This document shows positions 1-64,000 of a DNA stretch of 64,000 nucleotides, in pieces. The notes below the pieces were generated by a model. That model was not told the origin of the DNA. It made no database searches and was given only the letters and a program-made list of their open reading frames with translations. How positions within the stretch are numbered: the first letter of the stretch is position 1; each line of letters opens with the position of its first letter. Origin of the DNA: an uncultured Pseudomonadota bacterium (GTDB lineage Bacteria; Pseudomonadota; Alphaproteobacteria; Rs-D84); the NCBI GenBank assembly GCA_902799285.1, contig CADCAA010000001.1:7533-71532 (forward strand), in the 5' to 3' direction. The translations under genes were made by a program, and so were the position numbers.

Positions 1-959
1 CGCGACATAATTTGGGGTTGCGCGTATTGATGGATGTGGCGGGTGTAAAACAGGCGTCTGTATATGTTGCGGGATTTGTTTTGGGACCACGGTTGAATGC
101 GGCGGGTCGATTGGATTCGGCGCGTCCTGCGTTGGAATTGTTGTTGACCGATAATCCGTTGGTGGCGCGTGCATTGGCTGAAAAATTGGACCAAATGAAC
201 AGGGACAGAATCGATATTCAAAATGCCATTATGTTGGGCGCGACCGAGCAGGCGGAAATATGTTGCAAGGATGGCAAGTGCAGTTTGTTTGTCTGTGGTG
301 ATAATTGGCATGGTGGTGTGATGGGAATTATCGCGGGACGGTTAAAAGACAGGTATAATCGACCGTCGTGTGTTGCAACAAAAATTGATGGTGTTATAAA
401 TGGGTCAGGGCGGTCTGTTGCAAATGTGGATTTGGGACGCATTATACACGAGGCTTTATCATTAGGCATAGTTTCCGAAGGTGGCGGACATGCGGCGGCC
501 GCGGGATTTTCTTTGGCGGCGGATAAAGAAAACGAGTTTCGTGAATTTTTGGAAAAATCTGTGATGCAACAGTTAGGAAGCACCCAAATTGTGCCCGAGG
601 TTATAGTTGATGCTGAACTGGACGCCAGTGGTGCAACGATGGGATTGGTGTCAAAATTGGCGGTGATGGCCCCGTTTGGTCAGGGAAATCCAGAGCCAGA
701 ATTAGTGTTAAATGGCGCGGTGTTAAATTATGCCACTACAATGGGTAATGGGGCGCATTTGCGTGGCGTTGTGCGGACATCAATGGGGACAAATGTCACC
801 TTTGTCGGGTTTAATTTGGTGGGAACGCCGGTTGGTGATTTTTTACTGGACGACGCAAATACAAACACTACAATATCTATGTTGGGTCGATTAAAGGATA
901 ATGAATATAACGGACGGCATACGGCTCAATTTATGCTTGAAGATATCGCGGTTAGGTAA
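1..959 (+). CDS. recJ: Single-stranded-DNA exonuclease RecJ, C-terminal part (gene begins upstream of the window; codon phase starts at nt 3)
   Basis: The open frame runs off the 5-prime edge. It has RecJ-like PRLNAAGRL and the DHHA1 motif GGGHAAAAGF. Stop is at 957-959. Confidence 0.8.
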   Translation, partial: RHNLGLRVLMDVAGVKQASVYVAGFVLGPRLNAAGRLDSARPALELLLTDNPLVARALAEKLDQMNRDRIDIQNAIMLGATEQAEICCKDGKCSLFVCGDNWHGGVMGIIAGRLKDRYNRPSCVATKIDGVINGSGRSVANVDLGRIIHEALSLGIVSEGGGHAAAAGFSLAADKENEFREFLEKSVMQQLGSTQIVPEVIVDAELDASGATMGLVSKLAVMAPFGQGNPEPELVLNGAVLNYATTMGNGAHLRGVVRTSMGTNVTFVGFNLVGTPVGDFLLDDANTNTTISMLGRLKDNEYNGRHTAQFMLEDIAVR

Positions 960-960
960 A

Positions 961-1914
961 ATGAAAAACGAAACAAAACTTTTTATAGAAAAAATAGAAT
1001 CTGCAAATTCTATTCTGTTGACGGCGCATAAAAATCCCGATGGTGATGCGTTGTGCACAATGCTGGCTTTGTATCAATTAATTGTTTTGAATTATGAAAA
1101 AGAAGCCGTTTGCATTTATGATGGTAATGTGCCCGAGGCTTTGCGTTATGTCCCATTGCGTGGGCGTGCACATTTTTTTGCGCATGTTGATTTAACACAG
1201 CCTTTTGATTTGGCGGTGTTATTGGATTATGGAACAACTAATAATATTGGTGGGACGCGTAATGCGTTGGATGCTGCAAAATTTTTGGTTGAAATAGATC
1301 ATCATAAAAACGATAACAAATTGGGTGCGTTGTGCATTGATGATGATACTGCGTCGGCGACGGCATGTTTGGTATATGATTTGATGATTGATGCCGGTTG
1401 GAAATATGATGACAAAGTTTTGAATTTGTTAGCGTTGGGAATTTTGACCGATACTGGGAATTTCAAATATGCGCGTGATGGGCGGCCTTTGCGTATTATG
1501 GGGAATTTGGTTGATGGCGGCGTTGAAACGAATCGTTTGTTAGAATTGTTAAATAATAAACCGCGCAAGACTATTCAGACCGAGGCACGTGTTGTTGCGG
1601 ATGCCGAATTTTTATATAAAAATCGTTTGGCGATTGCGGTTGTTGATTCGACGGCGTATAAAAATCTGGACGGGCGCGGTGAAAACGCTTTGTCTTTGTT
1701 GGGCCAGGTTAAGGGTGTTGAATACATTGTTTTATTAAAGGAACAAAAAGAAAACCAAATTGGTGTATCATTGCGCAGTAAATTTTTACCTGTGAATAAA
1801 ATCGCAGAACAATTGGGCGGTGGTGGCCATATGTATGCGGCCGGTGCCGTTGTGCATGATGATAATTTGGAAAATGTAAAAAATCGGGTCATAGAATTAT
1901 TCAAAGGGGTATAA
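961..1914 (+). CDS. DHH/DHHA1 family phosphoesterase (NrnA-like oligoribonuclease/pAp phosphatase)
   Basis: ATG at 961, one nt after the recJ stop. Motifs HKNPDGDAL, EIDHHKN (DHH) and GGGGHMYAAG (DHHA1). Confidence 0.75.
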   Translation: MKNETKLFIEKIESANSILLTAHKNPDGDALCTMLALYQLIVLNYEKEAVCIYDGNVPEALRYVPLRGRAHFFAHVDLTQPFDLAVLLDYGTTNNIGGTRNALDAAKFLVEIDHHKNDNKLGALCIDDDTASATACLVYDLMIDAGWKYDDKVLNLLALGILTDTGNFKYARDGRPLRIMGNLVDGGVETNRLLELLNNKPRKTIQTEARVVADAEFLYKNRLAIAVVDSTAYKNLDGRGENALSLLGQVKGVEYIVLLKEQKENQIGVSLRSKFLPVNKIAEQLGGGGHMYAAGAVVHDDNLENVKNRVIELFKGV

Positions 1915-1919
1915 GAGAG

Positions 1920-2534
1920 ATGAAAAAATTTTTAATTGCGATTTTTGCTGTGTTCTTGGCGGTGCCCGGGTTCGCAGATGTGAATAAATCCCACGTTCAA
2001 AAGGCGGAAAAATATCTGAATTCTGTGACGGGCCTTGCGGGTGATTTTATTCAAACATCAAATGGCAAGGTTGCCAAGGGATTGTTTGCTATGCTGCGGC
2101 CGGGACGTGTGCGTTTGGATTATACGAATGCAAAAATTCAATTGATTTCTGATGGAACGGATTTGTATTTCTTTGATAAATCGTTGGATCAAATTACGAC
2201 TGTGCCGTTGACCAGTACGCCGGCCGGAATCTTGGTGCGAAAAAAAATAGATTTACAAAATGCAGATATTGTTGTGTCTGATACTTTCGAAGGTGATAAA
2301 ACTTTTGCGCTGACCATGCATTTGCGCGATAACAAGGGTTTGGGGCACATGACGGTTGTGTTTGATAAATCACCGGTGAAATTAAAATCTTGGACGGTTG
2401 TGGATGCCACAGGGGCCAGTACGGATGTTGTATTTCGTAATTTGAAAACTAAAACAGATTTTGATAAAAACTATTTCCAAATTGGTCGGCATAAAACGGT
2501 CAGTAATGCCGGTATGGATGATTTTTATAATTAA
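1920..2534 (+). CDS. lolA: LolA-like periplasmic lipoprotein carrier
   Basis: Signal peptide MKKFLIAIFAVFLAVPGFA, about 200 aa, LolA-like N-terminal pattern (LAGDFIQ...LRPGRVRLDY). Called on overall resemblance only. Confidence 0.5.
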   Translation: MKKFLIAIFAVFLAVPGFADVNKSHVQKAEKYLNSVTGLAGDFIQTSNGKVAKGLFAMLRPGRVRLDYTNAKIQLISDGTDLYFFDKSLDQITTVPLTSTPAGILVRKKIDLQNADIVVSDTFEGDKTFALTMHLRDNKGLGHMTVVFDKSPVKLKSWTVVDATGASTDVVFRNLKTKTDFDKNYFQIGRHKTVSNAGMDDFYN

Positions 2535-2537
2535 AAA

Positions 2538-2828
2538 ATGTTTGGTATTAGTTGGGCTGAATTTTTAGTAATTTTAATTGTCGCAATTTTGGTTGTGCCG
2601 GTGAAATATTGGCCGGATGTGGCGCGTTGGTTGGCGCGTGTGGTAAAATATATCCGCCGGATTATTTGGAAAATCACAGATGCGACCGATAAAATCAAAG
2701 ATCAAATTGATTTAGAAAAACCGATTAATGATGTAATTCATACAACAACAGATGATATTTTGAACGATTTTTCAGAACCATTAAAAAAATCACGTGGACG
2801 CAAGAAACAGATAAAAAATGATAAATAA
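2538..2828 (+). CDS. tatB: Twin-arginine translocase TatA/TatB-family component
   Basis: MFGISWAEFLVILIVAILVV TM helix followed by an amphipathic helix. It overlaps the start of tatC. Confidence 0.65.
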   Translation: MFGISWAEFLVILIVAILVVPVKYWPDVARWLARVVKYIRRIIWKITDATDKIKDQIDLEKPINDVIHTTTDDILNDFSEPLKKSRGRKKQIKNDK

Positions 2829-3531
2829 AAAAATGACTTTGATGGAACATTTTGCCGAATTGCGTCGGCGGTTTTTGTGGTGCATTTTTATATTTTTTAT
2901 TGCGTTTGTATTTGGGTGGTATGTCGCGCCGTGGGCCCAAGGTTTTTTAACCGAACCGTTGTTAAAGGTTTGGCGCGGACAATTGTTATATAATGGATTG
3001 ACCGATGGTTTGATGATACGATTGTCTTTGTCGACAACAGTTGCGATGCTTGTGACTTTGCCGGTGTTGTTATGGCATATATGGGCGTTTGTTGCGCCGG
3101 GATTAAAAAAGAACGAGCGGAATTTTATTTGGCCATTATTGATTGCGTCGCCATTGTTGTTTGTGTTTGGTGCGGCTTTTGCATTTTATGTTTTGTTTCC
3201 GTCGGTCTTTGGTTTTTTCATAGAATTAAATCAATCGTCAAATGTGCCGGTTGTAATTATGCCGGCGGTGCGCGATTATTTAACATTTGCCATACGTTTA
3301 TTAAAGGTTTTTGGAATCGCATTTCAATTGCCAATTGTTATGATTTTCTTGAACCGTATTGGTGTGTTGTCGCGTTCACGGGTTGTGGCGATGCGGCGTT
3401 ATGCGATAATCTTGGTCGTTGTTGTGGCCGCGGTTTTAACGCCGCCTGATGTTGTTTCGCAGATTTTATTGGCGATACCGATGCTTGGGTTGTTCGAGTT
3501 AAGTATTTTGTTTATGCGTCGTGATGATTGA
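2818..3531 (+). CDS. tatC: Twin-arginine translocase subunit TatC
   Basis: N-terminal EHFAELRRRF motif and multiple TM segments, about 237 aa. An alternative start is at 2833. Confidence 0.85.
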   Translation: MINKKMTLMEHFAELRRRFLWCIFIFFIAFVFGWYVAPWAQGFLTEPLLKVWRGQLLYNGLTDGLMIRLSLSTTVAMLVTLPVLLWHIWAFVAPGLKKNERNFIWPLLIASPLLFVFGAAFAFYVLFPSVFGFFIELNQSSNVPVVIMPAVRDYLTFAIRLLKVFGIAFQLPIVMIFLNRIGVLSRSRVVAMRRYAIILVVVVAAVLTPPDVVSQILLAIPMLGLFELSILFMRRDD

Positions 3532-3572
3532 AACAATTTATTTGTTGGGAAAAATGTGATATAATTTGTCGT

Positions 3573-5054
3573 ATGAATAAATTTTTTGGTTTTTTATCTG
3601 TGGGATTGATTGCCGTAATAGCGGGGTGTGATTTGCAACCAAAAATTGCATCTATTCCGGGCAGTGTGGGGGATTTTATTTCCGAACGTTATCCAACATT
3701 ATTGGCGGAACCAGACAGCGAGATTTATAAGACTGCGGTGGCGGACTATGGCGTGTATGCGTCGCCGACGGTGTATGGTGATGGCGATGTGTTGGCGGAC
3801 GATTATGTTTTATATTCGCCGGCTGATGATTATATGATGCCGGCCCAGGATACAGATGTTTCACCGGATGATGTGGGTATGCCCGATGATGATGGGGCGG
3901 ATGATGTTGAACAATCGTCAGATGCGTCGGATGAAATCCAAGAAAACGCGCCGGATGATGATATCGATGATTTGCATATTCCGGACTATGTGGATGAAAA
4001 ACCGGTATTGACGGTTGCACCGAAACCCGCGCCAAAAAAAGAACAGAAATCAGAGCCAGAAAAAAAATCGGATGCCGAAAAAACGCCGGAAATGGTGCGT
4101 GCACAACTGCGCGAGGTGACAATAGAGCAGGGTGATACCCTGTATTCTGTGTCGCGTAAATATTCTGTGCCGGTGAACGATTTGGCGGTTATGAATAAAA
4201 TTAGTGCGCCGTTTACATTATCGGTTGGACAAAAGATAAAGGTGCCAGATGTTTCGTCTGTTGCGAAAAGTTCGGGTGTGCGTGTGGCCACCACGCCTAA
4301 ATCTGTGGATGTGAAAAAGCCGGCCGGTGTGCAGAAAGTTGCGGAAAAGCCCGCTGCGAAAACCGAAGCAAAACCTGTTGAGGCAAAAAAGGTGGCAACA
4401 ACACCGGTTAAAAAGGCAGATGCGCCAAAGGCAAGTATGCCAAAGGTTGATGCAAAACCAAAAGCGACGAAGTCCGGGGATGCAACTAAAAAAACAACGG
4501 ATGCCAAGAAGACAGAGGTCAAAAATCAGGCGAGAAAAGCAGATGTGAAAAAGGCTGATGACAAAAAAGTTGCGAATAAAAAGCCGGATGCCAATGTGAA
4601 AAAATCTGATACGAAAAAGGTAGCGCAAAAAACCGAAACGAAAAAACGGGCAACAAAACAATTGGCAGCGCGGTCGTCGTCTAAATTCTCGTGGCCGGTG
4701 CGGGGCAAGATTTTGTCGGGCTATGGTTCCAAAACAAATGGGTTGTTTAATGATGGTATCAATATCAAGGCATCGCGTGGCGCGCCGGTTTTGGCGGCGG
4801 AAAACGGTTTTGTGGCCTATGCCGGGAACGAGGTCAAAGGTATGGGTAATTTGGTGATTATCCAGCATGCGGACGGTTGGATGACGGTCTATGCCCATAT
4901 GGATTCGATGAATGTGCGGCGCGGCAGTACTGTTTTGGTCGGCCAAAAAATCGGGACGGTTGGAACGTCGGGCAAGGTTGACCAGCCACAGTTGCACTTT
5001 GAAATTCGTAAAGGCACCCGTGCGTATAATCCAATTAGTTATTTGAAAAAGTAA
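3573..5054 (+). CDS. LysM + M23 peptidase lipoprotein (NlpD-like murein hydrolase activator/endopeptidase)
   Basis: Start moved to ATG 3573, which gives the lipobox signal MNKFFGFLSVGLIAVIAGC. LysM block GDTLYSVSRKYSVPVNDLAVMNKI. C-terminal M23 block GINIKASRGAPV...QLHFEIRKG. A long Asp-rich then Lys/Ala/Thr/Pro-rich low-complexity linker lies between them. Confidence 0.85.
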   Translation: MNKFFGFLSVGLIAVIAGCDLQPKIASIPGSVGDFISERYPTLLAEPDSEIYKTAVADYGVYASPTVYGDGDVLADDYVLYSPADDYMMPAQDTDVSPDDVGMPDDDGADDVEQSSDASDEIQENAPDDDIDDLHIPDYVDEKPVLTVAPKPAPKKEQKSEPEKKSDAEKTPEMVRAQLREVTIEQGDTLYSVSRKYSVPVNDLAVMNKISAPFTLSVGQKIKVPDVSSVAKSSGVRVATTPKSVDVKKPAGVQKVAEKPAAKTEAKPVEAKKVATTPVKKADAPKASMPKVDAKPKATKSGDATKKTTDAKKTEVKNQARKADVKKADDKKVANKKPDANVKKSDTKKVAQKTETKKRATKQLAARSSSKFSWPVRGKILSGYGSKTNGLFNDGINIKASRGAPVLAAENGFVAYAGNEVKGMGNLVIIQHADGWMTVYAHMDSMNVRRGSTVLVGQKIGTVGTSGKVDQPQLHFEIRKGTRAYNPISYLKK

Positions 5055-5106
5055 AAACTTGATTTTGTTATATTTTATAATATAATTTTGGTCGCACATT
5101 AGTTTT

Positions 5107-5183
5107 GGATGCATAGCTCAGCTGGCTAGAGCAACTGACTCTTAATCAGTGGGTCCAGGGTTCGAATCCCTGTGCGTCCACCA
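5107..5183 (+). tRNA. tRNA-Lys (anticodon CTT), CCA encoded
   Basis: Cloverleaf read by hand. Acceptor GGATGCA/TGCGTCC, anticodon stem ACTGA/TCAGT with loop CTCTTAA, T-arm CAGGG-TTCGAATC-CCCTG, 3-prime ACCA. Confidence 0.9.
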
Positions 5184-5195
5184 AAAATAAAAAAT

Positions 5196-5216
5196 CCACC
5201 GTATGGTGGTTTTTTA
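5196..5216 (+). terminator. Weak rho-independent terminator after tRNA-Lys
   Basis: CCACC-GTAT-GGTGG stem-loop followed by TTTTTTATTTT. Confidence 0.45.
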
Positions 5217-5296
5217 TTTTTGTTCGCACATGATTGGTTCGGAATAGTCGGCAGTATTTATATTGCTGTTGGCTTTGACAACACTTTTTATTACCT

Positions 5297-5364
5297 GGAT
5301 CCTTGCGTCGTTTCGCCCGGCATTGCACATTCGCGCAAGTTGGTCGAAACTCCTCAGGATGACA
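5297..5364 (-). repeat. 68-nt structured GC-rich repeat module (TGTCAT...GAGGAG...GACCAACT... family), inverted copy
   Basis: The reverse complement aligns block-wise with 33694-33760. Shared blocks are tgtcat, gaggag, gaccaact, ccgggcg and cgacg, with variable blocks between them. Confidence 0.5.
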
Positions 5365-5380
5365 ATGCTTTCGCATTGTC

Positions 5381-5409
5381 TTGTATCTGTTGTTTTTTTA
5401 TGATATAAT
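5381..5409 (+). promoter_or_regulatory. Sigma70-type promoter, extended -10
   Basis: TTGTAT (5381-5386), 17-nt spacer, TGaTATAAT (-10 at 5404-5409). The RBS GAGAGGGA precedes ATG 5438. Confidence 0.5.
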
Positions 5410-5437
5410 TATATGTAATTCAGAGAGGGAATATTAC

Positions 5438-5821
5438 ATGATAAAAAAGATTTTATCCGCTATTTTTGCTTTTGTGATGTTGGGTTCGGTTGCCAATGCG
5501 GCCGGGGTTGAGCCGTTAAAAAAATGTGTGAGGTACGAGTACGTTGGTGCTGATTTGCTTTGGGATGTGCATCCGGATTATGTGATATATTTTGAAAATG
5601 ATAGCGATCAAATTCCTGCACAATGTAAGGCCGAGGTTGATAGACTGGTTGAACATATAAAACAATCGGCCGATGGTAAGCCGCAGGCAAATATAGAGGG
5701 TGTCATAGTGTTGGGTATGGCCGATGGTGTTGGTAGCGCGGATTACAATGCAAAACTAGCAAAAGGTAGAGCGAATACTGTAGACGAATATTTGCAAAGA
5801 GAATCTTTCGTCTCAGCCTGA
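5438..5821 (+). CDS. Small secreted protein with partial OmpA_C-like domain
   Basis: ATG 5438 with an RBS. Signal peptide MIKKILSAIFAFVMLGSVANA. OmpA-like core FENDSDQI...GMADGVGSADYNAKLAKGRANTVDEYL, but the usual C-terminal part of the domain is missing. Confidence 0.5.
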   Translation: MIKKILSAIFAFVMLGSVANAAGVEPLKKCVRYEYVGADLLWDVHPDYVIYFENDSDQIPAQCKAEVDRLVEHIKQSADGKPQANIEGVIVLGMADGVGSADYNAKLAKGRANTVDEYLQRESFVSA

Positions 5822-5831
5822 TTATCGAGGT

Positions 5832-6347
5832 GTGTTGTTGTATGTTATTTATAAATCCGATGTTTGTGATGCGGATACGATAAAGATTTTGGATCAACTG
5901 ATTGCCAAGGTTTCTGATAATGCCGATTTGAAAAAGGCAAAAGAGTTGTGTGATAAAGAGGGAAAAACACTTGTGCGTTCACAACGTGAACGGATTCAGG
6001 CGGCAATTCGTGCTGCAATCGAAAAGTATCCCGAGGTGGTTGACCAGATTGATTTATCAGCCGAGATGAAAATTCAATTGTTGGTAAATGGTTTAGTTAA
6101 TACCAGAAATTCTTTGGCCGGTGGCGCGTCGGTTTGGAAAACAGCCGAGGGGAATTTTAATGGTGCGCGGTTGGCATCCGATTCTATTGCTGGTGTGGTG
6201 TTGGGGACCGCCGGTGGTTTAATCACCAGTAATATTGTTAAAAAGAATCAATTGTCGTCTGGGTTCGACAGTGTGATGTGCACAATTGGTGGTCAGACTG
6301 TGGCATCATATGGTGATGAATTCCGGGTCGGAATTACAACAAGATAA
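5832..6347 (+). CDS. Hypothetical protein (helical N-terminal half, Gly-rich hydrophobic C-terminal segment)
   Basis: ORF with a GTG start 10 nt after the previous stop and no recognisable motif. The start codon is uncertain. Confidence 0.35.
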   Translation: MLLYVIYKSDVCDADTIKILDQLIAKVSDNADLKKAKELCDKEGKTLVRSQRERIQAAIRAAIEKYPEVVDQIDLSAEMKIQLLVNGLVNTRNSLAGGASVWKTAEGNFNGARLASDSIAGVVLGTAGGLITSNIVKKNQLSSGFDSVMCTIGGQTVASYGDEFRVGITTR

Positions 6348-6363
6348 GCGCGGGGGGATATCC

Positions 6364-7167
6364 ATGAAAAAATTATTATATATTTTGTGTGCTGTATTGG
6401 TTGCCGGACCCGCTGTGGCGGCATCGCGTGCCGATATTCAGGATAATGCAAAGAATGGTGCGCGTTCGACAATTGGTGTCAGGTATGAACCGGCACGTAA
6501 ATCCAGTTTGAAATTTGACTATGTTGCGCCGGCCGTGACAAATCCTGTCGTCACAACGGAAAATGCGGATCCGGTTGATAATCGTGATGCGGAAAGGGCG
6601 GCCTGTTTATCGAATAATGTTGGTATGGATGCGACATTTGTTTGGGCGTCGCGTTATAGCAATACCGCCAGTTATGCAACCATGGTCGAAGATGTCGAAA
6701 ATCCTGAAAATAATGTTTGCTTTGCGCACGTGAAAATTGCGTCCAGTGACAGTGGTATAAATTTGTCCGATTTTGATAGTAAATATTTTCCCGTGGACGA
6801 GGTTGTCACCTGTGGCAATTGGATAAACAAAGAAAAGTTGGAAAATCGTATTTTGGATGCCAAGAAAACTGCGCGGACTTTGGCGACAATCGGTGGCGCG
6901 GTTGGTGGTGCCGGGATTGGTGTTGGTGCAATGGAATTGTTTGGAAATGAATTGATTGGGGGCGCGGTCCAGGGACAAAAGGCGTTGGATGGTGATGAAT
7001 TGTTTATATCGCAATTAAAAGTATTACGCGATGATGATAAGACGAAATATGAATCAATTAAAAAAACATTAAAACAATTGAAAGAATTGTGTGATGCCAA
7101 CCCATCTATTTCCGATTGCAAAACGGTTAAATATAATAATATATTGACCGCTTTGGGTGAGAAATAA
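6364..7167 (+). CDS. Secreted hypothetical protein, paralog of 35163-35981 (Cys-containing domain + glycine-zipper segment)
   Basis: ATG 6364. Signal peptide MKKLLYILCAVLVAGPAVAA. A long block is conserved with the 35.2-kb gene, including SYATMVEDVE.PENNVCF and TIGGAVGGAGIGVGAMELFGN.LIGGAVQGQK. Confidence 0.6.
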   Translation: MKKLLYILCAVLVAGPAVAASRADIQDNAKNGARSTIGVRYEPARKSSLKFDYVAPAVTNPVVTTENADPVDNRDAERAACLSNNVGMDATFVWASRYSNTASYATMVEDVENPENNVCFAHVKIASSDSGINLSDFDSKYFPVDEVVTCGNWINKEKLENRILDAKKTARTLATIGGAVGGAGIGVGAMELFGNELIGGAVQGQKALDGDELFISQLKVLRDDDKTKYESIKKTLKQLKELCDANPSISDCKTVKYNNILTALGEK

Positions 7168-7171
7168 AAAT

Positions 7172-7195
7172 GCCGCCAATTTGGCGGCGTTTTTT
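7172..7195. terminator. Bidirectional rho-independent terminator between convergent genes
   Basis: GCCGCCA-ATT-TGGCGGC hairpin flanked by an A-run upstream and a T-run downstream. Confidence 0.7.
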
Positions 7196-7925
7196 ACATC
7201 GTGAAATCTTCGCCCAGATAGACCTTTTTTACCTGGTTGTCGGCGGTAATTTCGCGCGCGGTGCCGTGCTTTAATATTTTTCCGTCGTGCAACACATAAC
7301 TGCGGTCCGTGATGCCCAATGTTTCGCGGACGTTGTGGTCGGTGATAATTACGCCCAGGCCGCGATCCTTTAATTGTGATACCAAAGAACGGATTTCATT
7401 CACCGCGATTGGGTCAATACCGGCAAATGGTTCGTCCAATAATATAAATTTAGGGTCGTTTGCCAATGCGCGTGCGATTTCAACGCGGCGCCGTTCGCCA
7501 CCAGACAGGGCCGTTGCGGGACTGTGTCGCAGGTGTTCGATTGAAAATTCCTGCAACAGGGCCTCTAACTTTTTTTGTCGTTTTTGTTTGTCGGGTTCGA
7601 CAACCTGTAATATTGCCATAATATTTTGTTCGACGTTCAGCCCGCGGAAAACACTGTTTTCCTGGGGTAAATAACCAATGTGCAGACGTGCGCGTTGATA
7701 AAAGGGCAGGTGGGTTATATCCTGGGAATTCAAAAATATTTGGCCGGATGTGGCGTTTAATTGGCCCGTGATGCAATAAAATGCAGTGGTTTTGCCCGCA
7801 CCGTTTGGACCCAATAGGCCGACCGATTCGCCCTGGCGTACGACCATGGATATGTCACGGATAACAGTACGTTTGCCATAATTTTTTGATAAATGTTCAA
7901 TACGTAATACAGATTGTTTCATCAT
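7194..7925 (-). CDS. lptB: LPS export ABC transporter ATP-binding protein LptB
   Basis: Walker A GPNGAGKTT and signature LSGGERRRVEIARALA. About 243 aa, as is typical of LptB. It follows an LptC-like gene. Confidence 0.85.
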   Translation of the reverse strand: MMKQSVLRIEHLSKNYGKRTVIRDISMVVRQGESVGLLGPNGAGKTTAFYCITGQLNATSGQIFLNSQDITHLPFYQRARLHIGYLPQENSVFRGLNVEQNIMAILQVVEPDKQKRQKKLEALLQEFSIEHLRHSPATALSGGERRRVEIARALANDPKFILLDEPFAGIDPIAVNEIRSLVSQLKDRGLGVIITDHNVRETLGITDRSYVLHDGKILKHGTAREITADNQVKKVYLGEDFTM

Positions 7926-8422
7926 AGCCTTATCACCATTTCAGGGGTTGTTATTTTGTCGCCATTGCTGGAATCAACATGGACGTTGCCAATCAATCGA
8001 ATGTTTCGGCCGTGTTGGTCATATTCGCCAAAGTTTGCACGGATATGGTCGGTTATTTTTTGATTGTTTTCCATACGCACCGTTGTGCCGTTGACATTTT
8101 CCATATATATAATGTCCGGTTTGTCATATTCCTGGCGCGCGGTTTTGGCGGAAATGGAAAACGGCTGATTATTTTTATCAAATCCAGAAAAATTTGCGTC
8201 CGTCATTTTGAATTGATTGCTGGTAATATCAATCATATTGATTGCAGAAATTGGCGTCCATAACAGTTGTTTCGTGAACACGGCGCCCGCAACCAATGCC
8301 GCCACCATCACCAGGCCCCAGCCTGTGAATAAAAATTGCCACAGACGCGTCAGACGACGGTGTTTTTTGAAAATAATAAAATTTCTGTTATCTGGTACCA
8401 TATCAATTGTATGTTTGCACAC
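7922..8422 (-). CDS. lptC: LptC-like membrane-anchored LPS export protein
   Basis: N-terminal TM helix plus a beta-rich periplasmic domain of about 130 aa. It is translationally coupled (4-nt overlap) to lptB. No lptA lies between them. Confidence 0.5.
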   Translation of the reverse strand: MCKHTIDMVPDNRNFIIFKKHRRLTRLWQFLFTGWGLVMVAALVAGAVFTKQLLWTPISAINMIDITSNQFKMTDANFSGFDKNNQPFSISAKTARQEYDKPDIIYMENVNGTTVRMENNQKITDHIRANFGEYDQHGRNIRLIGNVHVDSSNGDKITTPEMVIRL

Positions 8423-8490
8423 GATAAACTAAAAAGCAATTTTTATATTTATTAGTGGGTCTTTTTGTGATATAATATTACCACAGAGAG

Positions 8491-9300
8491 ATGAAAAAAT
8501 TATTCGCATTTTTTATAACTGCATGTGTTTGCATGGCCGGTTTTTCGGCTGTGGCTGCGGATTTTCAGGTTAAAAAAGCGTCCAATGTTAAAAAGCAAGA
8601 ACAATCAGGTTTGGATAGCGTTGCATCAAATTCTTTGTTGCCGGGGGTTGTAAATCTGGTGACGAATGTTGCCGCGTTGAAAAAACAGACCGAAGAATTA
8701 AAGGCAGAATGTGCACCGACATCGGCTGAAATCACTTGGGTCAATAATATGGTCAAAGAATATGCCAAGGTTGGTAGTACTTCGGCGGAAAAAATGGTTA
8801 ATGCGGTGGGGACTAATCGGTGCGGAAATGATACGTATGAATACAGTGTTTTGAACAGTGTTAATGCAAATTTAGAGCCGTGTGTGCCAACTTTTTCAGA
8901 GTCTGCTGACCAAAATATGATTTGGTATGATTATCCAAAGGCGGCGTCTGCGAAATATTGTCCGGGCGACGATACAACAATGTGTGCCGATGCCAAAAAG
9001 AAAACAAAGTCTAATATTTATAAAGTTTTTGGGGCAATTGATTTTTTACCAGAAGATTATACGGAATCCGAGGCCAGTACCTATGTGAAATTTATGGAAA
9101 AAATGGAAAAGTGTGCGCCGGAAAAAATATCTGCGCGTAATCGTCAGGCGTATGCGGAATTTTTGAAAACCACTATTACCGGTGTTGGTCAAAAGCAAAA
9201 TACTGCAACAATTTGGGAATCGGTTGGCAATTTAACCGGTAATAGCGGTTTGTCCGGTCTTTCCAATGTGGCGGGTGCTATGACACAATTTTTGCAATAG
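8491..9300 (+). CDS. Secreted hypothetical protein (helical, 8 Cys)
   Basis: An extended -10 (TGaTATAAT at 8468-8476) and an RBS precede the ATG. Signal peptide MKKLFAFFITACVCMAGFSAVAA. No family recognised. Confidence 0.55.
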   Translation: MKKLFAFFITACVCMAGFSAVAADFQVKKASNVKKQEQSGLDSVASNSLLPGVVNLVTNVAALKKQTEELKAECAPTSAEITWVNNMVKEYAKVGSTSAEKMVNAVGTNRCGNDTYEYSVLNSVNANLEPCVPTFSESADQNMIWYDYPKAASAKYCPGDDTTMCADAKKKTKSNIYKVFGAIDFLPEDYTESEASTYVKFMEKMEKCAPEKISARNRQAYAEFLKTTITGVGQKQNTATIWESVGNLTGNSGLSGLSNVAGAMTQFLQ

Positions 9301-9383
9301 TTGTTTTTTATGGTTGTTTTTCCACTTTACTGAAATTTAAAAAAATAGTATAATATTAAAAAGTTATACAAAGGAAGGTCATA

Positions 9384-10901
9384 ATGGCAAACAAATTTTT
9401 TTCACGTGTTTTGATTGCAACATCGGTAATTGCGCTGGTTGGCTGTGCGGGTGGTGGTCGTAATGGTGAATATGTTTCGACACCAACGGTCGATTATGTC
9501 GAAGGATTGGATGTGTATTCTGCACCGCATCAGGATTCTTTTTTGAATCAATTGGCGATGAATTATCGTTCTTATGCGATTTATAATGCGCGGACGTCCG
9601 GATATCCTGATGTGGGCGAATTGTTTGCGCAAAAGGCTGTGACGGCATTTTCTGGGGAAACACCGTTCCCTGAAAGCATCAGAAATTGGCCGGTTGATTC
9701 CGGTGATGCCGCATCTTTTGAAATGGCGTATAACGATATGATAGAAGAATTCCGTAATGATGCGACGGAAAATCAGCCTGATGTCGCGGCCGAGGTTCAG
9801 GCGAAATTTGATTGTTGGTTGTCTGCGGCGTCGACCGGACAAAATGAAACTGCGGCACAGTGCTATGACCGTTTTGTCGCGGCGATGGATGTGTTGCGTA
9901 ATTGCAAAAAAGGTGGCTGCAAGGTTGCACGTGCGGCTACTGTAAAACCACAAACAGTTGAAATTGAAAACAAGGCTTTTTACCCAGAAACGCGTTCGTT
10001 GAAAACCGTGGGTGGGACTTCGTATCCGCGTGATGGTATCGTGATTGTGAATAATGTAAATGTGCCTGGTAATTTGGTGCAAACTATGCCGGTTGGTGGC
10101 GCGCCGATGGTGTTTAACCAAAATATCTATGGCGGTGATAAAAGTGTTTCAAACAGTGGAAATACACTGGCTGTAAATAATAGCGAGGGTAAATCTGGGG
10201 CTTGTGAATGCGCGCGTGGTAATTCTGCGCCGGTTATAATTGAATTGCCAAATGGTGAACAACAGGTCCAGGAAGAGCCGTGTCCATGCGAAGAAGAATT
10301 GCCAATTTTGGGCGAAGAATTGGTGACGCGTGATGAATTTATCAATATGATGATGGCTATGCGTGCCGAATTAAAGGCGATTAATGACCGTTTGGATGCG
10401 TTGACACCAAATGATGAAAAGGCCGTTATCAAGGTGCAACAAATACCATTAGAGCCAAGACAGCATGTTATGGAAGAAATTTTCGAAGTGCATTTTGACT
10501 TTAACAAGGCGATAATTAAACCCGAATATGATGCTTTGATTCGTGAATTGGCGACCGCGACCCAGAATAATAAAAATATCAAGGTTTCTGTGGTTGGACA
10601 TACCGATACCGCGGGCAGCAACAGTTATAACTATGCCTTGGGTGGACGCAGGGCCGAAGCCGTTCAAAAAATGCTGATTGGTTATGGTATTCCGGCAAGC
10701 CAGATTGTCGCTGTTTCTGCGGGCGAGGAAGATTTAAAGGTTAAAACCGGTGATGGTGTGCCAAATGCTGAAAATCGTCGTGTTCGTGTCGTTAAAGAAA
10801 CGCATTATACAGAACCGGCCAAATTGATGCCGATTGCCATCGAAACGGATGGTAATGTCGAAGTGACAGAATATGACGAGTTGGACGAAGATTGGCAGTA
10901 A
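9384..10901 (+). CDS. OmpA-family lipoprotein with long N-terminal extension and coiled-coil segment
   Basis: Lipobox VIALVGC. C-terminal OmpA_C domain HFDFNKAIIKPEY...VVGHTDTAGSNSYNYALGGRRAEAV...NRRVRVV. Confidence 0.8.
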   Translation: MANKFFSRVLIATSVIALVGCAGGGRNGEYVSTPTVDYVEGLDVYSAPHQDSFLNQLAMNYRSYAIYNARTSGYPDVGELFAQKAVTAFSGETPFPESIRNWPVDSGDAASFEMAYNDMIEEFRNDATENQPDVAAEVQAKFDCWLSAASTGQNETAAQCYDRFVAAMDVLRNCKKGGCKVARAATVKPQTVEIENKAFYPETRSLKTVGGTSYPRDGIVIVNNVNVPGNLVQTMPVGGAPMVFNQNIYGGDKSVSNSGNTLAVNNSEGKSGACECARGNSAPVIIELPNGEQQVQEEPCPCEEELPILGEELVTRDEFINMMMAMRAELKAINDRLDALTPNDEKAVIKVQQIPLEPRQHVMEEIFEVHFDFNKAIIKPEYDALIRELATATQNNKNIKVSVVGHTDTAGSNSYNYALGGRRAEAVQKMLIGYGIPASQIVAVSAGEEDLKVKTGDGVPNAENRRVRVVKETHYTEPAKLMPIAIETDGNVEVTEYDELDEDWQ

Positions 10902-11000
10902 AGACAGTAAAATAGGAACAGATTAACAAATACTTGACAAAAAGAATTTATTAGTGTAAGTTGTCTGTTGCCAGAGAGATGTTTGAAAAAGGCATTGAAA

Positions 11001-11144
11001 ATGACAAGTACAAAAAAGAATTTGGGTTTTGCGCGTGGAACTGTGGGCGTTAATATAAAGCGCGAGGAAGCACAACAACGCGTGAATTTGGCGGAAATAT
11101 TTGGGTCGCGTGGGATTGATGTGACCGGTGTCGAAGATTTTTAA
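11001..11144 (+). CDS. Possible 47-aa small protein
   Basis: ATG ORF (MTSTKKNLGFARGTVGVNIKREEAQQRVNLAEIFGSRGIDVTGVEDF). It is preceded by TTGACA-N17-TAAGTT (about 10934-10962) and followed by a short hairpin plus T-run (about 11172-11200). The RBS is weak. Confidence 0.3.
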   Translation: MTSTKKNLGFARGTVGVNIKREEAQQRVNLAEIFGSRGIDVTGVEDF

Positions 11145-11258
11145 GTTTCCGTATAATTTTGCTATAAATGGGTCGTGATGTGGTTGTCACGGCCTTTTTT
11201 TTCTTGACTTTCTGGGATTTTTTTGATTGTTTGGATGTTGCTAGAAAGGAGTTTTTTT

Positions 11259-12212
11259 ATGAAACAATATTTGGATATTTTGGGCGATATTTATCATAAC
11301 TGTCATGATTTGCGTATGAACAGGACGGGAACCCCCGATGTTGGGGCAAATCATCCTTTTTTGTTTATGCATGATATGTCGCAGGGTTTTCCTTTGGTGA
11401 CGACAAAACAAATGGGGTTGAAAAATATTGCGACTGAATTGGAATTTTTTATCAATGGAATTACAGATAAAAAATGGTTGCAGGACCGTAAATGCTATAT
11501 CTGGAATCAATGGGGCGAGCAAAACAAGGTCCGGGAAAAATACAATATTGAATTGGCCAAATTAAACAATCCGACCGATGCGGAAAAAAAGCAATTACAC
11601 GATAAAGTTGCCGACGCAGAACGTGATTTGGGCCCGGTGTACGGATTTCAATGGCGGCATTTTGGTGGGGAATATGTTTGGAATGAAAATATAATTGATG
11701 CCAATCCGCGGTTGAATTATAACCCTGAAAAGCCGGGTGTCGATCAAATGAAAATCGTGGTTGATACTTTACATAAAAATCCAACCGATCGTCGTATGGT
11801 GATTGATGCGTGGAATCGTATTGATTTTGATGATATGGCTTTGCCACCATGTCATTATTCACATACATTGCTTGTTCGTAATGGGTGTTTGTCTTTGACA
11901 TGGGTTCAGCGTTCATGTGATATGTTTTTGGGTGTGCCGTATAATATCGCAAGTTATGCGTTGTTGTTATTGTTGTATGCCAAAGAGGCAAATTTAAAAC
12001 CAGGTATTTTAAGTGGTTTGTTGATTGATTCGCATATTTATCAAAATCATTTGCCCCAGGTTGCTGAACAATTAAAACGCGATCCAAAACCATTGCCAAC
12101 CGTTGAAATACCGGATGATAAATGGCGTGGTATATTTAATTGGAAGGCAACTGATTTTGTTTTGAAAAACTATGTGCATCATGAAAAGTTAAAGGGTGAT
12201 GTTGCACGTTAA
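11259..12212 (+). CDS. thyA: Thymidylate synthase ThyA
   Basis: ATG 11259 after the RBS AAAGGA. Motifs DRRMVIDAWN, LPPCHYSH and SCDMFLGVPYNIASYALLL. Confidence 0.9.
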   Translation: MKQYLDILGDIYHNCHDLRMNRTGTPDVGANHPFLFMHDMSQGFPLVTTKQMGLKNIATELEFFINGITDKKWLQDRKCYIWNQWGEQNKVREKYNIELAKLNNPTDAEKKQLHDKVADAERDLGPVYGFQWRHFGGEYVWNENIIDANPRLNYNPEKPGVDQMKIVVDTLHKNPTDRRMVIDAWNRIDFDDMALPPCHYSHTLLVRNGCLSLTWVQRSCDMFLGVPYNIASYALLLLLYAKEANLKPGILSGLLIDSHIYQNHLPQVAEQLKRDPKPLPTVEIPDDKWRGIFNWKATDFVLKNYVHHEKLKGDVAR

Positions 12213-12229
12213 TTGTTAAGAATAAAAAT

Positions 12230-12256
12230 AGGGGGCGAAATGCCCCCTTTGTTTTT
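12230..12256 (+). terminator. Rho-independent terminator after thyA
   Basis: AGGGGGC-GAAAT-GCCCCCT followed by TTGTTTTT. Confidence 0.75.
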
Positions 12257-12282
12257 ACCTGGTGGGCGTTTTGTGGTATAAT
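12254..12282 (+). promoter_or_regulatory. Promoter with extended -10 for the P-type ATPase gene
   Basis: TTTACC (12254-12259), 17-nt spacer, TGgTATAAT (-10 at 12277-12282). The same TTTTGTGGTATAAT string recurs at 35124-35136 and 50823-50835. Confidence 0.5.
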
Positions 12283-12309
12283 ATGTTTTGTTATAAAAAA
12301 GGTGAATAT

Positions 12310-14943
12310 ATGAAAATTATTGGTTTGACATCGGACCAGGTTTTGGCAAGTAGAAAAAAGTATGGAACAAATACTGTGCCGGGTGTGCAACCGCGGACTG
12401 CGTGGCAATTTTTCTTGGAAATGTTTAATGATAAAATCAATCTGATTTTGTTGGGAATGTTGGTTTTATTTTTGTTGTTGGCTGTGTTTGGGTTTGGTGG
12501 ATATATGGAACCAATTGGGGTTGGAATTGTTTTGGTGTGTGTTGGTTTGATTGGAACAACAACAAAATTAAAGGCACAAAAATATTCTTTGGATTTGAAA
12601 CACAGGACGGCTGTGCGATTTGCATTGGTGTTGCGTAATGGGCAAATAAAACGTATTAAAACAGATGATATTGTTGTTGGTGATGTTGTGTTTTTGCAAT
12701 CTGGGGAAACGATACCTGGGGATGGATATATTTTATCGGGGCGTGTAAATGTAAATAATGCTGTGTTAAATGGTGAAAGTGAAGAATGTCCAAAGGAACC
12801 TGTTCCTGGGTTTAAATATAATCCAAATAAAAATGTGACGGCCGATGATTATGTCAGTCGTAATTTATTGTTCGCGGGGACATTGGTGCAAAGTGGTGAA
12901 TGTTATATGTCTGTGCAAAAAATTGGTGTGCATACAGAAAATGCAAAAACGTTGTTGGCGATGCGAAATATATCAGAGGTCAAAACGGATTTAGATATTA
13001 AATTGGATAAATTGGCAATAAAAATAGGTTGGTTTGGTTATATTGGTGGTGCGATTGTTGCGACTGTGTTATTGGTGAATTCTGTGTTAGGTGCGGGTGG
13101 GTTGCATGCGTTTTTATCACATGGATTGTTGTTCGTTGTGCACGAAATTTTGATGGTGATGATTGTTGCGTTGACGATTGTTGTGGCGGCCGTACCCGAA
13201 GGTTTGCCTTTTATTATCACGATGATTATTTCGCAAAATGCACGCAATATGATACGGCATAATGTGTTGGCGAAAAATACTCATAAAATTCCAGAGGCTG
13301 GGAATATACAAATTTTGTGTACGGATAAAACAGGGACATTGACGTATGGAAATTTAATTCCTATTACAAATTATTTGGGCGACGGCAGTCAGGTTGGTTT
13401 TGATTCTGATTTACCGATTTCGCGTTTTATTGCGGCTGATATTTTGTTTAATACTGGGGCCGCGTGGGATGATAATGGTAAAATTGTTGGCGGAACCAGT
13501 ACGCAACGGGCGTTGCTTTCTGGGTTGCAACCAAAATCAAAACAGGTTCGTTCTGTATTAAAGGAAATCAAAGCGTTGGATAAAATTCCTTTTGACAGTG
13601 CGAATAAATTTTCGGCGGTGCGTGTGGTGCGAAAATCTGATGATAAACAATTGGTTTTATATACTGGGGCGCCAGAGATTATTTTGGAACATGCGACTAA
13701 ATACATTGATGTAAATGGTGTTAGTCATAAAATCGATAAGTCCAAGATGATGGAAATCGTTCGCGAAAATGCTAGACAGGCAAAACGTGTTGTGGCGTTG
13801 GCGTACGGGGTAAACAAAACATTAAATGCAAAATTACCAGATAATTTAACTTTGATTTCTTTGGTCAGTATTCGTGATGATGTGCGGCGCGAGGTTCCTG
13901 CGGCGGTTGCGCGTATGCATCGTGCGGGAATTCATGTTATTATGGTGACGGGTGATAATTTGGATACGGCGCGTGCGATTGGTGTGGATTCAGGAATTGT
14001 GTTGGAACCTGATGATTTGGTATTAAATGCGCGTGATTTAGATTCTATGACTGATGCCGAAATTAAAAAGAATTTATATCGGCTGCGTGTTGTTGCGCGT
14101 GCGGTGCCACGGACTAAATTGCGGTTGGTTAAAATTGCCCAGGAAATGAATTTATGTATTGGTATGTGTGGTGATGGAACAAATGATGCGCCGGCGTTGA
14201 AACGTGCCGATGTTGGGTTTGCCATGGGGTCTGGGACCGATGTATGTAAAGAGGCGGGTGATATTATTATCACCGATGATAATTTTGTGTCTATTACAGA
14301 TGCTGTGTTATTCGGACGGACGTTTTTGAATAATGTGACTAAATTTTTAATGTTTCAAATGCCAATAAATTTGATATTGGTTATTTTAAGCGTTATGTAT
14401 CCTGTGTGGTTTGCGGTGCCGGCATTTGTTGCTGTGCAAATTTTGGTGATAAATATTGTGATGGACAGTTTGAATTCTTTGTCGTTTGGTGCCGAACCGG
14501 CAAAGTTGGAATATATGAATGTGCCACCACAAAAAAAGGGCGCGTCATTGTTTGCTGGGAAAACTTTGGGACGGATTATTGCAGGTTGTGTTGAATTTGC
14601 AATAGTATTTTCGTTGTTGTTTGTGCCATCGGTCAAGGATGTGTTTGGGACAAATCCAGATGTAAATTTAACTGTGCGATTTGCCTTGATTATGATTATG
14701 GCGGCGTTTAATGGGTTTAATGTGCGTGTTGATGATATGCGTTTGTTGCGTGGACTGCATAAAAATCCGATGTTTGTGATGATTGCGTTTGGGATTATTG
14801 TTGGAACTGTGTGTATTGTAAATTATGGTGGTGATTTATTCGGGGTAGTGCCACTGATGCATCAACAATGGTTGTATGTGTTGGGGTTGGCATTCTTGGT
14901 TATACCGTTGGATTTAATCAGAAAGTTGTTTAGTAAAAAATAA
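12310..14943 (+). CDS. Cation-transporting P-type ATPase (Ca2+/Mg2+ type, P2-like)
   Basis: ATG 12310 with the RBS AAGGTGA. Motifs CTDKTGTLT, MVTGDN and GDGTNDAPALKRADVGFAMG. About 10 TM segments. Confidence 0.9.
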   Translation: MKIIGLTSDQVLASRKKYGTNTVPGVQPRTAWQFFLEMFNDKINLILLGMLVLFLLLAVFGFGGYMEPIGVGIVLVCVGLIGTTTKLKAQKYSLDLKHRTAVRFALVLRNGQIKRIKTDDIVVGDVVFLQSGETIPGDGYILSGRVNVNNAVLNGESEECPKEPVPGFKYNPNKNVTADDYVSRNLLFAGTLVQSGECYMSVQKIGVHTENAKTLLAMRNISEVKTDLDIKLDKLAIKIGWFGYIGGAIVATVLLVNSVLGAGGLHAFLSHGLLFVVHEILMVMIVALTIVVAAVPEGLPFIITMIISQNARNMIRHNVLAKNTHKIPEAGNIQILCTDKTGTLTYGNLIPITNYLGDGSQVGFDSDLPISRFIAADILFNTGAAWDDNGKIVGGTSTQRALLSGLQPKSKQVRSVLKEIKALDKIPFDSANKFSAVRVVRKSDDKQLVLYTGAPEIILEHATKYIDVNGVSHKIDKSKMMEIVRENARQAKRVVALAYGVNKTLNAKLPDNLTLISLVSIRDDVRREVPAAVARMHRAGIHVIMVTGDNLDTARAIGVDSGIVLEPDDLVLNARDLDSMTDAEIKKNLYRLRVVARAVPRTKLRLVKIAQEMNLCIGMCGDGTNDAPALKRADVGFAMGSGTDVCKEAGDIIITDDNFVSITDAVLFGRTFLNNVTKFLMFQMPINLILVILSVMYPVWFAVPAFVAVQILVINIVMDSLNSLSFGAEPAKLEYMNVPPQKKGASLFAGKTLGRIIAGCVEFAIVFSLLFVPSVKDVFGTNPDVNLTVRFALIMIMAAFNGFNVRVDDMRLLRGLHKNPMFVMIAFGIIVGTVCIVNYGGDLFGVVPLMHQQWLYVLGLAFLVIPLDLIRKLFSKK

Positions 14944-14946
14944 AAA

Positions 14947-14972
14947 CAGTCGCATTTGCGACTGTTTTTTTT
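14947..14972 (+). terminator. Rho-independent terminator after the ATPase gene
   Basis: CAGTCGC-ATTT-GCGACTG followed by a T8 run. Confidence 0.8.
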
Positions 14973-14984
14973 GTGTCATGTTAA

Positions 14985-15518
14985 TTAATCTAAAAAGCCC
15001 CATGCAGCACGATATCCGTTATCGCGTTCAAAGAATATGGTTGCATCTTTTAATTGGTCTGTGGTGACATTATAGATGACGTATGATTTTTGCAGTTTTG
15101 GATTTGTTTTATCGTTGCGCGTTAAAGGCATCTGTAATGACATTGTGCTTTCCATACAGCAAGTGTCTGGGTTTGTGCATTTTGCGTCGCTGCATTGATA
15201 AATTTTTGTTGTGTAATCCACGTTTGGACGTAAATGGTCAACGTTCACAACCATTTTTACACCTTTGTCGATATCATAGAATTTTACGTATCCGATTTCG
15301 GATGCTTCGTTGTGATTATTTCTGGTGTACATTTTTGCGTATGATTTTTTGTGATATTTTTCCAAGTGTTGTTTGTGCTTGCAATTTTTTGAACCGCATT
15401 GTTCGCATACCCCGGTGTCGTTATATTTTTTGTGGTGTTGGCATTCGTTGTTTTGTGTGCATCCGGCAACTGTGGCGATAACGACCAATGCTGATAAAAG
15501 TTTTAATATTTTTTTCAT
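14985..15518 (-). CDS. Lipoprotein with Cys/His-rich N-terminus and beta-sandwich-like body (possibly SOD-like fold lacking canonical ligands)
   Basis: Lipobox ATVAGC. N-terminal CQHHKKYNDTGVCEQCGSKNCKHKQH. The body pattern GYVKFYDIDKGVKMVVNVDHLRPN resembles Cu/Zn-SOD-family strands. The fold call is weak. Confidence 0.45.
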   Translation of the reverse strand: MKKILKLLSALVVIATVAGCTQNNECQHHKKYNDTGVCEQCGSKNCKHKQHLEKYHKKSYAKMYTRNNHNEASEIGYVKFYDIDKGVKMVVNVDHLRPNVDYTTKIYQCSDAKCTNPDTCCMESTMSLQMPLTRNDKTNPKLQKSYVIYNVTTDQLKDATIFFERDNGYRAAWGFLD

Positions 15519-15717
15519 ATTATTTCTCCTTTGGTTTTTTATATGAAATACAAATATATTTTATAATGTTTTTTTATTTTTGCGCTAGGTATGATTGCAT
15601 AGGAAAAATGCCGGATTTAATGCGTATACACGATTTTTTTCTCAAGAATATTGTCTTGTTGGTTATGGTATATAAAAGATTTATCTTTTTTATGCATAAA
15701 ACAAAAAGGAGAAAATT

Positions 15718-16071
15718 ATGTATGAATTATTACAGCATTTAATTGCATTAAAATATTCTTGTAAAATAAATCATTGGTCTACGGATGATTATGCGCGTCA
15801 TTTGTTGTTCGACAGATTGCATGAAGATATTGATGATTGGATTGATAAAATTGCAGAACGTTATTTTATGGCAACAAATGATAAAACTATTTTCAAGGCA
15901 AATATTTTGAATCCTAAATTTATTGAATTGGATATTGTTAAAAAATGTTTACAAATTATAGAAATTATTGAAATGCGTGTTGCAGACGAAGAAGTAAATC
16001 AAGGTATGGTATCATTATTGACCGATATTGAATCTGGACTTTTGAACAAGGTTGCTTTGGCGCGGTTATAA
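15718..16071 (+). CDS. Short Dps/ferritin-like four-helix-bundle protein
   Basis: Pattern HWSTDDYARHLLFDRLHEDIDDWIDKIAERY resembles the Dps HW..G..F..LH...D..AER motif. At 117 aa it is shorter than a typical Dps. Confidence 0.45.
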   Translation: MYELLQHLIALKYSCKINHWSTDDYARHLLFDRLHEDIDDWIDKIAERYFMATNDKTIFKANILNPKFIELDIVKKCLQIIEIIEMRVADEEVNQGMVSLLTDIESGLLNKVALARL

Positions 16072-16091
16072 GTTTTGTTTGTTTTGTTATA

Positions 16092-16125
16092 AATCCAACC
16101 AATTTTTGGTTGGATTATTTTTTTG
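16092..16125 (+). terminator. Rho-independent terminator (plus-strand gene)
   Basis: AATCCAACCA-ATTTT-TGGTTGGATT followed by a T-run. Confidence 0.7.
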
Positions 16126-16130
16126 TAATG

Positions 16131-16161
16131 AAAAACCCATACATTACGAATAATGTATGGG
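16131..16161 (-). terminator. Rho-independent terminator (minus-strand OMP gene)
   Basis: CCCATACATTA-CGAA-TAATGTATGGG with an A5 run on the plus strand, which reads as a T-run on the minus strand. Confidence 0.7.
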
Positions 16162-16182
16162 GAAACAGATGATTGTTTTTTT

Positions 16183-16788
16183 TTAGAACATAAATCTGAT
16201 ACCCAGGTCGGCACCAAAATTATGCAATCCGGATTGAACGTCTACGTATGTATAACGCGCAGCAACGTCAACTGCGAACATATCCATATCAAATGTCATA
16301 CCAATCAAACCGTTTGCTGAAAAACCGGCTTTGTTGCTAGATTTATCAATGATGCCTGTGCCAGAGTGTTTAACATCTGCAAATCCGGCGCCAGCACCCA
16401 AACCGATAAATGGACGGATTGTGTGATAATGACCGAATTCCATATATGTATTCATTAACAATGTTTGTAATTTTGTGTCAACTTCGACATCATAAATATC
16501 GAATCTGGCAGTATCTTTGGCTTTGCTGAAAATAGCCCATTCGATTTCTGTGCGATATGTTTTGTCTATTTGCAAACCGGCAGCCACACGACCGTTAATT
16601 ACAAAATCTGTCATGGATTCTTTGGTGGTCAGAAAACTGTAATTTGTATTGTTGTATCCAACGCCGCCACGCAAGCCGATGTATGGATCCAAACCCCACA
16701 TTTGCCAAGAACTGCCATCGTTTGGATGGCCTGCGAATGCCGGGCATGCAATTAATACAGCAAGTGTAGAAATAGCGAGTTTTTTCAT
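16183..16788 (-). CDS. Small outer-membrane beta-barrel protein (OmpA-like/OMP_b-brl family)
   Basis: ATG 16788 after the RBS AAGGAGAAA. Signal peptide MKKLAISTLAVLIACPAFA. Alternating beta-strand pattern and a C-terminal LGIRFMF ending in Phe. Confidence 0.7.
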   Translation of the reverse strand: MKKLAISTLAVLIACPAFAGHPNDGSSWQMWGLDPYIGLRGGVGYNNTNYSFLTTKESMTDFVINGRVAAGLQIDKTYRTEIEWAIFSKAKDTARFDIYDVEVDTKLQTLLMNTYMEFGHYHTIRPFIGLGAGAGFADVKHSGTGIIDKSSNKAGFSANGLIGMTFDMDMFAVDVAARYTYVDVQSGLHNFGADLGIRFMF

Positions 16789-16936
16789 ATTTTTCTCCTT
16801 TTGAGTTTTTTTTGTTATCTTTGTGTCGATACCCAAATAGTATCAAATAGTTGGTCGTTTTTACATAGGTATGGATGCCCACGATTTTATGAATTTTTTC
16901 CTTTCTTTTTATTATTGGTTGATTAAAATATTTTGT

Positions 16937-18277
16937 ATGAAGGGAAAGATATTTGTTTTTGGGATTGGATTTGTAATTTCTGGCTCGGCACTTGGTGATA
17001 TTGTGCCGGTTCAAGAAGGGTCGCCATTGAATCCAACATACGTATATAACATTAACGGTGTTGATGATATGTATGATATGCCATCTGTGCCACAAACGCC
17101 GTTTAAAATTTTGGTGAATAATGGTGATGATAATCCGTATCCTTTGTCTGTATTGGATTCTATTTCAGACGGCGCGAACGAGGTTAAGTTTGCCTTGGGC
17201 GAAGGTGGGCCTGCGACGAATAGCAATATTATTTGGTTGGTTGATGATGCGTTTGATGGGACGTTTGATGCGCCAATAGTTCAGAATTCAACAATTAAAA
17301 TCCAATTGAGTGATGCTGTTTTAAATAGTGTGTCGGCTGATGGCGAAATTGTGCATTTTACTGGTATTACAGGAAATACAAATGCGATATATTTTTATGG
17401 CGAATATGATAATGTTTATGAAATTGGTGCGTGTTCTAATGGAATTGGAACGTGTATAAAACGGCGTTATTCAAATAGTCATATTGCTGAACAACAGGCG
17501 GAACAACGTGCAATACAGATTGCCAGAATCGGTGCCCGTAATAATCCGAAAATTTTATTGCGGCCTATGATGTTGATAAATCAATATGAATTATCGGGTA
17601 TATATAATTTTTCAGATGAATTTTATATATCTGTATCACCCGAATATTATTCTGTAAAAGATTTTCAAAATGCCGGTATACGCATTAATTCTGGGACAAA
17701 ATTTGGTGGTCGGTTGTATGTTGGGGCATCTGTGTATTTGGATAAATCGAATTTTCAAAACGATGTAAGTGATTTCAAATCTGATATATATGGCGGAAAT
17801 TTGCGTTTCCGTTATGATATTGACGATGTATTATTCTTGCGCGGCGTTGGTGGTATCAGTTTTGCCAGTATTGAATGTGATAATGTTATAAATGGTGATT
17901 CTGTTATTAATAATCCGAATGCATTTGGTGTATATGGTGGTATGGATTTTGGCGCAATGTTTAACTTTGAATCGGGGATATATGTGTCGCCGTTTGTTGG
18001 ATACGATGTATTATCAGGGTCCGTGGTTGGAATTCGTGATAATAATTCTTTTGCACATTTTGGGACGGATGTTGGTTTTAAGTATTTTATGGATGGTGTG
18101 AGTTATGGATATATGTTGCGTGGTGGCATAAATTCAGACGGATTTTTTGATGCGTCGGTTGGTATTGATATTGGTTCTGTATCCGACAAAATTGGTGGTG
18201 GTGTATCCATTGGTGTTTTGGATACTGATTATGGTTTGTCGGGAAAACTTTCGGCAAATGTTAGGTTTGCTTTTTAA
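16937..18277 (+). CDS. Autotransporter-like outer-membrane protein (short passenger + beta-barrel translocator)
   Basis: ATG 16937 and a signal peptide. A helical linker (RNNPKILLRPMMLINQ) is followed by about 270 aa of amphipathic beta strands ending in ANVRFAF. Confidence 0.7.
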   Translation: MKGKIFVFGIGFVISGSALGDIVPVQEGSPLNPTYVYNINGVDDMYDMPSVPQTPFKILVNNGDDNPYPLSVLDSISDGANEVKFALGEGGPATNSNIIWLVDDAFDGTFDAPIVQNSTIKIQLSDAVLNSVSADGEIVHFTGITGNTNAIYFYGEYDNVYEIGACSNGIGTCIKRRYSNSHIAEQQAEQRAIQIARIGARNNPKILLRPMMLINQYELSGIYNFSDEFYISVSPEYYSVKDFQNAGIRINSGTKFGGRLYVGASVYLDKSNFQNDVSDFKSDIYGGNLRFRYDIDDVLFLRGVGGISFASIECDNVINGDSVINNPNAFGVYGGMDFGAMFNFESGIYVSPFVGYDVLSGSVVGIRDNNSFAHFGTDVGFKYFMDGVSYGYMLRGGINSDGFFDASVGIDIGSVSDKIGGGVSIGVLDTDYGLSGKLSANVRFAF

Positions 18278-19569
18278 TCAATAATTTTTCCGTGCAGGCA
18301 TGATTTGTTTGCAGATGTGATTTTTATATGTGCAAAAGGTGTCGCATTGTTTGTTTCAACAATGCATGGTTGCATATAGGGCGTTCTGTATATATGTTTT
18401 GTGCCGGTTTTATCAATGCCTTCGTACAGGCAATCAAAAGTTTTGTCGATGCACGATAAATTGAATTCGCGTTGTATGTCGTTAAGTATCGAATCCAGTT
18501 TTATCAATCGTTCGCTTTTAATGTTTTCCGGGATTTGTTGTTGCATAATTGCGGCCGCGGTGTGGGGGCGGGGCGAATATTTGAATGAATAAGAATTGAT
18601 ATATCCAACGCGTTTCGCAATTGCACATGTTTCCATAAAATCGTTTTCTGATTCGCCAGGAAAACCGACAATAAAGTCGCTGGAAATTTGAATGTCTGGG
18701 CGGATTGTTTTGAATTTATTTATAATTTGCATATATTCGTCGACATTATATTGACGATGCATTTTTTGCAATATGTTATCAGACCCACTTTGTATTGGCA
18801 TATTCAAAAACGGCAAAAGTTTGGATTCTGTGCCGAATAGTTGAATTAAATCGTCGGTCATTTCAGTCGGATAACTGGATGTGAATCTGATGCGTTTAAC
18901 CGAATCGATTTTTGCAGTTTCGCGTATTATATCGGATAAGCGATATGTTTTTCCGTCTTTATCGGTATATTTATATCCGTTTACATTTTGACCGATAAAG
19001 CAAATTTCAATTGCACCAACGTTCGCTGCATGCATTGTTTCCGCCAAAATATCATTAAATGGGCGTGAAATTTCGGGGCCACGGGTGTATGGAACAATGC
19101 AATATGTGCAGCAATGGTTGCAGCCTTCTTGGACTGGAATATATGCAACAAGTGGTGATTTTGTTATTGGTGGTAATTCATCAAATTTTTCAAGTCCGCC
19201 CAGGTTTATATCAAATAACTTTGTGTCTGGGTCGGATAGAATTTCTGGTAATTTATGATAACTTTGTGGGCCCAATACAAAATTCAAATCCGGTATTCTG
19301 CGAAATGCATCGGTCCCAGATTCGCGGGCAACGCAGCCGACAATTCCATATATGGCATTTGGCTTTTTGGCTTGGCGAATTCGACCAATTGCAGAATAAA
19401 CTTTGTCGGTCGCCTTGGCACGGACGGCGCATGTGTTTAACAGTATTATGTCAGCGTCGCCGACGTTTTCTGTTTGTGTGAATCCGTGCTTTTCCAACAT
19501 GGATGCAATACGCAATCCATCGTATACGTTCATTTGACAGCCAAATGTTTTTATATAGAATTTTTTCAT
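18274..19569 (-). CDS. miaB: tRNA-i6A37 methylthiotransferase MiaB
   Basis: N-terminal KTFGCQMNVYD, radical-SAM CNHCCTYCIVP and a C-terminal TRAM region. Confidence 0.9.
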   Translation of the reverse strand: MKKFYIKTFGCQMNVYDGLRIASMLEKHGFTQTENVGDADIILLNTCAVRAKATDKVYSAIGRIRQAKKPNAIYGIVGCVARESGTDAFRRIPDLNFVLGPQSYHKLPEILSDPDTKLFDINLGGLEKFDELPPITKSPLVAYIPVQEGCNHCCTYCIVPYTRGPEISRPFNDILAETMHAANVGAIEICFIGQNVNGYKYTDKDGKTYRLSDIIRETAKIDSVKRIRFTSSYPTEMTDDLIQLFGTESKLLPFLNMPIQSGSDNILQKMHRQYNVDEYMQIINKFKTIRPDIQISSDFIVGFPGESENDFMETCAIAKRVGYINSYSFKYSPRPHTAAAIMQQQIPENIKSERLIKLDSILNDIQREFNLSCIDKTFDCLYEGIDKTGTKHIYRTPYMQPCIVETNNATPFAHIKITSANKSCLHGKIID

Positions 19570-19576
19570 ATCTGTA

Positions 19577-19747
19577 TTATTTGTGTTTTGTGCGTGTTGT
19601 TGTGCGTGCTGCGCGTTTCAATTCGTTGCGGAATCTATTATATCTGTCGATTCTGCGTTGGATGTTATTGTTATATTCTGGAATTTCGACAGTGCCATAA
19701 CGAACACCGGTGATTGCGTTGTCTTCTATGATAGTGATAATTTTCAT
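19577..19747 (-). CDS. Possible 56-aa basic small protein
   Basis: ATG at 19747 (MKIITIIEDNAITGVRYGTVEIPEYNNNIQRRIDRYNRFRNELKRAARTTTRTKHK). It fills the gap between the 19763 ORF and miaB on the same strand. It is absent from the ORF track because it is under 60 aa. Confidence 0.3.
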   Translation of the reverse strand: MKIITIIEDNAITGVRYGTVEIPEYNNNIQRRIDRYNRFRNELKRAARTTTRTKHK

Positions 19748-19762
19748 TTTTTTTCCTTTTTG

Positions 19763-20179
19763 TTATTTATGTTTATTTCTGTCAAAGCATATTTGTGTGC
19801 GCATGACCCGGGTGTTATTAAATTGAATTTTGGTCATGTGATATTTATGTGCTTTGTTATGATGTGATTTTTTTTGCGGTATTGGCGCAGGAATACAAGG
19901 CATCATTAACGATTCTTTTAGTTTGAAAAGTTCCCCGTGTGTTTCATCAATTACTATTTGTGCAATATCCGCCAAAGTCAAATTTTTTGGGGCCGATTCC
20001 ATAACCATTGGTATGCTGTTCGGGTATGTTTTTTGTAAATTTGGTTCCAAAATAACCGTTGCCAAATTTTTGTCGTTTGTTGTTGTTATTTTGTGTATAC
20101 GCATTGATTCTGCGATTTTTTCTTTATCGGCATCGTTAAATTTTGGTGAAATAAAAACAACAATTACGCTTTCGGCCAT
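19763..20179 (-). CDS. Hypothetical protein (His/Lys-rich C-terminus)
   Basis: 138-aa ORF starting 4 nt after the gatB stop on the same strand. No motif recognised. Confidence 0.45.
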   Translation of the reverse strand: MAESVIVVFISPKFNDADKEKIAESMRIHKITTTNDKNLATVILEPNLQKTYPNSIPMVMESAPKNLTLADIAQIVIDETHGELFKLKESLMMPCIPAPIPQKKSHHNKAHKYHMTKIQFNNTRVMRTQICFDRNKHK

Positions 20180-20183
20180 TTTA

Positions 20184-21707
20184 TTACCCTAACTTTTTCT
20201 TTATCATTTCGTTCACGACGGCTGGGTTTGCTTTGCCGCCTGTGGCCTTCATAACGTTGCCTACAAAGAATCCCAAGAGTCCCACCTTGCCAGATTTGTA
20301 TTGTTCAACCTGGGACGGATTATTGGCAATTATTTCGTCGATAACCTTTTCAATTGCCGATGTGTCTGTGATTTGTTTCATACCAAATTTGTCGGCGATT
20401 GCTTTTGGTGAACCGGTTTCACCATCCAGCATTTTGATAAAGATTTCTTTGGCCTGTTTACCATTGATTTCGTTTGCCGATATCATATCCACCAATTCAG
20501 CAATGTTTTCAGGTGTGATGATGCGTGGTTCATCGGTCGCGCGTTCGCGTACTTCATTTGTAATATCAAAATTTTCAGGATGTGCGAATAATTCAGAAAT
20601 CATCCAATTCGCAACCGATTTTGCGCGTTCGTTTTTGCCACCAACTGCGGTATCAAACCAATGTGAAATATCAACTGTTTCAGTCAAACGCGCAGCATCA
20701 TATTCGTTTAACCCATATGTGTTGATATAACGTGCACGCGTTGCTTCTGGTAATTCCGGCATAGTGCGACGAATACGTTCAATGCGTTCATCTGTAATGA
20801 CCAAAGGCAATAAATCTGGGTCCGGAAAATAACGATAATCCAGTGCGTCTTCTTTGCTGCGCAGGACAGATGTTGTGCCGTCGCCTTGGTTATAGCGCAT
20901 TGTATCCTGGGTGACAGTGCCGCCGTTTTCATAGGTTTCGATTTGGCGACGGGCCTCGTACTCTATCGCCGTTTTAATAAATTTGAAAGACACCATATTT
21001 TTTGTTTCGGTGCGGGTTCTGAAATTTTTATCGCCGACAGGACGCACGGATACGTTCACGTCTGCGCGCATGGAGCCTTCCTCCATATTTGCGCGTGATA
21101 CGCCCAATGCGCGTGCGATTTCACGAATTTTGCGCAGGTATTTTTCCGCCTCGTCAGGGGACGAAATGTATGAATTGTTTTCTGGATTTTTTGTATCCAA
21201 GAAAGTGACGATTTCAAGCAGTGTGACACCCGTTCTGTTATAATCAGCGAAAGATTTTGTCGGGTGCGCATCGTGTTTTAATTTGCCGGCATCTTGTTCC
21301 AAATGTGCGCGTTCGATGAAAATTTTTTTAGGATTACCATCGTCGCCAATAATTTCAATCCAGCCACGACCAACGACCGGTGGGCGATCTGCCGGTTGCG
21401 AAATTTGATACCCCTGGGGCAGGTCAGGGTAAAAATATTGTTTGCGGGCAAAACGACTGATACGGGAAATTTCAGCGTTGATACCCAGACCAAATTTAAT
21501 CGCCTGGTCAACACAGTAATCGTTTAATACCGGCAACATGCCTGGCATTGCGGCGTCAACCATGGAAACCTGGGTGTTGGGCGCAATTGTTGGATTATAG
21601 TTTGCGGATGCACCACTGAAAATTTTACTGTTGGACAGCACCTCGATATGTGTTTCCAAACCGATAACCAATTCCCAATCGCCAGTTTTTCCTTTTATTG
21701 TGTACAT
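20184..21707 (-). CDS. gatB: Asp/Glu-tRNA(Asn/Gln) amidotransferase subunit B
   Basis: N-terminal WELVIGLETHIEV, about 507 aa, and a C-terminal GatB_Yqey-like tail. Confidence 0.9.
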   Translation of the reverse strand: MYTIKGKTGDWELVIGLETHIEVLSNSKIFSGASANYNPTIAPNTQVSMVDAAMPGMLPVLNDYCVDQAIKFGLGINAEISRISRFARKQYFYPDLPQGYQISQPADRPPVVGRGWIEIIGDDGNPKKIFIERAHLEQDAGKLKHDAHPTKSFADYNRTGVTLLEIVTFLDTKNPENNSYISSPDEAEKYLRKIREIARALGVSRANMEEGSMRADVNVSVRPVGDKNFRTRTETKNMVSFKFIKTAIEYEARRQIETYENGGTVTQDTMRYNQGDGTTSVLRSKEDALDYRYFPDPDLLPLVITDERIERIRRTMPELPEATRARYINTYGLNEYDAARLTETVDISHWFDTAVGGKNERAKSVANWMISELFAHPENFDITNEVRERATDEPRIITPENIAELVDMISANEINGKQAKEIFIKMLDGETGSPKAIADKFGMKQITDTSAIEKVIDEIIANNPSQVEQYKSGKVGLLGFFVGNVMKATGGKANPAVVNEMIKKKLG

Positions 21708-21770
21708 TTTTTTGCCCTTTATTTTTTCTTGCTTTTTAGTTTTTTATACTTTATTATGCATCTCACGGAT

Positions 21771-21846
21771 GGCCAGATAGCTCAGTTGGTAGAGCAAGGG
21801 ACTGAAAATCCCTGTGTCAGTGGTTCGATTCCACTTCTGGCCACCA
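21771..21846 (+). tRNA. tRNA-Phe (anticodon GAA), CCA encoded
   Basis: Acceptor GGCCAGA/TCTGGCC, D-arm GCTC-AGTTGGTA-GAGC, anticodon loop CTGAAAA, T-arm AGTGG-TTCGATT-CCACT. Confidence 0.9.
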
Positions 21847-21875
21847 TTTTTATTGCTGTGTTATACAGCATTTTT

Positions 21876-23345
21876 TTATTCCCCCATTATTTTTGTTGGA
21901 CGATTATCAACGCCGCTGAATTGTTGGATATGTTTTGCCAATTGCAGGGCACGTAAATCATCAAAGCGACGACCAACCACCTGCATACCCAATGGTAATC
22001 CATTTTCGGCCATACCCGCAGGGACACTCACCGCGGGAACGCCCGCCAAATTCATGGCGACGGTGAATAAATCCAATGCATAATATTCCAATGGTGTTAA
22101 ATCGGAATCCAATGGCATTGCAGTACCCGCGCCCGCCGGACAGATAATCAAATCACATTGTTCGAATGCGCGGTTAAAAGCATTTGCAATTAAACGACGG
22201 ACACGTGCGGCCTGCATAAAGTATACATCATATGATTCAGATGATAACACAGCTGTACCGATAATCATACGGCGTTGCACTTCTTCACCAAATCCAGCAG
22301 CGCGTGTTTTTTTGTATGTATCATAAATATCACTGCCTTCGACACGCAGACCATAACGAACGCCATCATAACGTGCCAGGTTTGATGAGGCCTCGGCCGG
22401 GGCGATGATGTAATATGCCGCCAAAGCGTCCAGGATATTTGGAATTGAAACCTCGACAATTTCGGTGCCGTTTGATTTCAAATCAGCAACACGTGCATCG
22501 AATATTCGTTTCATATCGGGCGATATTTCGACATTTTGGAATTCACGGATTACACCGACACGCAATTTTTTATCCAACCCCAAGATTGGTTCCAATGCGG
22601 ATTCGACATGAAAGTTTTGATTTGGGGCACTGGTTGAATCTTTGTCATCGTGGCCCGCCATAATCGACAATAACAATGCCGCATCATCCACCGTACGTGC
22701 GATTGGACCAGGGGTATCCAAACTGGATGCAAATGCAACACAACCCCAGCGAGAGCATAAACCATATGTTGGTTTTACACCAACCAATCCAGTAATGGAT
22801 GCAGGAAAACGAATTGAACCACCGGTGTCTGTGCCGGTTCCGCCCATGGCCAGTCCACCCGCGACGGCCGATGTTGTGCCACCCGATGAACCGCCGGCGG
22901 TTAATTTGCGTTCACGTTGCCAAGGACTGACCGGGGCACCAAAATAAGAAGTTTTAGAAAATGTGCCCATTGCAAATTCGTCCAAGTTTGCCTTGCCCAA
23001 CAGGACCGTTCCGGCATCAATGTATTTTTGTGAAATGGTTGATTCGTATTCTGGAACAAAATTTTCCAACATGTGCGATGCCGCCGTTGTGCGAATACCA
23101 CGTGTTGCAAATAAATCTTTCATCGCGATTGGAATGCCGTCCAATATGCGTGCATCGCCATGTGCATAACGTTCGTCCGCCGCCGCCGCATCGGCCATCG
23201 CGCGTTCGGGTGTGACCGTGATATAGCAATTTAATTCGGTTCCATATTTTTCAATGCGGTCAAGGTGTGCACGTGTCAATTCAGTCGCACTGATTTCGCG
23301 CGATTTTAATTTTTTTAATGCGTCCAGAATCGTTAAATCAATCAT
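21876..23345 (-). CDS. gatA: Glu-tRNA(Gln) amidotransferase subunit A
   Basis: Start set at MIDLTILDALKKL (23345). Amidase signature GGSSGG and GTDTGGSIR. Confidence 0.9.
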   Translation of the reverse strand: MIDLTILDALKKLKSREISATELTRAHLDRIEKYGTELNCYITVTPERAMADAAAADERYAHGDARILDGIPIAMKDLFATRGIRTTAASHMLENFVPEYESTISQKYIDAGTVLLGKANLDEFAMGTFSKTSYFGAPVSPWQRERKLTAGGSSGGTTSAVAGGLAMGGTGTDTGGSIRFPASITGLVGVKPTYGLCSRWGCVAFASSLDTPGPIARTVDDAALLLSIMAGHDDKDSTSAPNQNFHVESALEPILGLDKKLRVGVIREFQNVEISPDMKRIFDARVADLKSNGTEIVEVSIPNILDALAAYYIIAPAEASSNLARYDGVRYGLRVEGSDIYDTYKKTRAAGFGEEVQRRMIIGTAVLSSESYDVYFMQAARVRRLIANAFNRAFEQCDLIICPAGAGTAMPLDSDLTPLEYYALDLFTVAMNLAGVPAVSVPAGMAENGLPLGMQVVGRRFDDLRALQLAKHIQQFSGVDNRPTKIMGE

Positions 23346-23355
23346 TTCTTTCTTC

Positions 23356-23748
23356 CTATTTTGTGTTTGTGTATTTTTCAGCAAATAATTTTTTACCGAT
23401 AACCGCACAGGCAAATTCATCGGTGCATTTGCCAGAATATATATTTTTTAAGCAATCTTCGGTTGCACATTTGCGACAACCTTTGTTATTTATTTTTACA
23501 CTCATCCATCCGTTATTATCTTTGCGTAATTCCGGTTTATAATCTGGGGTGCTGCATAAATAATATTTCTGACTATCGTGCGAAAAAAACTGGACAGACA
23601 AATCGTATAAACAAGATTCCTGCGGAATTGTGCGCAAATTGACAAGTTCGCGGATGTATGTCTTGGCCTGTTTTGCAGTTATCTGTCCGCAATCCTGATT
23701 TATGTCAAAGGTTGGATTTGATAATTGTAAACCATATTTTTTTGTCAT
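23356..23748 (-). CDS. Cys-rich hypothetical protein inserted between gatC and gatA
   Basis: 130-aa ORF on the same strand as gatC/gatA with short gaps on both sides. It has 8 Cys and no signal peptide. No family recognised. Confidence 0.5.
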   Translation of the reverse strand: MTKKYGLQLSNPTFDINQDCGQITAKQAKTYIRELVNLRTIPQESCLYDLSVQFFSHDSQKYYLCSTPDYKPELRKDNNGWMSVKINNKGCRKCATEDCLKNIYSGKCTDEFACAVIGKKLFAEKYTNTK

Positions 23749-23762
23749 GATACACCCCGTTG

Positions 23763-24059
23763 TTAATCAGCATCCATAACCTTTGGTACCGCAAAATATC
23801 CACGCGAAACACCCGCCTTGTCAGGTGAATTGGCTAATATTTTATCACGCATATTCCCATCGGTGACAACATCCGCCCGCACTGGCAATTCGTGTTCAGA
23901 TGGATTTAACAGTGGTTCAACGCCGGTTGTATCGATTTTCTGTAATTTATCCAGCCATTCGACAACGCCGTCGATGTTCATTTGTTCCAATTTTTCGTCA
24001 GAGATTTCAATTTTAATCAAATCTGCGAATTTGTGTAATTGTTGCTTGCTAAATGCCAT
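23763..24059 (-). CDS. gatC: Glu-tRNA(Gln) amidotransferase subunit C
   Basis: 98 aa, with a GatC-like KIEISDEKLEQ...LDKLQKIDT...VEPL pattern. Confidence 0.85.
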   Translation of the reverse strand: MAFSKQQLHKFADLIKIEISDEKLEQMNIDGVVEWLDKLQKIDTTGVEPLLNPSEHELPVRADVVTDGNMRDKILANSPDKAGVSRGYFAVPKVMDAD

Positions 24060-24096
24060 TTTCGATCCTATATTTGTAAAGTAAAGGAATTATACT

Positions 24097-24546
24097 ATGA
24101 TTTTGCCTGATTTCAAGGATTTTCCTAAAAATGGACGTGTCATTGGTGTTGATTGGGGCGCACGGCGGACCGGTGTCGCAATCAGTGATGAAACACGTAA
24201 AATTGTCTTTGCGCGGCCGGTAATAAATCCGATGCCAAATAAATCCGTGGTGGATCAGGTTGCCGAATTGGTAAGGCAAGAGCGGGTTGGTGGAATTGTG
24301 ATTGGATTGCCGTTGCGGATGGATGGCACGGAATCAGATACTACGGCAATGGTGCGCAAATTTGCAAATGATTTGGCAGGGCAGGTGGGTGTGCCAATTT
24401 GCTTTGTGGATGAAACGTTAACGTCGACATCGGCACAGGAAAGTATGGGCCGGGTGCGTGTGCGTGATATTAAACAGCATTTGGATTCGGAATCTGCGCG
24501 TGTGATTTTGGAGAATGCAATTGCGATTTTGAACAGGTTAAAATAA
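24097..24546 (+). CDS. ruvX: Holliday-junction-resolvase-like nuclease RuvX (YqgF)
   Basis: GVDWGARRTGVAISD N-terminal motif and GLPLRMDGTES. Confidence 0.85.
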   Translation: MILPDFKDFPKNGRVIGVDWGARRTGVAISDETRKIVFARPVINPMPNKSVVDQVAELVRQERVGGIVIGLPLRMDGTESDTTAMVRKFANDLAGQVGVPICFVDETLTSTSAQESMGRVRVRDIKQHLDSESARVILENAIAILNRLK

Positions 24547-24572
24547 AAATCGCCACTTTGTAAAAGTGGCGG
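24541..24572. terminator. Hairpin terminator between convergent ruvX and the AI-2E transporter gene
   Basis: 9-bp stem CGCCACTTT / AAAGTGGCG. The T-run is good on the minus strand and poor on the plus strand. Confidence 0.6.
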
Positions 24573-24596
24573 ATTTAATGCGTATAGCGCGAAAAA

Positions 24597-25643
24597 TTAG
24601 TCCCCTGTTTTTTCTGGAATTTGACCGTCGGCGGAAAGCAGGACCGCAATCCAACGGGTTGAATCAAATTGTGCGGTGATGATAAATATTGCCGCCAAAA
24701 TTGGAACGCTGAAAAACATTCCTGCGATGCCCCATAATAATCCCCAGAATACCAAGTTTATTAATATTGCCAATGTCGACAGGTTTAATGTTTTTCCCAT
24801 CAGTTTTGGATCCAATATATTTCCAAATATGATTTCCAGTATTATCAATCCGCCGGCGGTTAAAATCGGTAAATTTAACGAATCGCCCGAAATCAATGCG
24901 TATAGAATTGGTAATGCGCACGCAACAATTGAACCGATTGTCGGGATATAATTCATTATAAATACCAAGAATGCCCATACGCCTGCGAATTCCAGGCCAA
25001 TTAAACGCAACCATATGTATGCGCCGATTCCGGTTGCGGCGGCGATGACTGTTTTTACAAATAAATATTTTTTCATATTTTTATCGAAACTGTCGATAAT
25101 GAATTTGAATTTTGTTGTTTTGGATTTTGTTTCAAATAAATTATCCAGTTTTTTATGAAATGTACTTTGTTCCACGAACAGGAACAAAATGTAAATCAAA
25201 ATCATACCCAATGATGTCGCCAGGTTTGCCGCCGACGAGCCGACTGTTTTTACTATATCGGTCAAATTCGGGAACATATTGATGTCAAATGTCAATCCCA
25301 ATTGGTGAAAGATTGTTGTACTGATGTCGACCAATTTTTCCTGGATTTCTGGGATGCGTGCGACCAGTTTTGAAAACATAGGATTTATTTGTGTTGCAAA
25401 TGCGTAAAACAAATATCCCAAACTGGTTGCGGCCAAAATGATAGAAACTATGTTGAAAAATTCAGGCCAAAATGTTGGACATTTTTTTACACAATAACTG
25501 AATGGCAAAACTTTACGAAAGTATGCCGCGATTGCGTTTATTAAATACCATAAAAATATTGCAACCAATAATGGTATTAAAATAGAACGACCGAACCATA
25601 ATAATATTACCATGCCGATAAAAACTATTATTCCGTTCATCAT
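24597..25643 (-). CDS. AI-2E family (PerM/YhhT-like) transporter
   Basis: 348 aa, about 8 TM helices, with the typical layout and C-terminal FFSVPILAAI region. Confidence 0.8.
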   Translation of the reverse strand: MMNGIIVFIGMVILLWFGRSILIPLLVAIFLWYLINAIAAYFRKVLPFSYCVKKCPTFWPEFFNIVSIILAATSLGYLFYAFATQINPMFSKLVARIPEIQEKLVDISTTIFHQLGLTFDINMFPNLTDIVKTVGSSAANLATSLGMILIYILFLFVEQSTFHKKLDNLFETKSKTTKFKFIIDSFDKNMKKYLFVKTVIAAATGIGAYIWLRLIGLEFAGVWAFLVFIMNYIPTIGSIVACALPILYALISGDSLNLPILTAGGLIILEIIFGNILDPKLMGKTLNLSTLAILINLVFWGLLWGIAGMFFSVPILAAIFIITAQFDSTRWIAVLLSADGQIPEKTGD

Positions 25644-25659
25644 TTTTCCCTCCTTTTGG

Positions 25660-26334
25660 TTATTTCTTTATTTCACCGTGTTCCAATAGTGTTGTGTTTG
25701 TTGGTTTAATTAAATCTGTGAATTTTTTTTGATGACTGATAAATATAAATGTTGTGTTGCACATTTTATTTATTGTATCCGCAATTTGTTGCTGGGTCGC
25801 GCTGTCTGCGCCGGAATCAGGTTCGTCCAAAATTGCAAGTTTTGGTTGTGTCATAATCAGTCGCAACAGCATCAATTTTTTACGTTCGCCACCGGAAAAT
25901 CCGACATTGATACTGCGGTCCAGCCAATCACGTGGAATGTTTAATTCGTTGCGTGCGGATTCCAAAGATTCCAAAAATTCGGCCATTGATAAATCGCGTC
26001 CTGTTTCAAAATGTGTGTGCGCGGCGATTGAATGTTTTAGGAAACTTAATACCGATAAACCCGGAATTTCTGGAACATTTTGTGCGCCCAGGAATATTCC
26101 CAATAATGCGCGACGGGTTGCAGATTCGTTTGTTATATCAATCCCATCAAAAATTATTTGTCCAGATGTGATTTTGGATTCAGGTGCACCGGCAATTGTT
26201 TGGACCAAAGTTGATTTGCCAGAACCGTTATGTCCGCCCAGTAAGTGTAGTTCGCCCGCGTTTATGTTCAGGTTTATATTGTTCAATAAAACCCGGTCGT
26301 CAATTGATACTGATAAATTTTTTATGTTTAACAT
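25660..26334 (-). CDS. sufC: Fe-S cluster assembly ATPase SufC
   Basis: Walker A GHNGSGKSTL, signature SGGERKK, about 224 aa, directly downstream of sufB. Confidence 0.9.
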   Translation of the reverse strand: MLNIKNLSVSIDDRVLLNNINLNINAGELHLLGGHNGSGKSTLVQTIAGAPESKITSGQIIFDGIDITNESATRRALLGIFLGAQNVPEIPGLSVLSFLKHSIAAHTHFETGRDLSMAEFLESLESARNELNIPRDWLDRSINVGFSGGERKKLMLLRLIMTQPKLAILDEPDSGADSATQQQIADTINKMCNTTFIFISHQKKFTDLIKPTNTTLLEHGEIKK

Positions 26335-26339
26335 TGTAT

Positions 26340-27665
26340 TTATTCCCCGTGTATTGCCATTTGTATCAGTTGTTTTGATTCAACCAAAAATTCCATAGGT
26401 AATCTGGATATAATAGGATTTGCGTTGGCACCAATAATCAGGGCGATTGCCTGGTCTGTATCAATTCCGGATTGTTCCAAAAAGAATAATGTTTCGGCAT
26501 CGATTGCGCCGGTCTTTGCCTCGTGCGATTGATTGTTGGTATTATTTGTATGTATGATTGTTGGTATTGTGTTTGCAATTGCATCATTGCCAACAATTGT
26601 TGTATCGCATTTAGATACGTTGGTACAATTTTCGCCTGTGAAATTGACCAGACTGCGGAAAGTTTGTTTTGAATGTCCCAGTGCAACACCATACGACAAA
26701 ATATTTGATACAGAATTATTGCCAATATGAATCATTTTTGTACCCGTATCCGATTGTTGTGCGCCACGTGTAATTGTTAATGAGTAAAAGTCGCTATGCG
26801 CATTGTTTCCGGCCAAAATCGTGGATGGATATTTCCATGTCATGGATGACCCAATTTCAATTTGTGTCCAATCCAATGTTGCGTTGTTCATACATTTTCC
26901 ACGCTTTGTCACAAAGTTCAAAATACCGCCAGTTGTGGATTTGCCATTATGTTTGCCGGCATACCAATTTTGTACTGTTGAATATTTAACATGCGCATTA
27001 TCCAGGACCACAATTTCAACAACACCACTGTGTAATTGATGATTTGGGCGACGTGGGGCGCTGCAACCTTCCATATACTTTAATTCTGCGCCGGTATCTG
27101 CGATAATCAATGTGCGTTCGAATTGTCCGATTTTTGCCGTTTCAATACGAAAATAACTGGCCAAATCAATGGGGCATTTTGTGTTTTTTGGAACATATAC
27201 AAATGTGCCATCTGAAAATACCGCGGCATTTAATGCGGCAAAGAAATTGTCAGTTGCCGGCACAACGGTCCCCAGATATTTTTTTACTAAATCAGGATGT
27301 TGTTTTACCGCATCGGAAAACGGTAAGAATATTATACCCAGCCTTGATAATTCGTCGGTGTATGAAGTGTGGACAGATTTGCTGTCGATTACCGTATCGG
27401 TTGCCATGCCCAACAGGGCACGCTGTTCTGATTCAGGCAATCCCATTTTTTTGTATGTGTCCGCCAATTCAGAATTATCGATTTGTTTTTGTGTGGCATA
27501 ATAATCGAATGAATCATAGTCAATCGGTGTATAATCTATTTCCGCCCAATGTGGTTCCTGCATTTTTTTCCATGCGTCAAATGCCGCCAATCGCCAATCG
27601 GTCAACCACGCGGGTTCGCCACGTGCATTTGATATTTCGCGAATAGTGTCGTGTGTTAATTTCAA
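26340..27665 (-). CDS. sufB: Fe-S cluster assembly scaffold SufB
   Basis: N-terminal EPAWLTDWRLAAFDAWKKMQEPHW matches the SufB EPxWMxxxRLxAxxxW...EPHW pattern, followed by a beta-helix core. At 441 aa it is shorter than many SufB proteins. Confidence 0.85.
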   Translation of the reverse strand: MKLTHDTIREISNARGEPAWLTDWRLAAFDAWKKMQEPHWAEIDYTPIDYDSFDYYATQKQIDNSELADTYKKMGLPESEQRALLGMATDTVIDSKSVHTSYTDELSRLGIIFLPFSDAVKQHPDLVKKYLGTVVPATDNFFAALNAAVFSDGTFVYVPKNTKCPIDLASYFRIETAKIGQFERTLIIADTGAELKYMEGCSAPRRPNHQLHSGVVEIVVLDNAHVKYSTVQNWYAGKHNGKSTTGGILNFVTKRGKCMNNATLDWTQIEIGSSMTWKYPSTILAGNNAHSDFYSLTITRGAQQSDTGTKMIHIGNNSVSNILSYGVALGHSKQTFRSLVNFTGENCTNVSKCDTTIVGNDAIANTIPTIIHTNNTNNQSHEAKTGAIDAETLFFLEQSGIDTDQAIALIIGANANPIISRLPMEFLVESKQLIQMAIHGE

Positions 27666-27667
27666 AT

Positions 27668-28210
27668 TTATTCGTCCGTTTCTGCGAGTTGTTGGGCCTG
27701 GCTGAAAAATGTGAGTGATTGTCCCAACAGGCCGTCAGTGAATGTTGATGCCAATATGCCATCCGGTTCCGTTGTGGTCAGGTATTGCAGCAATTTATTT
27801 GCGCGACCCAGGTAGTTTTGGACGTTGTGTGCAATGGCACTGTCCAATTTAATGCAACGACGCAATTTTTCCAATGCAAATGGATTTTTTGCATATTCAT
27901 CCATAATTCCGCCCAGTGCGCGCCACAACGGGTGTTCGTTCGTGTTGCGTGGCATTACATCAATTGCGGCCATAATTGGAATCAAATTCTGTAATAAATC
28001 CGAATAGATGATTTCCGCATTTTCAGCCACCGCATTTGTTGCGTTTTTATTTTTTAACATCGATTGAATTTTTACAATAAGGTTATATTGAAATGTTATT
28101 GTTTTTGTGATTTCTGTGATTTTATTGTTCATATTTTTTATATGGACGAACATCACGATAATAGCGATAAAAATCAAAACGGACAAAGACAAGATAACTG
28201 TATTTTGCAT
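27668..28210 (-). CDS. Membrane-anchored helical hypothetical protein, immediately upstream of sufB
   Basis: A single N-terminal TM helix (VILSLSVLIFIAIIVMFV). Its stop codon (27668-27670) lies 2 nt upstream of the sufB ATG (27665). No family recognised. Confidence 0.5.
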   Translation of the reverse strand: MQNTVILSLSVLIFIAIIVMFVHIKNMNNKITEITKTITFQYNLIVKIQSMLKNKNATNAVAENAEIIYSDLLQNLIPIMAAIDVMPRNTNEHPLWRALGGIMDEYAKNPFALEKLRRCIKLDSAIAHNVQNYLGRANKLLQYLTTTEPDGILASTFTDGLLGQSLTFFSQAQQLAETDE

Positions 28211-28293
28211 AATTAAACTCCATGGATTTGTATGTTAGTATAACACACATTTTTGCGATTCGTATGTTTTTGTGTGAAAAGACTTTTTTGGTC

Positions 28294-28322
28294 TTGCACA
28301 GATTCGGTCAAATTGTTATAAT
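28294..28322 (+). promoter_or_regulatory. Sigma70-type promoter of the TcpQ-like/secretin operon
   Basis: TTGCAC (28294-28299), 17-nt spacer, TGtTATAAT (-10 at 28317-28322). The RBS AAAGGA precedes ATG 28356. Confidence 0.6.
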
Positions 28323-28355
28323 AATAGCATCTAGATTGAAAGAAAGGACCTTTAA

Positions 28356-29216
28356 ATGTTTCGTAAGTTTTTGATTTTTGCAATGTTTGCAACGGCGGCT
28401 GGCTATTGCTTTGCTGATTCTTATTTGCCCCAGGTGACCACGTCCGAGGTTTTTGTTAACGGTGACATAATCGAACATCGTGCGACGCAAAATGATGCGC
28501 GTGATGCGGAACCGGCGCCGGTCGCGGAATATGGTAATGTTCCTGCGTGGCCAATTGCGGGTTCGGACGCGGACGTGACTGTAAAGTGCGATGATAAACC
28601 GGGTGTAAAAAATTCTGATAATATTCGTATTGTGTCCAAAATTGGCGATGATATGATTGTTGATAATACGTTTGATTTCAATGGAACTGGTTGGACGGGT
28701 GGTGCAAATATGCTGCACGGGAACCGGATTCCAATGGGATTTGACGACGAATGCGAAAATGGTGCCGAAATGCCTTTGTTGCGTCGCGATATGCTAGAAG
28801 ATGACGGTGGCAGTGTATTGGCTGTATCGCGCAGTGGTCGTAAAAATTGCACAAAGCGTAATGGTGCGGCGGACGCCGTGTTTATGGAAATGGATAACGA
28901 TGCCGATATTGCCGAAATTGGGGTAAAATCTGATGCCCAGGCGCCAAAATCACAACCGGACCAGGTTCGTTCTTGGGTTGTCGCCAATGGCCAGACCTTG
29001 CGTGAGGTTTTACAAAATTGGTGCGACAAAGAGGGCTGGGATTTGGTATGGGCGACATCGCGCGAATACCCGATTGAGGCCAGTGCTGTATTCAAGGGTC
29101 GTTTTACAGATGTTGCGTCTGCGTTGGTGCGTAATTTTGGACGTGCGACACCTGTGCCGTATGCCAAGTTTTACAAGGGAAATTTGGTTTTGGTGATTTC
29201 TACTAACGAAGACTAA
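28356..29216 (+). CDS. TcpQ/PilL-family type IVb pilus secretin-associated protein
   Basis: Signal peptide MFRKFLIFAMFATAAGYCFA. The C-terminal block VRSWVVANGQTLREVLQNWCDKEGWDLVWATSREYPIEASAVFKGRFTDVASALVRNF...YAKFYKGNLVLVIS matches the TcpQ-domain pattern of PilL/TcpQ proteins as recalled from memory. Confidence 0.6.
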   Translation: MFRKFLIFAMFATAAGYCFADSYLPQVTTSEVFVNGDIIEHRATQNDARDAEPAPVAEYGNVPAWPIAGSDADVTVKCDDKPGVKNSDNIRIVSKIGDDMIVDNTFDFNGTGWTGGANMLHGNRIPMGFDDECENGAEMPLLRRDMLEDDGGSVLAVSRSGRKNCTKRNGAADAVFMEMDNDADIAEIGVKSDAQAPKSQPDQVRSWVVANGQTLREVLQNWCDKEGWDLVWATSREYPIEASAVFKGRFTDVASALVRNFGRATPVPYAKFYKGNLVLVISTNED

Positions 29217-29240
29217 ATGCTTGGTGGGAGATATAGAGAT

Positions 29241-30869
29241 ATGAGAAGTTTGTTGAAAAAATTTGTTGTGTTTGCGTTTCTGGGGGCTGTGCTGGCGGGC
29301 TGTGCGCGTGAACAATCGGCCAAGGTTGCGGCGACCGTTGACCAGGATTTCGTTAACGCGTATGATGCGTTTGAAATGGCAAAAAATCCCCGTGCCAAGG
29401 TGGCCAGTGGCGATACGGTATCTGTATCCGAAGGTGTATGGTTGGGGAATAAATCGATATCGCTGGAACATCGCAATAATTTGCCGGCGCAATTTGAAAC
29501 GGATACGGGCATTACGATTTTGCTGGATGAACCTGTGACGTTGCAGGTTTTGGCGAATAATATCAATACTGTGACACATATTCCGGTTAAAATCGACAGG
29601 CAAATTAATTCTGAAAAATTGAAAAAGACAATCAATGTCGCATATACCGGTAAATTGTCCGGATTGCTGTCCCAGGTTGCAACCGATTTAGACCTGTTGT
29701 GGTATTATGATAAAAATTCGATTGTGTTTTATGAAACGGAAACGCGCACGTTTTCATTGTATGCGCTGGGGACCGATATTTCGTACCAGACCGCCGTGTC
29801 GACCGATAATTCCAGTAATGTTGTGCTGGAATCAACAATGAAGGAATGGGACGAGGTTGAAAAGGCCCTGACCGCGATTGTTGGTAATGCGGAAAATTCT
29901 GATTTCACCGTGTCGCGCAGTTTGGGAACAATTACCGCCACGGCACCACCGTCTGTGTTGGCGCGTATCAGTGACTATGTTGATCGGCAAAACAAACGGT
30001 TGTCGCAATTGGTGACAATTGATGTCAAGGTTTTACAGGTATCAATCGCGAACGATTCGGCATTCGGGTTGAATTTGGCGGCGGCGATAAATTCTACATC
30101 TGGGTTGAATATCGTTGCGAACCCCAAGAATAACTTGGCGGCCGTCGGGGCCAGTTCGATGAACATCGCCGTGTTGTCAAACGCGCTGTCTGCGACAACG
30201 GGTGCGACGCACGTCGAAAACGGCAGTGTGGTCAGTGGCGCATATACAAATGATCAAATTATGAACGGATCATTGGCGCGTGGCGCGGGCAGTGCCGGCT
30301 TGATTGAGGCTTTGGCAAAACAGGGCAAGGTGTCTTTGGTGACAAATGTTGGTGTGACGACGCGTAATAATCGTGTTGCCCCGGTCAGCAATATGACATC
30401 AACCGGATATATCAAACGTTTTGAATCTCGCAACTTTACAACGGTCGAATCCAGTACCGTTGACCAGGCGGATTTACAAACTGGTTTTTCAATGCAATTG
30501 TTGCCGAATGTTTTGGAAAATGGCAAAATTTTGTTGTTGTTCAGAATGTCTGTGCGTGAATTGGTGAAAATGTCGACCCAATCGATTGGCGAGGTCACAT
30601 TGCAATTGCCCGAGGTCGAAGAACGCAGTTTTATGCAAGAGGTTATTATGGAATCCGGCCAAATGTTGGTTGTATCTGGGTTTGAAAAGCAAAAGAATAA
30701 TGACACACGTTATGGTTTGGGCGATCCTGACTTTATGGCATTGTCTGGGTCACGTTCTACGACATCCGGCCGTGATGTGTTGGTTGTTATCCTGACGCCC
30801 CAGGTATTAATCAGTCCGTTGGATGCGGAACGCAGTATCCAACAAAATTGGGGAACACCATTGAATTAA
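29241..30869 (+). CDS. Lipoprotein secretin, type IVb pilus class (PilN/TcpC/BfpB-like)
   Basis: ATG 29241 and lipobox AVLAGC. C-terminal secretin domain (GKVSLVTNVGVTTRNNRVAPV...GFSMQLLPNVLENGKILLLFRMSVREL...GQMLVVSGFEKQKNN...RDVLVVILTPQVL). Confidence 0.8.
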   Translation: MRSLLKKFVVFAFLGAVLAGCAREQSAKVAATVDQDFVNAYDAFEMAKNPRAKVASGDTVSVSEGVWLGNKSISLEHRNNLPAQFETDTGITILLDEPVTLQVLANNINTVTHIPVKIDRQINSEKLKKTINVAYTGKLSGLLSQVATDLDLLWYYDKNSIVFYETETRTFSLYALGTDISYQTAVSTDNSSNVVLESTMKEWDEVEKALTAIVGNAENSDFTVSRSLGTITATAPPSVLARISDYVDRQNKRLSQLVTIDVKVLQVSIANDSAFGLNLAAAINSTSGLNIVANPKNNLAAVGASSMNIAVLSNALSATTGATHVENGSVVSGAYTNDQIMNGSLARGAGSAGLIEALAKQGKVSLVTNVGVTTRNNRVAPVSNMTSTGYIKRFESRNFTTVESSTVDQADLQTGFSMQLLPNVLENGKILLLFRMSVRELVKMSTQSIGEVTLQLPEVEERSFMQEVIMESGQMLVVSGFEKQKNNDTRYGLGDPDFMALSGSRSTTSGRDVLVVILTPQVLISPLDAERSIQQNWGTPLN

Positions 30870-30871
30870 AA

Positions 30872-30896
30872 AATCCGCTTCGGCGGATTTTTTTAT
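30872..30896 (+). terminator. Rho-independent terminator after the secretin gene
   Basis: AATCCGC-TTCG-GCGGATT followed by a T7 run. Confidence 0.8.
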
Positions 30897-31371
30897 TGCC
30901 AAGGGTTGTTTCCATTTTCTATACTAATAATCAGAATTCAATCGGAGTTGAATTCGGGGCCTTCAAAAGCCTTATCAAAACCCGGTGCAGGGTTTGCACT
31001 GTTATCCGAAAGCAGGACCGATTCGGTTTTGCGATAAATGACAGATTCAGACTTTGCGCCGACATATATAAAATTTTTCGTTGGCGCAAATTTTTTTGTA
31101 TAACGAAAATTTTGTATATGGATATATCCAATGATTAAACCCCGACGATGGTACCGGTTCGGGGTGCTGTATATCGCAAGGTATATGGGATCACATGGTT
31201 TTGATGATTTTTGAACACCCCGACCGCACTCTTGATTGAGGCGGTATTTTTTGTTTGTTTCGGGATTTTGCCCCGAAAACAATTCCCGCTGTTTAACCGC
31301 CGAAATCGGCGACAAGACAAGGCTTGGTCCTGAAACAAACAAAAAATACCACGAAAGCAAAGGGGAGACAG

Positions 31372-33606
31372 ATGAAAAAGATTTTGTTTGGATTGTTTGC
31401 ATTATTGTTTACCGTGCCGGTGTGGGCGACGAATCCGTGTCAGAATTTATGGAATAAAAATTTGGCTATCAGCGGCGCATACGATGCTAATGGCAGTTAC
31501 ACATATGATGATGCCAACACAACATATTCTGAAATTATGCCCGTGACCGCTGGACAAACAGTTGTTAGTATTACCCCGTTTAGCACTATGCATTTTATTG
31601 TGGTTTATAATGCTTCTGGTGCTGTGATATATCGGCCAGGACCGCAAACAGGCACCAGGGTTACATGGACTATTCCTGATAACGGTGTTGGCATGCGACC
31701 TATATTTGGAACAGCGAGTGCACCTGTGCATCCAGATGATAATATATTGATTTCATTGGATACCACGGCGACGGCGTATACGCCTTATGATCCGCGGTGT
31801 GAGACATGTGACGGGACGGTGATGAACTATACTTCGGCAACCGGAACCGTGACACAGAACGGCACGCCGACACCGACAAACCCGATTGACCCGGTTTTCT
31901 TTCGCCAAGGCGATATGGTCCTGCGCAAAGTCGGTGATGTCGCCGATTCATACGATGCAACAACCGGTAAAATCACACGCCGCGTCGGGGTCAAGGTGCT
32001 GAAGGGAACGGAAGAGTGGACACAAACCACGAGTACTTATAACGGTCTTGTTTATTATCGCGCTCTAAGCATATTGTATAATGCACCGGCAACCGGCGGC
32101 AACAATGCCGAGTTATATCCTGTTATATCTAATGTATTATCGCATAAATCTGGCATATGGTATAATACTAGCGATATGGAAAATGGAATTTCAACTTGTA
32201 ACAATGGTCAATGTATTGCAATGTCTCTTGTTTCTACATATCCAACAACCAGTGAGTTTAAGTCTTGGCTGGCGGGGCAGTATGCCGCGGGGAAACCGGT
32301 TGTGGTTTATTACCAGTTGGCTACACCGGTCGAGGAAGATTGGACGGAAAGTTCATATTGTTATTTGGCAATCAAAATTGCGACCACGCAACATGTGGCG
32401 GGGGCGTTCAGTGGGCTGAATAGTCAGCTGACTGCGGCGATTGCGACGGTGAACAGTGTCGTCACAAATACGATTGACCAGGCGAACCGCATCGCGGCGT
32501 TGGCGACGGGCAAGCAAACCCGCCCGACGGACACTTGCCCACAATATCGGCAATGCCTGCTGGTCGAAGGTACCGACGGCACCCCGCATTGGTACGAAAT
32601 CAACGACCCGTTTTATAACTTCTTTGCCCCGATTTTGGCAACGAACACGAACGGCACATCATCCACCAACGACCCAGGATATCAGCAGTTGGAGTATATC
32701 GAATCCACCGGGACACAGTATATTGATTTGGGTTATTCTATATCTGGAGATATGGGGTTTGATTTGAAGGCACGTTGTTTGGGTGCTGCGTTTGTGTTTG
32801 GAGGTAGATTGTCTTCTACCTCTGGTGTGTCCGGTTTTAACTTTGATGAAGCTGGTAGTAAAATTGGTATACGTATGGGTGGAAACATACTTTATGATGA
32901 GGCTATTTGGTATGATGGTACGGATTATGCAGTAAGTATCAAAAATGGTGATATCGAAGTGAATGGAACGAAAGTATCTAGTTCAACATATGGTAATAAC
33001 TTTTATACAGGACGTGCATATTTGTTTGCGGTTAATGATGGCGGAAATCTCAGTTCTGTAACATTTAATCGTAGTAGAATATATTATTTCAAGATGTACA
33101 ACAATAATATTTTGACGCAAAATTTCATCCCTGTCCGCAGGCTTTCCGACAGTGCGCTCGGTATGTATGACACGGTGAGCAAAACGTTCTTTGCCAATGC
33201 GGGTAGTGGCACATTTACGGCGGGGCCGAACGTGACCAACGATTCCGACGTGCCAAGTGGCCCGACCTGGCGCGTGACGTGGACCAACAACGGCAACAGC
33301 GCAAGCGGCACCGTGTATGGCGAGGGATTGTGTAATAATGTGAGTGGAACTTCTTTGGGCGTTGCAGCAACATCAAGTCAATTAAGTAATGCGGCATGGA
33401 ATCAGAGCAGCGCAAGTTGCTGGTGCCGTGCAACGGGTTTAACAAGTGGTGGCGATACGAATACCACGGATAATGGAGTGTGGGGGTTCCTCGCCACGTA
33501 CAGTTCGGCGGCTGATTGTGCGCGCTACTGTGCGTACGACTGCGCGGACCTCGTTCGTAGCAACCACGAGGGCTTCCGTTCGGTGATATTCAACGCCGTA
33601 AATTAA
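31372..33606 (+). CDS. Secreted modular tail-fibre-like / lectin-like protein (744 aa)
   Basis: ATG 31372 after the RBS AAAGGGGAGA. Signal peptide MKKILFGLFALLFTVPVWA. Modules are described in the findings. It shares several motifs with the 51432-53390 product. Confidence 0.75.
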   Translation: MKKILFGLFALLFTVPVWATNPCQNLWNKNLAISGAYDANGSYTYDDANTTYSEIMPVTAGQTVVSITPFSTMHFIVVYNASGAVIYRPGPQTGTRVTWTIPDNGVGMRPIFGTASAPVHPDDNILISLDTTATAYTPYDPRCETCDGTVMNYTSATGTVTQNGTPTPTNPIDPVFFRQGDMVLRKVGDVADSYDATTGKITRRVGVKVLKGTEEWTQTTSTYNGLVYYRALSILYNAPATGGNNAELYPVISNVLSHKSGIWYNTSDMENGISTCNNGQCIAMSLVSTYPTTSEFKSWLAGQYAAGKPVVVYYQLATPVEEDWTESSYCYLAIKIATTQHVAGAFSGLNSQLTAAIATVNSVVTNTIDQANRIAALATGKQTRPTDTCPQYRQCLLVEGTDGTPHWYEINDPFYNFFAPILATNTNGTSSTNDPGYQQLEYIESTGTQYIDLGYSISGDMGFDLKARCLGAAFVFGGRLSSTSGVSGFNFDEAGSKIGIRMGGNILYDEAIWYDGTDYAVSIKNGDIEVNGTKVSSSTYGNNFYTGRAYLFAVNDGGNLSSVTFNRSRIYYFKMYNNNILTQNFIPVRRLSDSALGMYDTVSKTFFANAGSGTFTAGPNVTNDSDVPSGPTWRVTWTNNGNSASGTVYGEGLCNNVSGTSLGVAATSSQLSNAAWNQSSASCWCRATGLTSGGDTNTTDNGVWGFLATYSSAADCARYCAYDCADLVRSNHEGFRSVIFNAVN

Positions 33607-33667
33607 TCAGTTTTGATTTTATGTGCATGAAATGGGGGCATCGTCCCCCGTTTGTCGCGCCGTCCAC

Positions 33668-33695
33668 AAAAAGGGGCTCCCGGGGCCCCTTTTTG
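33668..33695 (+). terminator. Probable terminator after the fibre-like gene
   Basis: AAAAAGGGGC-TCCCGGG-GCCCCTTTTT. Confidence 0.55.
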
Positions 33696-33834
33696 TCATT
33701 GCGAGGAGCCAAGACCAACTGGGGCATTGCCCCGGGCCGGGCGCGGCGACGTGGCAAACCAGTAAATAAAAAAAGTGTCGGCAAAGCCGACGGCTCTATA
33801 TTGACCTGGGTCCTTCGTTTCACTCAGGATGACA
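33694..33834 (+). repeat. MITE-like GC-rich element with imperfect terminal inverted repeats (TGTCATTGCGAGGAG ... CACTCAGGATGACA)
   Basis: The 5-prime 67 nt align with the reverse complement of 5297-5364. The 3-prime end GGGTCCTTCGTTTCACTCAGGATGACA resembles GGATCCTTGCGTCGTTTC...CCTCAGGATGACA at 5297-5364. G+C is far above the flanking DNA. Confidence 0.5.
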
Positions 33835-33841
33835 TAAAAAA

Positions 33842-33862
33842 ACATCGGACATTTGTCCGATG
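33842..33862. terminator. Bidirectional terminator (serves rpsT on the minus strand)
   Basis: ACATCGGACA-T-TGTCCGATGT perfect 10-bp stem flanked by A-runs and T-runs. Confidence 0.75.
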
Positions 33863-33867
33863 TTTTT

Positions 33868-34128
33868 TTAAGCAATTTTGGAAAGTTTTTTGGTTAAACG
33901 CGAAACCTTGCGTGCGGCGCGTTTTTTCGGCATTGTTTTGCCGGCGGATTTCATAATTTTACTTTCCGCGTTGCGCACGGCGATTGTCGCAGCCGCGCGA
34001 TCCCCAGTTGCAATTGCCGCCAAAGCCTTTTTCGTTTCGGTTTTTACAGCACTGCGCCGGGCGGTGTTAATCGCGTTCTTTTTAATTGTGACCAAAATTC
34101 TTTTTTTAGATGACTTGTGATTTGCCAT
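33868..34128 (-). CDS. rpsT: 30S ribosomal protein S20
   Basis: MANHKSSKKRI start, 86 aa, basic, S20-like throughout. Confidence 0.9.
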   Translation of the reverse strand: MANHKSSKKRILVTIKKNAINTARRSAVKTETKKALAAIATGDRAAATIAVRNAESKIMKSAGKTMPKKRAARKVSRLTKKLSKIA

Positions 34129-34210
34129 TTTTTATTTTCCCTTGTTATTTTGAACTTGTTCGTGGTAATTTTATATCAAACAAAATTAAAATCAAGGAGA
34201 ATTATCAAAA

Positions 34211-34798
34211 ATGTTGTATTTTTTTATCGTTTTGGTTGCATATGTGCTTGGAAGCATCCCGTGTGGACTGATTTTGACTAAATTGATGGGGCGGGGCGAT
34301 TTGCGCCGCGTCGGCAGTGGTAATATCGGCGCAACCAATGTGATGCGTGTGGGGGGGCTGCGTATGGCCGGATTGGTTTGGATTCTGGATATGGCCAAGG
34401 CGATGATTGCTGTATGGTTGGGGTGCCGTGTTGGATCCGTCGGTTTTGGCGCGTGGTGCGGATTTTTTGCCGTGGTTGGGCATTGTTTTCCAATCTTTTT
34501 GCGGTTTCACGGGGGCAAGGGCGTGTCGTCGATGTTTGGAACCGTGCTGGCGATAAATCCGATTATTTTTGTTGTGTGTGGCATCGAGTGGTTGATTGTC
34601 GCGCTGACATCTGGTAAATCATCGGCCGGGGCGGTGGTGGTTTTTTGCCTGGTGCCGATTTTGGGATTTGTGATGTCGGCCGCCGTGGGCGCAGCGTTTT
34701 TGGCAACTGCAATTTTGGTCGCAATTCGGCATCGCGAAAATATTGTGCGATTGGTTAGTGGTGTTGAATCATCCATCGAATGGAAGTGGCGGAAGTAG
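34211..34798 (+). CDS. plsY: Glycerol-3-phosphate acyltransferase PlsY
   Basis: GSIPCGLILTK...GSGNIGATNVMR motif and about 5 TM segments. Confidence 0.9.
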   Translation: MLYFFIVLVAYVLGSIPCGLILTKLMGRGDLRRVGSGNIGATNVMRVGGLRMAGLVWILDMAKAMIAVWLGCRVGSVGFGAWCGFFAVVGHCFPIFLRFHGGKGVSSMFGTVLAINPIIFVVCGIEWLIVALTSGKSSAGAVVVFCLVPILGFVMSAAVGAAFLATAILVAIRHRENIVRLVSGVESSIEWKWRK

Positions 34799-34805
34799 TA
34801 TGGAA

Positions 34806-35095
34806 ATATAACTGCACATCTACTTGTTATTTGTTCGCTCATGTAGCTGTATGTACACTACGCTCACAAATAACTGCGTATCTGTTGCATTCTATTTTGA
34901 TATTTGGTTTTTTTTGTTTGGACACTGCACTCGCAAATAACTTCGTATCTACCTCGTTCTATTTCCATATTTGGTTTTTTTGTGCTCACAAATAACTGCG
35001 TATCTGTTGCATTCTATTTTGATATTTAGTTTTTTTTGTGCTCGCCGGAATCAAAAGCATCTATGCGTTCTATTTCGATATTTGATTTTTCTTCC
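34806..35095 (+). repeat. Intergenic repeat cluster: one full hairpin element (9-bp arms 34826-34834/34866-34874, 31-nt conserved loop) followed by four tandem tail units of 55-67 bp
   Basis: Arms GTTATTTGT/ACAAATAAC around the loop TCGCTCATGTAGCTGTATGTACACTACGCTC. Tail units start at 34863, 34930, 34985 and 35041 (CTCRC...ATCT...TTCTATTT..ATATTTRG-T-run). Confidence 0.8.
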
Positions 35096-35107
35096 TTAGC
35101 AAATATC

Positions 35108-35136
35108 TTGAAAAAAAGTGCGTTTTGTGGTATAAT
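35108..35136 (+). promoter_or_regulatory. Near-consensus sigma70 promoter with extended -10
   Basis: TTGAAA (35108-35113), 17-nt spacer, TGgTATAAT (-10 at 35131-35136), upstream of ATG 35163. Confidence 0.65.
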
Positions 35137-35162
35137 GCGCCAAAGAGTTTGTAGGAAATTCC

Positions 35163-35981
35163 ATGAAAAAATTGGTCTTTTTATTGTGTGTTTTGGCGGT
35201 GTTGCCGGCGTTTGCGGTGGGGCGTTCCACGATTGGTGCGCAAAGGCCTGGGGCACGCGCGATTATTTTGCCAAGTGCGCAATTGCACTCTGCGATTAAA
35301 TCATCGGCCGGGGTGGAAAATGCGACCGGTGTTGTTGCCGTTGTTGATGATGCGCCACAGCCTGCGCCAATTAATCGTGATGCGGAAAGAATGGCCTGTG
35401 TGCGCAATAATATTGGGATGAATAATACCTTTGTTTGGGCGGCCCGAGACAGCAATACGTCCAGTTATGCGACCATGGTCGAAGATGTCGAGCATCCTGA
35501 AAATAATGTGTGTTTCGTATTGGTCGGTATGCGGTCACAAGATTCGCGGATTAACGTGTCCGATATTCAACCGCGATATTTCGAGTGGGGCGAAAATATC
35601 ACCTGTGGTTCTTGGGTTGACGAGGCCAAGATGGAGGCGCGAATACTGGATGCGAAAAAGTCTGCGCGAACATGGGGGACAATCGGTGGCGCGGTTGGTG
35701 GTGCCGGTATCGGTGTTGGCGCAATGGAATTATTTGGAAATAAATTGATCGGTGGTGCAGTTCAGGGACAAAAAAATGAGGATTTGTCGTCTGTGCAATT
35801 AATTGCGTCCCAGGCCGAGGTATTCAAAGATGAAAATAATGCGCGGTATGGGTATTTTGTTGAATTGGTAGAAGAGTTGAAAGAATTCTGTGGTAAATCT
35901 GAAAATGCGAATAATCAGGATTGCAAGAATGATAAATATGCCAATTTAATTAAATGGTATGATGGGTATTACAAAAAATAG
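35163..35981 (+). CDS. Secreted hypothetical protein, paralog of 6364-7167
   Basis: Signal peptide MKKLVFLLCVLAVLPAFA. Over about 125 aa roughly two-thirds of residues are identical by eye to the 6.4-kb gene product, and some DNA stretches are near-identical. Confidence 0.6.
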   Translation: MKKLVFLLCVLAVLPAFAVGRSTIGAQRPGARAIILPSAQLHSAIKSSAGVENATGVVAVVDDAPQPAPINRDAERMACVRNNIGMNNTFVWAARDSNTSSYATMVEDVEHPENNVCFVLVGMRSQDSRINVSDIQPRYFEWGENITCGSWVDEAKMEARILDAKKSARTWGTIGGAVGGAGIGVGAMELFGNKLIGGAVQGQKNEDLSSVQLIASQAEVFKDENNARYGYFVELVEELKEFCGKSENANNQDCKNDKYANLIKWYDGYYKK

Positions 35982-36007
35982 GTGCTGTGTGATTTTTGAT
36001 TCGATTT

Positions 36008-36036
36008 TGCCCCCCTGTGTTCGCGGGGCATTTTTT
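36008..36036 (+). terminator. Rho-independent terminator
   Basis: TGCCCC-(11-nt loop)-GGGGCA followed by a T6 run. Confidence 0.65.
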
Positions 36037-36090
36037 GTTGCAAATGCGGGGTGGGTGTTGTATTTTGCAGGTGAAAAAAAGTTGGGATAA

Positions 36091-37116
36091 ATGTCGGATA
36101 TATTTGATAAATTATTGATTTTACGTTCGCCGGGAATTGGGCCCGTTTCGTATGAAAAATTGGTGCGGCAATTTGGATCGGTCGCCGCGGCGGCGGACAG
36201 TTTGCGTTCGAATACAGAATTGGTGGATTCTGTGCGGCGCGAAATCGATGCGGCAAATGAAATTGGTGCCGTATTTGTATCTGAGGATGATGATTTTTAT
36301 CCGGTGAGTTTGAAAAATGTCAAAGGGCATCCGCCGGTTATTTGCACGCGCGGAAATTTGGAAACTTTGCGGCGGCCGTGTGTCGGTATTGTTGGAACCC
36401 GACATGCGACGGCCACAGGATTGCATTTTGTGGGTAATTTGGCATGTGCATTTGCGGAACATAACGTGGCGGTGGCGTCCGGGATGGCGATTGGCACGGA
36501 TACGGCGGCGCATCGGGGTGCACTGCGTGCGGCGGGTAATGCCCAGACTATTGCGGTTTTGGGCGGCGGTGTGGACTATATTTGGCCGTTGGAAAACGAA
36601 TCGTTGTATTATGAAATTATCGAACGTGGCGTCGTGGTCAGCGAAATGCCAATTGGTTTTGTACCAAAGGGGTCAAACTTTGTGCAACGTAATCGATGGA
36701 TTGCCGGTATCGCCAGTAAGTTGATTTTGAGTGAGGCTGATTTGAATTCGGGCAGTATGCGCACCGCGCGATTCGCAATTGATATGGGGCGCGAATTGTG
36801 GGCTGTGCCGGGGCATCCGGCGGATGCGCGGGCCATGGGACCGAATTCTTTGATTGCGTCGGGTGCGGCAAAACTTTGTTCCGGGGTGCAGGATTTTTTC
36901 GATTCAGATTCGGGTGTGGTGAAAAATGGTTCAAAAAATGTGAAAAATTCAGAATCTGAAAATTTAATTATGGATGCGTTGGGGGTGGTTCCTGTTTCTG
37001 AATCTGTATTGGCAGATGTTGTCAAAAAATCAGTTTCGGAAATCAAACGCGATTTGGTTGTATTGGAATTACGCGGATTGGTGCGAAAAGTCGATGGCGG
37101 TTATGTTCGTGTGTGA
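36091..37116 (+). CDS. dprA: DNA-processing protein DprA (Smf)
   Basis: Rossmann-like core GIVGTRHATATGLHFV...VASGMAIGTDTAAHRGAL and a C-terminal winged-helix-like tail. Confidence 0.85.
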   Translation: MSDIFDKLLILRSPGIGPVSYEKLVRQFGSVAAAADSLRSNTELVDSVRREIDAANEIGAVFVSEDDDFYPVSLKNVKGHPPVICTRGNLETLRRPCVGIVGTRHATATGLHFVGNLACAFAEHNVAVASGMAIGTDTAAHRGALRAAGNAQTIAVLGGGVDYIWPLENESLYYEIIERGVVVSEMPIGFVPKGSNFVQRNRWIAGIASKLILSEADLNSGSMRTARFAIDMGRELWAVPGHPADARAMGPNSLIASGAAKLCSGVQDFFDSDSGVVKNGSKNVKNSESENLIMDALGVVPVSESVLADVVKKSVSEIKRDLVVLELRGLVRKVDGGYVRV

Positions 37117-37529
37117 TTAAAATCTTGTATATACAATGTCTATACACAAGGCGTAAATCTGGGGAAAAAACGAATCGTTGTCAAAATGTAAAATTAAAAA
37201 ATGATTTTAAGAAATTGTTGAAAACGTATTTTTATGTAATACATTTTCCATTGTCAAAAGAAACAAAAAAGACGAGAGAAACAAAAGCAGGGGGCGGTCG
37301 TATAAGCGAATGTAATATAAACATATTATTCGAACTTGTGCGGCATTATCTTTATAAGCGAGAGAGTAAAAAAGTAGGGCAATATATAAATATTAATTTG
37401 ATGTATGAATTTTTGTAAAACTGATGCAAAAAATTCGGGTGAATCAAATTTAATGTTTATGTGCAGGTGGTTTTTATACTCTTGACGCGGGCAGGAAACT
37501 CTTTTAGAAGGAAGGAAAGGAGAAACGGC

Positions 37530-38792
37530 ATGCAGGCAGCAACAAAAAACATAGATGTGAAAACAATCAAAGATATGATTGCACAGCAGATGGATTTTGC
37601 GGCTTGGACTTCGTGGATTGCGCCTTTGTCCTTTGAAATTTCTGATAATGTTTTGGTGTTGGCCGCGCAAAATCAATTTTCGGCCGATTATATTTCCAGT
37701 GTTTATGGTGCAACATTACAAAATGTCGCGCGCGCATTTGATTTGGATGTTAAATTAGTTGTGCGTGGAACTGCGCCGGTTTCCAAAATTGCAAATGATA
37801 ACAATGTGCAATCCTATGCCCCGGTTATGGATGCGGTGGCCCCGGTTGCATTTGATGCGTTTATCGCGTCGGATGAAAATGCGTTTGTGTTGTCGACCGC
37901 AAAAAAGGTGGCAACGGGTGCGGTATCTTTTTCACCGTTGTTTATTTATGGGGCGGCGGGCACAGGCAAAACTTTGTTGGCGGATTGCATAAAATCTGAA
38001 TCACAAAATGCGATTTTGATGACCGGTGGTCAATTTGTTGCGGAATTTACACGTGCATTACACAACAGAACAATTTTCGCGTTCAAAGATTTTTGTCGCA
38101 ACTGTGATACGTTTATTTTAGACGATGTCCAGGCTTTGGCGGGTAAACGCGCAACAATGGATGAATTTTTGCAGTTGGTTATGGATTTGCGCGCATCTGG
38201 TAAAAATGTTGTTTTGACGGCCCCATGTTCACCAAATAATTTAACAGGTTTTGACCGTCGTGCACAATCGTTGTTGGCGTCGGGCTTGGTTGCAGATATT
38301 ACTGCGCCAAATGCAAATGTTAAACGCACAATGTTGGTTCGGGCAGGTGTTGCCACCGATGTCGCGGATGCAATTGCGAATCGTATTGCAAATGATGGCC
38401 ACATGATAAGTGGTGTTGCAAATAAAATTAAAACATATTCTGAATTGATGGGTGGTCGCGTCACATTGGAAATCGCGGAACATTTGTTGGGTGATACATT
38501 GGAAAAATTCAAGACACCAATTGCTATGGTAAAAAATATGTGCGAAAAATTGGGTGTTTCATATGATGCGATTTGTGGGGCGGGGCGTGCGCGTCAATTG
38601 GTTTTAGCACGTCAGATGATAATGGTTGTTTTGAAAAATTCTACACGTTTGTCTTTGTCTGAAATTGGTCAATATGTTGGCAATCGTGATCATGCAACCG
38701 TTATGTACGCAATAAAACAAATTGAAAAGATGCAGGCGTCCGATTTGATGTTGAGCGCACAGATTGCACAATTAATTGCGGAATGCAAGTAA
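37530..38792 (+). CDS. dnaA: Chromosomal replication initiator DnaA
   Basis: Start set at ATG 37530 after the RBS GGAAAGGAG. Walker A GAAGTGKTLL and the C-terminal DNA-binding region SLSEIGQYVGNRDHATVMYAIKQIEK. Confidence 0.9.
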   Translation: MQAATKNIDVKTIKDMIAQQMDFAAWTSWIAPLSFEISDNVLVLAAQNQFSADYISSVYGATLQNVARAFDLDVKLVVRGTAPVSKIANDNNVQSYAPVMDAVAPVAFDAFIASDENAFVLSTAKKVATGAVSFSPLFIYGAAGTGKTLLADCIKSESQNAILMTGGQFVAEFTRALHNRTIFAFKDFCRNCDTFILDDVQALAGKRATMDEFLQLVMDLRASGKNVVLTAPCSPNNLTGFDRRAQSLLASGLVADITAPNANVKRTMLVRAGVATDVADAIANRIANDGHMISGVANKIKTYSELMGGRVTLEIAEHLLGDTLEKFKTPIAMVKNMCEKLGVSYDAICGAGRARQLVLARQMIMVVLKNSTRLSLSEIGQYVGNRDHATVMYAIKQIEKMQASDLMLSAQIAQLIAECK

Positions 38793-38808
38793 TATAATGA
38801 AATATAAT

Positions 38809-38862
38809 GGCATATCTGCTGGATTCCGCCAACTGAATTCTATTTTGATATTTGGTTTCTGG
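38809..38862 (+). repeat. Solo tail unit of the 34.8-kb repeat family
   Basis: GCATATCTGCT...GAATTCTATTTTGATATTTGGTTTC matches the tail units at 34863-35095. It sits between convergent dnaA and the topoisomerase gene. Confidence 0.5.
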
Positions 38863-38869
38863 GGATTTT

Positions 38870-40846
38870 TTACACAAATAAATCTTTGACAAATTGGGCG
38901 TGTTCGGTGATGAATTTGAATCGGAATTCTGGCTTTTTACCCATTAATTCGGTCACGATTGTACGGGTTTTTTCAGTATCCTCGGCCCCGTCGTCTGTGC
39001 GTGGTGGTAATTCAATACGAATCAGTCGACGTGTTTTTGGTGACATGGTTGTTTCCTTTAATTGATTTGGCATCATTTCGCCCAAACCTTTGAATCGGGA
39101 AATTTCCACCTTTTTATTTTTGTATTTTTCGTTCTTTAATTTTTCCAATTCTTCGTCGGAATCCACATAGAACGATTCGGTGCCACAGGTGAATTTATAC
39201 AATGGTGGGCATGATAAATACAAATGACCCCCATAAATCAGTTGCGGCATATATTGATAGAAAAATGCCATCAATAATGATGCAATATGACTGCCATCCA
39301 CATCGGCATCGGTCATGACGATAATTTTTTCATAACGCAATTTGTCGTCGTTCCAATCCTTGGCCGTGCCGGCACCGATAATATCAATCAAATCGTTTAA
39401 TTCACGATTCGCACTGAACCGTTCGTCAGAATTAGACAGAACGTTCAGAACCTTGCCCCGCAGGGGCATAATGGCCTGGGTCGCGCGGTCGCGTGCCTGT
39501 TTCGCGGTTCCTCCGGCCGATTCGCCTTCGACAATAAACAGTTCTGTTCCTTCGACACCGTGTTTAGAACAATCGGCCAATTTCGCCGGCATACGAATCC
39601 GCTTTGTCGGGGTTTTGCGAGCGATATCTTTGACCTGTTTGGTTTTAATACGCGCGTTTGCCAAATTGATTATAAATGACAATAATGCGTTAGAGGTTTT
39701 TGGATCAGATGCCAAAAACATTTCCCATGGGTCGCGCAAAACATTTTCGACATAACGTGCAATTTCGGGGTTGGATAACTTTTCCTTGGTTTGGCCCAAA
39801 AACTGTGGTGTTTTATAAAACACAGATACGATTGCCGCAACCGAATCGAAAACATCGTCACTGACGATTGTGGCGGCCGCCTTGTTATTTATTTTTTCAC
39901 CATATGCCTTGATTCCGCGGGTAATTGCAGATTTAAATCCGCTTTCGTGTGTGCCACCGTCAATTGTGGCAATTGTATTACAATATGATGCAAAAAATCC
40001 GTCGTCAGATGCCGCGCCATTTTCATCTGTTAAAAATGTTAATGCCCATTCAACACGCCCCGAATCGTCTGGAAAATCAATCGAGCCAGAAAACATGCGT
40101 GGTAAAATATGCGGTTTGGAATCTGTTTTTTCGGCCAAAAAGTCACTGACCCCATTTGGGTAATAAAATGTGGTTGTGGCCGGAATATTCATATCTTCGG
40201 TCAGTAATTCTGGATTACAAATCCAATCAATTTTTATTCCGCGCGACAGGAAAGATTTCGCACGTGCCATACGATAAATTTTAATCGGTTTGAATACAGC
40301 GTTTTCGCCAAAGATTTCATCATCGATTGTGAATCTGATTTTTGTTCCATGGTTTTTTGTTGCCATGCCGCGTTCGATTGGGGATGTTGTTTTGCCGCGT
40401 GAAAATGTTTGGTGCCATTCGTATCCGTCGCGGGAAATTGTCACATCCATATTTGATGATAATGCGTTCACAACCGCAGAACCCACACCATGCAAGCCGC
40501 CCGATGTTTTATATACATTGTTATTAAATTTACCCCCAGAATGCAGGGTGGTTAAAATAACCTCGAGCGCTGATTTGCCCGGATATTTTGGGTGTTCATC
40601 GACCGGAATTCCGCGACCATCGTCGGTGATTTCAATCGTTTTAGAATCAATCAAATTGACAGTAATCTTTTTTGCGAATCCGGCCACAGCCTCGTCAATG
40701 CTGTTATCCATAATTTCAACGGGCAGGTGGTGCCACGCCTTTTCATCCGTGCCACCGATATACATACCGGGACGCAGGCGGACGGGTTCCAGACCCTCGA
40801 GCACCTGGATATCGGACGCGTCATAAGATGATTTGTTTTCTGTCAT
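38870..40846 (-). CDS. parE: Type IIA topoisomerase subunit B, ParE-like (short form without the proteobacterial GyrB insert)
   Basis: GHKL ATPase motifs DNSIDEA, DDGRGIP and GGLHGVG. Toprim EGESAGG and DADVDGSHI. The 658-aa length and IGGTDE..HHL N-terminus favour ParE over GyrB; that preference is inference. Confidence 0.75.
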   Translation of the reverse strand: MTENKSSYDASDIQVLEGLEPVRLRPGMYIGGTDEKAWHHLPVEIMDNSIDEAVAGFAKKITVNLIDSKTIEITDDGRGIPVDEHPKYPGKSALEVILTTLHSGGKFNNNVYKTSGGLHGVGSAVVNALSSNMDVTISRDGYEWHQTFSRGKTTSPIERGMATKNHGTKIRFTIDDEIFGENAVFKPIKIYRMARAKSFLSRGIKIDWICNPELLTEDMNIPATTTFYYPNGVSDFLAEKTDSKPHILPRMFSGSIDFPDDSGRVEWALTFLTDENGAASDDGFFASYCNTIATIDGGTHESGFKSAITRGIKAYGEKINNKAAATIVSDDVFDSVAAIVSVFYKTPQFLGQTKEKLSNPEIARYVENVLRDPWEMFLASDPKTSNALLSFIINLANARIKTKQVKDIARKTPTKRIRMPAKLADCSKHGVEGTELFIVEGESAGGTAKQARDRATQAIMPLRGKVLNVLSNSDERFSANRELNDLIDIIGAGTAKDWNDDKLRYEKIIVMTDADVDGSHIASLLMAFFYQYMPQLIYGGHLYLSCPPLYKFTCGTESFYVDSDEELEKLKNEKYKNKKVEISRFKGLGEMMPNQLKETTMSPKTRRLIRIELPPRTDDGAEDTEKTRTIVTELMGKKPEFRFKFITEHAQFVKDLFV

Positions 40847-40982
40847 AGCAACATTATTATTAGAACATTATTAATTTTTTCGCAAGTCTGATTTTTTTGG
40901 TGGCTTTTATGGGGATTTAAGGGGACTTGAATTTTTTTATAAATGGACTATATTTCCGACATAAATAAAAGAGATTGTTATT

Positions 40983-42110
40983 ATGAATAAAAATCCTTAT
41001 GAAGTTTTGGGCGTGGCGCGCGATGCGTCGGATGCCGATATTAAAAAGGCATATCATAAATTGGTTATGAAATATCATCCCGACAAAAATCCGGGTGATA
41101 AAACCGCCGAAGAAAAATTCAAAGAGGTTAATAACGCGTTTGATATTCTGAAAGATCCACAAAAACGTGCCGCATATGACCGGTTTGGCGATGCCGCATT
41201 TGCCGGCGGAAACGGTGCCAGTGCCGGTGCCGGGAATCCGTTTGGTGGCGGATTTTCAGGCTTTGCGGGTGGTGCCGGTATGGACGATATATTGCGCGAG
41301 GCTATGCGTGGGTTTGGTTTTGACGGATTTGGCGGATTTGGTGGGCGTGGTTCGGCCGCCGCGCAACAACGTGGTCGTGATTTGTTGGATACGGTGACGA
41401 TTTCTTTGCGGGATGCGTATTTTGGCACAACGCATACTATTAAATTTTCCAGTAATGTCGCATGTGATAAATGTAATGGTAATGGCACCGATGATGGTAA
41501 ACCTGCGCCCGTTTGTCCGCGTTGCGGGGGCAGTGGATATGTCCAGGCGCGCCAGGGATTTTTTGCCGTTGAAACGCCGTGTCCGGAATGTAATGGAACG
41601 GGACACAAGATTTCCAAAAAATGTTCAAAGTGTGATGGTGCGGGGGTTATTCACAAACAACGCACAATTGATGTAAAAATTCCGGCCGGGGTCCAAGATG
41701 GGGCGCGGTTACGTTTGGCAGGCCAGGGCGAGGCCGGTATGTTCGGTGCGCCTGCGGGTGATTTTTATATTGATATTCATGTTAAACCCGATGATAAATT
41801 TGAACGCATAGGTAATGATTTGGTTGTACGTGTGGATGTGCCGTTTACGACACTTGCGCTGGGTGGTGAAATTGATGTTCGGACGATTGATGATACGGAA
41901 TTATCGGTCAAGGTGCCGGCGGGAACGCAAATTGGTGCACGGTTGCGTGTACGTGGCAAAGGTATGCCAAATCCACAGCGTTCGGGCAGTTTTGGCGATT
42001 TGTATATTGAAATTGCTATGACGGTGCCAACAAAACTTTCCGAAAAGCAAAAGAAAGCATTGGAGGAATTTGCCGGAACAAAACCAAGTAAAAAGTCCGG
42101 GTGGTTTTAA
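40983..42110 (+). CDS. dnaJ: Molecular chaperone DnaJ
   Basis: J-domain with HPD (YHPDKNPGD), a G/F-rich region and four CxxCxGxG zinc-finger repeats. Confidence 0.9.
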
Positions 42111-42129
42111 TTTAATGAATAAATAAAAA

Positions 42130-42157
42130 ACTTTGGCATTCGCCAAAGTTTTTTTTA
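42130..42157. terminator. Bidirectional rho-independent terminator between dnaJ and pgsA
   Basis: ACTTTGGC-ATTC-GCCAAAGT flanked by an A-run and a T8 run. Confidence 0.75.
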
Positions 42158-42171
42158 TGTATGTTTTTTCT

Positions 42172-42771
42172 TTATTTAATCTTTTTTAATTTTTCCATAA
42201 ATGTGAATGTGTATTGGGTTGCAGACCAAATTGATGCAACCAATGCAAACCAGATAAAGATGATTCCGGCCTGGGACAACACATTCATTGTAATCAGTAA
42301 TTTTGTGGAAATTGTATCTGGGGTGACAATCGTACTGATTGCGAATAACATCAAGAATGCCAAAATCGCCACCATTTGTAATGTTGTCTTGATTTTACCC
42401 ATTGAAAAGCGTGCCTTTGGTACAGGCATTTCGATTTTTTGTGTGCCCAGGAATTCGCGCAGGCCACTGATATACAATTCGCGGGCAATCATTATGATGA
42501 TTGGAATTATGATGAACCAAAAACGCATCATTAATGCCAACATGATAAATGTATTTACGACCAATAATTTATCGCCAATGTGATCCAGTACGCCACCCAA
42601 TTTTGTGCATACTTTGAATTTACGCGCCAAATATCCGTCGCACCAATCACTGAATGCACCAAATGCGAACAGTATCAGTGATACCCAATACCATTGCATC
42701 ATCAACGTTGGTATAATCGCAAAGGCAACGCAAATGCGAAATATTGACAACAGGTTTACAAAAACTTTCAT
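42172..42771 (-). CDS. pgsA: CDP-diacylglycerol--glycerol-3-phosphate 3-phosphatidyltransferase
   Basis: CDP-alcohol phosphatidyltransferase motif DWCDGYLARK...GGVLDHIGDK in a polytopic membrane protein. Confidence 0.8.
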   Translation of the reverse strand: MKVFVNLLSIFRICVAFAIIPTLMMQWYWVSLILFAFGAFSDWCDGYLARKFKVCTKLGGVLDHIGDKLLVVNTFIMLALMMRFWFIIIPIIIMIARELYISGLREFLGTQKIEMPVPKARFSMGKIKTTLQMVAILAFLMLFAISTIVTPDTISTKLLITMNVLSQAGIIFIWFALVASIWSATQYTFTFMEKLKKIK

Positions 42772-42804
42772 TTATATCTCCTTTTTATTTTTTTGTATGT
42801 TTTA

Positions 42805-44229
42805 TTATACCAGTTCTGAATGAAAATGTGCATAGATTTTTTTTGCGGCGGCCGGACCCAATTTTGGTACCCGTTCCAGTTGCGCCAATGTTGCGTCCAT
42901 AATGCCACGGACCGTTCCAAAATGACGTATCAATTCGTGTTTGCGGGTTGGACCAATTCCGTCGATTTCATCCAATACAGATGCGGTCATTTGTTTTGCG
43001 CGCCTTTCGCGATGATATGTGATTACGAATCTGTGTGCTTCGTCTCGGACAGAGCGCAGCATTAAAAACAGTGGTGAATTTTTTGGTATGGTATCCAGAA
43101 TTGAACCGTCGGGCATAATAAAATGTTCATCGCCGTTGCGAACAACACCCTTGGTCACGCCAAAGATTGGAATATTCGGTGCGGTTTTATGTGCGATGTT
43201 CCATTGTGCCATGCCACCATCAACAATTATTAAATCCAATTTGGGACCATGTTGCACTGCACGTTCGATAAATTCGGCCATCATACCAATATCATTGCCG
43301 GCGTTTGATTTGTTTTGTAGTTTGAAATGCCGATAGTCTGTTTTTGTAAATCCGTTGTGACCAAAACAAATCATCGCACCAACCGAATTTTTTCCAAACA
43401 GGTGTGAATTATCAAATACGCCGGCGCGTTCAATTTTTATTCCTAATAATTTTTCCAATTCAGATACATTTTTATCCCAATCTATATTTTTTTCATATGT
43501 ATTTTTACTTTGACGGCCACGGTTTGATGTTTGGGTTAATGCAATAATTTTATCGCGTATATCAGCCGCGCGTTCAAAATCCATCGCATCAGAATATTTT
43601 TTCATATCATTCGATAATTCTGCGATGATTGGTTCACTGTCGCCTGTTAAAATGCGACGCGCCAATGCCACATTTTTTTGATATTCAGGTTGGGGTAGGC
43701 AACATGGTGCACTGCATCGGCCAATTTGATACAGCAGGCATGGGCGCGAACGGTTATGCATAAATGTGTCGCGACATGTGCGTAAGTTGCATACCTTTTG
43801 AATCATTTTGATTGTGTCGTTTAATGCCGAAACCGATGGATATGGTCCAAATACATCACGGCGTTGGGAAATTTTGCCACGGAATTTTAATAATCGTGGA
43901 TATTCGTGTGCCGTTAATGCCAACATTGGATACATTTTATCGTCTGTCAGCATAATATTGTATTTGGGTTTTAGTGTTTTAATTAATTCTTGTTCGCGCA
44001 GCAATGCGTCGGATTCAGTTGGACAGATTTCCCATTCAACGCCCGTCACCAATGTTCGCATAACCTGTTTATGTAATTCCAGTTTGGAAATATCAACATA
44101 TTGGCGTAAACGATTCGCCAAATTTTTAGCCTTGCCAACGTATAATAATGTTCGATCACTGGCATACATTTTGTATACGCCGGGCGCGTCAGGAGCATTC
44201 GAAATCAAATCTGAAAATTGAATATTCAT
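42805..44229 (-). CDS. uvrC: Excinuclease ABC subunit C (short form, 474 aa)
   Basis: GIY-YIG (GVYKMY...LLYVGKAKNLANRL), UVR motif (FERAADIRDKIIAL), an endonuclease V-like domain and a C-terminal HhH region. Confidence 0.8.
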   Translation of the reverse strand: MNIQFSDLISNAPDAPGVYKMYASDRTLLYVGKAKNLANRLRQYVDISKLELHKQVMRTLVTGVEWEICPTESDALLREQELIKTLKPKYNIMLTDDKMYPMLALTAHEYPRLLKFRGKISQRRDVFGPYPSVSALNDTIKMIQKVCNLRTCRDTFMHNRSRPCLLYQIGRCSAPCCLPQPEYQKNVALARRILTGDSEPIIAELSNDMKKYSDAMDFERAADIRDKIIALTQTSNRGRQSKNTYEKNIDWDKNVSELEKLLGIKIERAGVFDNSHLFGKNSVGAMICFGHNGFTKTDYRHFKLQNKSNAGNDIGMMAEFIERAVQHGPKLDLIIVDGGMAQWNIAHKTAPNIPIFGVTKGVVRNGDEHFIMPDGSILDTIPKNSPLFLMLRSVRDEAHRFVITYHRERRAKQMTASVLDEIDGIGPTRKHELIRHFGTVRGIMDATLAQLERVPKLGPAAAKKIYAHFHSELV

Positions 44230-44278
44230 GATTTATATGATAGAATATAATTTATGAAAAGCAAATAGAGGTGAAAAA

Positions 44279-44716
44279 ATGAGACAAGAATCTGGTCGTT
44301 CTATGATTGAAATGTTGGGCGTGCTGGCAATTATGGGTGTTATCACCGTCGGCGCAATCAGTATGATTTCGTATGCTATGCGTATGCAAAAGCAAAGCAC
44401 CGTCAATGACGAGGTTTATCAAATCGTGTTGGGTGTGCGTCAGTTGCTGGGTGAATATGATGATTTTACAAAAATTGATAATTCTACGATATTTACTGCG
44501 TTGGCGATGTCCAATAAAAATCCGTACGGTGGTAATTATACTGTGTCGGTCAATCCATCGAACACGCGTCAATTTATTGTGACGATTGATGGTTTGTCTG
44601 ATTCAGAATGCAAGGCATTGGTGACCAAAAAATGGACTGATTCTGTAAATGGTGCAACAGGTAATTGCGTCAGTTTGGGTCGTGATAATGTTGTGTCCAT
44701 TTTGTATGGAGAATAA
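44279..44716 (+). CDS. Type IV pilin / pseudopilin-like protein
   Basis: Prepilin-type leader MRQESG|RSMIEMLGVLAIMGVITVGAI, with Gly at -1, Glu at +5 and a hydrophobic alpha1-N helix. 145 aa with two late Cys. Confidence 0.65.
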   Translation: MRQESGRSMIEMLGVLAIMGVITVGAISMISYAMRMQKQSTVNDEVYQIVLGVRQLLGEYDDFTKIDNSTIFTALAMSNKNPYGGNYTVSVNPSNTRQFIVTIDGLSDSECKALVTKKWTDSVNGATGNCVSLGRDNVVSILYGE

Positions 44717-44725
44717 TGATTTTTT

Positions 44726-45703
44726 ATGGCTGAATTGATTACGGTTTCTTTGGTCGAAGACGGAACAAAATTGATGCGCTGGTTTTTGCGTAAATTTCCG
44801 GCGATGCCAAATCGTGAATTTTTCAAACTTTGTCGTGGTGGACAAATTCGTGTGAATTCCGCGCGTGTGGATTCTAATCGTGTGTTGCGTGCGGGCGATG
44901 TTGTGCGAATCCCGCCAACGATTGCTGTGTATGCAAAACGCGAAAATGCCAGAAAGACGACCAGTGGCGACGCTTTTTCAATGTCTGATTTGGAAATGTT
45001 GCGCAAAACAATTGTTTATAATGATGACGATATTGTTGTGTTTAACAAGCCCGCTGGATTGGCGGTCCAGGGCGGTACGGGTATCAGAAAATCCGTTGAT
45101 AAAATGGCAACAGCATTATTTCCGTATGATAAAATATCTTTGGTGCATCGTTTGGATAGGGATACGTCCGGATTATTGGTTGTGGCAAAAAATCAAAAGG
45201 CCGCGCAAAGTTTGGCAAAGGAATTTCAAACAAAAACTGCACGCAAAGAATATTTGGCTTTGTTAAATGGTAATGTTTCGCCAAAAAGTGGTGTGATTGA
45301 TAATTATATTGTCAAAGGTCGGGTTGTAGATAGCTCAGAACGTATAAATGGTGGCACAGGTCAAAAACCGCAACGTGCAATTACAGAATATAAAGTTTTA
45401 TCTGATGCGGGTTCAATTGTTTCGTGGGTTTCGTTTTTGCCACTGACAGGGCGAACACATCAATTAAGAATTCACAGTGCGTTCAGTTTGAATGCGCCAA
45501 TCGTTGGTGATGATTTGTATGGTGTGGATAAAAAAATTGATTCTGGGTTATCGGCGGTGTTGGCAACAAATAAGTTGTTTTTATTCGCATATAGGATAAC
45601 ATTTCGTCATCCACGGACAAATAAACTGATAACATTAAAGGCGGCTGTGCCGGATTTTATGAAGTCAGTTATGGAATTTTTGGAATTTCAATTGCCGGAA
45701 TAA
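44726..45703 (+). CDS. RluA-family 23S rRNA pseudouridine synthase (RluC/RluD-like) with S4 domain
   Basis: Catalytic HRLDRDTSGLLVVAKN, plus TGRTHQLRIH. Confidence 0.85.
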   Translation: MAELITVSLVEDGTKLMRWFLRKFPAMPNREFFKLCRGGQIRVNSARVDSNRVLRAGDVVRIPPTIAVYAKRENARKTTSGDAFSMSDLEMLRKTIVYNDDDIVVFNKPAGLAVQGGTGIRKSVDKMATALFPYDKISLVHRLDRDTSGLLVVAKNQKAAQSLAKEFQTKTARKEYLALLNGNVSPKSGVIDNYIVKGRVVDSSERINGGTGQKPQRAITEYKVLSDAGSIVSWVSFLPLTGRTHQLRIHSAFSLNAPIVGDDLYGVDKKIDSGLSAVLATNKLFLFAYRITFRHPRTNKLITLKAAVPDFMKSVMEFLEFQLPE

Positions 45704-45707
45704 AGAT

Positions 45708-47771
45708 ATGACAAGACGTAAAAGATGGATTCTTTGGTTGCGATTGATTAGCCTGTGTTTTTTTGGGCTGGTGGCGGCCATCATCATTGCGTTGTCCCAG
45801 GTGAATTTGGAAAGTTTGCGTGGCAGTGTTTTGTCTATGTTGCAAAATGCCACGGGGTATCCGGTGCAAATTGATGGTGTCGTGTCGTGGAAGTTTTCGT
45901 TGCGTCCGCGTATAGAATTAAATCAGGTGCGTATCGCAAATGCCGATTGGGCAAAAGAAAAATTTGGATTTTCGGCCGAACGTATGGATGTGACATTGGA
46001 TTTAATATCGCTGTTGCGAAATCGGCCAACTATTCGCAGTGTTAAATTGTATGATGTTGCGGTCAGAGTTGAAAAAAACGAAAAGGGCGAATCGTCTTTG
46101 CAACCAATTCAGGAAAATAAGGTCGAGTCAGACGAAAAAAAAGTTGATGATAAAATTGCTAAATTTCCTGTGCCGGATAGTCCGTTTGGAAAAATTGAAT
46201 TAGATGATTTTTTATATGATGATGGGGATACTAAATTTTTTATGTCTGGGGCGCAATTGCGGTATGTACATTTGGATGATTCACGTGAATATCATGGTTG
46301 GATACGGCCACGTGACGATGTTTATCCTTTTATAATAGTATTGGATGAATATAACGATGACAGAAAAGTTTACCCGGTCAAGGTTGCGTTATCAACCGGG
46401 GGAAATGCTTTGATTGCAAATGTTGCGTTGGAAGCAAAAAGCAAGATGCCAATCGATTTTGTTGTCAAAGGTGATATTGTCGATTTGGCCGCAATCAAAG
46501 ATTTGTTTGATGTTGATTTAACCGGGTTGCCACGAATTTCTGTGAATATTGCGGGTGGATTGCGCGATCATGATACTTTGGTTTTGCGGAAATCAACCGT
46601 ATCATTACGCGGGACAGATATAGATGTATCGGGTTCATATGATTGGGGTGGCAAGGTTCCGGCGTTGAATATTAATTTGGCATCTAAAAATGTAAATTTA
46701 TTGAAATTGGTGCCGGAAATGTATTCTGGGTGGGTGCGGCCAGACAGGGAATTAAATGTTTTTCATGATATAAATTTACATGGGTCTGATATTCGTAAAT
46801 TTGATTTGGATGTATCTGTGGATTTCAAGCATTTAATTGTTTATCGTGATATGGATTTGAAAAATACAAAAATTGATTTGAAATATAAAAATGGCAAAGG
46901 TCGTGTGGATGCAAATGTTGATATTGCCGGTGGTGTAATGCGTGTGGGGTCTGACTTTACCATTGATGATACTGGTCGTATATTTATCAAAACCGGTGTT
47001 TATGCAAATGATTTCACAATTGGAAAATTGATGGATGAAATTAGAATTCATGACTTTATTGTTGGTTTGCCGGTTGATATATACGGATATTTCGAGGCAA
47101 ATGGTCGCAATATGTCTGAATGGATGCAAACGATTACGGGTCCGGTCCAGGCATATTCTGTGGGTGATGGTTATGCGTATCCGCAATTGGTTGAAAATAT
47201 TTATGGTGCCGATGTTTTAACAACCCTGCGTCATAATATCCAAGATTTGTTTACCGAAGATAAAAAACACGACAAAGCACGCATATCTGGGTTGGCGGTG
47301 AATTTGAAAGTGCGTAATGGCGATATTGAAACGCGTAATGGTGTTGCGGTTGAAACGAATTCTATTAATGCACGATTGGCGGGTGATTTGAACCTGGGGG
47401 CCGAAGAAATTGATTTGGCTTTGACGACTGTGCCGGTTCGTGGGTTGAAATTATCGCTGACGGGGAATGTTGTAAATACTGTGGAAATTGTTGGTAATTT
47501 GGCCGAACCAGATATAAAATTAAATGGTGCGGCTTTGACGGGCAAAGTTGTGTCGGCCACTGGATTGGGGTTGTTGTTGATGCCGTTTACCGGTGGTGTC
47601 AGTTTTGTTGCCGGGCTATTTGCCGGTGGATTGTTGGAAAATTGGTTGGCAGATAGTGAACCAGTTGAAACGGCTTTGCGTGATGGCGCGCCGGCGATGG
47701 ATGATGATCCAGAATGGATGGATATTCCAATTGCGGATTTGGTTAATCCAATGTTAAAAAATAATATGTAA
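45708..47771 (+). CDS. AsmA-family outer-membrane biogenesis protein
   Basis: An N-terminal TM anchor followed by a long beta-rich periplasmic region, 687 aa. The N-terminus resembles AsmA (LESLRGSVLSMLQNATGYPVQIDG). Confidence 0.65.
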   Translation: MTRRKRWILWLRLISLCFFGLVAAIIIALSQVNLESLRGSVLSMLQNATGYPVQIDGVVSWKFSLRPRIELNQVRIANADWAKEKFGFSAERMDVTLDLISLLRNRPTIRSVKLYDVAVRVEKNEKGESSLQPIQENKVESDEKKVDDKIAKFPVPDSPFGKIELDDFLYDDGDTKFFMSGAQLRYVHLDDSREYHGWIRPRDDVYPFIIVLDEYNDDRKVYPVKVALSTGGNALIANVALEAKSKMPIDFVVKGDIVDLAAIKDLFDVDLTGLPRISVNIAGGLRDHDTLVLRKSTVSLRGTDIDVSGSYDWGGKVPALNINLASKNVNLLKLVPEMYSGWVRPDRELNVFHDINLHGSDIRKFDLDVSVDFKHLIVYRDMDLKNTKIDLKYKNGKGRVDANVDIAGGVMRVGSDFTIDDTGRIFIKTGVYANDFTIGKLMDEIRIHDFIVGLPVDIYGYFEANGRNMSEWMQTITGPVQAYSVGDGYAYPQLVENIYGADVLTTLRHNIQDLFTEDKKHDKARISGLAVNLKVRNGDIETRNGVAVETNSINARLAGDLNLGAEEIDLALTTVPVRGLKLSLTGNVVNTVEIVGNLAEPDIKLNGAALTGKVVSATGLGLLLMPFTGGVSFVAGLFAGGLLENWLADSEPVETALRDGAPAMDDDPEWMDIPIADLVNPMLKNNM

Positions 47772-47789
47772 AAATTTAAGGATGAAAAA

Positions 47790-48557
47790 ATGGTGCATAT
47801 ATCTGAATTGATTCAGTTGGCGGTAATTGTTGCCTTGGTTTGGTATTTTTATAAAAAGTTGATACGCAATACTTCGTCTGAAAAAATGGTGCGCGGGGTG
47901 TTGGGATTGGTACTGTTATGGGTATTCAGTTTCGTTTGCGTATTGTTAAAATTGGATTTGATTGGTGGATTTTTGCATTGGGTGGCGTTGTTTTTATCCA
48001 TCAGTTTGATTGTTGTGTTTCAACCAGAATTGCGAAAGTTTATGGCACTGATGGGCAGTGTCCAAGGTTGGCGTAAATTATTTGCTGGGAAAAATGGTGA
48101 TTCTGTGCAAGCACGTAATACAGCCCCATTGGATGCGATTGTCAGTGCGGTGGAATATATGTCGGCAAAACACACGGGGGCATTGATTGTTTTTCCAACC
48201 ACATTGGATGAATCTGTGATTGAACGCAAAGGTGTTGCAGTCGATGCGAAAATAACATCTGAATTATTGCTGACCATATTTTTTAATAAAACGCCGTTGC
48301 ATGATGGCGCGGTGATTGTTGAAAATAATCGGATTGCCTATGCAGGGGCAATATTGCCACTGTCGCAACATAATTTGAATTGGAAATATGGAACGCGTCA
48401 CAGGGCGGCATTGGGATTGAGTGAGGTGTCGTCGGCCACTGTATTAGTTGTGTCCGAAGAAAGTGGTGATATATCAATCGCAGAAAAAGGCAAAATTACC
48501 AAATACGACGATTTGAAAAAATTGCGTGCAAAACTGGAAAAAGTTATGAAAATGTAA
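47790..48557 (+). CDS. cdaA: Membrane-bound diadenylate cyclase CdaA (DisA_N domain)
   Basis: Three N-terminal TM helices. DAC motifs TPLHDGAVIV and GTRHRAALGLSEVSSATVLVVSEESG. Confidence 0.85.
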   Translation: MVHISELIQLAVIVALVWYFYKKLIRNTSSEKMVRGVLGLVLLWVFSFVCVLLKLDLIGGFLHWVALFLSISLIVVFQPELRKFMALMGSVQGWRKLFAGKNGDSVQARNTAPLDAIVSAVEYMSAKHTGALIVFPTTLDESVIERKGVAVDAKITSELLLTIFFNKTPLHDGAVIVENNRIAYAGAILPLSQHNLNWKYGTRHRAALGLSEVSSATVLVVSEESGDISIAEKGKITKYDDLKKLRAKLEKVMKM

Positions 48558-48565
48558 AAATTAAT

Positions 48566-48598
48566 GCCACTGAAAATTACTTTTAGTGGCGTTTTTTT
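48566..48598 (+). terminator. Rho-independent terminator after cdaA
   Basis: GCCACT...AGTGGC hairpin followed by a T7 run. Confidence 0.6.
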
Positions 48599-48704
48599 AA
48601 TCCGGGGCTTTTGCCCTTGCACCGAATCGGTGTTTTTTGATAAAATGCTAACCAGAATGTAGGAAAAAAACAAAGACAAGAAAGATAAGTAGAGGAGTTT
48701 TATT

Positions 48705-49823
48705 ATGGAATTTTCTGTTTTTCGTCAGGTTTTAATCCGTGCGCTGGGGCATATGCAATCCATTGTTGAAAAGCGTGCAACTTTGCCAATTTTGATGAAT
48801 GTAAAGTTGGATGTATCTGATGATTTGGTTTTGTCTGCGACCAATGTTGATTTGGAATTGGTTGAACATGTGGCGGCGGATATTACTTTGGCGGGCAAAA
48901 CAACTGTGCCGGTCCAGATGTTATATGATATTGTTCGCAAATTGCCTGATGATGCCGAAATTTCTTTCAAACAGGTTGGTGACCAATTGGTCGTGTCCAG
49001 TGGTCGTGCGGTATTTCATTTGCCAACTTTGCCGGCGGAAAATTTCCCGGCCATGGCGGGCAGTAATTTAACCACAAAGTTCCAAATGACAACTGGTGAT
49101 TTGGCACACTTGATTAACCAAACAAAATTCGCAATTCCAACGGATGATGTGCGTTATCATTTGGGCGGTATTTATTTCCATATTTCCGAGGAAGGCAAAT
49201 CAAAAATGTTAACCGCGGTTGCAACCGATGCCCAACGTTTGGCATTGTGTGCTATGCCGGCACCGGTGGACAGTGCCGCTATGCCATCTGTGATTTTGCC
49301 ACGTCGTGTTATTGGTGAGTTATCTAAATTGTTGGAAGATGCCAATGTTGATGATGTCACGGTTGAATTATCTGATACCAAGGCGCGCTTTACAATTGGT
49401 GCCGCTATTTTGACCAGTAAATTGGTTGATGCACAATATCCAAACTATCGCGTTGTGATTCCAAAAGGCAACGATAAAATTGCCGTTATGGACAGAAAGC
49501 AATTTGTGAACGCGGTTGATTTGGTGTCGGTCGCATCTGTTGATAAAACAAAGTCTGTGCAATTGACGTTTTCAACAAACAAATTGGTTATTAACGCGTC
49601 CAGTCCGGATGCTGGAACCGCGACCCAGGAATTGGATGTTGAATACAATGGCGATAGTTCGTTTACCGTTGTGTTTAATGTGAAATTCTTGCTGGATGTC
49701 GCGGGCCAGGTCGAGGGCGAAAAGTTCCAAATGGAAATGCAGGATCCATTATCGCCAACAACGATTAAATCTACGGACAAAAAGACGGATGCGTTATTCG
49801 TATTAATGCCCATGCGCATGTAA
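48705..49823 (+). CDS. dnaN: DNA polymerase III beta sliding clamp
   Basis: 372 aa with the typical N-terminus (...LGHMQSIVEKRATLPILMNVKL) and three-domain length. Confidence 0.9.
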   Translation: MEFSVFRQVLIRALGHMQSIVEKRATLPILMNVKLDVSDDLVLSATNVDLELVEHVAADITLAGKTTVPVQMLYDIVRKLPDDAEISFKQVGDQLVVSSGRAVFHLPTLPAENFPAMAGSNLTTKFQMTTGDLAHLINQTKFAIPTDDVRYHLGGIYFHISEEGKSKMLTAVATDAQRLALCAMPAPVDSAAMPSVILPRRVIGELSKLLEDANVDDVTVELSDTKARFTIGAAILTSKLVDAQYPNYRVVIPKGNDKIAVMDRKQFVNAVDLVSVASVDKTKSVQLTFSTNKLVINASSPDAGTATQELDVEYNGDSSFTVVFNVKFLLDVAGQVEGEKFQMEMQDPLSPTTIKSTDKKTDALFVLMPMRM

Positions 49824-49850
49824 TAAATTAAATTTTATGGATTCTTATCA

Positions 49851-50071
49851 CAAATACCAACCCTTATGTAGGTCTACTACACCGCGGGTTGGTATTTGTT
49901 TCCAATAATCTCATAAAATTTAATTTCTTGAAAAAAAAGTGAAGTGCTTGTTGGCGGTTCGTTTATGTAGCATTTGTACACTGCACTCACAAATAACTTC
50001 GCATCTGTGCCGTTATTATTGATTTTTGGAACACCGATTGTTTCCAATAATCTCATAAAATTTAATTTCTT
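49851..50071 (+). repeat. Composite intergenic repeat: perfect 13-bp-stem hairpin (49851-49898), degenerate hairpin-family copy (about 49945-50030) and a 34-bp perfect direct repeat (49896-49929 and 50038-50071)
   Basis: CAAATACCAACCC / GGGTTGGTATTTG around the loop TTATGTAGGTCTACTACACCGC. TTGTTTCCAATAATCTCATAAAATTTAATTTCTT occurs twice, 142 bp apart. Confidence 0.75.
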
Positions 50072-50161
50072 AGAAAAATTGCCGATTGGTGATTTTTTGT
50101 TGCATTTAACAATGTGTTATTTATAATTGGTGCGTAAATTTTTAATCAAAGAGGTATTATT

Positions 50162-50731
50162 ATGGCTTCATTTATTGCAAATGATATGCGTGTGGGTTGG
50201 GTTATTTCCCATAATGGTAAACGTTATTCGGTGACATCCATTACCAAGGTTAAACCGGGTAAGGGTGGTGCCTTTGTTCAGGCTGATTTGCGTGATATCG
50301 ATTCGGGCAACAAGGGTGGCGATCGTTGGCGCGCCGAAGACAAGGTTGAAAAATTGATGGTCGAGGATTTGGAATGCCAATATTTGTATTCTGATGGTAC
50401 GGATGCATATTTTATGAATCTGTCTGATTATGAACAATTTACTATGCCAACCGATTCGTTGGGTGAACAAATGAAGTTTTTGGCACCGGAAATGGTTGTG
50501 CGTGCGAATTTTGTTGAGGGTCACCCGGTATCCATCACTTTGCCGAAAACCGTGGTTGCTACGATTGTTGAAACCGAGCCGGCTTTAAAGGGTCAAACGG
50601 CGACTGGATCGGGGGGCAAACCTGCGATTTTGGATAATGGTGTGCGTGTCCAGGTTCCTGTATTCGTTGAACAGGGTGAAAAAATTGTTGTTAATACAGA
50701 AACTTTGGAATATGTGGAGCGCGCAAAATAA
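50162..50731 (+). CDS. efp: Translation elongation factor P
   Basis: KVKPGKGGAFVQ loop motif, 189 aa. Confidence 0.9.
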   Translation: MASFIANDMRVGWVISHNGKRYSVTSITKVKPGKGGAFVQADLRDIDSGNKGGDRWRAEDKVEKLMVEDLECQYLYSDGTDAYFMNLSDYEQFTMPTDSLGEQMKFLAPEMVVRANFVEGHPVSITLPKTVVATIVETEPALKGQTATGSGGKPAILDNGVRVQVPVFVEQGEKIVVNTETLEYVERAK

Positions 50732-50881
50732 TCGCGAAATTCTGCGGAATTTTTTATAATTTATAAAATTGGCGAAGTTTTTTTGCCAATTTTTTTTGTG
50801 TTTGGATTTTTTTTTACGGTTTTTTGTGGTATAATGTGTATGCAAACAAATTTATAAACCAACCGATGGGGGGAGACAAAG

Positions 50882-51370
50882 ATGAAAAAACATTTAGTCT
50901 TTGCCGGTGCCATGGGCGTATTGCTTATGGGTGCGGCAAATGCAGAAGTCGTACAGAATTTTCCGGCGGATACGACACATCCAGAATTTACTGCGGAGTC
51001 TAATCAAGCAAAGCCGTATGCTGTGCGTGAATCCAATATAAAAGCAGCAACAACGAATTATGTTAATAATCGCCTGGACGAAGCAAATGCCGATGTTCAA
51101 GCTTTGGCCGGTACCGCGGCAACAGATGCGGCAACTGTGGATACCAATGCGACTGCGATTGCAGCAATGCAAACGGGCAGACAGGTGCATCCAGGTACGG
51201 ATACGTGCAGTACTGCATCTGATAATGATTTGACCGCTGCTGGAACGGCTGCGGGTGCATCGTATGTTGCGTGTGGTTATATTGTACCAAATGGTACAAA
51301 TGCGGACAGCAATACTGCATCAAATTACAATTGGGTCAAGATTGTGACGGTTCCGTCGTTGGAATCTTAG
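50882..51370 (+). CDS. Small secreted protein with Ala/Thr-rich coiled-coil and Cys pair, upstream partner of the 51.4-kb fibre-like gene
   Basis: Signal peptide MKKHLVFAGAMGVLLMGAANA. AIAAMQTGRQVHPGTDTC resembles the KQTRP..C joint of the two large proteins. Confidence 0.55.
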   Translation: MKKHLVFAGAMGVLLMGAANAEVVQNFPADTTHPEFTAESNQAKPYAVRESNIKAATTNYVNNRLDEANADVQALAGTAATDAATVDTNATAIAAMQTGRQVHPGTDTCSTASDNDLTAAGTAAGASYVACGYIVPNGTNADSNTASNYNWVKIVTVPSLES

Positions 51371-51431
51371 TGCCTGAAAAAAATAAATAGTTGTTCATAT
51401 ATGATTTCTTTGTTCAGTGGGAGAGAACGTT

Positions 51432-53390
51432 ATGTCTAGATTAAAATTCTTGTCATGTGTGATATTATCGTCATTTGTGGCGATATCCGCGGCGTATGCA
51501 GAAGGCGAAGAAGCAATTCCTGCACAGACCGAGCCCGAATCGTTGCAAGATGTTGTTACGGGTAATACACCAACAGAGGCCACAATAACATCGATGGGCG
51601 TTTGTGGCGAGAATTTATTTAATCCCCAATTGTTATCCGAATCGGATTTTAATGTGACTATATCAAATGGGACTATGAGTGCCGTTGGTAAATGGAATCA
51701 ATATGTGAATGCATATGTGTCTGCATATAATTTTGGTTTCAAGCCGGGTAAAAAGTATAAAGTCACATATACCATCAAATGTGGTGATACTGAGACAGGG
51801 ACGCGTTTTTTAGGGTTAAAGTTGGCTGATAATACGGTTGTTGGTCCGACGAATGTGTGTGCTGGTCAAACCGGGGACAAGTTGGTTTCGTATTGGTATG
51901 ACAGCAGTGTGTCGAATCCCGTTGTTGGTATGGTTGCGGGTGGTGAAGCATCAGAGGAAGAGATAACATTGCAAAATGTTATGGTGACCGAGGCTGAAAT
52001 GTCGACGTCGTCGTATATTCCATATCTTGCATGTATCAAAGTTGCGTCAAAGTTGAGTACAGACAATCGTGCCGCGGTTGTGGAAAATCGTTTGAACGAT
52101 GTTCGTTCTGTGATTACCAATTTGATAGGTCAAATGGAGACAAATACCACGAATATTCTGTCACTGAATAATGCAAAACAAACACGTCCGGCGACGGCCT
52201 GTGATGATGGCAAAAAATGTTTGTTGGTCAAAGATACCAATGGCGGGAATCATTGGTATGAAATCCAGGATTGTAACGAGGATGATTTCTTGGATGATGT
52301 TGGGACGATGACGACGTGTACTGATTGTGGTGCTTATGTTGCCGGGATGCGTTATGCCAATGGCGGTAATGGTAAAATGTGTGAGGCTTTATCAAGTACG
52401 GCTGCGGCAGGATGTGATACTAATGAATGGGCAACTTCTTTTGCCAATAATACAAACAATACCAGTGGAATAATTTATGGAACGGCCAGAACGGTTCCAA
52501 TTGCGGAACGTAATGTTGGCACGGTTGTAGAGTTAAGCAGTGCGACTTTGGCAATGTCTGGAAATGTTTGTGTGTGTCAGGCGACCAGATATGTGTCAAA
52601 TGGTGTTGAAACAGTTTTGCCCGAAAGTGATAAGTGGATGGTGGCCAAAGTTATGACAGGTACGTTTACTAATGATAACTGTTTAGAAGTTTGTGCGCAT
52701 GAAGACCAGGGCGTATCTGGTTCTGCAAGTGATTCTGCAAAATATGCGGCATATTTCAAAAATATTAGTAGTTCATGCAGCCCAAATGCACAGAGCACAA
52801 CAACATGTAATTACAATTCGTTCTTGCGGACATTGTATGATGGGTTGGATTCGGGTTTAGTGTCGATTTCCATTTCGTCCCAAGGAACAAATGGATTACG
52901 TGTTTACGGCAGTTGCGGGACAGGTGGTAGTTTTGCATCTGATACAGATATTTGCGGAACATCGGTGACAAATCCGGGCGCGTGGGTTGTTGGTGCGATA
53001 CAAACAGATGCGCTTAATGGAACGCTGTATTCCAGTGTGTACAATGGCGCGTTGGTATATGGTAAATCCAGATGTGTTTCAGATTCATCTGTGTTTGACA
53101 ATGTTGCGGACTTTGATGTCGTAAAGTTGGATAGTGCGCCGGCGGCATCCAATTCTGGGACGGTATGTTTGCACAATATAACGGGATACAAACCGGCCAA
53201 TGGTAGCAAGACTGCAACCAGTGCTGAAAGCCAAAAATACTGGATTGTTAAAAAGTATGCAACGGCCGAAGAATGCAATGCAGAAAATAGTACAAGCGGT
53301 TGCTATGGCGAAGGTTGGACCGAAAGTTATCTGAGGAATGGTAATTTCGATTTCTATGGCAAGGTCGGCGATGCATGTTTGGCTAATTAA
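51432..53390 (+). CDS. Secreted modular tail-fibre-like protein (652 aa), paralog-by-module of 31372-33606
   Basis: ATG 51432 after the RBS GGGAGAG. Signal peptide MSRLKFLSCVILSSFVAISAAYA. Shared motifs CGENLFN, IKVAS, a coiled coil followed by AKQTRPATAC..KKCLLV...HWYEIQD, and two C-terminal CxC...W...Cx3C modules. Confidence 0.7.
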   Translation: MSRLKFLSCVILSSFVAISAAYAEGEEAIPAQTEPESLQDVVTGNTPTEATITSMGVCGENLFNPQLLSESDFNVTISNGTMSAVGKWNQYVNAYVSAYNFGFKPGKKYKVTYTIKCGDTETGTRFLGLKLADNTVVGPTNVCAGQTGDKLVSYWYDSSVSNPVVGMVAGGEASEEEITLQNVMVTEAEMSTSSYIPYLACIKVASKLSTDNRAAVVENRLNDVRSVITNLIGQMETNTTNILSLNNAKQTRPATACDDGKKCLLVKDTNGGNHWYEIQDCNEDDFLDDVGTMTTCTDCGAYVAGMRYANGGNGKMCEALSSTAAAGCDTNEWATSFANNTNNTSGIIYGTARTVPIAERNVGTVVELSSATLAMSGNVCVCQATRYVSNGVETVLPESDKWMVAKVMTGTFTNDNCLEVCAHEDQGVSGSASDSAKYAAYFKNISSSCSPNAQSTTTCNYNSFLRTLYDGLDSGLVSISISSQGTNGLRVYGSCGTGGSFASDTDICGTSVTNPGAWVVGAIQTDALNGTLYSSVYNGALVYGKSRCVSDSSVFDNVADFDVVKLDSAPAASNSGTVCLHNITGYKPANGSKTATSAESQKYWIVKKYATAEECNAENSTSGCYGEGWTESYLRNGNFDFYGKVGDACLAN

Positions 53391-53412
53391 TACAGGGTTT
53401 TTGTGTGTGGGT

Positions 53413-53438
53413 AAAGGGTCGCGGTAACGTGACCCTTT
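53413..53438. terminator. Hairpin terminator between convergent genes
   Basis: AAAGGGTC-(10-nt loop)-GACCCTTT. Confidence 0.6.
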
Positions 53439-53442
53439 GTTA

Positions 53443-54390
53443 TTAAATTTTATTTGCGGAATTAAAAACCTCGCGGATTAAAAATATACACGCATCGCGG
53501 ATTGCGTCGCGACCGGCGTCCATATATTTTCGTGGGTTAAAGTTTTGCGGATTTTTATATAAATCTTGGCGGACGGCGGCCGTCATCGCCAAACGTAAAT
53601 CACTGTCTATATTTATTTTGCAAATGTTTGTGTGTGTTGCGGTAAAGTTTAATTGTTCGATATCGATACCCATTGCGTTTTTTATGTCGCCACCAAATTT
53701 ATTTATTTTGTCGACTAAATAGTTTGGTATGGATGATGCACCGTGCAAAACCAATGGTGTGTTCGGAATTTTTTCCTGGATTTCTGATAATATATCGAAA
53801 CGCAGTGTTTCATCCGCGCTGTGCCTTTTATATGCACCGTGTGATGTGCCGATTGCGATGGCCAGCGAATCGGTGCCTGTTTGTGATACGAATTTTGCTG
53901 CGGTGTCTGGGTCGGTGTATACCGATTCGGTATTTGATGTATTTTCATCTTCGAATCCGGTGAGTTGACCCAGTTCAGATTCCACCGATGCGCCGCGTGC
54001 GTGTGCGTATCGCACAATATTGTGTGTCGCATCGATGTTTTCGTCGATGTCGCGATTGCTGAAATCCAACATAACACTGGAAAAACCGATATCGATTGCG
54101 TGCATACATGATTCAATCGAATGTCCGTGATCCAGGTGCAGGGCGATTTGTTCGTGTGGATTGATTTTTGCGCCAGAAATAATACCCATTAGTATATCGT
54201 CGCCCATATATTTTAATGCCGATTCGGAAATTGCGATAATAAGTGGACTGTGCGTCAATCGGGCCGCGGACAGAATAGCCTGGATCGTTTCCATATTATA
54301 TGCATTAAATGCCGGAACAGCGAATCCGTGATTCATCGCGGATTTTAGCATATTTTCGGTGTTGCATAGTCCAAATTTGTCAAATCGCAT
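53443..54390 (-). CDS. fba: Class II fructose/ketose-bisphosphate aldolase
   Basis: Start set at ATG 54390 (MRFDKFGL...). Motifs FAVPAFNAYNME, LHLDHG and GTSHGAYK. Confidence 0.85.
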   Translation of the reverse strand: MRFDKFGLCNTENMLKSAMNHGFAVPAFNAYNMETIQAILSAARLTHSPLIIAISESALKYMGDDILMGIISGAKINPHEQIALHLDHGHSIESCMHAIDIGFSSVMLDFSNRDIDENIDATHNIVRYAHARGASVESELGQLTGFEDENTSNTESVYTDPDTAAKFVSQTGTDSLAIAIGTSHGAYKRHSADETLRFDILSEIQEKIPNTPLVLHGASSIPNYLVDKINKFGGDIKNAMGIDIEQLNFTATHTNICKINIDSDLRLAMTAAVRQDLYKNPQNFNPRKYMDAGRDAIRDACIFLIREVFNSANKI

Positions 54391-54549
54391 TGAAAATTCT
54401 CTCTTTTGGTTTGATAATAGCAAGAAAGTTATTGGTTTGGCTAGGTTTTTTTTGATGGCTCGGCTTGACTATGGGTTATTTTGTGTCATAATTATATTGA
54501 AGTGGGTAAGAAAATTTACCTGTAAAAACAATTTAAAAAGGATTAAAAC

Positions 54550-54960
54550 ATGAAAAAAATCTTGGCTTTGGTCGCATTGGTTGCTTTGGCTGCTTGTGGT
54601 GGTTCGTATGATTATTACAAGGGTGGCGTTCGCTATGTTCAGGATGGTGCGGATTGCATTTATTCCAGTGGCGAAAGTGCGCACAAATATTCTGAAAATG
54701 TGAAATCTGCGGATTTGGGTAAGACTATTGTTTATCGCAATACACAATGTGCTGATTTGTATGCGCGCGATATGGCGGGCCAAGAACCGCGTCGTGAACG
54801 TCGTGTTTTGACACCTGCGGCACCAAGTTTTGATATGGAACCGGTTGCGGAACCACGTCCAATCGTCGTGAATCCTGCACCAGTTGCCAAGAAACCTTGT
54901 GGTTGCAGCAAATGTGTCAAAAAACAAACAAAAAAATACGTTGTTGTTTCGAATATGTAA
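54550..54960 (+). CDS. Small lipoprotein, hypothetical
   Basis: Lipobox VALAAC, 136 aa, a Pro-rich middle and a C-terminal CGCSKC. Confidence 0.55.
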   Translation: MKKILALVALVALAACGGSYDYYKGGVRYVQDGADCIYSSGESAHKYSENVKSADLGKTIVYRNTQCADLYARDMAGQEPRRERRVLTPAAPSFDMEPVAEPRPIVVNPAPVAKKPCGCSKCVKKQTKKYVVVSNM

Positions 54961-55086
54961 GGTGTAATACCGGATTTAAAAAAAGCGTCGCATATCGCGG
55001 CGCTTTTTATTTGCCTAAGGTGAAATTTTGTTTGAAAATATTGTGTGTTTGTGATAAAATTACTGTATAAATTAAGGAGTTTTCAA

Positions 55087-55443
55087 ATGAAAAATTATGC
55101 GAAAGTTTTGGTTTTTGCCGCAATTGTGGCTTTGATTGTTGTTCCTGCACATGCGGCTGGAAATGACGGTTTGTGCAAGTTGATTATTGAAATGGAACGC
55201 GTTTTCAAGATATTGCGTGTTTTGGCATTCTTGGGCGCTGGGTTTTATATGGCCGATTGGGCGTGGGGATATATTTCGTCTGGTAAAGTTGAAATGAAAG
55301 ATATTAAAGGCAAAGGTGTTGGTTTGCTGACCGGTTTTGCATTGTTATTTATTATCGGTATTGTGTTGTCTGCATTGCTTAGTGCAGCGGGCAAAGGCGG
55401 TTCATTACAGTGCGAAACGCAAATTATCAATTTTGGTAAGTAA
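55087..55443 (+). CDS. Possible TrbC/VirB2-family type IV secretion pilin
   Basis: ATG 55087 after the RBS AAGGAG. Signal peptide ending PAHA|AG. The mature part has two hydrophobic helices (ILRVLAFLGAGFYMADWAWGYI and VGLLTGFALLFIIGIVLSALLSAAG) split by a short charged loop. This is a topology-level resemblance only. Confidence 0.4.
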   Translation: MKNYAKVLVFAAIVALIVVPAHAAGNDGLCKLIIEMERVFKILRVLAFLGAGFYMADWAWGYISSGKVEMKDIKGKGVGLLTGFALLFIIGIVLSALLSAAGKGGSLQCETQIINFGK

Positions 55444-55459
55444 TGGTTGGATTATGAAA

Positions 55460-55487
55460 ACAGGTGGCGAAAGCCACCTGTTTTTTT
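55460..55487 (+). terminator. Rho-independent terminator
   Basis: ACAGGTGGC-GAAA-GCCACCTGT followed by a T7 run. Confidence 0.8.
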
Positions 55488-55510
55488 AATCCCAATTTTT
55501 TTGTTTATGT

Positions 55511-55735
55511 TTATTTTTTATCTTCGATGTTGGCCAATGAATAAAGCACAGATGAAATTAATGATTGATATGGAACGTGTTGTTGGTTGGCCAGTTCCTT
55601 AATCCTGTCTAATATTTCGTGTGGAATACGCATATTTATAACGCAATCAGATTTGTTAAATGTGCGATATGCGGCATATTCTTTTAATAACGCTTCGATG
55701 TTCATAACGAACAATTGCTGCATAACATTTGGCAT
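55511..55735 (-). CDS. Ribbon-helix-helix (CopG/BrnA-like antitoxin-type) protein, orphan
   Basis: The C-terminal INMRIPHEILDRIKELANQQHVPYQSLISSVLYSLA fits the BrnA/CopG pattern (beta strand plus two helices, YQ.LI). No toxin ORF is adjacent. Confidence 0.5.
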   Translation of the reverse strand: MPNVMQQLFVMNIEALLKEYAAYRTFNKSDCVINMRIPHEILDRIKELANQQHVPYQSLISSVLYSLANIEDKK

Positions 55736-55792
55736 TTTTTACCCTCTATACTTTGGACAATACCGGCGTCTTTACATCCAGCTATACGATTG

Positions 55793-55833
55793 ACTATAAC
55801 ATTGTATTTACACTTGTCAATACATTTGTAAAT
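55793..55833 (-). promoter_or_regulatory. Promoter with overlapping palindromic operator for the RHH gene
   Basis: On the minus strand, TTGACA (55815-55820), 16-nt spacer, TATAGT (55793-55798). The inverted repeat ATTTACA (55806-55812) / TGTAAAT (55827-55833) brackets the -35. Confidence 0.4.
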
Positions 55834-55975
55834 GCGGCTGTAATCACGGGTGTCAGCACGTTTGTGTGTATGGTTGTATGGGTGTTTGTGTTGGTTAAAT
55901 AAATTTGATTTTTGTGTTTTTTGTGTCTAATATTTTTGTGCGTGGATTGCACGATTTTTAAGGAAAGGATTTTTT

Positions 55976-57292
55976 ATGCTGAAAAAAATTTTTGTCGGTT
56001 TGTTGGCTTTGTTTTTTATGCTGCCGGCGCATGCCGAGTTAAAGGTTGATATCGTTGCGGGAAATGTGTCGCCTGTATCAATCGCGGTGCAAAAGGTAGA
56101 GGCGGGTAAAGGTGTTGCGAAATCGGATGCCGATATGGTGCGGGCCGTGGTTGAAAATGACCTGAAATCGACCGGACTCTTTCGGATGATTAACCAGGAT
56201 GCCTATCCGCAATTTGTAAAATTTAATGATATGCCGGACTTTAAGTTATGGGCGGCGATAAAGGCCCAGGTGTTGGTGCAATCAAAAATGACCAAACAAA
56301 AGAACGGGATGTATAAATTAGAGTTCTATGTTTGGGATTTAAATGGTAAAGAGCAGATTGAGGCACAAAGTCTGGCCGCATCAAAAAAATCTGTGCGGCG
56401 TATGGCGCATTTGATGGCTGATGCGATTTACGAACGATTAACGGGTGAGGTTGGTTATTTCGATACCCAGATTGTCTTTATTGCCGAAACGGGTGATGTG
56501 ACGAATCGGACCAAACGTATGGCGATTATGGACCAGGATGGTTTTGGTATGCGATATTTGTCTGATAAAAATACTTTTGTTATGTCGCCGCGGTTTTCGC
56601 CAAATATGCGTACGATTGTATTTTTGTCTTATCGTGATGATAGGCCGATGATTTGGACTTTGGATTTAGATACCGGTGCCCAACGTCGTTTGGGTGAATT
56701 TGGTGGTATGAATTTTGCGCCACGCTTTTCGCCGGACGGAACAAAAATAGCAATGTCTTTGGTTCGTGGGGGCGATACACATATATTTGAATATAATATT
56801 GAAACGCGGGAATTGCGTCAGTTGACGTTTGGGCATTCGTTGAATACGTCTCCGTCTTATTCGCCGGACGGGACCCAGTTGGCGTTTAATTCTGATAAAT
56901 CGGGCAGCCAGCAAATTCACGTTATGGATTTAAGTACCGGGGCCGAGGAACGGATTACTTTTGGGGCGGGGCGGTATGCAACGCCGGCATGGTCCCCGGA
57001 TGGGCAATTTATTGCTTTTACAAAAATTGCCGATGATACATTTTATATCGGAATTATGGGGCCGGATGGGAAACGCGAAAAGATTTTGGCCGGTGGCTGG
57101 TATATGGAGGCCCCATCATGGGCGCCGGGATCGCGTCGGTTGGTTTATTACGAAACAGAAAAATCTGAAGATAATCAGGACAGAATCAGCCATTTGCGCA
57201 GTGTCGATATTACCGGGCAAAACCTGTATGATATTGAATTGCCTGATGGTGTAAACGGGGTTGAACCGACTTGGTCACCAAAGTTGCAATAG
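55976..57292 (+). CDS. tolB: Tol-Pal system periplasmic beta-propeller protein TolB
   Basis: Signal peptide, TolB N-domain and repeated SP.(F/W)SPDG propeller motifs. Confidence 0.9.
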   Translation: MLKKIFVGLLALFFMLPAHAELKVDIVAGNVSPVSIAVQKVEAGKGVAKSDADMVRAVVENDLKSTGLFRMINQDAYPQFVKFNDMPDFKLWAAIKAQVLVQSKMTKQKNGMYKLEFYVWDLNGKEQIEAQSLAASKKSVRRMAHLMADAIYERLTGEVGYFDTQIVFIAETGDVTNRTKRMAIMDQDGFGMRYLSDKNTFVMSPRFSPNMRTIVFLSYRDDRPMIWTLDLDTGAQRRLGEFGGMNFAPRFSPDGTKIAMSLVRGGDTHIFEYNIETRELRQLTFGHSLNTSPSYSPDGTQLAFNSDKSGSQQIHVMDLSTGAEERITFGAGRYATPAWSPDGQFIAFTKIADDTFYIGIMGPDGKREKILAGGWYMEAPSWAPGSRRLVYYETEKSEDNQDRISHLRSVDITGQNLYDIELPDGVNGVEPTWSPKLQ

Positions 57293-57295
57293 GTT

Positions 57296-57727
57296 ATGAA
57301 TTTGTGGCGGAATATTTTTGCAGGATTGTTTGTCGCGATGTTTGTCGGGGCGGCAAATGCGGTGCCGGCGGTGGTGCGGTATATCGTTGATGGCGATACT
57401 TTTTCGGCCGGTGTAAAATTACAGGATGATACGGTTGTGTCTGTGCGGGTCAGAATCCGCAATGTTGATACGCCGGAAATTCATGGCGAATGTGTTGATG
57501 AAATTGTTGCGGCAAATGTTGCGCGTGACCGTTTGGCTGAACTATTGCCGATTGATTCAGTTGTTGAATTGGAAAATGTCAAGGATGATAAATATCTGGG
57601 CCGGATTGATGCCAATGTCAAAGATACGCGCGGTCGTGATGTTGGGCGGATTTTGATTCGCGAAAAGTTGGGACGGGCGTATAGTGGGGGCAAACGAACC
57701 AGTTGGTGTAAACAGGACAAAATATAA
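57296..57727 (+). CDS. Secreted thermonuclease (SNase/staphylococcal nuclease-like)
   Basis: Signal peptide. VDGDTFS...VRIRNVDTPE...DKYLGRIDANV...GRILIREKLGRAY matches SNase catalytic-core patterns. Confidence 0.8.
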   Translation: MNLWRNIFAGLFVAMFVGAANAVPAVVRYIVDGDTFSAGVKLQDDTVVSVRVRIRNVDTPEIHGECVDEIVAANVARDRLAELLPIDSVVELENVKDDKYLGRIDANVKDTRGRDVGRILIREKLGRAYSGGKRTSWCKQDKI

Positions 57728-57925
57728 CGGGCATCTGCTTGTTAATGGCTTGCTCATGTAGCTATATGTACACTACGCTCGCCATTAACGGCGCATCTGC
57801 CGCGTTATATTTTGTCCTAAAAATGATGGCCATCTGCTTGTTAATGGCTCGCTCATGTAGCTATATGTACACTACGCTCGCCATTAACGGCGCATCTGCC
57901 GCGTTATATTTTGTCCTAAATTTTG
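57727..57925 (+). repeat. Two tandem 99-bp copies of the hairpin repeat element
   Basis: Arms GTTAATGGC (57741-57749, 57840-57848) and GCCATTAAC (57781-57789, 57880-57888) flank the 31-nt loop T[TC]GCTCATGTAGCTATATGTACACTACGCTC. The flanks carry GCATCTGC direct motifs. Confidence 0.85.
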
Positions 57926-57948
57926 CACTTTGAACTTTGCACTCTGAA

Positions 57949-58677
57949 TCAGGCGCTGTGGCGGTTGATTGCAATGTGTATTTCGTCCAGGGTTGCGGTT
58001 GATGGCAACAGGTTTTCAAAGTAAACATTTGCGGTGCCACTGTGCATTGTTCCGCGTTTTGGCCAATAAAGACCCGCATCTGTGCCGACAGGCAAAATTG
58101 GTAATTTTAATTCATGGGCCAAAAACATCAATCCCCGACGTAATTGTGGACGGGTGCCGGGTTTAACTCGTGTTCCTTCGGGGAATATTATCAGGTTATA
58201 TCCGTTCATAATTTTGTTTGCAACGTTATCGGTTAACTTTCGCATATTTGTGCGGCCGCGTTTACGATTGACTGGCTGAAAGCCGACCCGTGCAAAAGAC
58301 CAGCCGTAAAATGGAATCCACATTAATTCCCTTTTCAGGATGAAAAACGCGTTTGGAATATGCAAAAATAAAATCGCAATTTCCAATATAGACATATGTT
58401 TTGCAGCGACAATAGCCTTGCCATCCAATCGTGTGTTTGTGTTTGGTTTGGTTGGAATGCCGTTTTCTTCGGTTATGGGGTAATGCACCATATATTTTAT
58501 GTTTGTGATTTGGCGTGCCAGATACAAAACACCCCGCGTTTCAAGTTGCAATAAAACGCGCGTTAAACGTTTAGATATCAAGCCAATAAATAATATCGGG
58601 GTCCATAAAACAAAATAAATTCCTAAAACGATTTTGAAAATAATAGTTTTGAACATTTTAACCTTCTTTGATACCAA
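57949..58677 (-). CDS. plsC: 1-acyl-sn-glycerol-3-phosphate acyltransferase
   Basis: N-terminal TM, an acyltransferase block (KHMSILEI variant of HxxxxD) and FPEGTR. Confidence 0.8.
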   Translation of the reverse strand: MVSKKVKMFKTIIFKIVLGIYFVLWTPILFIGLISKRLTRVLLQLETRGVLYLARQITNIKYMVHYPITEENGIPTKPNTNTRLDGKAIVAAKHMSILEIAILFLHIPNAFFILKRELMWIPFYGWSFARVGFQPVNRKRGRTNMRKLTDNVANKIMNGYNLIIFPEGTRVKPGTRPQLRRGLMFLAHELKLPILPVGTDAGLYWPKRGTMHSGTANVYFENLLPSTATLDEIHIAINRHSA

Positions 58678-59167
58678 ACAATGTGACGATGTATTTTACA
58701 TATTCCACGGTCCATCGTTGCAATCGGGCCGCGGGTGGCATACCAATCAATGGTGCCGAGCACGAAATTAATTCCGTGTTTGGAATTTCGTGATGAATCA
58801 GGTGGGTTGCGCGTTTCATGTGTTCTTCGGTAGTAATAATAACGATTCGTGATAAATGTTTTTGTTCAACGATTTTCCGAATCGCCAATGCGTTCTGATA
58901 TGTTGATTTTGATTTGGTTTCCATAGCAACCCGTTTACCGTGTGTGTCAAAAGTATGACCGCCAACACCAATTATATGAATGCGGGCCGATGGATATTGT
59001 TTTGTTTGCTGCATAGCAAATGGAACGCGGCGCGCGTCGCCCGTTAAAACAAAAATATTATCGTTGGGCAATATTGGACCGCAATTTAATGGGGATGTCA
59101 GTTTGAATATCATTCCGCCCAGTACAAAAAATCCCAATATTAAAAATGATGGTGTGAATATTTTCAT
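58658..59167 (-). CDS. YdcF/ElyC (DUF218) family protein
   Basis: N-terminal TM plus a DUF218-like core (IFVLTGD...SKSTYQNA...IVIITTEEHMKRA). It overlaps the plsC start. Confidence 0.6.
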   Translation of the reverse strand: MKIFTPSFLILGFFVLGGMIFKLTSPLNCGPILPNDNIFVLTGDARRVPFAMQQTKQYPSARIHIIGVGGHTFDTHGKRVAMETKSKSTYQNALAIRKIVEQKHLSRIVIITTEEHMKRATHLIHHEIPNTELISCSAPLIGMPPAARLQRWTVEYVKYIVTLFGIKEG

Positions 59168-59972
59168 CTAGCTATTTTTCAAAATATTTTTTGTTGTTTT
59201 TTTCGTAATATATGTTGCAAAAATTGTAATCGCCACCGGCAACAGCAATAATAATATCCAATCAAATGTATTTAATCCAATCATTGCCATGAGTCCCGTC
59301 TGGGTAGTGTGGGCCGCCCATAAAATTAAAAACAAAAATGGCAAAGCAATTAAAAATCCACAGATTGTTGCACGGGTGCAAATGCGTGCGACGATAATCT
59401 GCATTTGTTTGGCAACGAAAGAATCACTGGCCCCGATTTGATTTAATATTTCCAATTCGCGTTTATGTAATACGGCCGTGTTATGCGCAATATACGATAC
59501 GCATACAATTATCGATCCCAATGCCACCAACAAAACCAGTCCGGCAATTGCGATTAAATACCATCCTGCGCGTATAGGATTTTTTAATGCGTTATTATGT
59601 AAGCAGTATGCTGGGCATCTTTTGGGGGTGCCTGGGGTCTACGGATTGCAGGTATTTTTGCAGTGCGGAACCCGTTGACACCCATGGCGACATCAAATTC
59701 ATCATTTGTTCATTTGATATTTCGGTTGATGATTTGATGATGTTTTTGTTTTTCGATAATATCTCGCGAATTTTTGGGGCGTCGTTTGCGTCGGTTGTTT
59801 GGATTGTTGCGTATAAGTCCCATTGGCTGTTCATGCGGATAACGCCGGTGCCAATCATCAGTGCAATACCCAATGTCAAAACAGACAAAAAGGCCAATAC
59901 GGACATAATTGCCGTCATAAACGTGCTTTGTTCGCGGATAATAGAAAAAACAACAGGTTTTTGCTTCATCAT
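59168..59972 (-). pseudogene. ftsX: Cell-division permease-like FtsX, interrupted by a frame change (two ORFs 59595-59972 and 59168-59533)
   Basis: The N-terminal ORF (TM1 plus periplasmic domain) ends at TAA 59595-59597. The C-terminal ORF (TM2-TM4, LEILNQIGASDSFV) lies in another frame that stays open upstream across the stop. The ftsX ATG overlaps the ftsE stop. Confidence 0.7.
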
Positions 59973-60760
59973 ATATTTCCAATATCGTCAAATTGCTTTG
60001 ACAGTTCGTTAAAATAATTTTTTGGGGCGGGGCCCTTCCACAATTTTTTTGTGTTTGTATCCGTGGTTGTGCCATTTTGTTTTGTCACGAAATTCACATG
60101 ATGGTTTTCAATGTGGATAATCGGGAATTTATACGTTTCAATTAAACGGCGACTGTGTGTGGCCAAAATAATTGTTGTGCCGAACATTTTATTCATTTGG
60201 ATGAATAAATCCATTAAACGCGATGCGTTATCATCATCCAAATTGCCGGTTGGTTCGTCGGCCAGCAAAATGGATGGCTGAATAATAATAGCACGTGCGA
60301 CCGATATGCGCTGTTGTTGGCCGCCACTGAGTGCCAATGGTTTTTCGTCGGCATATTTGCCCAGCCCCACCCAGTCTAAAACCTTGGGTACCAAAAGTTT
60401 GATTTTTGATTCAGGCATATTGCGAACGCGCAGTGGTAATGCCACGTTGTCAAATACAGATAAATGTGATAATAACGAATATTCCTGAAATACAATGGCC
60501 ATTTTTTTGCGCAAATTCGTGATTTCATCACGTGACATATTATTTGTGATTTTGCCGAATAATTTTATTTGGCCGGATTTTGGTTTGTGCAACTGATAAA
60601 TTAATCGCAACAGTGTTGTTTTTCCCGCGCCAGATGCGCCGGTTAAAAAATAAATTGCACCACCGGTGATATTGAATGATACATCGGTTAAAACATCGGC
60701 GCCATTGTCATATGATGCCGCCACATTTGTCAAAGATATAGATGATGTTTTTTCTTCCAT
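59969..60760 (-). CDS. ftsE: Cell-division ATP-binding protein FtsE (with about 40-aa C-terminal extension)
   Basis: Start set at ATG 60760 (MEEKTSS...). Walker A GASGAGKTTLL and signature LSGGQQQR. Confidence 0.9.
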   Translation of the reverse strand: MEEKTSSISLTNVAASYDNGADVLTDVSFNITGGAIYFLTGASGAGKTTLLRLIYQLHKPKSGQIKLFGKITNNMSRDEITNLRKKMAIVFQEYSLLSHLSVFDNVALPLRVRNMPESKIKLLVPKVLDWVGLGKYADEKPLALSGGQQQRISVARAIIIQPSILLADEPTGNLDDDNASRLMDLFIQMNKMFGTTIILATHSRRLIETYKFPIIHIENHHVNFVTKQNGTTTDTNTKKLWKGPAPKNYFNELSKQFDDIGNI

Positions 60761-60887
60761 TTCAAGGGTTATCTTAGAAAAAAATAACAGATTGGTCAAA
60801 TGATAAAAATAATTCATTTTTTATGGTTTTATGATTTGGAAAAAGGACCAAATTATGATAAAATATATACCATAAAGTGATGTAAAA

Positions 60888-61634
60888 ATGTCGTTCAGAA
60901 AAATTGCTTTTATGGCTTTTTTTGCTGGGTTTGCGCCGATTGTGGCGGACGCCATGATTGCATATACACCATCGCGCCCGTGTGGTTGTTATCAATGTTC
61001 CCAGCCGCAGGTGGTTGAACCGAAAACGGTTGGTGGTGCATATATTGCATTGAACCTGGGGATGAATTTGTTGTCATGGGAAAACGAGTATAAATCGGAT
61101 TATTACGGATCCAGGCTGGAATTTAGCAAGGATAGTTATTCTTTTGAATCTTTGTTGGGTGGTTCGGTTGCGATTGGAACACGGTTTGGGTCGGAATTTC
61201 GTGGTGATATTGAATTTGGTATGTCTGCAAAGTTTTCTGATGAAGATGATATTGCCACGTATACTATGTCTGTGCCGTATTTGATGGTCAATGCGTATTA
61301 TGATTTTGAATCTGGGTTTTATTTGGGTGGTGGTATTGGTATCGCAAAGTCAAAAAGTACGTTGGAAATGCGATTACCGTATGGAATTTCTAATATAGAA
61401 GGTAGTTCTGTGTCACCCAAGGTTGGTATCGCGTTGGGATATGCGGCCCAGGTTTCTGATAATACGTGGATTGATTTTCGGTATCGGTTGTCCGGAATGA
61501 AAGGTGTTGATATATCTGGGGTGTTTTTATGGGATGAATATGATGATGGGGATAACAAAGAGTATACTTTACAGGTAGAGGGTGATTTGATGGTGGAAAA
61601 CGCTCTTTCTGTGGGGATACGATATCATTTTTGA
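60888..61634 (+). CDS. Outer-membrane beta-barrel protein (OMP_b-brl/porin-family)
   Basis: Signal peptide MSFRKIAFMAFFAGFAPIVADA, an alternating beta pattern and a C-terminal VGIRYHF. Confidence 0.65.
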   Translation: MSFRKIAFMAFFAGFAPIVADAMIAYTPSRPCGCYQCSQPQVVEPKTVGGAYIALNLGMNLLSWENEYKSDYYGSRLEFSKDSYSFESLLGGSVAIGTRFGSEFRGDIEFGMSAKFSDEDDIATYTMSVPYLMVNAYYDFESGFYLGGGIGIAKSKSTLEMRLPYGISNIEGSSVSPKVGIALGYAAQVSDNTWIDFRYRLSGMKGVDISGVFLWDEYDDGDNKEYTLQVEGDLMVENALSVGIRYHF

Positions 61635-61656
61635 TATTAAATAGGGTCAAAGAGAG

Positions 61657-63945
61657 ATGAGAAGTAGAACAGGATTTTATTCGGTTGTTTTAACAAGCAT
61701 TATTTGTATGCTGTCGGGTGGTGTGATGGCTGCGACCCCGGTGCGCGTTTTGGGAACAAATAGTCAATCGGGTGGCGATGCGGCGGCTGGCAGTTCGTTG
61801 AATAATACGGGGGCTGTTTCTGTTAAACCTGCGACATCTGTGAATGCGCGTGCATCTTCGTTGCGTTTTTCGCCAACTGTGACAACCAAGGCGGAAAATT
61901 CATCGGGTTCTGCATCGGTGAATACCACTGTTCGCAATCCATCGTCGGGTGTTGTTGTGAATCCGTCGAATGCGGCTTCTGCGCGTTTGTCTATTGGAAA
62001 ATATTTGAATTTATCACACTCAACGAAAAATGTTGCGACAAATGGTGGTGGTTCGTCATCTGGGGGTGGATCTTCGTCCGGTGGCGGTTCGTCGGGCGGT
62101 GGTGCGTCCAATGCGGATATTGATCGTTTGACTGCTGAATTGGATGATTTGCAAAGACAGATTAATGCCCTGAAAGATGGTAAACAGAATGCTTTACAGG
62201 TTGGTGATGGTGATTACATTGATATCGGTGGTGATGATGATAATGTGATTTCTATTGATATTGAAGCGTTGAAAGATGATTTGCGTCTGGCATTGGGAAC
62301 AGAAAGACCAATTTTAACCGAAATCGATGAAAATTATAAATTGTGGTGGTGCTATGCCAATGATGCTAAAACGTCATGTGCAAGTGATAGACAGTTGGTC
62401 GTTGATTTGGGCAGCGCGATGGATGAATATGATTTGCCCGCAAATAATGTTTCGTTAAAGGATGCTTTGGCTGGGAAACAGGGGATATTGACCCCCGCGG
62501 ATAATGGTTTTATTGCGATTGAGCAAGCAACGGGCAAAATTGGAATACAGTTTAATGATTTAAGGGATGCGTTGGGTATATCCGATGTGAAACAGTCTGA
62601 AATCCGCTTTACCGAAGATGGCAAATTGCAATGGCGTTATATGGATGAATTCGAAGAAGAGCCAGATCCAGAGACGGGTTTGCAAGTTAAAAAATGGAAT
62701 ACGGCTGATATTGACGGATTGATAACGCAACGTTTGTCTAATTTTGAAGTGGAATTGGCGGGCAAGCAGGGAACTTTGGTGGCCAATCCAGATGGATATA
62801 TCCAGATTTCAAATAACAATGTCATTGATGTTAAACTTCAGGATTTGCGTGATGCTTTGAACATTCCAAATCCCCAGGCGAAAATAGAAATGGAAATAAC
62901 AAATGCGGGTAAATTGCGCTGGCGTTATTTAGACGAATTTGAAACAGATGAAGAAACGGGCGAACAGGTCAAAAAATGGACCGAGGTTTCCGAAGATTTG
63001 GGGACGTTTGTTGATGGCAAATTGGCGAATTATGCAACCAAGACTTATGTTGATGATTCTGTGAATGCCCGTCAAATGAAGTTGATTGAAAATGAAAACG
63101 GATTCATCGAAATATCAGAAGAAAATGTTATCGATGTCAAATTTGCTGATTTAGAGGCAGCGTTGGGTATTGATAACAAGCGCAATGCGGAAATGCGTGT
63201 TGAAAATGGCGTTTTCCAATGGCGCTATATGAGTGATTTTGAAACAAATGACCAAGGCGAAATTCAAAAAGATGACCAAGGCAACGATATCAAAAAGTGG
63301 ACAAATGTCTATGATTTGAATGCTGTATTAAATGATTATGTGACGAAAACCGCGTTGAATGAAATTGTGGAACGTATTGATACTGATTTGGCTGGCAAAC
63401 AGATAAGGTTAACGCCGGCTGATGATGGTTATATTGTTTTGAACGAGCAAACTGGTGAAATCGCTGTTGATATGCAGGGGTTGATGCAATATTTGACGAT
63501 TGAAGCTAATGGGGCCAGAACGACTGAATTGATTGTGTTTGATGGTAAGTTGCAATGGCGTTATACGGATGAATATGAAACGGATAACGATCCGGAATCC
63601 CCAGGATATGGAAATCAGAAAAAGATTTGGCATGTTTTGGATTTAACAGCTGTGGAATTGCCGCTGTATGTCAAAGATTATTATCTGAAAAAGAATTATT
63701 ACAACAAAACCTATATCGATAATTTGGCGCGGACAATAGAAAATAACATCAATGTGACGTTGGAAAATCTGCATCCATCGAATAATGGTTTGTTCTTGCT
63801 GAGTGTCAGTGACGGTGCGAACAACACCAAAGTGTCGTCATGGCATGCGGTCCAGATTGTTGATGGCGATGGAACTTTGTTGTCTAATTTAGGTTCAAAT
63901 TCGAATTCGAATTCTGAGCCAGAGCAAAATTCAGGTAATGATTAA
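61657..63945 (+). CDS. Large secreted repeat protein (762 aa): Ser/Thr-rich N-region, Gly-Ser linker, coiled coil, five modules of about 100 aa
   Basis: Signal peptide ...CMLSGGVMAA, (GGGSSS)n at about 62043-62110, and five LxGKQ...dGyI.I......I.V....L..AL...G.LqWRY.DEFE....KKW modules between about 62170 and 63720. Confidence 0.7.
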   Translation: MRSRTGFYSVVLTSIICMLSGGVMAATPVRVLGTNSQSGGDAAAGSSLNNTGAVSVKPATSVNARASSLRFSPTVTTKAENSSGSASVNTTVRNPSSGVVVNPSNAASARLSIGKYLNLSHSTKNVATNGGGSSSGGGSSSGGGSSGGGASNADIDRLTAELDDLQRQINALKDGKQNALQVGDGDYIDIGGDDDNVISIDIEALKDDLRLALGTERPILTEIDENYKLWWCYANDAKTSCASDRQLVVDLGSAMDEYDLPANNVSLKDALAGKQGILTPADNGFIAIEQATGKIGIQFNDLRDALGISDVKQSEIRFTEDGKLQWRYMDEFEEEPDPETGLQVKKWNTADIDGLITQRLSNFEVELAGKQGTLVANPDGYIQISNNNVIDVKLQDLRDALNIPNPQAKIEMEITNAGKLRWRYLDEFETDEETGEQVKKWTEVSEDLGTFVDGKLANYATKTYVDDSVNARQMKLIENENGFIEISEENVIDVKFADLEAALGIDNKRNAEMRVENGVFQWRYMSDFETNDQGEIQKDDQGNDIKKWTNVYDLNAVLNDYVTKTALNEIVERIDTDLAGKQIRLTPADDGYIVLNEQTGEIAVDMQGLMQYLTIEANGARTTELIVFDGKLQWRYTDEYETDNDPESPGYGNQKKIWHVLDLTAVELPLYVKDYYLKKNYYNKTYIDNLARTIENNINVTLENLHPSNNGLFLLSVSDGANNTKVSSWHAVQIVDGDGTLLSNLGSNSNSNSEPEQNSGND

Positions 63946-64000
63946 AATTTGGGGGCAAATGTCCCCATTTTTATTTTTTGAATATTGAAAATATTTCCCA

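What the first reader, a model, noticed from the sequence alone, without database searches (positions are those of the whole stretch)
28294..30896. Stand-alone TcpQ/PilL-like + lipoprotein secretin cassette with no type IVb pilus machinery around it
**Seen in the sequence.**
- A self-contained two-gene unit has its own near-consensus promoter (TTGCAC-N17-TGtTATAAT) and a strong terminator at 30872-30896.
- Gene 1 (28356-29216) is a secreted protein. Its last roughly 85 aa carry the TcpQ-domain pattern (GQTLREVLQNWCDKEGWDLVWATSREYPIEASAVFKGRFTDVASALV...YAKFYKGNLVLVIS).
- Gene 2 (29241-30869) starts 24 nt later. It is a lipobox-bearing secretin with a clear C-terminal secretin domain.

**Established knowledge.** TcpQ-TcpC (Vibrio TCP), BfpG-BfpB (EPEC BFP) and PilL-(PilM)-PilN (R64/ICE thin pilus) pairs normally sit inside 10-14-gene operons. 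Those operons also encode the ATPase, platform protein, prepilin peptidase and pilins.

**What is unusual.** None of those partners occurs within about 28 kb upstream or 33 kb downstream. The only pilin-like gene is an isolated one at 44279-44716. The next gene downstream is a Sec-exported tail-fibre-like protein.

**Inference.** Either the pilus genes are scattered around a reduced genome, or the secretin module has been retained or repurposed as an outer-membrane conduit for other cargo, such as the neighbouring fibre-like proteins. The second possibility would be undescribed.
Basis: partly seen in the sequence, partly recalled or inferred. Interest (0 to 1): 0.72.

Follow-up and report, generated by a model that had tools for sequence, protein, structure and literature searches.

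The report
Type IVb pilus secretin pair, dispersed
These two genes encode the outer-membrane channel (secretin) of a type IVb pilus and its ring-forming partner in a tiny-genome gut bacterium (Candidatus Enterousia); the pair is real and very strongly conserved, but it most likely looks orphaned because this lineage scatters its pilus genes, not because the channel has a new job.

Summary
Gene 1 (28356-29216) ends in a TcpQ/BfpG domain, supported by Pfam, by a sequence match to the BfpG chain of the solved BfpB-BfpG complex (PDB 9u5s), and by Foldseek. Gene 2 (29241-30869) is a lipoprotein secretin that aligns with BfpB and PilN over almost its full length and keeps the motif BfpB uses to bind BfpG.

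The window comes from Candidatus Enterousia (Alphaproteobacteria, order Rs-D84), a gut and rumen lineage with genomes of about 0.75-1 Mb. The pair is found in 290 species. In all 80 loci examined it has the same neighbours, the same 29-nt promoter block and no pilus motor gene within 10 kb. The secretin is more conserved than SufB or DnaA.

The isolated pilin at 44279-44716 folds like type IVb pilins. Its peptidase-site Gly is nearly invariant and its assembly Glu is invariant, which implies a peptidase and motor elsewhere. I could not find them with the tools available.

The downstream fibre-like gene is a variable insertion, absent from most species, so it is not a conserved cargo partner.

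Verdict: a new member of a known kind (type IVb secretin/TcpQ module) with an unusual dispersed layout. Repurposing is unsupported but not excluded. Interest is moderate.

The parts
28293..28322 (+). Promoter block CTTGCACAGATTCGGTCAAATTGTTATAAT: -35 TTGCAC, 17-nt spacer, extended -10 TGtTATAAT. It lies in the 145-bp divergent intergenic region shared with the u180-sufBC operon.
   Evidence: The sequence was read and the scanner hit is. The TTGCAC-N17-TATAAT block occurs upstream of the orthologous gene in 80/80 loci with only scattered spacer substitutions, and once per locus. Promoter function is inferred.
28356..29216 (+). Gene 1: a 286-aa secreted TcpQ/BfpG-family partner of the secretin. 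Layout: signal peptide aa 1-20; variable linker; lineage-specific conserved middle domain aa 62-165 (nt 28539-28850); variable linker; TcpQ (N0-like) domain aa 203-286 (nt 28962-29213).
   Evidence: - Pfam PF10671, E=1.9e-17.
- phmmer to PDB 9u5s chain R (deposited as 'Lipoprotein'; taken to be BfpG from the entry title and PMC12531336), E=3.8e-14.
- Foldseek to 9u5s_R: probability 1.00, TM 0.72 normalised to the target, 34% identity.
- AF2 is confident only for aa 200-286.
- Domain-wise identity across 49 homologues: TcpQ domain 93.9%, middle domain 76%, linkers 11-39%.
29241..30869 (+). Gene 2: a 542-aa PilN/BfpB-type lipoprotein secretin. Features: lipobox LAGC with Cys21 (nt 29301-29303); BfpG-binding-region-like motif aa 58-73, DTVSVSEGVWLGNKSI (nt 29412-29459); secretin domain aa 357-523 (nt 30309-30809).
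   Evidence: - Pfam Secretin, E=5.4e-13.
- TIGR02520, 235.7 bits, below its cutoff.
- phmmer to BfpB (9u5s_A), E=2.9e-36, over aa 32-523.
- 26-27% identity over 95% of the length to plasmid PilN secretins.
- The lipobox Cys and the motif (G/S)DTVS(M/V)SEG(V/I)WLG are kept in 84 homologues, with rare single substitutions in the motif.
- Mean identity of 80.5% across 67 distant species.
30864..30897 (+). Intrinsic terminator: an 11-bp core stem with a UUCG loop and a U-run, starting inside the last codons of gene 2.
   Evidence: RNA fold of -14.4 kcal/mol, z = -2.67 against shuffles.
44279..44716 (+). Type IVb-like major prepilin, MRQESG|RSMIEML. It is a single-gene unit between uvrC and rluD, 13.4 kb downstream of the secretin gene, and is the probable substrate that passes through the secretin.
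   Evidence: - Weak Pfam hits to PilS and N_methyl.
- 800 homologues, the 120 listed at 62-94% identity. Glu+5 and two Cys are invariant; Gly-1 is nearly invariant (at least 90%).
- AF2 pLDDT 82.6.
- The top Foldseek PDB hits (ranks 1-8) are type IVb pilins TcpA or CofA, with PilS at rank 20. No type IVa pilin or type II pseudopilin is among the 50 hits listed.
- The uvrC-pilin-rluD synteny is conserved at 64% identity.
- That it belongs to the same machine as genes 1 and 2 is inferred.

Best explanation
Genes 1 and 2 encode the outer-membrane module of a chromosomal, vertically inherited type IVb-class filament machine in Candidatus Enterousia.

**How it most likely works.**
- The secretin is made as a lipoprotein. 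The Lol pathway takes it to the outer membrane, where it forms a multimeric gated channel. This is inferred by homology; lolA is in the window.
- The TcpQ-domain protein is exported by Sec. Its N0-like C-terminal domain clamps the conserved beta-strand/linker motif near the secretin N-terminus. This would form a stabilising ring like the 17:17 BfpB-BfpG complex (inferred by homology).
- The pair is transcribed as its own unit, from a promoter conserved across the lineage to an intrinsic terminator (inferred).
- The type IVb-like pilin encoded 13 kb away is the likely filament subunit that passes through the channel.

**The missing parts.** The inner-membrane motor (GspE-family ATPase, GspF-family platform, prepilin peptidase) is not within about 82 kb. 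It is inferred to lie elsewhere on the roughly 0.9-Mb chromosome. The cassette is therefore one piece of a dispersed system, not a stand-alone device.

**Function of the filament.** This is not shown. Given the lineage's proposed partner-dependent lifestyle, DNA uptake, attachment to partner cells or piston-like export are the candidates. The unusually high conservation of the pilin argues for a short, constrained (pseudo)pilus rather than an exposed, variable fibre.
For: **Shown: identity of the two proteins.**
- TcpQ domain.
- BfpB/PilN-type lipoprotein secretin, collinear over almost its full length.
- The region that binds BfpG in BfpB is DMVSKTDSIYIGNSSF, with critical residues I46/Y47/I48 (PMC12531336). 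It aligns to DTVSVSEGVWLGNKSI in gene 2 and is nearly invariant in 84 homologues.

**Shown: strong constraint and vertical inheritance.**
- 290 species carry the pair.
- TcpQ is directly followed by the secretin, and u180-sufB lies upstream, in every examined locus that extends that far.
- Mean identity across distant species: secretin 80.5%, SufB 75.3%, DnaA 64.3%.
- The promoter block is found in 80/80 loci.

**Shown: a type IVb-type pilin is co-conserved.**
- Its fold matches TcpA, CofA and PilS.
- Glu+5 is invariant and Gly-1 nearly invariant.
- It shares contig-length fingerprints with the TcpQ hits: 117191, 191361 and 39847.

**Shown: canonical relatives.** Elsewhere the same two genes head contiguous operons of the form TcpQ-secretin-PilO-PilP-ATPase-platform-pilin. 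So the pair is homologous to the first two genes of such an operon.

**Context.** Enterousia genomes are 0.75-1.0 Mb.

**Inferred.** A prepilin with a conserved peptidase site and assembly glutamate, kept under purifying selection in a heavily reduced genome, needs a peptidase and an assembly ATPase.
Against: - No ATPase, platform protein, peptidase, PilO or PilP was found in the window.
- None was found in the flanks beyond it.
- None was found within 10 kb of the pair in 88 related loci, 1.6 Mb in total.
- Targeted hunts for an Enterousia ATPase all failed.
- The one paper describing Rs-D84 gene content reports type IV pili only for a different lineage (UBA9783) and says nothing about them in Rs-D84.
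- The secretin scores below the TIGR02520 equivalog cutoff.
- Gene 1 carries a conserved middle domain that has no counterpart in BfpG or in the plasmid and ICE TcpQ-domain (PilL-type) proteins compared.
- The link between the pilin and the secretin rests only on both being of the type IVb class and co-conserved.
Confidence: 0.8

Rival explanations
1. The molecular module is the same, but the machine works mainly as a type II-like exporter. A short type IVb pseudopilus would push Sec-exported, lineage-specific surface or exo-proteins (such as the variable Cys-rich proteins encoded around the genome) through the secretin. This is analogous to TcpF export by TCP. It is a functional variant of the best explanation, not exclusive of it.
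For: - The pilin is unusually conserved for a surface fibre: 62-94% identity across the lineage.
- Many Sec-signal, Cys-rich lineage-specific proteins are encoded in the window and in the variable slot just downstream of the secretin gene.
- The lineage lacks standard transporters and is thought to depend on partners.
- From general knowledge, type IVb systems can export soluble proteins.
Against: - No cargo gene is conserved next to the cassette. 34 of 55 species have under 900 bp between the secretin gene and rpsT, and the inserts are heterogeneous.
- The same kinds of secreted-protein genes occur at many other places in the window, so the adjacency is not specific.
- No direct evidence of export exists.
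Confidence: 0.2
2. This is a truly orphan secretin. Enterousia has lost the type IVb motor, and the secretin/TcpQ complex (with its extra middle domain) is kept as a motor-independent outer-membrane pore or conduit.
For: - No motor gene was seen in about 82 kb around the cassette, or within 10 kb of it in 88 related loci.
- The published gene-content survey does not mention type IV pili for Rs-D84.
- The secretin is extremely conserved and gene 1 has a lineage-specific domain.
- The lineage lacks recognisable nutrient transporters.
Against: - A type IVb-fold prepilin with a nearly invariant peptidase-site Gly and an invariant assembly Glu is co-conserved. That makes no sense without a peptidase and an ATPase.
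- About 90% of the genome was never examined.
- From general knowledge, known secretins are gated and open only when engaged by an inner-membrane machine.
- Absence from a KEGG-style survey is weak evidence for a divergent type IVb ATPase.
Confidence: 0.07
3. The pair is a decaying remnant of an integrated conjugative plasmid or ICE thin-pilus (pilL-pilN) operon and has no current function.
For: The closest annotated relatives are pilN and TcpQ-domain genes on conjugative plasmids and ICEs.
Against: - Both ORFs are intact in every examined locus, with 78-94% identity for the secretin and 94% for the TcpQ domain.
- The chromosomal synteny is fixed, with no integrase, relaxase or type IV secretion genes nearby.
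- The promoter is conserved.
- Identity to plasmid PilN is only about 27%, so this is not a recent acquisition.
Confidence: 0.01

Closest known systems
BfpB-BfpG secretin complex of the EPEC bundle-forming pilus (PDB 9u5s; PMC12531336)
   Same: - A lipoprotein secretin with an N-terminal domain bearing a partner-binding motif, followed by regions that align along BfpB and a C-terminal secretin domain.
- A partner with an N0-like TcpQ fold.
- Sequence matches of E=2.9e-36 (secretin) and E=3.8e-14 (partner), plus a Foldseek match to BfpG.
- The hydrophobic-aromatic-hydrophobic-Gly-Asn core of the BfpG-binding region is kept: VWLGN against IYIGN.
   Different: - BfpG is about 114-130 aa and has a single domain. 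Gene 1 is 286 aa with an extra conserved middle domain and two variable linkers.
- bfpB and bfpG lie inside a 14-gene plasmid operon. Here the pair is a separate chromosomal unit.
- Stoichiometry and complex formation were not tested here.
PilL/TcpQ-domain protein plus PilN secretin of R64/IncI plasmids, ICEs and other conjugative elements (NCBIfam TIGR02520)
   Same: - Same gene order (TcpQ-domain gene immediately upstream of the lipoprotein secretin) and similar sizes, for example 310 aa plus 543 aa on the Thalassospira plasmid.
- TIGR02520 is the best NCBIfam model.
- 26-27% identity over 95% of the secretin.
   Different: - In those elements the pair is followed directly by pilO2, pilP, the ATPase, the platform gene and the pilin. 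None of these follows here.
- The score is below the equivalog cutoff.
- The N-terminal parts of the TcpQ-domain proteins are unrelated.
- This pair is not on a mobile element.
TcpC-TcpQ of the Vibrio cholerae toxin-coregulated pilus
   Same: - The TcpQ Pfam family is matched.
- The pilin model's best structural matches are TcpA.
- From general knowledge, TcpC is also a lipoprotein secretin.
   Different: - TCP is a contiguous pathogenicity-island operon.
- TcpQ is small.
- TcpA has a long leader and a larger globular domain than the 139-aa mature pilin here.
Contiguous chromosomal type IVb-like operons in other gut and rumen metagenome organisms (loci L217, L143, L125, L209, L141)
   Same: - Pilins share the unusual N-terminus GRSM(I/V)EMLGVLAI.
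- The secretins are lipoproteins with a similar V..(I/V)WLG motif.
- The TcpQ domain is 47% identical to gene 1.
   Different: - All the genes are contiguous: TcpQ-secretin-PilO2-like-512 aa-ATPase-platform-pilin-second ATPase.
- The secretin is only about 30% identical.
- Their host organisms are unknown.
Dispersed type IVa pilus loci (for example Pseudomonas, Neisseria)
   Same: From general knowledge, their pilus genes are split among several chromosomal loci, with the secretin separate from the pilin and the ATPases. This shows that dispersal is compatible with function.
   Different: - They belong to a different class (PilQ with the PilMNOP alignment complex and the PilF/TsaP partners).
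- Their secretin is not a lipoprotein and they have no TcpQ-family partner.

Membership tests
TcpQ/BfpG family (Pfam PF10671), type IVb secretin-binding partner | A TcpQ domain scoring above the Pfam gathering threshold | tested here: met
   63.5 bits against a cutoff of 27, E=1.9e-17, aa 205-282 covering 78 of 80 profile positions.
TcpQ/BfpG family (Pfam PF10671), type IVb secretin-binding partner | An N0-like fold matching a solved family member | tested here: met
   - phmmer to 9u5s_R, E=3.8e-14.
- The AF2 model of aa 200-286 has pLDDT 70-86.
- Foldseek to 9u5s_R: probability 1.00, TM 0.72 normalised to the target, 88 columns, 34% identity. The next hit is a type II secretin N0 domain.
TcpQ/BfpG family (Pfam PF10671), type IVb secretin-binding partner | Encoded next to, and upstream of, a lipoprotein secretin | tested here: met
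   The gap is 24 nt in the window. The secretin lies immediately downstream in all 80 species loci.
TcpQ/BfpG family (Pfam PF10671), type IVb secretin-binding partner | A small protein consisting of essentially the single domain (BfpG about 114-130 aa, TcpQ about 150 aa) | tested here: not met
   Gene 1 is 286 aa. It has an additional conserved middle domain (aa 62-165, 76% identity across the lineage). That domain has no similarity to the plasmid or ICE TcpQ-domain proteins compared and was not confidently modelled. Longer PilL-type members do exist, for example 310 aa.
TcpQ/BfpG family (Pfam PF10671), type IVb secretin-binding partner | Physically binds and stabilises the secretin multimer | not testable with these tools
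   Only indirect evidence is available: the partner-binding motif of the secretin is conserved. No multimer modelling tool was available.
PilN/BfpB/TcpC-type lipoprotein secretins of type IVb pili (NCBIfam TIGR02520) | A C-terminal secretin domain (PF00263) above the gathering threshold | tested here: met
   49.3 bits against 27.5, aa 357-523.
PilN/BfpB/TcpC-type lipoprotein secretins of type IVb pili (NCBIfam TIGR02520) | A score above the TIGR02520 equivalog cutoff | tested here: not met
   235.7 bits against a cutoff of 287.65. It is still by far the best model; MshL scores 90 bits and SctC 29 bits. The protein is therefore a divergent relative of the class, not a curated equivalog.
PilN/BfpB/TcpC-type lipoprotein secretins of type IVb pili (NCBIfam TIGR02520) | An N-terminal lipobox, so the secretin is itself a lipoprotein and needs no pilotin | tested here: met
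   The lipobox is LAGC with Cys21 and Ala at +2. A lipobox-like Cys is kept in all 84 homologues examined. Actual lipidation is inferred.
PilN/BfpB/TcpC-type lipoprotein secretins of type IVb pili (NCBIfam TIGR02520) | An N-terminal domain carrying a BfpG/TcpQ-binding region | tested here: met
   The HMMER alignment places aa 58-73 (DTVSVSEGVWLGNKSI) opposite BfpB DMVSKTDSIYIGNSSF. The functionally critical residues I46/Y47/I48 correspond to V/W/L. The motif is nearly invariant in the lineage. This N-terminal stretch of the alignment is weak on its own (13 bits).
PilN/BfpB/TcpC-type lipoprotein secretins of type IVb pili (NCBIfam TIGR02520) | Collinearity over the full length with characterised members | tested here: met
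   It aligns to BfpB over aa 32-523 in three consecutive stretches, E=2.9e-36. It aligns to plasmid PilN over 95-96% of its length at 26-27% identity.
Complete type IVb pilus system | A type IVb-class major pilin | tested here: met
   - The prepilin is at 44279-44716. Glu+5 is invariant, Gly-1 is nearly invariant, and there is an invariant pair of Cys in the C-terminal part.
- The AF2 model has pLDDT 82.6.
- The best PDB fold matches are TcpA, the ETEC type IVb pilin, CofA and PilS.
- Caveat: the leader is short (6 aa) in most homologues, and the mature protein is small (139 aa) for this class.
Complete type IVb pilus system | A GspE-family assembly ATPase, a GspF-family platform protein and a dedicated prepilin peptidase in the same genome | tested here: inconclusive
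   They are absent from the 64-kb window, from about 18 kb of extra flank, and from within 10 kb of the pair in 88 related loci. The remaining roughly 90% of the genome could not be searched. Hunts by homology were uninformative.
Complete type IVb pilus system | All components encoded in one contiguous 10-14-gene operon | tested here: not met
   The pair and the pilin are separate single units 13.4 kb apart, between housekeeping genes. This layout is conserved across the lineage. Canonical operons are shown for comparison.

The most novel reading that the evidence does not exclude
Candidatus Enterousia has no type IV pilus motor at all. Under this reading, the secretin together with its enlarged TcpQ-family partner, among the most conserved of the proteins compared in these roughly 0.9-Mb genomes, acts as a motor-independent outer-membrane conduit. 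It might take up or exchange material with partner cells in an organism that lacks recognisable nutrient transporters. That would be the first secretin working outside a type II, type III, type IV-pilus or phage-export machine.
Probability: 0.07. Interest if true: 0.85.

Novelty: new member of a known kind. Interest (0 to 1): 0.35.

Why it matters
Candidatus Enterousia and the order Rs-D84 are widespread, uncultured gut and rumen Alphaproteobacteria. Their genomes are about 0.75-1.0 Mb, they lack respiratory chains and most biosynthesis and transporters, and they are thought to live off partner cells.

In such a stripped-down genome, a type IVb secretin that is more conserved than SufB or DnaA, together with a highly conserved pilin, points to this envelope machine as central to the lifestyle. 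Type IV pili play that kind of role in episymbiotic Saccharibacteria (from general knowledge). This gives a concrete target for studying how these bacteria attach, take up DNA or exchange material.

It also shows that type IVb systems, usually seen as compact mobile-element operons, can be domesticated and dispersed around a chromosome. Operon-based detection tools may miss such systems. In the public records looked up for the window's own protein clusters, the secretin is called 'hypothetical protein' or 'Flp pilus assembly secretin CpaC' and the pilin 'hypothetical protein' or 'PulG'.

If the motor turns out to be absent, the finding would become much more important.

Tried and rejected
**Hunting for the motor genes. 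All attempts failed or were uninformative.**
- A Walker-A regex and tblastn with every protein of two canonical type IVb operons, run against the window plus 94 Enterousia loci. Only the TcpQ domain and the secretin matched. The regex GPTGSGKTT would have missed PilQ-type ATPases, but the tblastn would not.
- Look-ups at the window edges gave about 18 kb of extra sequence with no pilus genes.
- A homologue search with a profile of two PilQ ATPases returned only generic or ICE ATPases. No hit shared a contig-length fingerprint with the Enterousia contigs. P0251 turned out to be a marine ICE.
- An exhaustive search of cluster representatives with an 11-sequence PilQ profile gave a top 150 that were all canonical PilQ-type, at 424 bits or more.
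- P0429 is from an IncI/T4BSS-like element.
- Ten isolated representatives are rare singletons with no Enterousia names.
- Filtering the representatives by amino-acid composition did not discriminate.
- A scan of viral contigs for the TcpQ family found nothing.
- Literature searches (RF32, Rs-D84, Enterousia) yielded one gene-content paper, which does not mention pili in Rs-D84. The earlier Enterousia paper is not held.

**Structure and domain checks.**
- The AF2 model of the N-terminal and middle part of gene 1 has low confidence, so it supports no fold inference.

**Readings rejected.**
- 'Cargo partner' for the downstream 760-aa gene: it is absent from most species.
- 'Tail-fibre-like' for that gene: no Pfam or PHROG hit and only a marginal PDB hit.
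- 'Mobile-element remnant': contradicted by conservation and synteny.
- The conserved promoter block as a regulon marker: it occurs once per locus and is not upstream of the pilin.

**Metagenome scan.** A scan for the pilin N-terminal motif found many scattered prepilin-like genes and some contiguous operons in other organisms. It did not find the Enterousia motor.

Full report
**1. What is in the sequence**

Upstream lies TTGCAC-N17-TGtTATAAT at 28294-28322. The scanner lists the same site as TGCACA-16-TATAAT, 10/12 with a TG extension.

Downstream, an 11-bp GC-cored hairpin followed by a U-run folds at -14.4 kcal/mol (z = -2.67). The simple terminator scan missed it because A-U pairs extend the stem into the T-run.

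**2. Identity of the two proteins**

Gene 1:
- It hits Pfam TcpQ (PF10671) at E=1.9e-17 over aa 205-282.
- The same region matches chain R of PDB 9u5s at E=3.8e-14. That chain is deposited as 'Lipoprotein'; from the entry title and PMC12531336 it is BfpG of the BfpB-BfpG complex.
- An AlphaFold2 model built on 50 homologues is confident only for aa 200-286. Its best PDB match is again BfpG (probability 1.00, TM 0.72 normalised to the target, 34% identity), followed distantly by a type II secretin N0 domain.

Gene 2:
- It begins MRSLLKKFVVFAFLGAVLAGC, which is a lipobox.
- It hits Pfam Secretin at E=5.4e-13.
- Its best NCBIfam model is the PilN-family type IVb secretin TIGR02520. The score is 235.7 bits, below the equivalog cutoff of 287.65.
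- It aligns with BfpB (9u5s_A) from aa 32 to 523 at E=2.9e-36.
- It aligns with PilN secretins of conjugative plasmids over 95-96% of its length at 26-27% identity.

The structural paper on BfpB-BfpG (PMC12531336) shows that BfpG binds a short strand-linker-strand region near the N-terminus of BfpB, with I46, Y47 and I48 critical. In the HMMER alignment this region, DMVSKTDSIYIGNSSF, lies opposite DTVSVSEGVWLGNKSI of gene 2. The motif (G/S)DTVS(M/V)SEG(V/I)WLG and the lipobox Cys are kept in the 84 homologues I extracted, with rare single substitutions in the motif.

So the pair is a true homologue of the type IVb secretin/partner module, and the interaction surface appears to be retained.

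**3. Organism and conservation**

The TcpQ-like protein has 1064 homologues. The 120 listed are all full length at 60-100% identity, and the few that carry names are MAG Alphaproteobacteria.

A scan of one genome per species found relatives in 290 species. The best 80 are named Candidatus Enterousia, uncultured Alphaproteobacteria or 'Rickettsiales', from rumen and gut. They include a complete circular MAG of 958,618 bp.

The literature places Enterousia in the order Rs-D84. These genomes are 0.75-1.0 Mb and lack a TCA cycle, respiration, most biosynthesis and standard transporters. A partner-dependent lifestyle has been proposed.

In every one of the 80 loci:
- the TcpQ-like gene is directly followed by the secretin gene;
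- where the contig extends upstream, it is preceded by the same divergent 180-aa gene and sufB.

At 64% protein identity the wider order is unchanged: miaB-gatB-gatA-gatC-ruvX-...-sufC-sufB-u180 | tcpQ-secretin | rpsT-plsY-u272-dprA-dnaA.

Mean identity to the window across 68 distant species:

| Protein | Mean identity |
|---|---|
| Secretin | 80.5% |
| S20 | 78.4% |
| SufB | 75.3% |
| DnaA | 64.3% |
| DprA | 63.5% |

Within gene 1:

| Region | Mean identity |
|---|---|
| TcpQ domain | 93.9% |
| Middle domain, aa 62-165 | 76% |
| The two linkers | 11-39% |

The promoter block TTGCACAGATTCGGTCAAATTGTTATAAT is present upstream of the gene in 80/80 loci. The spacer shows only scattered substitutions, while the adjacent 5' UTR varies freely. 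The block occurs once per locus.

These data rule out a decaying mobile-element remnant. They show very strong purifying selection.

**4. Is it really alone?**

Pfam scans of essentially all long ORFs in the window found only housekeeping and envelope genes:

RecJ, LolA, TatC, LptB/C, ThyA, GatCAB, SufBC, PlsY, DprA, DnaA, GyrB, DnaJ, UvrC, RluD, AsmA, CdaA, DnaN, EF-P, TolB and others.

No GspE-type ATPase, GspF-type platform protein or A24 peptidase was found. About 10 kb beyond the right edge of the window and 8.5 kb beyond the left edge also have none.

tblastn with every protein of two canonical operons (Thalassospira plasmid and Methylovorus pMsip01) was run against the window plus 94 Enterousia loci. 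Only the TcpQ domain and the secretin matched.

By contrast, plasmids, ICEs and some unidentified gut organisms carry the same two genes at the head of a contiguous operon: TcpQ-secretin-PilO-PilP-ATPase-platform-pilin.

**5. The pilin**

The ORF at 44279-44716 begins MRQESG|RSMIEMLGVLAIMG.
- It has 800 homologues, the 120 listed at 62-94% identity.
- Glu+5 and a C-terminal pair of Cys are invariant. Gly-1 is nearly invariant, at 90% or more.
- Its uvrC-pilin-rluD context is conserved at 64% identity.
- The AF2 model (pLDDT 82.6) finds type IVb pilins as its best PDB matches: TcpA, the ETEC type IVb pilin and CofA at ranks 1-8, and PilS at rank 20. No type IVa pilin or type II pseudopilin is among the 50 hits listed.

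Three class-specific type IVb components (secretin, TcpQ partner, pilin) are thus co-conserved but dispersed.

A prepilin whose peptidase-site glycine and assembly glutamate are kept under selection in a roughly 0.9-Mb genome implies a peptidase and an assembly ATPase somewhere. This is an inference, not an observation.

**6. The neighbouring 'fibre' gene**

The 760-aa ORF has a Sec signal. It has no Pfam or PHROG match and only a marginal PDB hit.
- It is absent from the relative at 64% identity.
- Related sequences appear downstream of the secretin in only about 5 of 80 loci.
- The distance from the secretin gene to rpsT ranges from 82 to 4619 bp, and 34 of 55 loci have under 900 bp.
- The larger gaps hold heterogeneous genes: various Sec-signal, Cys-rich lineage-specific proteins, among other ORFs.
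- Similar secreted-protein genes occur at several other places in the window.

This is a variable insertion slot, not a conserved cargo partner.

**7. The unresolved point**

I could not search a whole Enterousia genome.
- Indirect hunts for the lineage's ATPase failed or were uninformative.
- The metagenome scan for the pilin's N-terminal motif did show that prepilin-like genes with GRSM(I/V)EMLGVLAI N-termini are numerous in gut and rumen metagenomes. Many sit singly beside housekeeping genes such as rpoBC or ribosomal protein genes. Their source organisms are unidentified. Contiguous type IVb-like operons with the same pilin N-terminus and a similar secretin motif also exist.

This fits a picture in which dispersal of pilin genes is normal in these small-genome gut bacteria. 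It does not locate the Enterousia motor.

The published survey mentions type IV pili only for another lineage. That is weak evidence, because a divergent type IVb ATPase is easily overlooked in pathway-level annotation.

**8. Verdict**

The best explanation (about 0.8) is that this is the outer-membrane module of a dispersed, chromosomal type IVb-class filament system.

Its biological role is unknown: DNA uptake, partner attachment or piston-like export. The strong conservation of the pilin hints at a short, constrained filament.

The orphan, repurposed-secretin reading remains possible at roughly 0.07 and would be remarkable.

As it stands, the finding is a new, divergent member of a known kind. 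It has an unusual split layout and an extra lineage-specific domain in the TcpQ partner. Interest is moderate, mainly because of the organism's lifestyle and the extreme conservation.

Noticed in passing
window 28293-28322, and the equivalent position in L004 and L015-L094: The promoter block of about 30 nt, including its 17-nt spacer, is almost invariant in 80 species, while the adjacent 5' UTR diverges freely. That is more conservation than a sigma-70 promoter needs. It may overlap an operator. It may also serve the divergent u180-sufBC operon, which shares the 145-bp intergenic region (for example as a Fe-S or iron regulator site).
   Followed up: partly
window 30870-33867; the gap between the secretin gene and rpsT in L015-L094: The interval downstream of the secretin terminator is a variable insertion slot, ranging from 82 to 4619 bp across species. 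Where filled, it holds unrelated genes, many encoding Sec-signal, Cys-rich lineage-specific proteins.
   Followed up: yes
window 31324-33606, 50882-51370, 51417-53390: Three secreted proteins share a segment containing a G(K/R)Q(T/V)(R/H)P...C...C.LLV...G..HWYEI-like motif. The 760-aa and 657-aa proteins are 34% identical over 136 aa. The two large ones also share a C-terminal C(W/V)C(R/Q)AT Cys-rich motif. This is a lineage-specific surface or exoprotein family of unknown function.
   Followed up: partly
window 35163-35981 and 6286-7167: Two paralogous secreted proteins (52% identity) have a C-terminal Gly-rich, glycine-zipper-like segment (TIGGAVGGAGIGVGAMELFGN). The first lies just upstream of dprA in most of the species loci that extend that far.
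   Followed up: no
window 61657-63945: A 762-aa secreted protein with a Gly/Ser-rich N-terminal region. It has about five tandem repeats of roughly 70-90 aa (LAGKQ..L.P.DNGFI.I...G.I......L.DALGI......E......GKL.WRY.DEFE). It has no Pfam or PHROG hit.
   Followed up: no
window 27668-28210 (- strand): A 180-aa protein with one N-terminal transmembrane helix lies 2 nt upstream of sufB and divergent from gene 1. It holds that position in every species locus that extends that far (58-84% identity). Its function is unknown, and it has no Pfam hit.
   Followed up: partly
window 36091-37116: dprA (DNA-processing protein A) sits 5 kb downstream of the secretin gene in conserved synteny. Retention of dprA in a roughly 0.9-Mb genome fits natural DNA uptake, which is a possible role for the pilus system.
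   Followed up: no
L100-L219 (metagenome loci), e.g. L121, L162, L164, L171, L174, L193: Prepilin-like proteins sharing the N-terminus GRSM(I/V)EMLGVLAI(I/M)GV are abundant in gut and rumen metagenomes. They range from about 120 to 490 aa. They often occur as tandem copies or as single genes beside housekeeping genes (rpoBC, ribosomal protein operon). Their source organisms were not identified.
   Followed up: partly
L217, L143, L125, L209, L141, L118, L117: These are contiguous type IVb-like operons from unidentified gut and rumen organisms (GC 0.39-0.52). Gene order: TcpQ lipoprotein, lipoprotein secretin, PilO2-like, a protein of about 510 aa, ATPase, platform, a small transmembrane protein, pilin, second ATPase. 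They have the same pilin N-terminus as Enterousia, and a TcpQ domain 47% identical to gene 1. They may resemble the undispersed ancestral arrangement.
   Followed up: partly
window 12-959 and 901-1914: The recJ gene and a second DHH/DHHA1-family gene overlap by about 60 nt. The same arrangement is seen in related contigs (L013, L014).
   Followed up: no

Follow-up and report, generated by a model that had tools for sequence, protein, structure and literature searches.

Why should the base composition of a single gene in an uncultured bacterium switch sharply along its length? The gene lies within a 64,000-nucleotide stretch of DNA (the window) from a gut alphaproteobacterial metagenome-assembled genome (MAG) of 0.86 Mb in 47 contigs. 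In a preliminary description, four 60-nucleotide lines were reported to contain 35, 19, 39 and 24 G+C, counts that proved exact, and the gene was taken for a mosaic assembled from donors of different composition on a possibly acquired island. The explanation that we favor overall, with a probability of about 0.8, is that the gene encodes a modular mosaic adhesin, in which frameworks alternate with exchanged cassettes, and that it carries a variable region (VR) related to diversity-generating retroelements (DGRs).

The gene (Table 1) is preceded by the ribosome-binding site AAGGGGAG, and the stretch of this site and the signal peptide is 89% identical in nucleotide sequence to that of the C40 paralog. 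Its product, P0001, is probably a secreted, modular, fibre-like adhesin of a multi-copy family, and would function as a surface fibre with ligand-binding modules. The 744-aa protein gave no match in Pfam, PHROG or NCBIfam; a total of 389 homologues were found, the named ones being from Alphaproteobacteria or Proteobacteria MAGs. The MAG carries at least six further ORFs or ORF fragments of the family on other contigs and one more in the window. The distribution of the family is patchy, and full-length members were detected only in G000 and G018 among 31 relatives.

P0001 alternates between family-conserved frameworks (the N-domain block, the coiled-coil stalk and its Cys hairpin joint, the last LamG-like strands and the Cys-rich C-terminal domain) and copy-specific cassettes (the N-terminal and middle segments, and the core of the LamG-like, lectin-type jelly-roll domain). 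A helix is predicted for residues 339-379 in framework 1. Residues about 430-610 are predicted to fold into a jelly roll, and Foldseek retrieved LamG, neurexin LNS, agrin G2 and pentraxin with probabilities of 0.98-1.0 and TM-scores (target) of 0.44-0.54. This predicted jelly roll, of about 180 aa and recognized by predicted fold only, is the likeness to LamG, pentraxin and concanavalin-like lectins, while sequence identity of 4-18% and the lack of a Pfam match mark the difference.

Table 1. Features of the secretin-rpsT slot, in coordinates of the window.
Feature	Position	Strand	Basis
Secretin terminator hairpin and U-run, left slot boundary	30868-30893	+	-13.4 kcal/mol, z = -3.1
Promoter-like site TTGCCA-18-TATACT	30896-30925	+	Best consensus match in region, 10/12
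Family-specific leader (5' UTR), about 440 nt	30897-31371	+	About 70% identity to regions upstream of paralogs
CDS of putative secreted modular fibre/adhesin-like protein (P0001), 744 aa	31372-33606	+	ORF and translation
Signal peptide MKKILFGLFALLFTVPVWA of P0001	31372-31428	+	Read from sequence
N-terminal variable segment, AT-rich, GC3 0.25-0.40	31432-31776	+	6-14% column identity to family; low AlphaFold confidence
Conserved N-domain block, GC-rich, GC3 0.45-0.75	31777-32016	+	Identity comparisons
Middle variable segment, AT-rich, GC3 0.25-0.35	32017-32241	+	Composition and family conservation
Framework 1: conserved block, coiled-coil stalk, Cys hairpin joint; GC3 0.6-0.8	32242-32727	+	Nucleotide identity to paralogs
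LamG-like core cassette, AT-rich, GC3 about 0.2, swappable unit	32728-33120	+	Paralog and L043 comparison; fold match
Framework 2: LamG domain end and linker, GC3 0.65-0.85	33121-33291	+	95% nucleotide identity to C26:28053-28224
C-terminal Cys-rich domain, invariant C...CWC...C-x3-C-x3-C, carrying the DGR variable region	33292-33603	+	AlphaFold pLDDT 87
DGR-type variable region (VR), diverged from template	33480-33590	+	Aligns to template repeat at C42:1479-1586
Terminator hairpin of the gene	33666-33696	+	-21.6 kcal/mol
GC-rich MITE-like element, imperfect inverted ends GTCATTGCGAG... / ...CTCAGGATGAC	33695-33833	.	Repeat copies
Bidirectional rpsT terminator, right slot boundary	33836-33869	.	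-19.6 and -19.1 kcal/mol, two strands

The composition switch was measured as GC3 in windows of 50 codons. Within the gene GC3 ranges from 0.18 to 0.76, with a standard deviation of 0.161-0.163; for 21 other long genes in the window the standard deviation is 0.04-0.09. Among the 504 ORFs of at least 200 aa in the genome (median 0.062, 99th percentile 0.125) the gene ranks second in GC3 heterogeneity, bearing out the sharp switch, and its own paralogs rank first and fourth. When four-fold degenerate codons alone are counted, conserved segments have a GC3 of 0.75 and variable ones a GC3 of 0.37 (Fisher p = 9e-10), indicating that the composition effect sits at synonymous sites, and GC3 follows conservation within the family with a smoothed Spearman coefficient of 0.62. 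Of the codons proposed to set the GC-rich blocks apart, CTG (0.41 vs 0.13 in the backbone) and GAC (0.55 vs 0.21) are indeed enriched, as is GCG (0.64 vs 0.37), but ACC and GGC differ little. The AT-rich blocks show backbone-like, near-native codon use.

The same GC3 mosaic recurs in the paralogs and in the homologues L011, L013 and L015 of another lineage, the alternation being at the same alignment positions and the backbone GC3 of that lineage being 0.34-0.50. In every lineage examined, the frameworks are GC3-rich and the cassettes AT3-rich. Composition tracks the module type, framework or cassette, and not the donor genome; what is observed here is a correlation, and the mechanisms considered below for the GC3 dichotomy are candidates.

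Recombination was detected in three ways. The synonymous-site identity to the C26 paralog drops from 0.8-0.9 to about 0.4-0.6 and returns, switching where the AT-rich lectin core begins and ends: residues 334-435 show an amino-acid identity of about 1.0 and a synonymous-site identity of 0.77-0.93, residues 450-570 about 0.3 and 0.36-0.78 (7-11 sites per window), and residues 586-640 about 1.0 and 0.93. The breakpoint search advised earlier, performed as a max-chi-square test, placed a breakpoint at 32640-32643, inside framework 1 (informative sites divide 16:4 to its left and 5:33 to its right; p = 0.0005 by permutation). Finally, the L043 locus from another sample carries an unrelated 269-nt cassette in place of the 393-nt core, between flanks 96.7% and 96.4% identical to those of the gene (100% over 33169-33629); the evidence from L043 is imperfect, since the reading frame of this 926-bp contig breaks where cassette and framework meet and the locus could be a pseudogene or in part a chimera. 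The breakpoints coincide with the composition switches first described, in agreement with a recombinational mosaic with cassette swapping in the lectin-like domain.

The nearest relative differs between segments. For framework 1 the nucleotide identity is 93% to C26, 97% to C39 and 84% to C37 (paralog match over 32375-32727); framework 2 has a synonymous-site identity of 0.93 to C26, and 33316-33621 is 80% identical to C6. Between such near-identical flanks, the core cassette shares an amino-acid identity of only 0.2-0.37 with paralogs, and no nucleotide match to 32745-33115 was found in any of them; the LamG core is 67% identical to P0002 of another lineage, as against 19-39% to own paralogs. 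The N-domain block is likewise 68-79% identical in amino acids to proteins of the G018-like lineage and 27% to own-genome paralogs, with a nucleotide identity of 71-74% to L011, L013 and L015. The stalk, in contrast, is 93-97% identical to own paralogs and 55-60% to others, and stalks cluster by genome: 88-94% among G000 copies, 74-90% within the G018-like lineage except for one identical pair, and 58-66% from one group to the other. Homologous recombination or gene conversion has kept the frameworks near-identical among paralogs, and the cassettes between them have been exchanged as units, so that the gene is a patchwork whose nearest relative changes by segment. The GC-rich frameworks may serve as recombination anchors for swaps of lectin cassettes.

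As the cause behind this architecture, and not as an alternative to it, GC-biased gene conversion associated with recombination is a candidate that we rate at somewhat under even odds. Recombining frameworks would reach high GC3, and partnerless cassettes would relax to an AT-rich mutational equilibrium. The GC3-rich segments do coincide with the tracts homogenized within each genome, the pattern is repeated across lineages, and the cassette GC3 of about 0.2 is under the genome mean of 0.40. However, dispersed repeats are barely enriched in GC genome-wide (0.452 vs 0.418), the tract shared by the sister sub-family at C1:58937 and C24 has 84% nucleotide identity and yet only 42% GC, and the GC-rich N-domain block has no partner within the genome. 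The outgroups, diverged by 35-40%, are too far for a polarized substitution spectrum.

The island as a whole occupies a variable locus of the genus. In six congeners, homology to the window ends at 30868-30875 and resumes at 33862-33868, that is, at the terminators, so that the island boundaries are real; the three hairpins described earlier also fold like intrinsic terminators. The secretin and rpsT/plsY flanks are conserved among the congeners, and a comparison of synteny, also advised earlier, showed the slot to be empty in G001 (443 bp, rpsT only) and to hold unrelated genes in G002, G003, G004, G007 and G009. Such a variable slot is what horizontal acquisition of the island would leave, and the proposal that it was so acquired, with a gene assembled from donors of different base composition, can also point to the restricted occurrence of full-length family members, to the strong departure of GC-block codon use from the backbone, and to the N-domain block and LamG-like core being closer to another lineage than to own paralogs. 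We nevertheless consider it unlikely. Donors of different composition are unsupported, because the alternation is family-wide and the other-lineage homologues show the same GC3 pattern; the AT-rich blocks are near-native in codons, and the GC-rich blocks are exactly the segments common to same-genome paralogs. The island contains one credible ORF between its two terminators, with no integrase, transposase or tRNA flank, and uniform donor-like foreign composition is absent, the composition alternating with module type. Horizontal acquisition of the whole island is thus unproven. For annotation, the lesson is that an abrupt change of composition inside a gene can point to recombination architecture and not to foreign origin.

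Selection instead of recombination, with 'accurate' GC-ending codons favored in conserved structural segments, or a GC-rich structure of the mRNA or DNA required there, appears less likely still. GC3 correlates with amino-acid conservation, and highly expressed genes lean to GC-ending codons (GroEL GC3 of 0.54 against the genome mean), but the GC3 of the frameworks (0.65-0.85) is above that of GroEL, and codon selection cannot yield abrupt synonymous-site switches, incongruent nearest relatives or the cassette replacement in L043. The contrast of GC3-rich frameworks and AT3-rich cassettes, inside single genes and across lineages, offers a clean natural case in which to tell GC-biased gene conversion apart from selection in bacteria. 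It is very improbable that contig C1 is an assembly chimera joining different paralogs at repeated frameworks: even though mis-joining is possible in a short-read MAG whose contigs end inside family repeats (C26 end, C6 end, C37 start, C39 end), the exact 744-aa product is recorded on four contigs (the longest 90.6 kb), other assemblies join C26 with C6 and C40 with C39 into the coherent full-length paralogs P0003 and P0037, the paralog frameworks differ by 3-16% (84-97% identical) and so are not identical repeats, and the junction that runs from framework 2 through the variable region to the 3' flank has independent confirmation from L043.

Within the modular mosaic, the last GC-rich block appears to be the VR of a DGR; its homology to a template is plain, and its present activity doubtful. 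The template repeat (TR), rich in AAC codons, lies at C42:1462-1596, 2 kb from its cognate VR. Contig C42 also bears a DGR accessory ORF and a reverse transcriptase of the DGR clade (2206-3231; PF00078, E = 1e-13), of which the best PDB match is 8ub7_A (4.5e-47, vs 1e-15 for the enzyme of a group II intron) and the IGxxxSQ motif is one that we take to be a mark of that clade. Of 151 genomes of the order, 35 carry an orthologue of this enzyme, in many cases with a Cys-rich domain copy as its neighbor. Of the 22 substitutions in the VR of P0001, 16 fall on template adenines (27 A among 108 positions; binomial p = 3.5e-6), the others being six non-adenine substitutions, together with a 3-nt insertion. 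The mismatches of other VRs lie at template adenines in 17/17 (C10), 15/15 (C4), 13/14 (C42) and 16/20 (C6) cases, the C10 and C4 paralogs being cleanly adenine-only, and in 16/16 and 15/15 cases in two other species with the same type of TR and VR. The C42 DGR diversifies no fewer than three further genes, in trans or in cis.

Mutagenic homing starts in the IMH region, with which the VR ends on its 3' side. The VRs of C42, C10 and C4 share the end ...GGCGGTCTTTGGT with the TR; this TR-like end is absent from the VRs of the present gene and of C6, both of which end in ...GG(T/C)(G/A)ATATTCAACGCCGTAAATTAA. We call the VR stale because of its six non-adenine substitutions, its insertion and its different 3' end relative to the only TR of the assembly, which suggests that it is no longer refreshed from this template. 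It is also identical in its sole second copy, L043, which argues weakly against activity. Current diversification of this gene is unlikely or unproven. For the family, the ligand-binding modules would be varied on two tiers, by cassette exchange and by adenine-directed retro-mutagenesis.

A C-type-lectin fold was considered for the VR-bearing Cys-rich domain (pLDDT 87, pTM 0.79) and rejected. Foldseek gave no C-type-lectin or other fold match (best E of 2.1 in PDB and 0.39 in BFVD), the domain profile matched nothing in PDB at E <= 10, and no Pfam match was found at E <= 0.1. The Cys-rich family comprises 1063 representative clusters at 50% identity, and occurs in 85 of the 151 genomes. Its variable codons fall in a repeat, CAxx-CAxx-CAxx-VRxx, for which a helix is predicted, so that the diversified residues would follow a register of four residues (three C-A-x-x units and a closing V-R-x-x) along an alpha-helix that the invariant cysteines may staple. 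The clade using this scaffold would be gut Alphaproteobacteria with genomes of about 0.9 Mb. That all this forms one system, a previously undescribed non-C-type-lectin DGR scaffold used across the clade, on recombining lectin-cassette fibres with two-tier variation, is a tentative joint reading. A scaffold confidently predicted yet unmatched would challenge the view that the use of C-type lectins by DGRs is near-universal.

Among known systems, the DGR variable proteins (Bordetella phage BPP-1 Mtd, Treponema TvpA, and multi- or remote-target DGRs) are similar in that a VR of about 110-130 nt ends a ligand-binding protein and is homologous to an AAC-rich TR, that the TR/VR differences fall at template adenines, and that a reverse transcriptase lies beside a TR matched by several VRs of the genome. 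Annotated VR regions were reported to be systematically C-type lectins (Roux et al. 2021, PMC8144416), in contrast to the small Cys-rich alpha/beta domain found here; the present VR also differs in its non-adenine changes, indel and 3' end, and the C10 paralog has its VR-bearing domain at an internal position. The MAT (mosaic adhesive trimer) fibres of Bdellovibrio bacteriovorus likewise make up a large set of paralogous surface proteins that are Sec-exported and resemble phage fibres. They differ in being beta-helix or beta-prism trimers, with C-terminal tip domains and, behind the signal peptide, a conserved beta-rich N-terminal domain of about 130 aa (Caulton et al. 2024, PMC10769870). The P0001 family has instead a stalk of alpha-helix, LamG-like domains, a Cys-rich tip and a DGR link, and neither its sequence nor its fold showed similarity to MATs. 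Membership in the MAT superfamily by shaft fold was rejected on the predicted alpha-helical stalk; the family profile retrieved no MAT chain from PDB, which holds MAT structures other than the N-terminal domain, and Foldseek with the full model retrieved lectin domains only. Mosaic phage tail-fibre and receptor-binding proteins share the conserved recombination anchors flanking divergent binding domains and the shifting nearest relative. Unlike these, the P0001 family is chromosomal and multi-copy in a cellular genome, carries a signal peptide and, in each unit, its own conserved promoter and leader, and shows neither phage context nor a PHROG match.

Uncultured gut Alphaproteobacteria of about 0.9 Mb probably need to attach to a host or partner. 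A secreted and undescribed family with at least seven genes in the MAG, diversified by cassette exchange and, for several members, also by a retroelement, would be a prime candidate for partner recognition.

The preliminary description had overlooked the 3' GC-rich block as a DGR VR; the leader and the downstream element are also common to paralog or DGR loci. The island is probably a single transcription unit of promoter, conserved leader of about 440 nt, CDS and terminator. The promoter-like site is conserved at the heads of the C26 and C40 leaders, and the leader, with no match to an Rfam family, corresponds to C26:25893-26227 and C40:2084-2571 and holds an attenuator-like hairpin (31223-31245) followed by a U-run. 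Downstream of the gene, 33656-33782 is 86% identical to C42:3538-3421, located downstream of the cognate VR. The inverted ends of the MITE-like element read GTCAT(T/C)(G/C)(C/T)GAG, and its core is present in only 8 copies in the genome, 6 of which adjoin DGR parts.

The sole credible gene between the two boundary hairpins, the fibre gene (31372-33606, +), encodes a protein of 744 amino acids with a typical Sec signal peptide (MKKILFGLFALLFTVPVWA), and its RBS (AAGGGGAG) is located 5 nt upstream of the start codon. In the source genome (857,750 bp in 47 contigs, 41.9% G+C), the window is part of contig C1, which carries a TcpQ-like gene and the secretin gene upstream of this island, and rpsT (so labelled in the first reading of the sequence), plsY and dprA downstream. 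The consensus terminator scan missed both boundary hairpins, and these were therefore folded directly. The preliminary description, which placed the island between two terminators and gave the gene a terminator of its own, agrees with the folded structures and, for the two boundaries, with the break of homology to congeners at the same positions. The 475-bp leader that it listed is also present. The best promoter-like site of the region, TTGCCA-18-TATACT (30896-30925), is located at its start, and the leader is ~70% identical over ~450 nt to the upstream regions of paralogs on contigs C26 and C40, in agreement with a conserved element rather than junk DNA. The promoter and ~440 nt of leader (30896-31371) are common to three paralogs. 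A conserved leader hairpin (31223-31245), followed by a U-run, lies ~120 nt 5' of the start codon and may act as an attenuator or riboregulator. Rfam at permissive thresholds gave, for leader and terminators, only sub-threshold miRNA and sRNA look-alikes, and no family for the leader. The island is a self-contained transcription unit for a secreted modular protein.

Features of the island, the fibre protein and the diversity-generating retroelement (DGR) loci (TR, template repeat; VR, variable region)
Feature	Location	Remarks
Left-boundary hairpin	window 30868-30893	-13.4 kcal/mol, then U-run; folded directly
Terminator of the fibre gene	window 33666-33696	-21.6 kcal/mol
Right boundary, bidirectional rpsT terminator	window 33836-33869	-19.6 kcal/mol
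Predicted beta-rich parts	N-terminal	AlphaFold
Predicted helix	residues 339-379	AlphaFold
Predicted beta-hairpin joint	between helix and jelly roll	AlphaFold
Predicted jelly roll	residues ~430-610	AlphaFold
Predicted compact domain	C-terminal	AlphaFold
TR	C42 ~1462-1596	encodes ...WVFNNTNSSAANCANNCANNCANNVRNNADFRSAVFG
Accessory ORF, 108 aa	C42:1879-2202	no family hit
Reverse transcriptase, 342 aa	C42:2206-3231	PF00078
Three MITE-like repeats	C42:3257-3505	
Convergent target-gene end with VR	C42:3751-3625	contig stops inside target gene
L013 VR	416-548	
L013 TR	1304-1436	15/15 differences at adenines
L013 reverse transcriptase	2520-3545	

In six congeners the flanks are kept, homology breaking off at the stop codon or terminator of the secretin gene (30868-30875) and resuming at the end of rpsT (33862-33868), while the slot between them is empty or filled with other genes. 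In G001 the terminators are ~30 nt apart and the slot is empty; G003 carries a 160-aa ORF, and G004 an unrelated 781-aa secreted protein. Two other secreted-protein genes occupy the slot in G002, G009 and G007, the last with an additional 267-aa LamG-domain ORF. Since its contents vary among congeners, the slot is a hot spot for surface-protein cargo. Full-length members of the fibre family were detected in just two of the 31 relatives sampled. The island holds one credible ORF only and no mobility gene; its acquisition by transfer, as earlier suggested for the whole island, is plausible, if unproven. The TcpQ-like gene and secretin (28356-30869; L018-L023 in congeners) are conserved genus-wide with 78-85% identity, and the secreted-protein cargo of the slot just 3' of the secretin changes with nearly every species, which prompts one to ask whether the secretin has this cargo as its substrate or partner.

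The four 60-nt G+C counts of the preliminary description were all exact on recount, and the sharp intragenic switch of composition that they indicated lies outside the range of the other long genes of the window. In 50-codon windows the G+C content at third codon positions (GC3) of the fibre gene ranges from 0.18 to 0.76 with a standard deviation of 0.163, against 0.04-0.09 for 21 other long genes of the window. When all 504 genomic ORFs of 200 aa or longer are compared (median 0.062, 99th percentile 0.125), the fibre gene ranks second in GC3 heterogeneity, the first and fourth ranks being taken by its paralogs. The mosaic acts at synonymous sites: four-fold degenerate codons have a GC3 of 0.75 where the sequence is conserved and of 0.37 where it is variable (Fisher p = 9e-10). 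As had been noticed, CTG and GAC, uncommon in the backbone, are used by the GC-rich blocks (CTG 0.41 vs 0.13, GAC 0.55 vs 0.21), and AAC (0.64 vs 0.27) and GCG (0.64 vs 0.37) follow suit. Codon usage of the AT-rich blocks is backbone-like or slightly AT-richer; the compositional oddity is therefore the GC-rich parts and not the AT-rich core.

The fibre gene belongs to a paralogous family within the source genome, and its GC-rich blocks are the stretches with DNA-level matches to paralogs. The segment 32375-32727 is identical at the nucleotide level to the copies on C26, C39 and C37 by 93%, 97% and 84%, respectively, while 33120-33292 is 95% identical to C26 and 33316-33621 is 80% identical to C6; for the AT-rich core (32745-33115) no nucleotide-level match was found in the same paralog comparison. 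Hereafter the family-conserved GC-rich segments are referred to as frameworks and the copy-specific AT-rich segments as cassettes. Several contigs of the genome terminate inside family repeats, and two database proteins, P0003 (789 aa) and P0037 (696 aa), correspond to C26 joined with C6 and to C40 joined with C39, respectively. GC3 of the fibre gene tracks column conservation in the 117-sequence family alignment (smoothed Spearman 0.62). The same GC-rich/AT-rich alternation was found in the paralogs on C26, C37 and C39 and in homologues from the G018 species, a relative from another lineage, or close to it (L011, L013 and L015). This recurrence speaks against donors of differing composition, the part of the earlier reading that did not hold; its observation of a mosaic and its recombinational origin stand. 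A lineage-wide GC3 dichotomy is one of two unusual features of the gene, beside a DGR scaffold that does not resemble a C-type lectin.

As to the origin of high framework GC3, translational selection is discarded, the GC3 of GroEL (0.54) being too low for values of 0.65-0.85. A genome-wide effect of GC-biased gene conversion is unsupported, as all dispersed repeats have 45.2% GC vs 41.8%. Biased gene conversion as the source of the framework GC3 is a tentative explanation, and selection, or both together, might also be involved. High-GC3 genes elsewhere in the genome are unrelated to the fibre family: C44:3596-4912 and C14:17726-19630 (GC3 0.67-0.71 vs a genome mean of 0.40) include, by eye from the translations, a GH3-type glycosidase and two glycosyltransferases, and could stem from foreign DNA or from binning errors.

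The claim of a recombinational mosaic with cassette swapping is borne out by several comparisons. Against the C26 paralog, residues 334-435 show an amino-acid identity of ~1.0 with synonymous third-position identity of 0.77-0.93, residues 450-570 fall to ~0.3 with 0.36-0.78 (only 7-11 sites per window), and residues 586-640 return to 1.0 with 0.93; adjacent segments are therefore of very different ages. The nearest relative also switches from segment to segment. The N-conserved block (136-215) is 68-79% identical to G018-lineage proteins and 27% to own-genome paralogs, the stalk 93-97% to own-genome paralogs and 55-60% to all others, the LamG-like core 67% to P0002 from another lineage and 19-39% to own paralogs, and framework 2 (33121-33291) 91% to P0003. 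A max-chi-square test places a breakpoint within the stalk at 32640: the fibre gene shares the C39 state at 16 of the 20 informative sites on its left and the C26 state at 33 of the 38 on its right (permutation p = 0.0005). Nucleotide identity of the stalk is 88-94% among copies of the source genome and 74-90% among G018-lineage copies, one identical pair aside, but 58-66% between the two groups, the pattern left by concerted framework evolution. A natural case of replacement is L043, a 926-bp contig from a different metagenome sample, which matches the window at 32605-32727 (96.7%) and 33121-33655 (96.4%, with 100% over 33169-33629); between these flanks, an unrelated 269-nt LamG-type cassette is present instead of the 393 nt of the window. 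L043 is short, however, and its reading frame is broken where the cassette meets the right flank. Recombination thus homogenises the frameworks and exchanges the cassettes.

The C-terminal end of the fibre protein is linked to a retroelement, a link absent from the preliminary description. A complete DGR cassette was identified outside the window (C42:1462-3838), in which 13 adenines and a single further base distinguish the VR from the TR. Its reverse transcriptase, with an IGNLTSQ motif, matches by far best 8ub7_A in PDB (E = 4.5e-47, vs 1e-15 for a group II intron enzyme). Four further VRs match this TR. In those on C10 (23991-24125) and C4 (2846-2959) every mismatch to the template falls on an adenine (17/17 and 15/15), and both are therefore probably active targets; on C10 the VR-bearing domain is internal, upstream of the stalk, and not C-terminal. 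The C6 VR has 16 of 20 mismatches at template adenines, and the fibre-gene VR (33480-33590) 16 of 22 substitutions (binomial p = 3.5e-6) plus a 3-nt insertion. The latter two share a 3' end unlike that of the TR, and the fibre-gene VR is identical in L043. No second TR matching this 3' end was found in the assembly (94% complete); such a TR may lie in the missing 6%. We conclude that the C-terminal end of the fibre gene descends from a DGR VR and is probably no longer rewritten by the TR of this assembly. The same TR/VR type was found in two other species, with 16/16 and 15/15 adenine-only differences. Of 151 genomes of the order, 35 have reverse-transcriptase orthologues, and a Cys-rich domain copy is often the immediate neighbour. 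In a related species (L013:416-3545), a DGR of this type lies beside a 676-aa target, with three copies of a ~120-nt repeat around the TR.

For the full-length protein, AlphaFold gave a mean pLDDT of 72. Foldseek related the jelly roll to LamG, neurexin LNS, agrin G2 and pentraxin (probability ~1.0, target TM-score 0.44-0.54). The C-terminal domain, modelled alone (pLDDT 87, pTM 0.79), forms a small sheet followed by two helices, and the VR spans its last strand and both helices. It contains seven invariant cysteines, and the variable codons follow a four-residue register of three CAxx units and then VRxx. Structure searches with this domain gave no match (best E = 2.1 in PDB and 0.39 in BFVD), its profile retrieved nothing from PDB at E <= 10, and Pfam, PHROGs and NCBIfam had no usable match for the fibre protein. 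Weak PDB profile matches of the family to isocitrate dehydrogenase (E about 0.003-0.1) were treated as chance. Roux et al. 2021 (PMC8144416) describe annotated VR regions as systematically C-type lectin; on present evidence, the modelled Cys-rich DGR scaffold does not look like one. The domain is common, with 1063 representative clusters at E <= 0.001; the largest protein carrying it has 6218 aa, and a single protein may contain up to seven copies.

The fibre protein may act at the cell surface as a fibre or adhesin, with the helical stalk as a possible means of oligomerisation; its predicted lectin-like and Cys-rich domains would recognise ligands of a partner or host, and the GC-rich frameworks would supply homology for cassette exchange. 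The closest functional analogues include mosaic phage receptor-binding proteins, Bdellovibrio MAT fibres (PMC10769870), of which the fibre protein is nevertheless not a member, and DGR variable proteins, where classical membership fails on the fold. Homologues with a source name are annotated as hypothetical and come from MAGs labelled 'Alphaproteobacteria bacterium' or 'Proteobacteria bacterium', presumably of gut samples, and in the literature on DGRs in gut Alphaproteobacteria we found no paper describing the family. As a variable adhesin of modular build the gene is of an ordinary kind; the family to which it belongs is undescribed. A second family member in the window (51417-53390, 657 aa) has only the stalk and joint in common (~34-47% amino-acid identity) and a flat GC3 profile (0.38); its 264-nt tract that is 84% identical to the C24 paralog is not GC-rich.

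Downstream of the fibre gene lies a GC-rich element (33695-33833) whose inverted ends match imperfectly; it is 86% identical to the sequence just 3' of the cognate VR on C42. Only eight copies of its MITE-like core exist in the genome, six of them beside retroelement parts, and the core was not found in the retroelement cassettes of other species. At L015, a homologous locus from another lineage, a family gene (615-3071) is flanked by inverted copies of a related MITE-like element (GTCATCCTGAGCGAAGTCGAAA...) at 194 (-) and 3216 (+). This arrangement hints that such elements travel with or mobilise the family genes.

Follow-up and report, generated by a model that had tools for sequence, protein, structure and literature searches.

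The exported protein encoded at 31372-33606 of the window (the whole 64-kb stretch of DNA that was analysed) is probably a mosaic protein that is exported via Sec and binds ligands, putatively as an adhesin, and its C-terminal tip would be the variable-region domain of a diversity-generating retroelement (DGR), of the kind that an RT randomises from a template. The protein, hereafter the target, belongs to a family with shuffled modules, relatives of which carry complete DGR cassettes, and its tail fits the scaffold of these relatives with a pure NNC/NNT footprint. The first-pass annotation had listed the Cys-rich tail as just another module of the protein. Comparison with the variable regions (VR) and template repeats (TR) of relatives showed that it is instead the DGR variable-region domain, D4. 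The features discussed below are collected in Table 1.

Table 1. Features of the target gene and its surroundings (positions in the window)
Feature	Position	Strand	Basis
TcpQ-domain protein	28356-29216	+	Pfam PF10671; context only
PilN-like lipoprotein secretin	29217-30869	+	Pfam PF00263; context only
Intrinsic terminator of the secretin gene	30868-30894	+	Sequence
Promoter-like site between secretin and target	30896-30925	+	Promoter scan, 10/12 match
CDS, 744-aa mosaic exported protein (SP-D1-D2-stalk-D3-D4)	31372..33606	+	Translation, 280 homologs, RBS
Sec-type signal peptide (SP), aa 1-19, MKKILFGLFALLFTVPVWA	31372..31428	+	Hydropathy, homolog N-termini, model
D1, variable N-terminal beta-rich module, opening C-x-NL(F/W)(N/D)	31429..31776	+	Coverage, HMM
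D2, conserved beta domain (SATGTV.QNGTPTP.NPI.P ... TGKITRRVG ... YYPLA)	31789..32361	+	HMM
Stalk (ST), family-defining invariant module	32344..32676	+	120/120 homologs
D3, LamG/ConA-like lectin jelly-roll (YTELEYIESTGTQYID ... GMYD.V...F..N.G.G.F..G)	32665..33246	+	
D4, Cys-rich C-terminal domain with DGR variable region	33235..33603	+	53/120 homologs
Variable region core, aa 704-731, WGFLATYSSAADCARYCAYDCADLVRSN	33481..33564	+	Codon alignment to confirmed VR/TR pairs
Conserved VR 3' end, GFRSVIF codons, candidate IMH region	33571..33591	+	VR/TR 3' ends of L003, L011, L018, L094
Two GC-rich hairpins 3' of the stop codon (GGGGGCATCGTCCCCC; AAAAAGGGGCTCCCGGGGCCCCTTTTT)	33634..33694	+	Sequence, fold
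Further member of the family: SP, head and stalk, then two degenerate D4-like domains lacking the DGR scaffold	51417..53390	+	

The target gene and its export signal

The 744-codon ORF was confirmed, its translation matching exactly the one quoted in the first-pass annotation, and its ATG is preceded by an RBS (GGGGAGA, 31362-31368). The quoted motifs also lie where they had been placed: GTPTPTNPIDP occupies 31861-31893, IKIATT lies near 32370, YQQLEYIESTGTQYIDLGY runs from 32680 and the Cys-rich tail from around 33415. The proposed signal peptide, with T as the first residue after it, is borne out by the n/h/c layout in a hydropathy heuristic and by conservation, a like N-terminus being found in 98 of 120 homologs. 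The structure model has a helix at residues 2-14, inside the signal peptide. The sequence is of the Sec/SPase I type and has no prepilin-type class III signal. A lipoprotein anchor was ruled out: Cys23 lies outside any lipobox, and cleavage after VWA is of the SPase I type.

Searches of Pfam, PHROGs and NCBIfam with the whole target protein gave no match. A trimeric autotransporter adhesin was also rejected, since no Pfam match, and so no YadA-like beta-barrel anchor, was found and the C-terminus is the D4 domain. Rfam returned only sub-threshold noise over 30500-34300. The target protein would be located on the surface of the cell or released from there, and it may mediate attachment to partner cells or host glycans.

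Family and module shuffling

The target has 280 database homologs, all of them unnamed or "hypothetical", from Alphaproteobacteria MAGs with several copies per MAG. The family to which it belongs is large and unannotated, and its members occur in multiple copies in MAGs of gut and rumen Alphaproteobacteria with reduced genomes. The family members checked in other genomes are sited among unrelated housekeeping genes. Ca. Enterousia, order Rs-D84, is among the relatives. Judged from these relatives, rather than from a phylogeny, the organism of the window probably belongs to Rs-D84.

Homolog coverage and HMMs placed D1 at residues 20-135, D2 at 140-330, the stalk at 325-435, D3 at 432-625 and D4 at 622-744, in good agreement with the module boundaries guessed earlier. 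The stalk is the sole invariant module of the family, and D1, D2, D3 and D4 are shuffled and duplicated among paralogs. The stalk consists of the IKIATT motif, an Ala/Thr/Asn helix of about 33 residues, KQTRP, a beta-hairpin with Cys389 and Cys395 (CLLV...HWYEI) and a short helix; its invariant columns include I334, A337, C389, C395, L396 and L397. In the model, which is a monomer prediction, the stalk has a helix at 347-379 and strands at 394-410, the confidence of the helix being modest (pLDDT ~55-66). D2 is present in 111 of 120 homologs, with nearly invariant residues. D1 occurs in a minority of paralogs (coverage ~20/120; 29 proteins by HMM) and is poorly modelled (pLDDT ~40-60).

Paralogous copies of the stalk were found in two other ORFs of the window, 51417-53390 and 50882-51370. 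The product of the former aligns with target residues 300-429 at 34% (tblastn) and matches the HMMs of the stalk (2.6e-19) and of D4 (2.7e-09, two stretches).

DGR cassettes in relatives

Relatives of the target carry complete cassettes, in which a D4-tailed target, TR, Avd and RT are found together with adenine-specific VR/TR mismatches. In the loci L003 and L011, a 133-nt repeat links the 3' end of a D4-tailed gene to a copy located 5' of an Avd-like ORF and an RVT_1 RT, and all 15 mismatches in this repeat fall at template A. The RT beside the D4-tailed genes is the same in L003/L004 and L011 (99-100% identity), and further independent cassettes, also with an RT beside the D4-tailed gene, were found in L094, L182 and L183. 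In the genome RUG13827, a single template containing 10 AAC codons shares its contig with four VRs; one template serves several dispersed VRs in the relatives. Across six MAGs, 13-18 of the 26 A positions differ, against 0-2 of the 58 non-A positions. The entropy of D4 is 2.2-3.3 bits at the AAY-templated residues and about 0 at the scaffold residues. The RT clade is abundant in related MAGs and has 2004 members at E<=1e-30, the named ones being Alphaproteobacteria or Enterousia.

Adenine-mutagenesis footprint in the target

The tail of the target carries the scaffold of the relatives, W.F..T..SAA.CA..CA..CA..VR.., and alignment to confirmed VR/TR pairs defined 12 variable codons, at residues 707, 708, 710, 715, 718, 719, 722, 723, 726, 727, 730 and 731. 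All 12 of these template-AAY positions are NNC or NNT codons in the target. In the comparison with the RUG13827 template, 15 of the 26 A positions differ as against 6 of the 58 non-A positions (p=1e-5). P0002 is the closest relative of the target, with 85-93% DNA identity over the stalk and D4. Between the two, the AAY-templated codons differ at 16 of 24 first and second bases and at 0 of 12 third bases, while the other bases differ at 6 of 60 positions (p=4e-7). The VR has a GC content of 63%, the gene one of 47.5% and the window one of 42%. The target bears an adenine-mutagenesis footprint in an invariant scaffold.

In the confirmed targets (L003, L011, L018 and L094), the stretch equivalent to 33571-33591 is common to the VR and the template, and in the window this stretch is a candidate that may function as the IMH. 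The two hairpins 3' of the stop codon may be a terminator, DGR-associated or both; they may simply be terminators.

Neither an RT nor Avd was found in the 64-kb window by tblastn (best E ~1), and short-word blastn found no template repeat there. Nor did the contig of P0002 yield a TR or an RT within 10 kb. A pattern scan of metagenomes for the VR scaffold of the target with its 3' end gave 0 matches, either to a template or to population variants, and the genome of the window is not among the reference genomes matched in the template search. The cognate template has therefore not been seen. With the only template available as reference, the target shows the 6 non-A differences and one extra codon before GFR. 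It follows that the target either needs a template of its own or is a relic.

In the latter case, a DGR would have diversified the tail of an ancestor, or the tail would have been acquired by recombination from a diversified paralog, and the RT or the matching template would since have been lost, leaving an exported binder of fixed specificity. The lack of an RT or TR in the window, the lack of a matching template in the collections, and the non-A differences and one-codon indel are all in line with such a history. In addition, drifted D4 tails, which lie off the DGR scaffold, exist in the family, namely in some homologs and in both D4-like domains of ORF 51417-53390; D4 is thus able to persist without diversification. 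Two VRs of RUG13827 (L013 and L015) also have 3' ends unlike the resident template. However, all 12 variable codons of the target keep the templated third base, the differences from P0002 spare the third bases completely, the scaffold codons are conserved including their synonymous sites, and the VR is still a GC-rich island. These third-base, scaffold and GC features would erode under neutral drift. Moreover, a distance of tens of kb between RT and target is normal in this clade. We regard a relic as the less likely explanation. The genome of the window probably still carries the RT and the template, beyond the 64 kb.

Fold of the D4 domain

D4 has six invariant Cys residues (654, 683, 685, 716, 720 and 724) as well as other invariant W/G/C columns, and was found in 1166 representative clusters. 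For the D4-bearing giant proteins, cluster look-ups gave no names. The model of D4 (pLDDT 86.8, pTM 0.80) had no neighbour in the PDB (best E 3.4, TM<=0.30), and the D4 profile gave 0 matches at E<=1 against PDB sequences. Among 43 D4 members, FGE-sulfatase, DUF1566 and Lectin_C were absent at E<=1. A C-type-lectin or Ig fold (CLec1-3, Ig1-2) was considered for D4 and rejected, as no similarity was found in sequence or in the predicted structure.

The VR of the target is predicted to form a strand (705-709) and a helix (713-729), and in the model the 12 variable residues are located on the beta-strand and on one face of the helix. Three invariant Cys residues on this helix may pin it to the sheet. 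As a scaffold for targeted hypermutation, the tip domain D4 seems not to have been described before.

The D3 jelly-roll and its phage relatives

D3 occurs in 144 instances in 102 proteins (HMM), with 1-4 copies per paralog, and was modelled with a pLDDT of ~80-96. Foldseek matched the model to laminin-G, neurexin, agrin, galectin, pentraxin and BACOVA_03559 in the PDB (probability 0.94-1.0, target TM 0.35-0.53, E 2e-3 to 3e-2), and the matches in BFVD, which reached E 6e-16, are annotated as LamG-like jelly-roll or ConA-like lectin. D3 is thus predicted to be a beta-sandwich superimposable on LamG, galectin or pentraxin domains, with a putative sugar-binding role.

D3 was also found in 78 IMG/VR loci (L104-L181), either within genes of tail fibres and tail proteins or next to them. 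Two uncharacterised gut Siphoviridae proteins, A0A8S5P150 and A0A8S5TMI0, resemble the target in D3 at 22-39% identity over ~190 residues (RMSD 3.2-3.4 A), and the opening motif GYT.LEYI is common to the phage LamG-like tail proteins and the D3 of the target. D3 alone is common to them, however; the window protein is chromosomal, Sec-exported and outside a virion gene set. A match of D3 to the phi29 gp12 preneck appendage in a PDB sequence search (E 0.012) was judged to be due to chance, since the D3 profile loses it. As for the other modules, D2 has weak matches in 4 viral contigs, the stalk had no tblastn match at E<=1e-4 in 79 viral loci, and a D4-like VR protein was found on one viral contig. 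The whole target protein had no tblastn match in 50,697 phage genomes and 0 matches in PHROGs, and the whole-family and D4 profiles found nothing among PDB sequences.

The earlier description of the modules as lectin-like and phage-related thus stands for D3, which is a jelly-roll with relatives in phage tails. For D1, D2, the stalk and D4, no phage-fibre homology has been demonstrated, and "domesticated tail fibre" is therefore too strong a term for a protein that as a whole has no relative in the phage genomes, PHROGs or the PDB.

Neighbourhood of the target and the adjacent secretin

The target is flanked upstream by sufBD and the genes of the TcpQ protein and the secretin, and downstream by rpsT, plsY, dprA and dnaA. 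This gene order is kept in at least 7 other genomes. The secretin matches TIGR02520 at 9e-70, below the cut-off, and has the lipobox LAGC; the TcpQ/secretin pair is conserved at 81-94% identity across hundreds of MAG clusters.

The first-pass annotation had linked the target to this secretin and had proposed a survey of whether homologs are always located beside one. The two genes are separated by the intrinsic terminator of the secretin and by a promoter-like site, so that the target is probably transcribed as a unit of its own and the link is weak. Only 2 of the 96 loci searched are near a secretin, both being orthologous to the window. In nine genomes, i.e., the window and eight loci (L067, L096 to L102) with secretins 81-97% identical, a variable gene lies directly 3' of the secretin, with a signal peptide wherever the N-terminus is readable. 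In more distant genomes, the same slot holds unrelated exported proteins. The adjacency to the secretin is local synteny at a hotspot slot, not a family-wide link. The target was also considered as a secretin (T2SS/T4P) substrate or a pilus component; this was judged improbable, as neither signs of co-transcription nor family-wide linkage were found.

These facts bear on the idea that the target was domesticated from a phage, as a tail fibre or a receptor-binding protein, and is exported via the adjacent orphan secretin. The structural and sequence relatives of D3 in phage tail genes, the D4-like VR protein on a viral contig and the exported proteins in the secretin slot would fit it, and the window offers no other evident route of export across the outer membrane. 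Against it stand the failure of the whole protein to match phage collections or the PDB, the separation of the two genes, the rarity of secretins at homolog loci, and the absence of phage or tailocin genes from the window and from these loci. The window showed no assembly ATPase or platform gene and no inner-membrane component of a T2SS or T4P, and a survey in mSphere (PMC12306168) mentions type IV pili for a different lineage only. This explanation is accordingly improbable. The earlier remark that phage structural genes are missing from the window was borne out for each ORF that was scanned against Pfam and PHROGs, and the view of the target as a Sec-exported, modular, binding-type protein from a housekeeping chromosomal region rather than a prophage was upheld. 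That the gene marks the margin of a prophage or tailocin cluster cut apart in assembly or at the boundary of the window, for which only the phage-like D3 and a general impression of a fibre speak, is effectively refuted, because the synteny of the housekeeping flanks is conserved and the target is 31 kb from either end of the window.

Proposed mechanism and biological role

For a target diversified by a DGR, the following steps may be proposed. An RT with an Avd-like accessory protein would copy a template repeat having AAC or AAT at the 12 positions, with misincorporation opposite the template adenines. The cDNA would then replace the last ~110 nt of the gene, so that 12 residues would be randomised to give ~15^12, or 1e14, combinations. 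One template would serve several D4-tailed paralogs scattered in the genome, as trans targets.

In the majority of cellular DGR targets, carbohydrate-binding or adhesion domains are combined with a signal peptide or a TM segment (Roux et al. 2021, PMC8144416). The genomes of the host lineage are smaller than 1 Mb and lack the TCA cycle and respiration (PMC12306168), which fits a dependence on partners. A DGR-diversified target would thus offer a concrete hypothesis of how an uncultured, metabolically dependent gut lineage (Rs-D84/Ca. Enterousia and relatives) recognises its partners. It would also make the function of a large unannotated protein and domain family, with its 1166 clusters, testable, and it illustrates how phage tail modules such as D3 are recombined into cellular exported proteins.

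Comparison with known systems

The common stalk and swapped tips of the family resemble, by analogy only and with no homology claimed, the mosaic adhesive trimer (MAT) fibres of Bdellovibrio. According to work by Caulton and co-workers in 2024, these fibres are reportedly multi-copy, with a common stalk and swapped tip domains, some of them phage-like, and recognise other cells. To our knowledge, MAT fibres are not DGR targets.

We know of no natural targeted protein hypermutation system in prokaryotes other than DGRs. Those DGR variable proteins whose structure has been characterised adopt the C-type-lectin fold, and Ig-like folds have been assigned to a few VR classes. The target family shares with Mtd of Bordetella phage BPP-1, TvpA of Treponema denticola, LdtA of Legionella and TaqVP of Thermus a C-terminal VR, an AAC-rich template and adenine-specific mutagenic retrohoming (Wu et al. 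2018, PMC5758913; Roux et al. 2021, PMC8144416). As in the relatives of the target, the cassettes of these systems contain an Avd-like ORF and an RT, and invariant scaffold residues are interspersed with the variable ones. The variable proteins of known cellular DGRs bear signals for export and probably bind their ligands on the surface of the cell, which compares with the Sec-exported target.

There are also clear differences. The four proteins have the CLec fold, whereas D4 shows no similarity to the CLec or Ig variable domains, the recognised classes being CLec1-3 (Mtd, FGE-sulfatase, DUF1566) and Ig1-2 (Wu et al. 2018, PMC5758913). The variable residues of D4 are instead on a predicted strand and the face of a long helix with three invariant Cys residues. 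In addition, the target combines a stalk and a lectin jelly-roll in a mosaic of shuffled modules, and the RT and template are not beside the window gene. If this reading is true, D4 would add a third scaffold, a compact one with a helix face able to accommodate ~1e14 variants, of interest for the mechanism and evolution of DGRs and for binder engineering.

Work by Paul and co-workers in 2015 and 2017 reportedly described DGRs in CPR bacteria and DPANN archaea with reduced genomes. The multi-target and remote-target DGRs of CPR/DPANN organisms, and those acting on type V pilus tip adhesins of gut Bacteroides, are like the relatives of the target in that one retroelement serves several dispersed binding proteins; the comparison draws in part on a preprint (bioRxiv 10.1101/2024.11.15.621889). 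Attachment to partners or hosts and a gut habitat, as found for these DGR hosts, are also proposed for the lineage of the target. A genomic survey of the Rs-D84-like alphaproteobacterial lineage makes no mention of retroelements (PMC12306168). It is quite conceivable, though somewhat short of an even chance, that D4, as a small beta-sheet domain, represents an unrecognised structural class of DGR variable domain, and that a trans-acting multi-target DGR diversifies mosaic, partly phage-derived adhesins with which gut Alphaproteobacteria with genomes of <1 Mb would locate partner cells or host glycans and attach to them. Such a system would be a counterpart of the use of DGRs by CPR/DPANN episymbionts, with another target family, another VR scaffold and an alphaproteobacterial (Rs-D84-like) host.

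Modular architecture of the target family

The translation of the target ORF was identical to that in the first-pass annotation, whose motif coordinates were also correct. By hydropathy, the N-terminus resembles a Sec/SPase I signal peptide in its layout. A target-like N-terminus with signal peptide was kept in 98 of 120 homologs; the remainder look truncated or mis-started. The protein had no match in Pfam, PHROGs or NCBIfam. A database search yielded 280 homologs, every one of them unnamed or "hypothetical", and those with a named source came from MAGs of uncultured Alphaproteobacteria, several per MAG.

Coverage profiles and iterated module HMMs divided the part of the target that follows the signal peptide into five modules: D1, D2, a stalk, D3 and the Cys-rich C-terminal tail, D4. 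The module order was shuffled across the family: D3 often followed the signal peptide directly and occurred in up to four copies, and D4 was optional. A second family member in the window starts with a signal peptide and a head unlike that of the target; it shares the stalk motif (…IKVAS…KQTRP…CLLV…HWYEI) and carries two D4-like domains, which are degenerate and lack the scaffold (the invariant residues between variable codons) of a diversity-generating retroelement (DGR).

Features of the window and modules of the target (module counts are over the 120 listed matches)
Feature	Position	Strand	Remark
468-aa protein	16871-18277	+	weak autotransporter beta-domain match (PF03797, 2.2e-06)
TcpQ-domain protein and PilN-like lipoprotein secretin	28356-30869		lipobox LAGC
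Terminator (textbook)	30868-30894		between secretin and target
RBS GGGGAGA	31362-31368	+	before target ATG
Target ORF	31372-33606	+	744 aa
D1	aa 20-135		29/120 listed homologs
D2	aa 140-330		111/120 listed homologs
Stalk	aa 325-435		120/120 listed homologs
D3	aa 432-625		102/120 listed homologs, 144 instances
D4	aa 622-744		53/120 listed homologs
VR core WGFLATYSSAADCARYCAYDCADLVRSN	aa 704-731, nt 33481-33564	+	matches scaffold codon for codon
111-aa ORF	33621-33956	+	no family match
S20-like ORF	33868-34128	-	86 aa
dnaA	37461-38792		
dnaN	48705-49823		
162-aa signal-peptide protein	50882-51370	+	just upstream of second family member; only a stalk-like Ala/Thr-rich segment
Second family member	51417-53390	+	18 kb downstream of target; stalk and two D4-like domains
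762-aa protein	61657-63945	+	no Pfam match

DGR cassettes in related genomes

D4 is a DGR variable-region domain. Inspection of homolog contexts showed an RVT_1 reverse transcriptase (RT) adjoining the 3' end of the gene for a 676-aa protein with a C-terminal D4 tail (loci L003/L004). The last 133 nt of this gene recur 888 nt downstream, directly before an ORF resembling the accessory protein Avd and the RT. All 15 mismatches between the repeats fall at template adenines, mostly within AAC codons; such adenine-only mismatches are the DGR signature. The same layout of a D4-tailed or small target, template repeat (TR), Avd and RT recurred in independent cassettes whose RTs are only 57-78% identical; those in L094 and L182 also showed A-specific mismatches. 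The RT clade comprised 2004 proteins at E<=1e-30, and its named members were from Alphaproteobacteria or Enterousia MAGs, often on 200-500 kb contigs.

A degenerate scaffold pattern matched 14 loci, spread over six reference MAGs (Ca. Enterousia onthequi, RUG13827, RUG13375 and UBA3635 among them). RUG13827 carries a single template with ten AAC codons and four diversified variable regions (VRs), all on one 85-kb contig. Across genomes, VRs differed from this template at 13-18 of 26 A positions and at only 0-2 of 58 non-A positions. Across VRs, residues templated by AAY had a positional entropy of 2.2-3.3 bits, and scaffold residues one of about 0.

Some further features of these loci were observed. 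A 117-nt repeat occurs in three copies inside the L003 cassette (1119-1235, 1757-1873 and 2029-2145), and two blocks of 7-nt unit arrays (ACAAAGT/ACAAATA) lie between TR and Avd-like ORF in L003 (1504-1700) and L011. Of the four VRs on the RUG13827 contig (contig 4), two, L013 and L015, have 3' ends reading …SFRSA(L/V)…, whereas the resident template reads …GFRAAVF; either the genome has a second template or these targets are no longer addressed. In L183, an autotransporter gene is near the DGR.

The variable region of the target

All 12 AAC/AAT-templated positions of the target VR are NNC/NNT (CTC GCC TAC GAT CGC TAC TAC GAC GAC CTC AGC AAC), and the scaffold codons TGT-GCG, TGT-GCG, TGC-GCG and CGT are kept. 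The target differs from the RUG13827 template at 15 of 26 A positions and 6 of 58 non-A positions (Fisher p=1e-5). Its closest relative, P0002, lies at another locus and shares 85-93% DNA identity over stalk and D4; the two differ at 16 of 24 first or second bases of AAY-templated codons, 0 of 12 third bases and 6 of 60 positions elsewhere (p=4e-7). In GC content, too, the VR is an island, at 63% compared with 47.5% for the whole gene and 42% for the window. Judged from sequence, the codon types, the A-biased differences from the template, the comparison with P0002 and the GC island show the target tail to be a product of DGR-type adenine mutagenesis.

A serious rival reading is that the tail is the relic of a DGR target. 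No RT, Avd or template repeat was found within the 64-kb window, a scan of the metagenome collection with a pattern specific to the target's own VR gave no match, and the reference-genome matches to the scaffold pattern do not include the window's genome. Targets remote from the RT are normal in the DGR clade examined, however, and the absence of RT and template from 64 kb is therefore no evidence of loss.

Fold and spread of D4

The D4-only model was confident (pLDDT 86.8, pTM 0.80). It had no neighbour among PDB structures (best E 3.4, TM<=0.30), no sequence relative of D4 was found in the PDB, and 43 D4 members gave not even a faint Pfam signal for CLec, FGE-sulfatase or DUF1566. On the model, the VR forms a strand (705-709) and a helix (713-729). 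Because the repeating unit of the helix is x-x-C-A, the paired variable residues lie side by side in each turn, and invariant Cys and Ala fill the other positions. The six invariant Cys residues of D4 (654, 683, 685, 716, 720 and 724) suggest that three disulfides would pin the VR helix to the sheet. The major VR classes are CLec1-3 and Ig1-2, plus unassigned "UVR" clusters (Wu et al. 2018; PMC5758913); in its predicted structure D4 matches neither of the structurally known folds, CLec or Ig.

D4-like domains are widespread and unnamed, with 1166 representative clusters at E<=1e-3, in proteins ranging from stand-alone forms of about 130 aa to giants of 6218 aa with up to seven copies. Since the viral contig L103 (IMGVR_UViG_3300028797_000370) encodes a 218-aa protein (1168-1824, minus strand) whose D4-like tail has the exact VR scaffold (…WVFNRTTDSAALCARYCADFCAYYVRDLAGFRAAVF), phages of the target's lineage may have the variable domain in common or trade it, and perhaps the DGR as well.

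D3 and its phage relatives

The full-length AF2 model (pLDDT 73) had high confidence in D3 and D4 and moderate confidence in D2 and the stalk; D1 was poorly modelled. Against the PDB, Foldseek gave weak but consistent ConA-like/LamG jelly-roll matches to D3 (galectins, laminin-G, neurexin, pentraxins and a Bacteroides carbohydrate-binding protein), with alignments of about 150-190 columns, as fits D3. Predicted viral structures matched much better: an uncharacterised gut Siphoviridae protein (E 6e-16, 27% identity, RMSD 3.2 A), another one (TM 0.72), and next proteins whose annotation reads LamG-like jelly-roll or tail fibre. With a profile-guided scan, D3 turned up in 78 IMG/VR loci, and in three annotated viral loci it was inside or beside genes for tail fibre, tail protein or tail-fibre assembly. 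The initial impression of a phage receptor-binding protein is thus right for D3, given the strong viral-structure matches and tail-gene neighbourhoods; for the whole protein, PHROGs gave no match.

The gene slot next to the secretin

Upstream of the target, one gene encodes a TcpQ-domain protein and another a PilN-like lipoprotein secretin. The latter is a core gene of the lineage and highly conserved, sharing 81-94% identity over hundreds of MAG clusters. The loci examined had the same gene order: TcpQ, secretin, variable gene, rpsT, plsY, dprA, dnaA. In the closest genomes the slot is again occupied by a family member, but the mosaic differs from genome to genome: identity in shared modules is about 34% or lower, against 77-85% DNA identity in the flanks. 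More distant genomes have unrelated signal-peptide proteins there: a Cys-rich repeat protein in L100/L101, and in L102 a 510-aa coiled-coil repeat fibre with a NPHAVTKAQVGLGNV motif, ending NPHAVTKAQVGLGNVQNVDQTN. This end motif may be similar to those of phage tail fibres. Next to the fibre in L102 (within 11925-14483) comes a 330-aa Gly-rich protein.

A terminator and a promoter-like site lie between secretin and target, and the family members examined in other genomes are not near secretins. The adjacency of the two genes most plausibly marks a hotspot of variable genes for exported proteins. A functional link, in which the secretin would be the outer-membrane exit for the target, drew neither support nor contradiction. 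The TcpQ gene and the apparently orphan secretin are very strongly conserved (window, L067, L096, L098-L102), in a lineage whose genomes are below 1 Mb.

No phage, pilus-assembly or T2SS genes were found among the scanned ORFs of the window; for phage structural genes this agrees with the first-pass annotation. The remaining scanned ORFs were unannotated or housekeeping (recJ-like, lolA, tatC, thyA, gatAB, sufBD, rpsT, plsY, dprA, dnaA, gyrB/parE-like, dnaJ, uvrC, dnaN, tolB and others). Between target and plsY, all syntenic loci have a conserved 86-aa ORF resembling ribosomal protein S20 (MANHKSSKKR…); the 111-aa ORF overlapping it is probably spurious. The 762-aa protein may be another repetitive surface protein. 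Its N-terminus resembles a signal peptide, it has a linker rich in Gly/Ser, and inspection by eye shows about five repeats of about 95 aa (…AGKQ..L.P..NGFI.I…L.DAL.I…GKL.WRY.DE.E…). The 468-aa protein is a further candidate surface protein because of its PF03797 match. GC skew is positive over nearly all 64 kb without a sign change; no skew switch thus marks the replication origin within the window, even though both dnaA and dnaN are present.

Host and function

Ca. Enterousia, of the order Rs-D84, is among the relatives of the window's organism. Genomes in this group are below 1 Mb and lack the TCA cycle and respiration; one genomic survey of such organisms does not mention retroelements (PMC12306168). 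The earlier view stands in part, as that of an exported, modular protein of binding type, with one phage-derived module. Its main point is recast: the tip is DGR-diversified and its scaffold appears to be new, in a large mosaic family that lacks annotation. The target is most likely an adhesin that can be diversified and that binds partner cells or host glycans; lectin-like D3 would provide general glycan affinity, and specificity would come from the hypervariable D4 tip. According to Roux et al. 2021 (PMC8144416), it is typical of cellular DGR targets to carry carbohydrate-binding or adhesion domains together with a signal peptide or TM segment, and the layout of the target matches theirs exactly.
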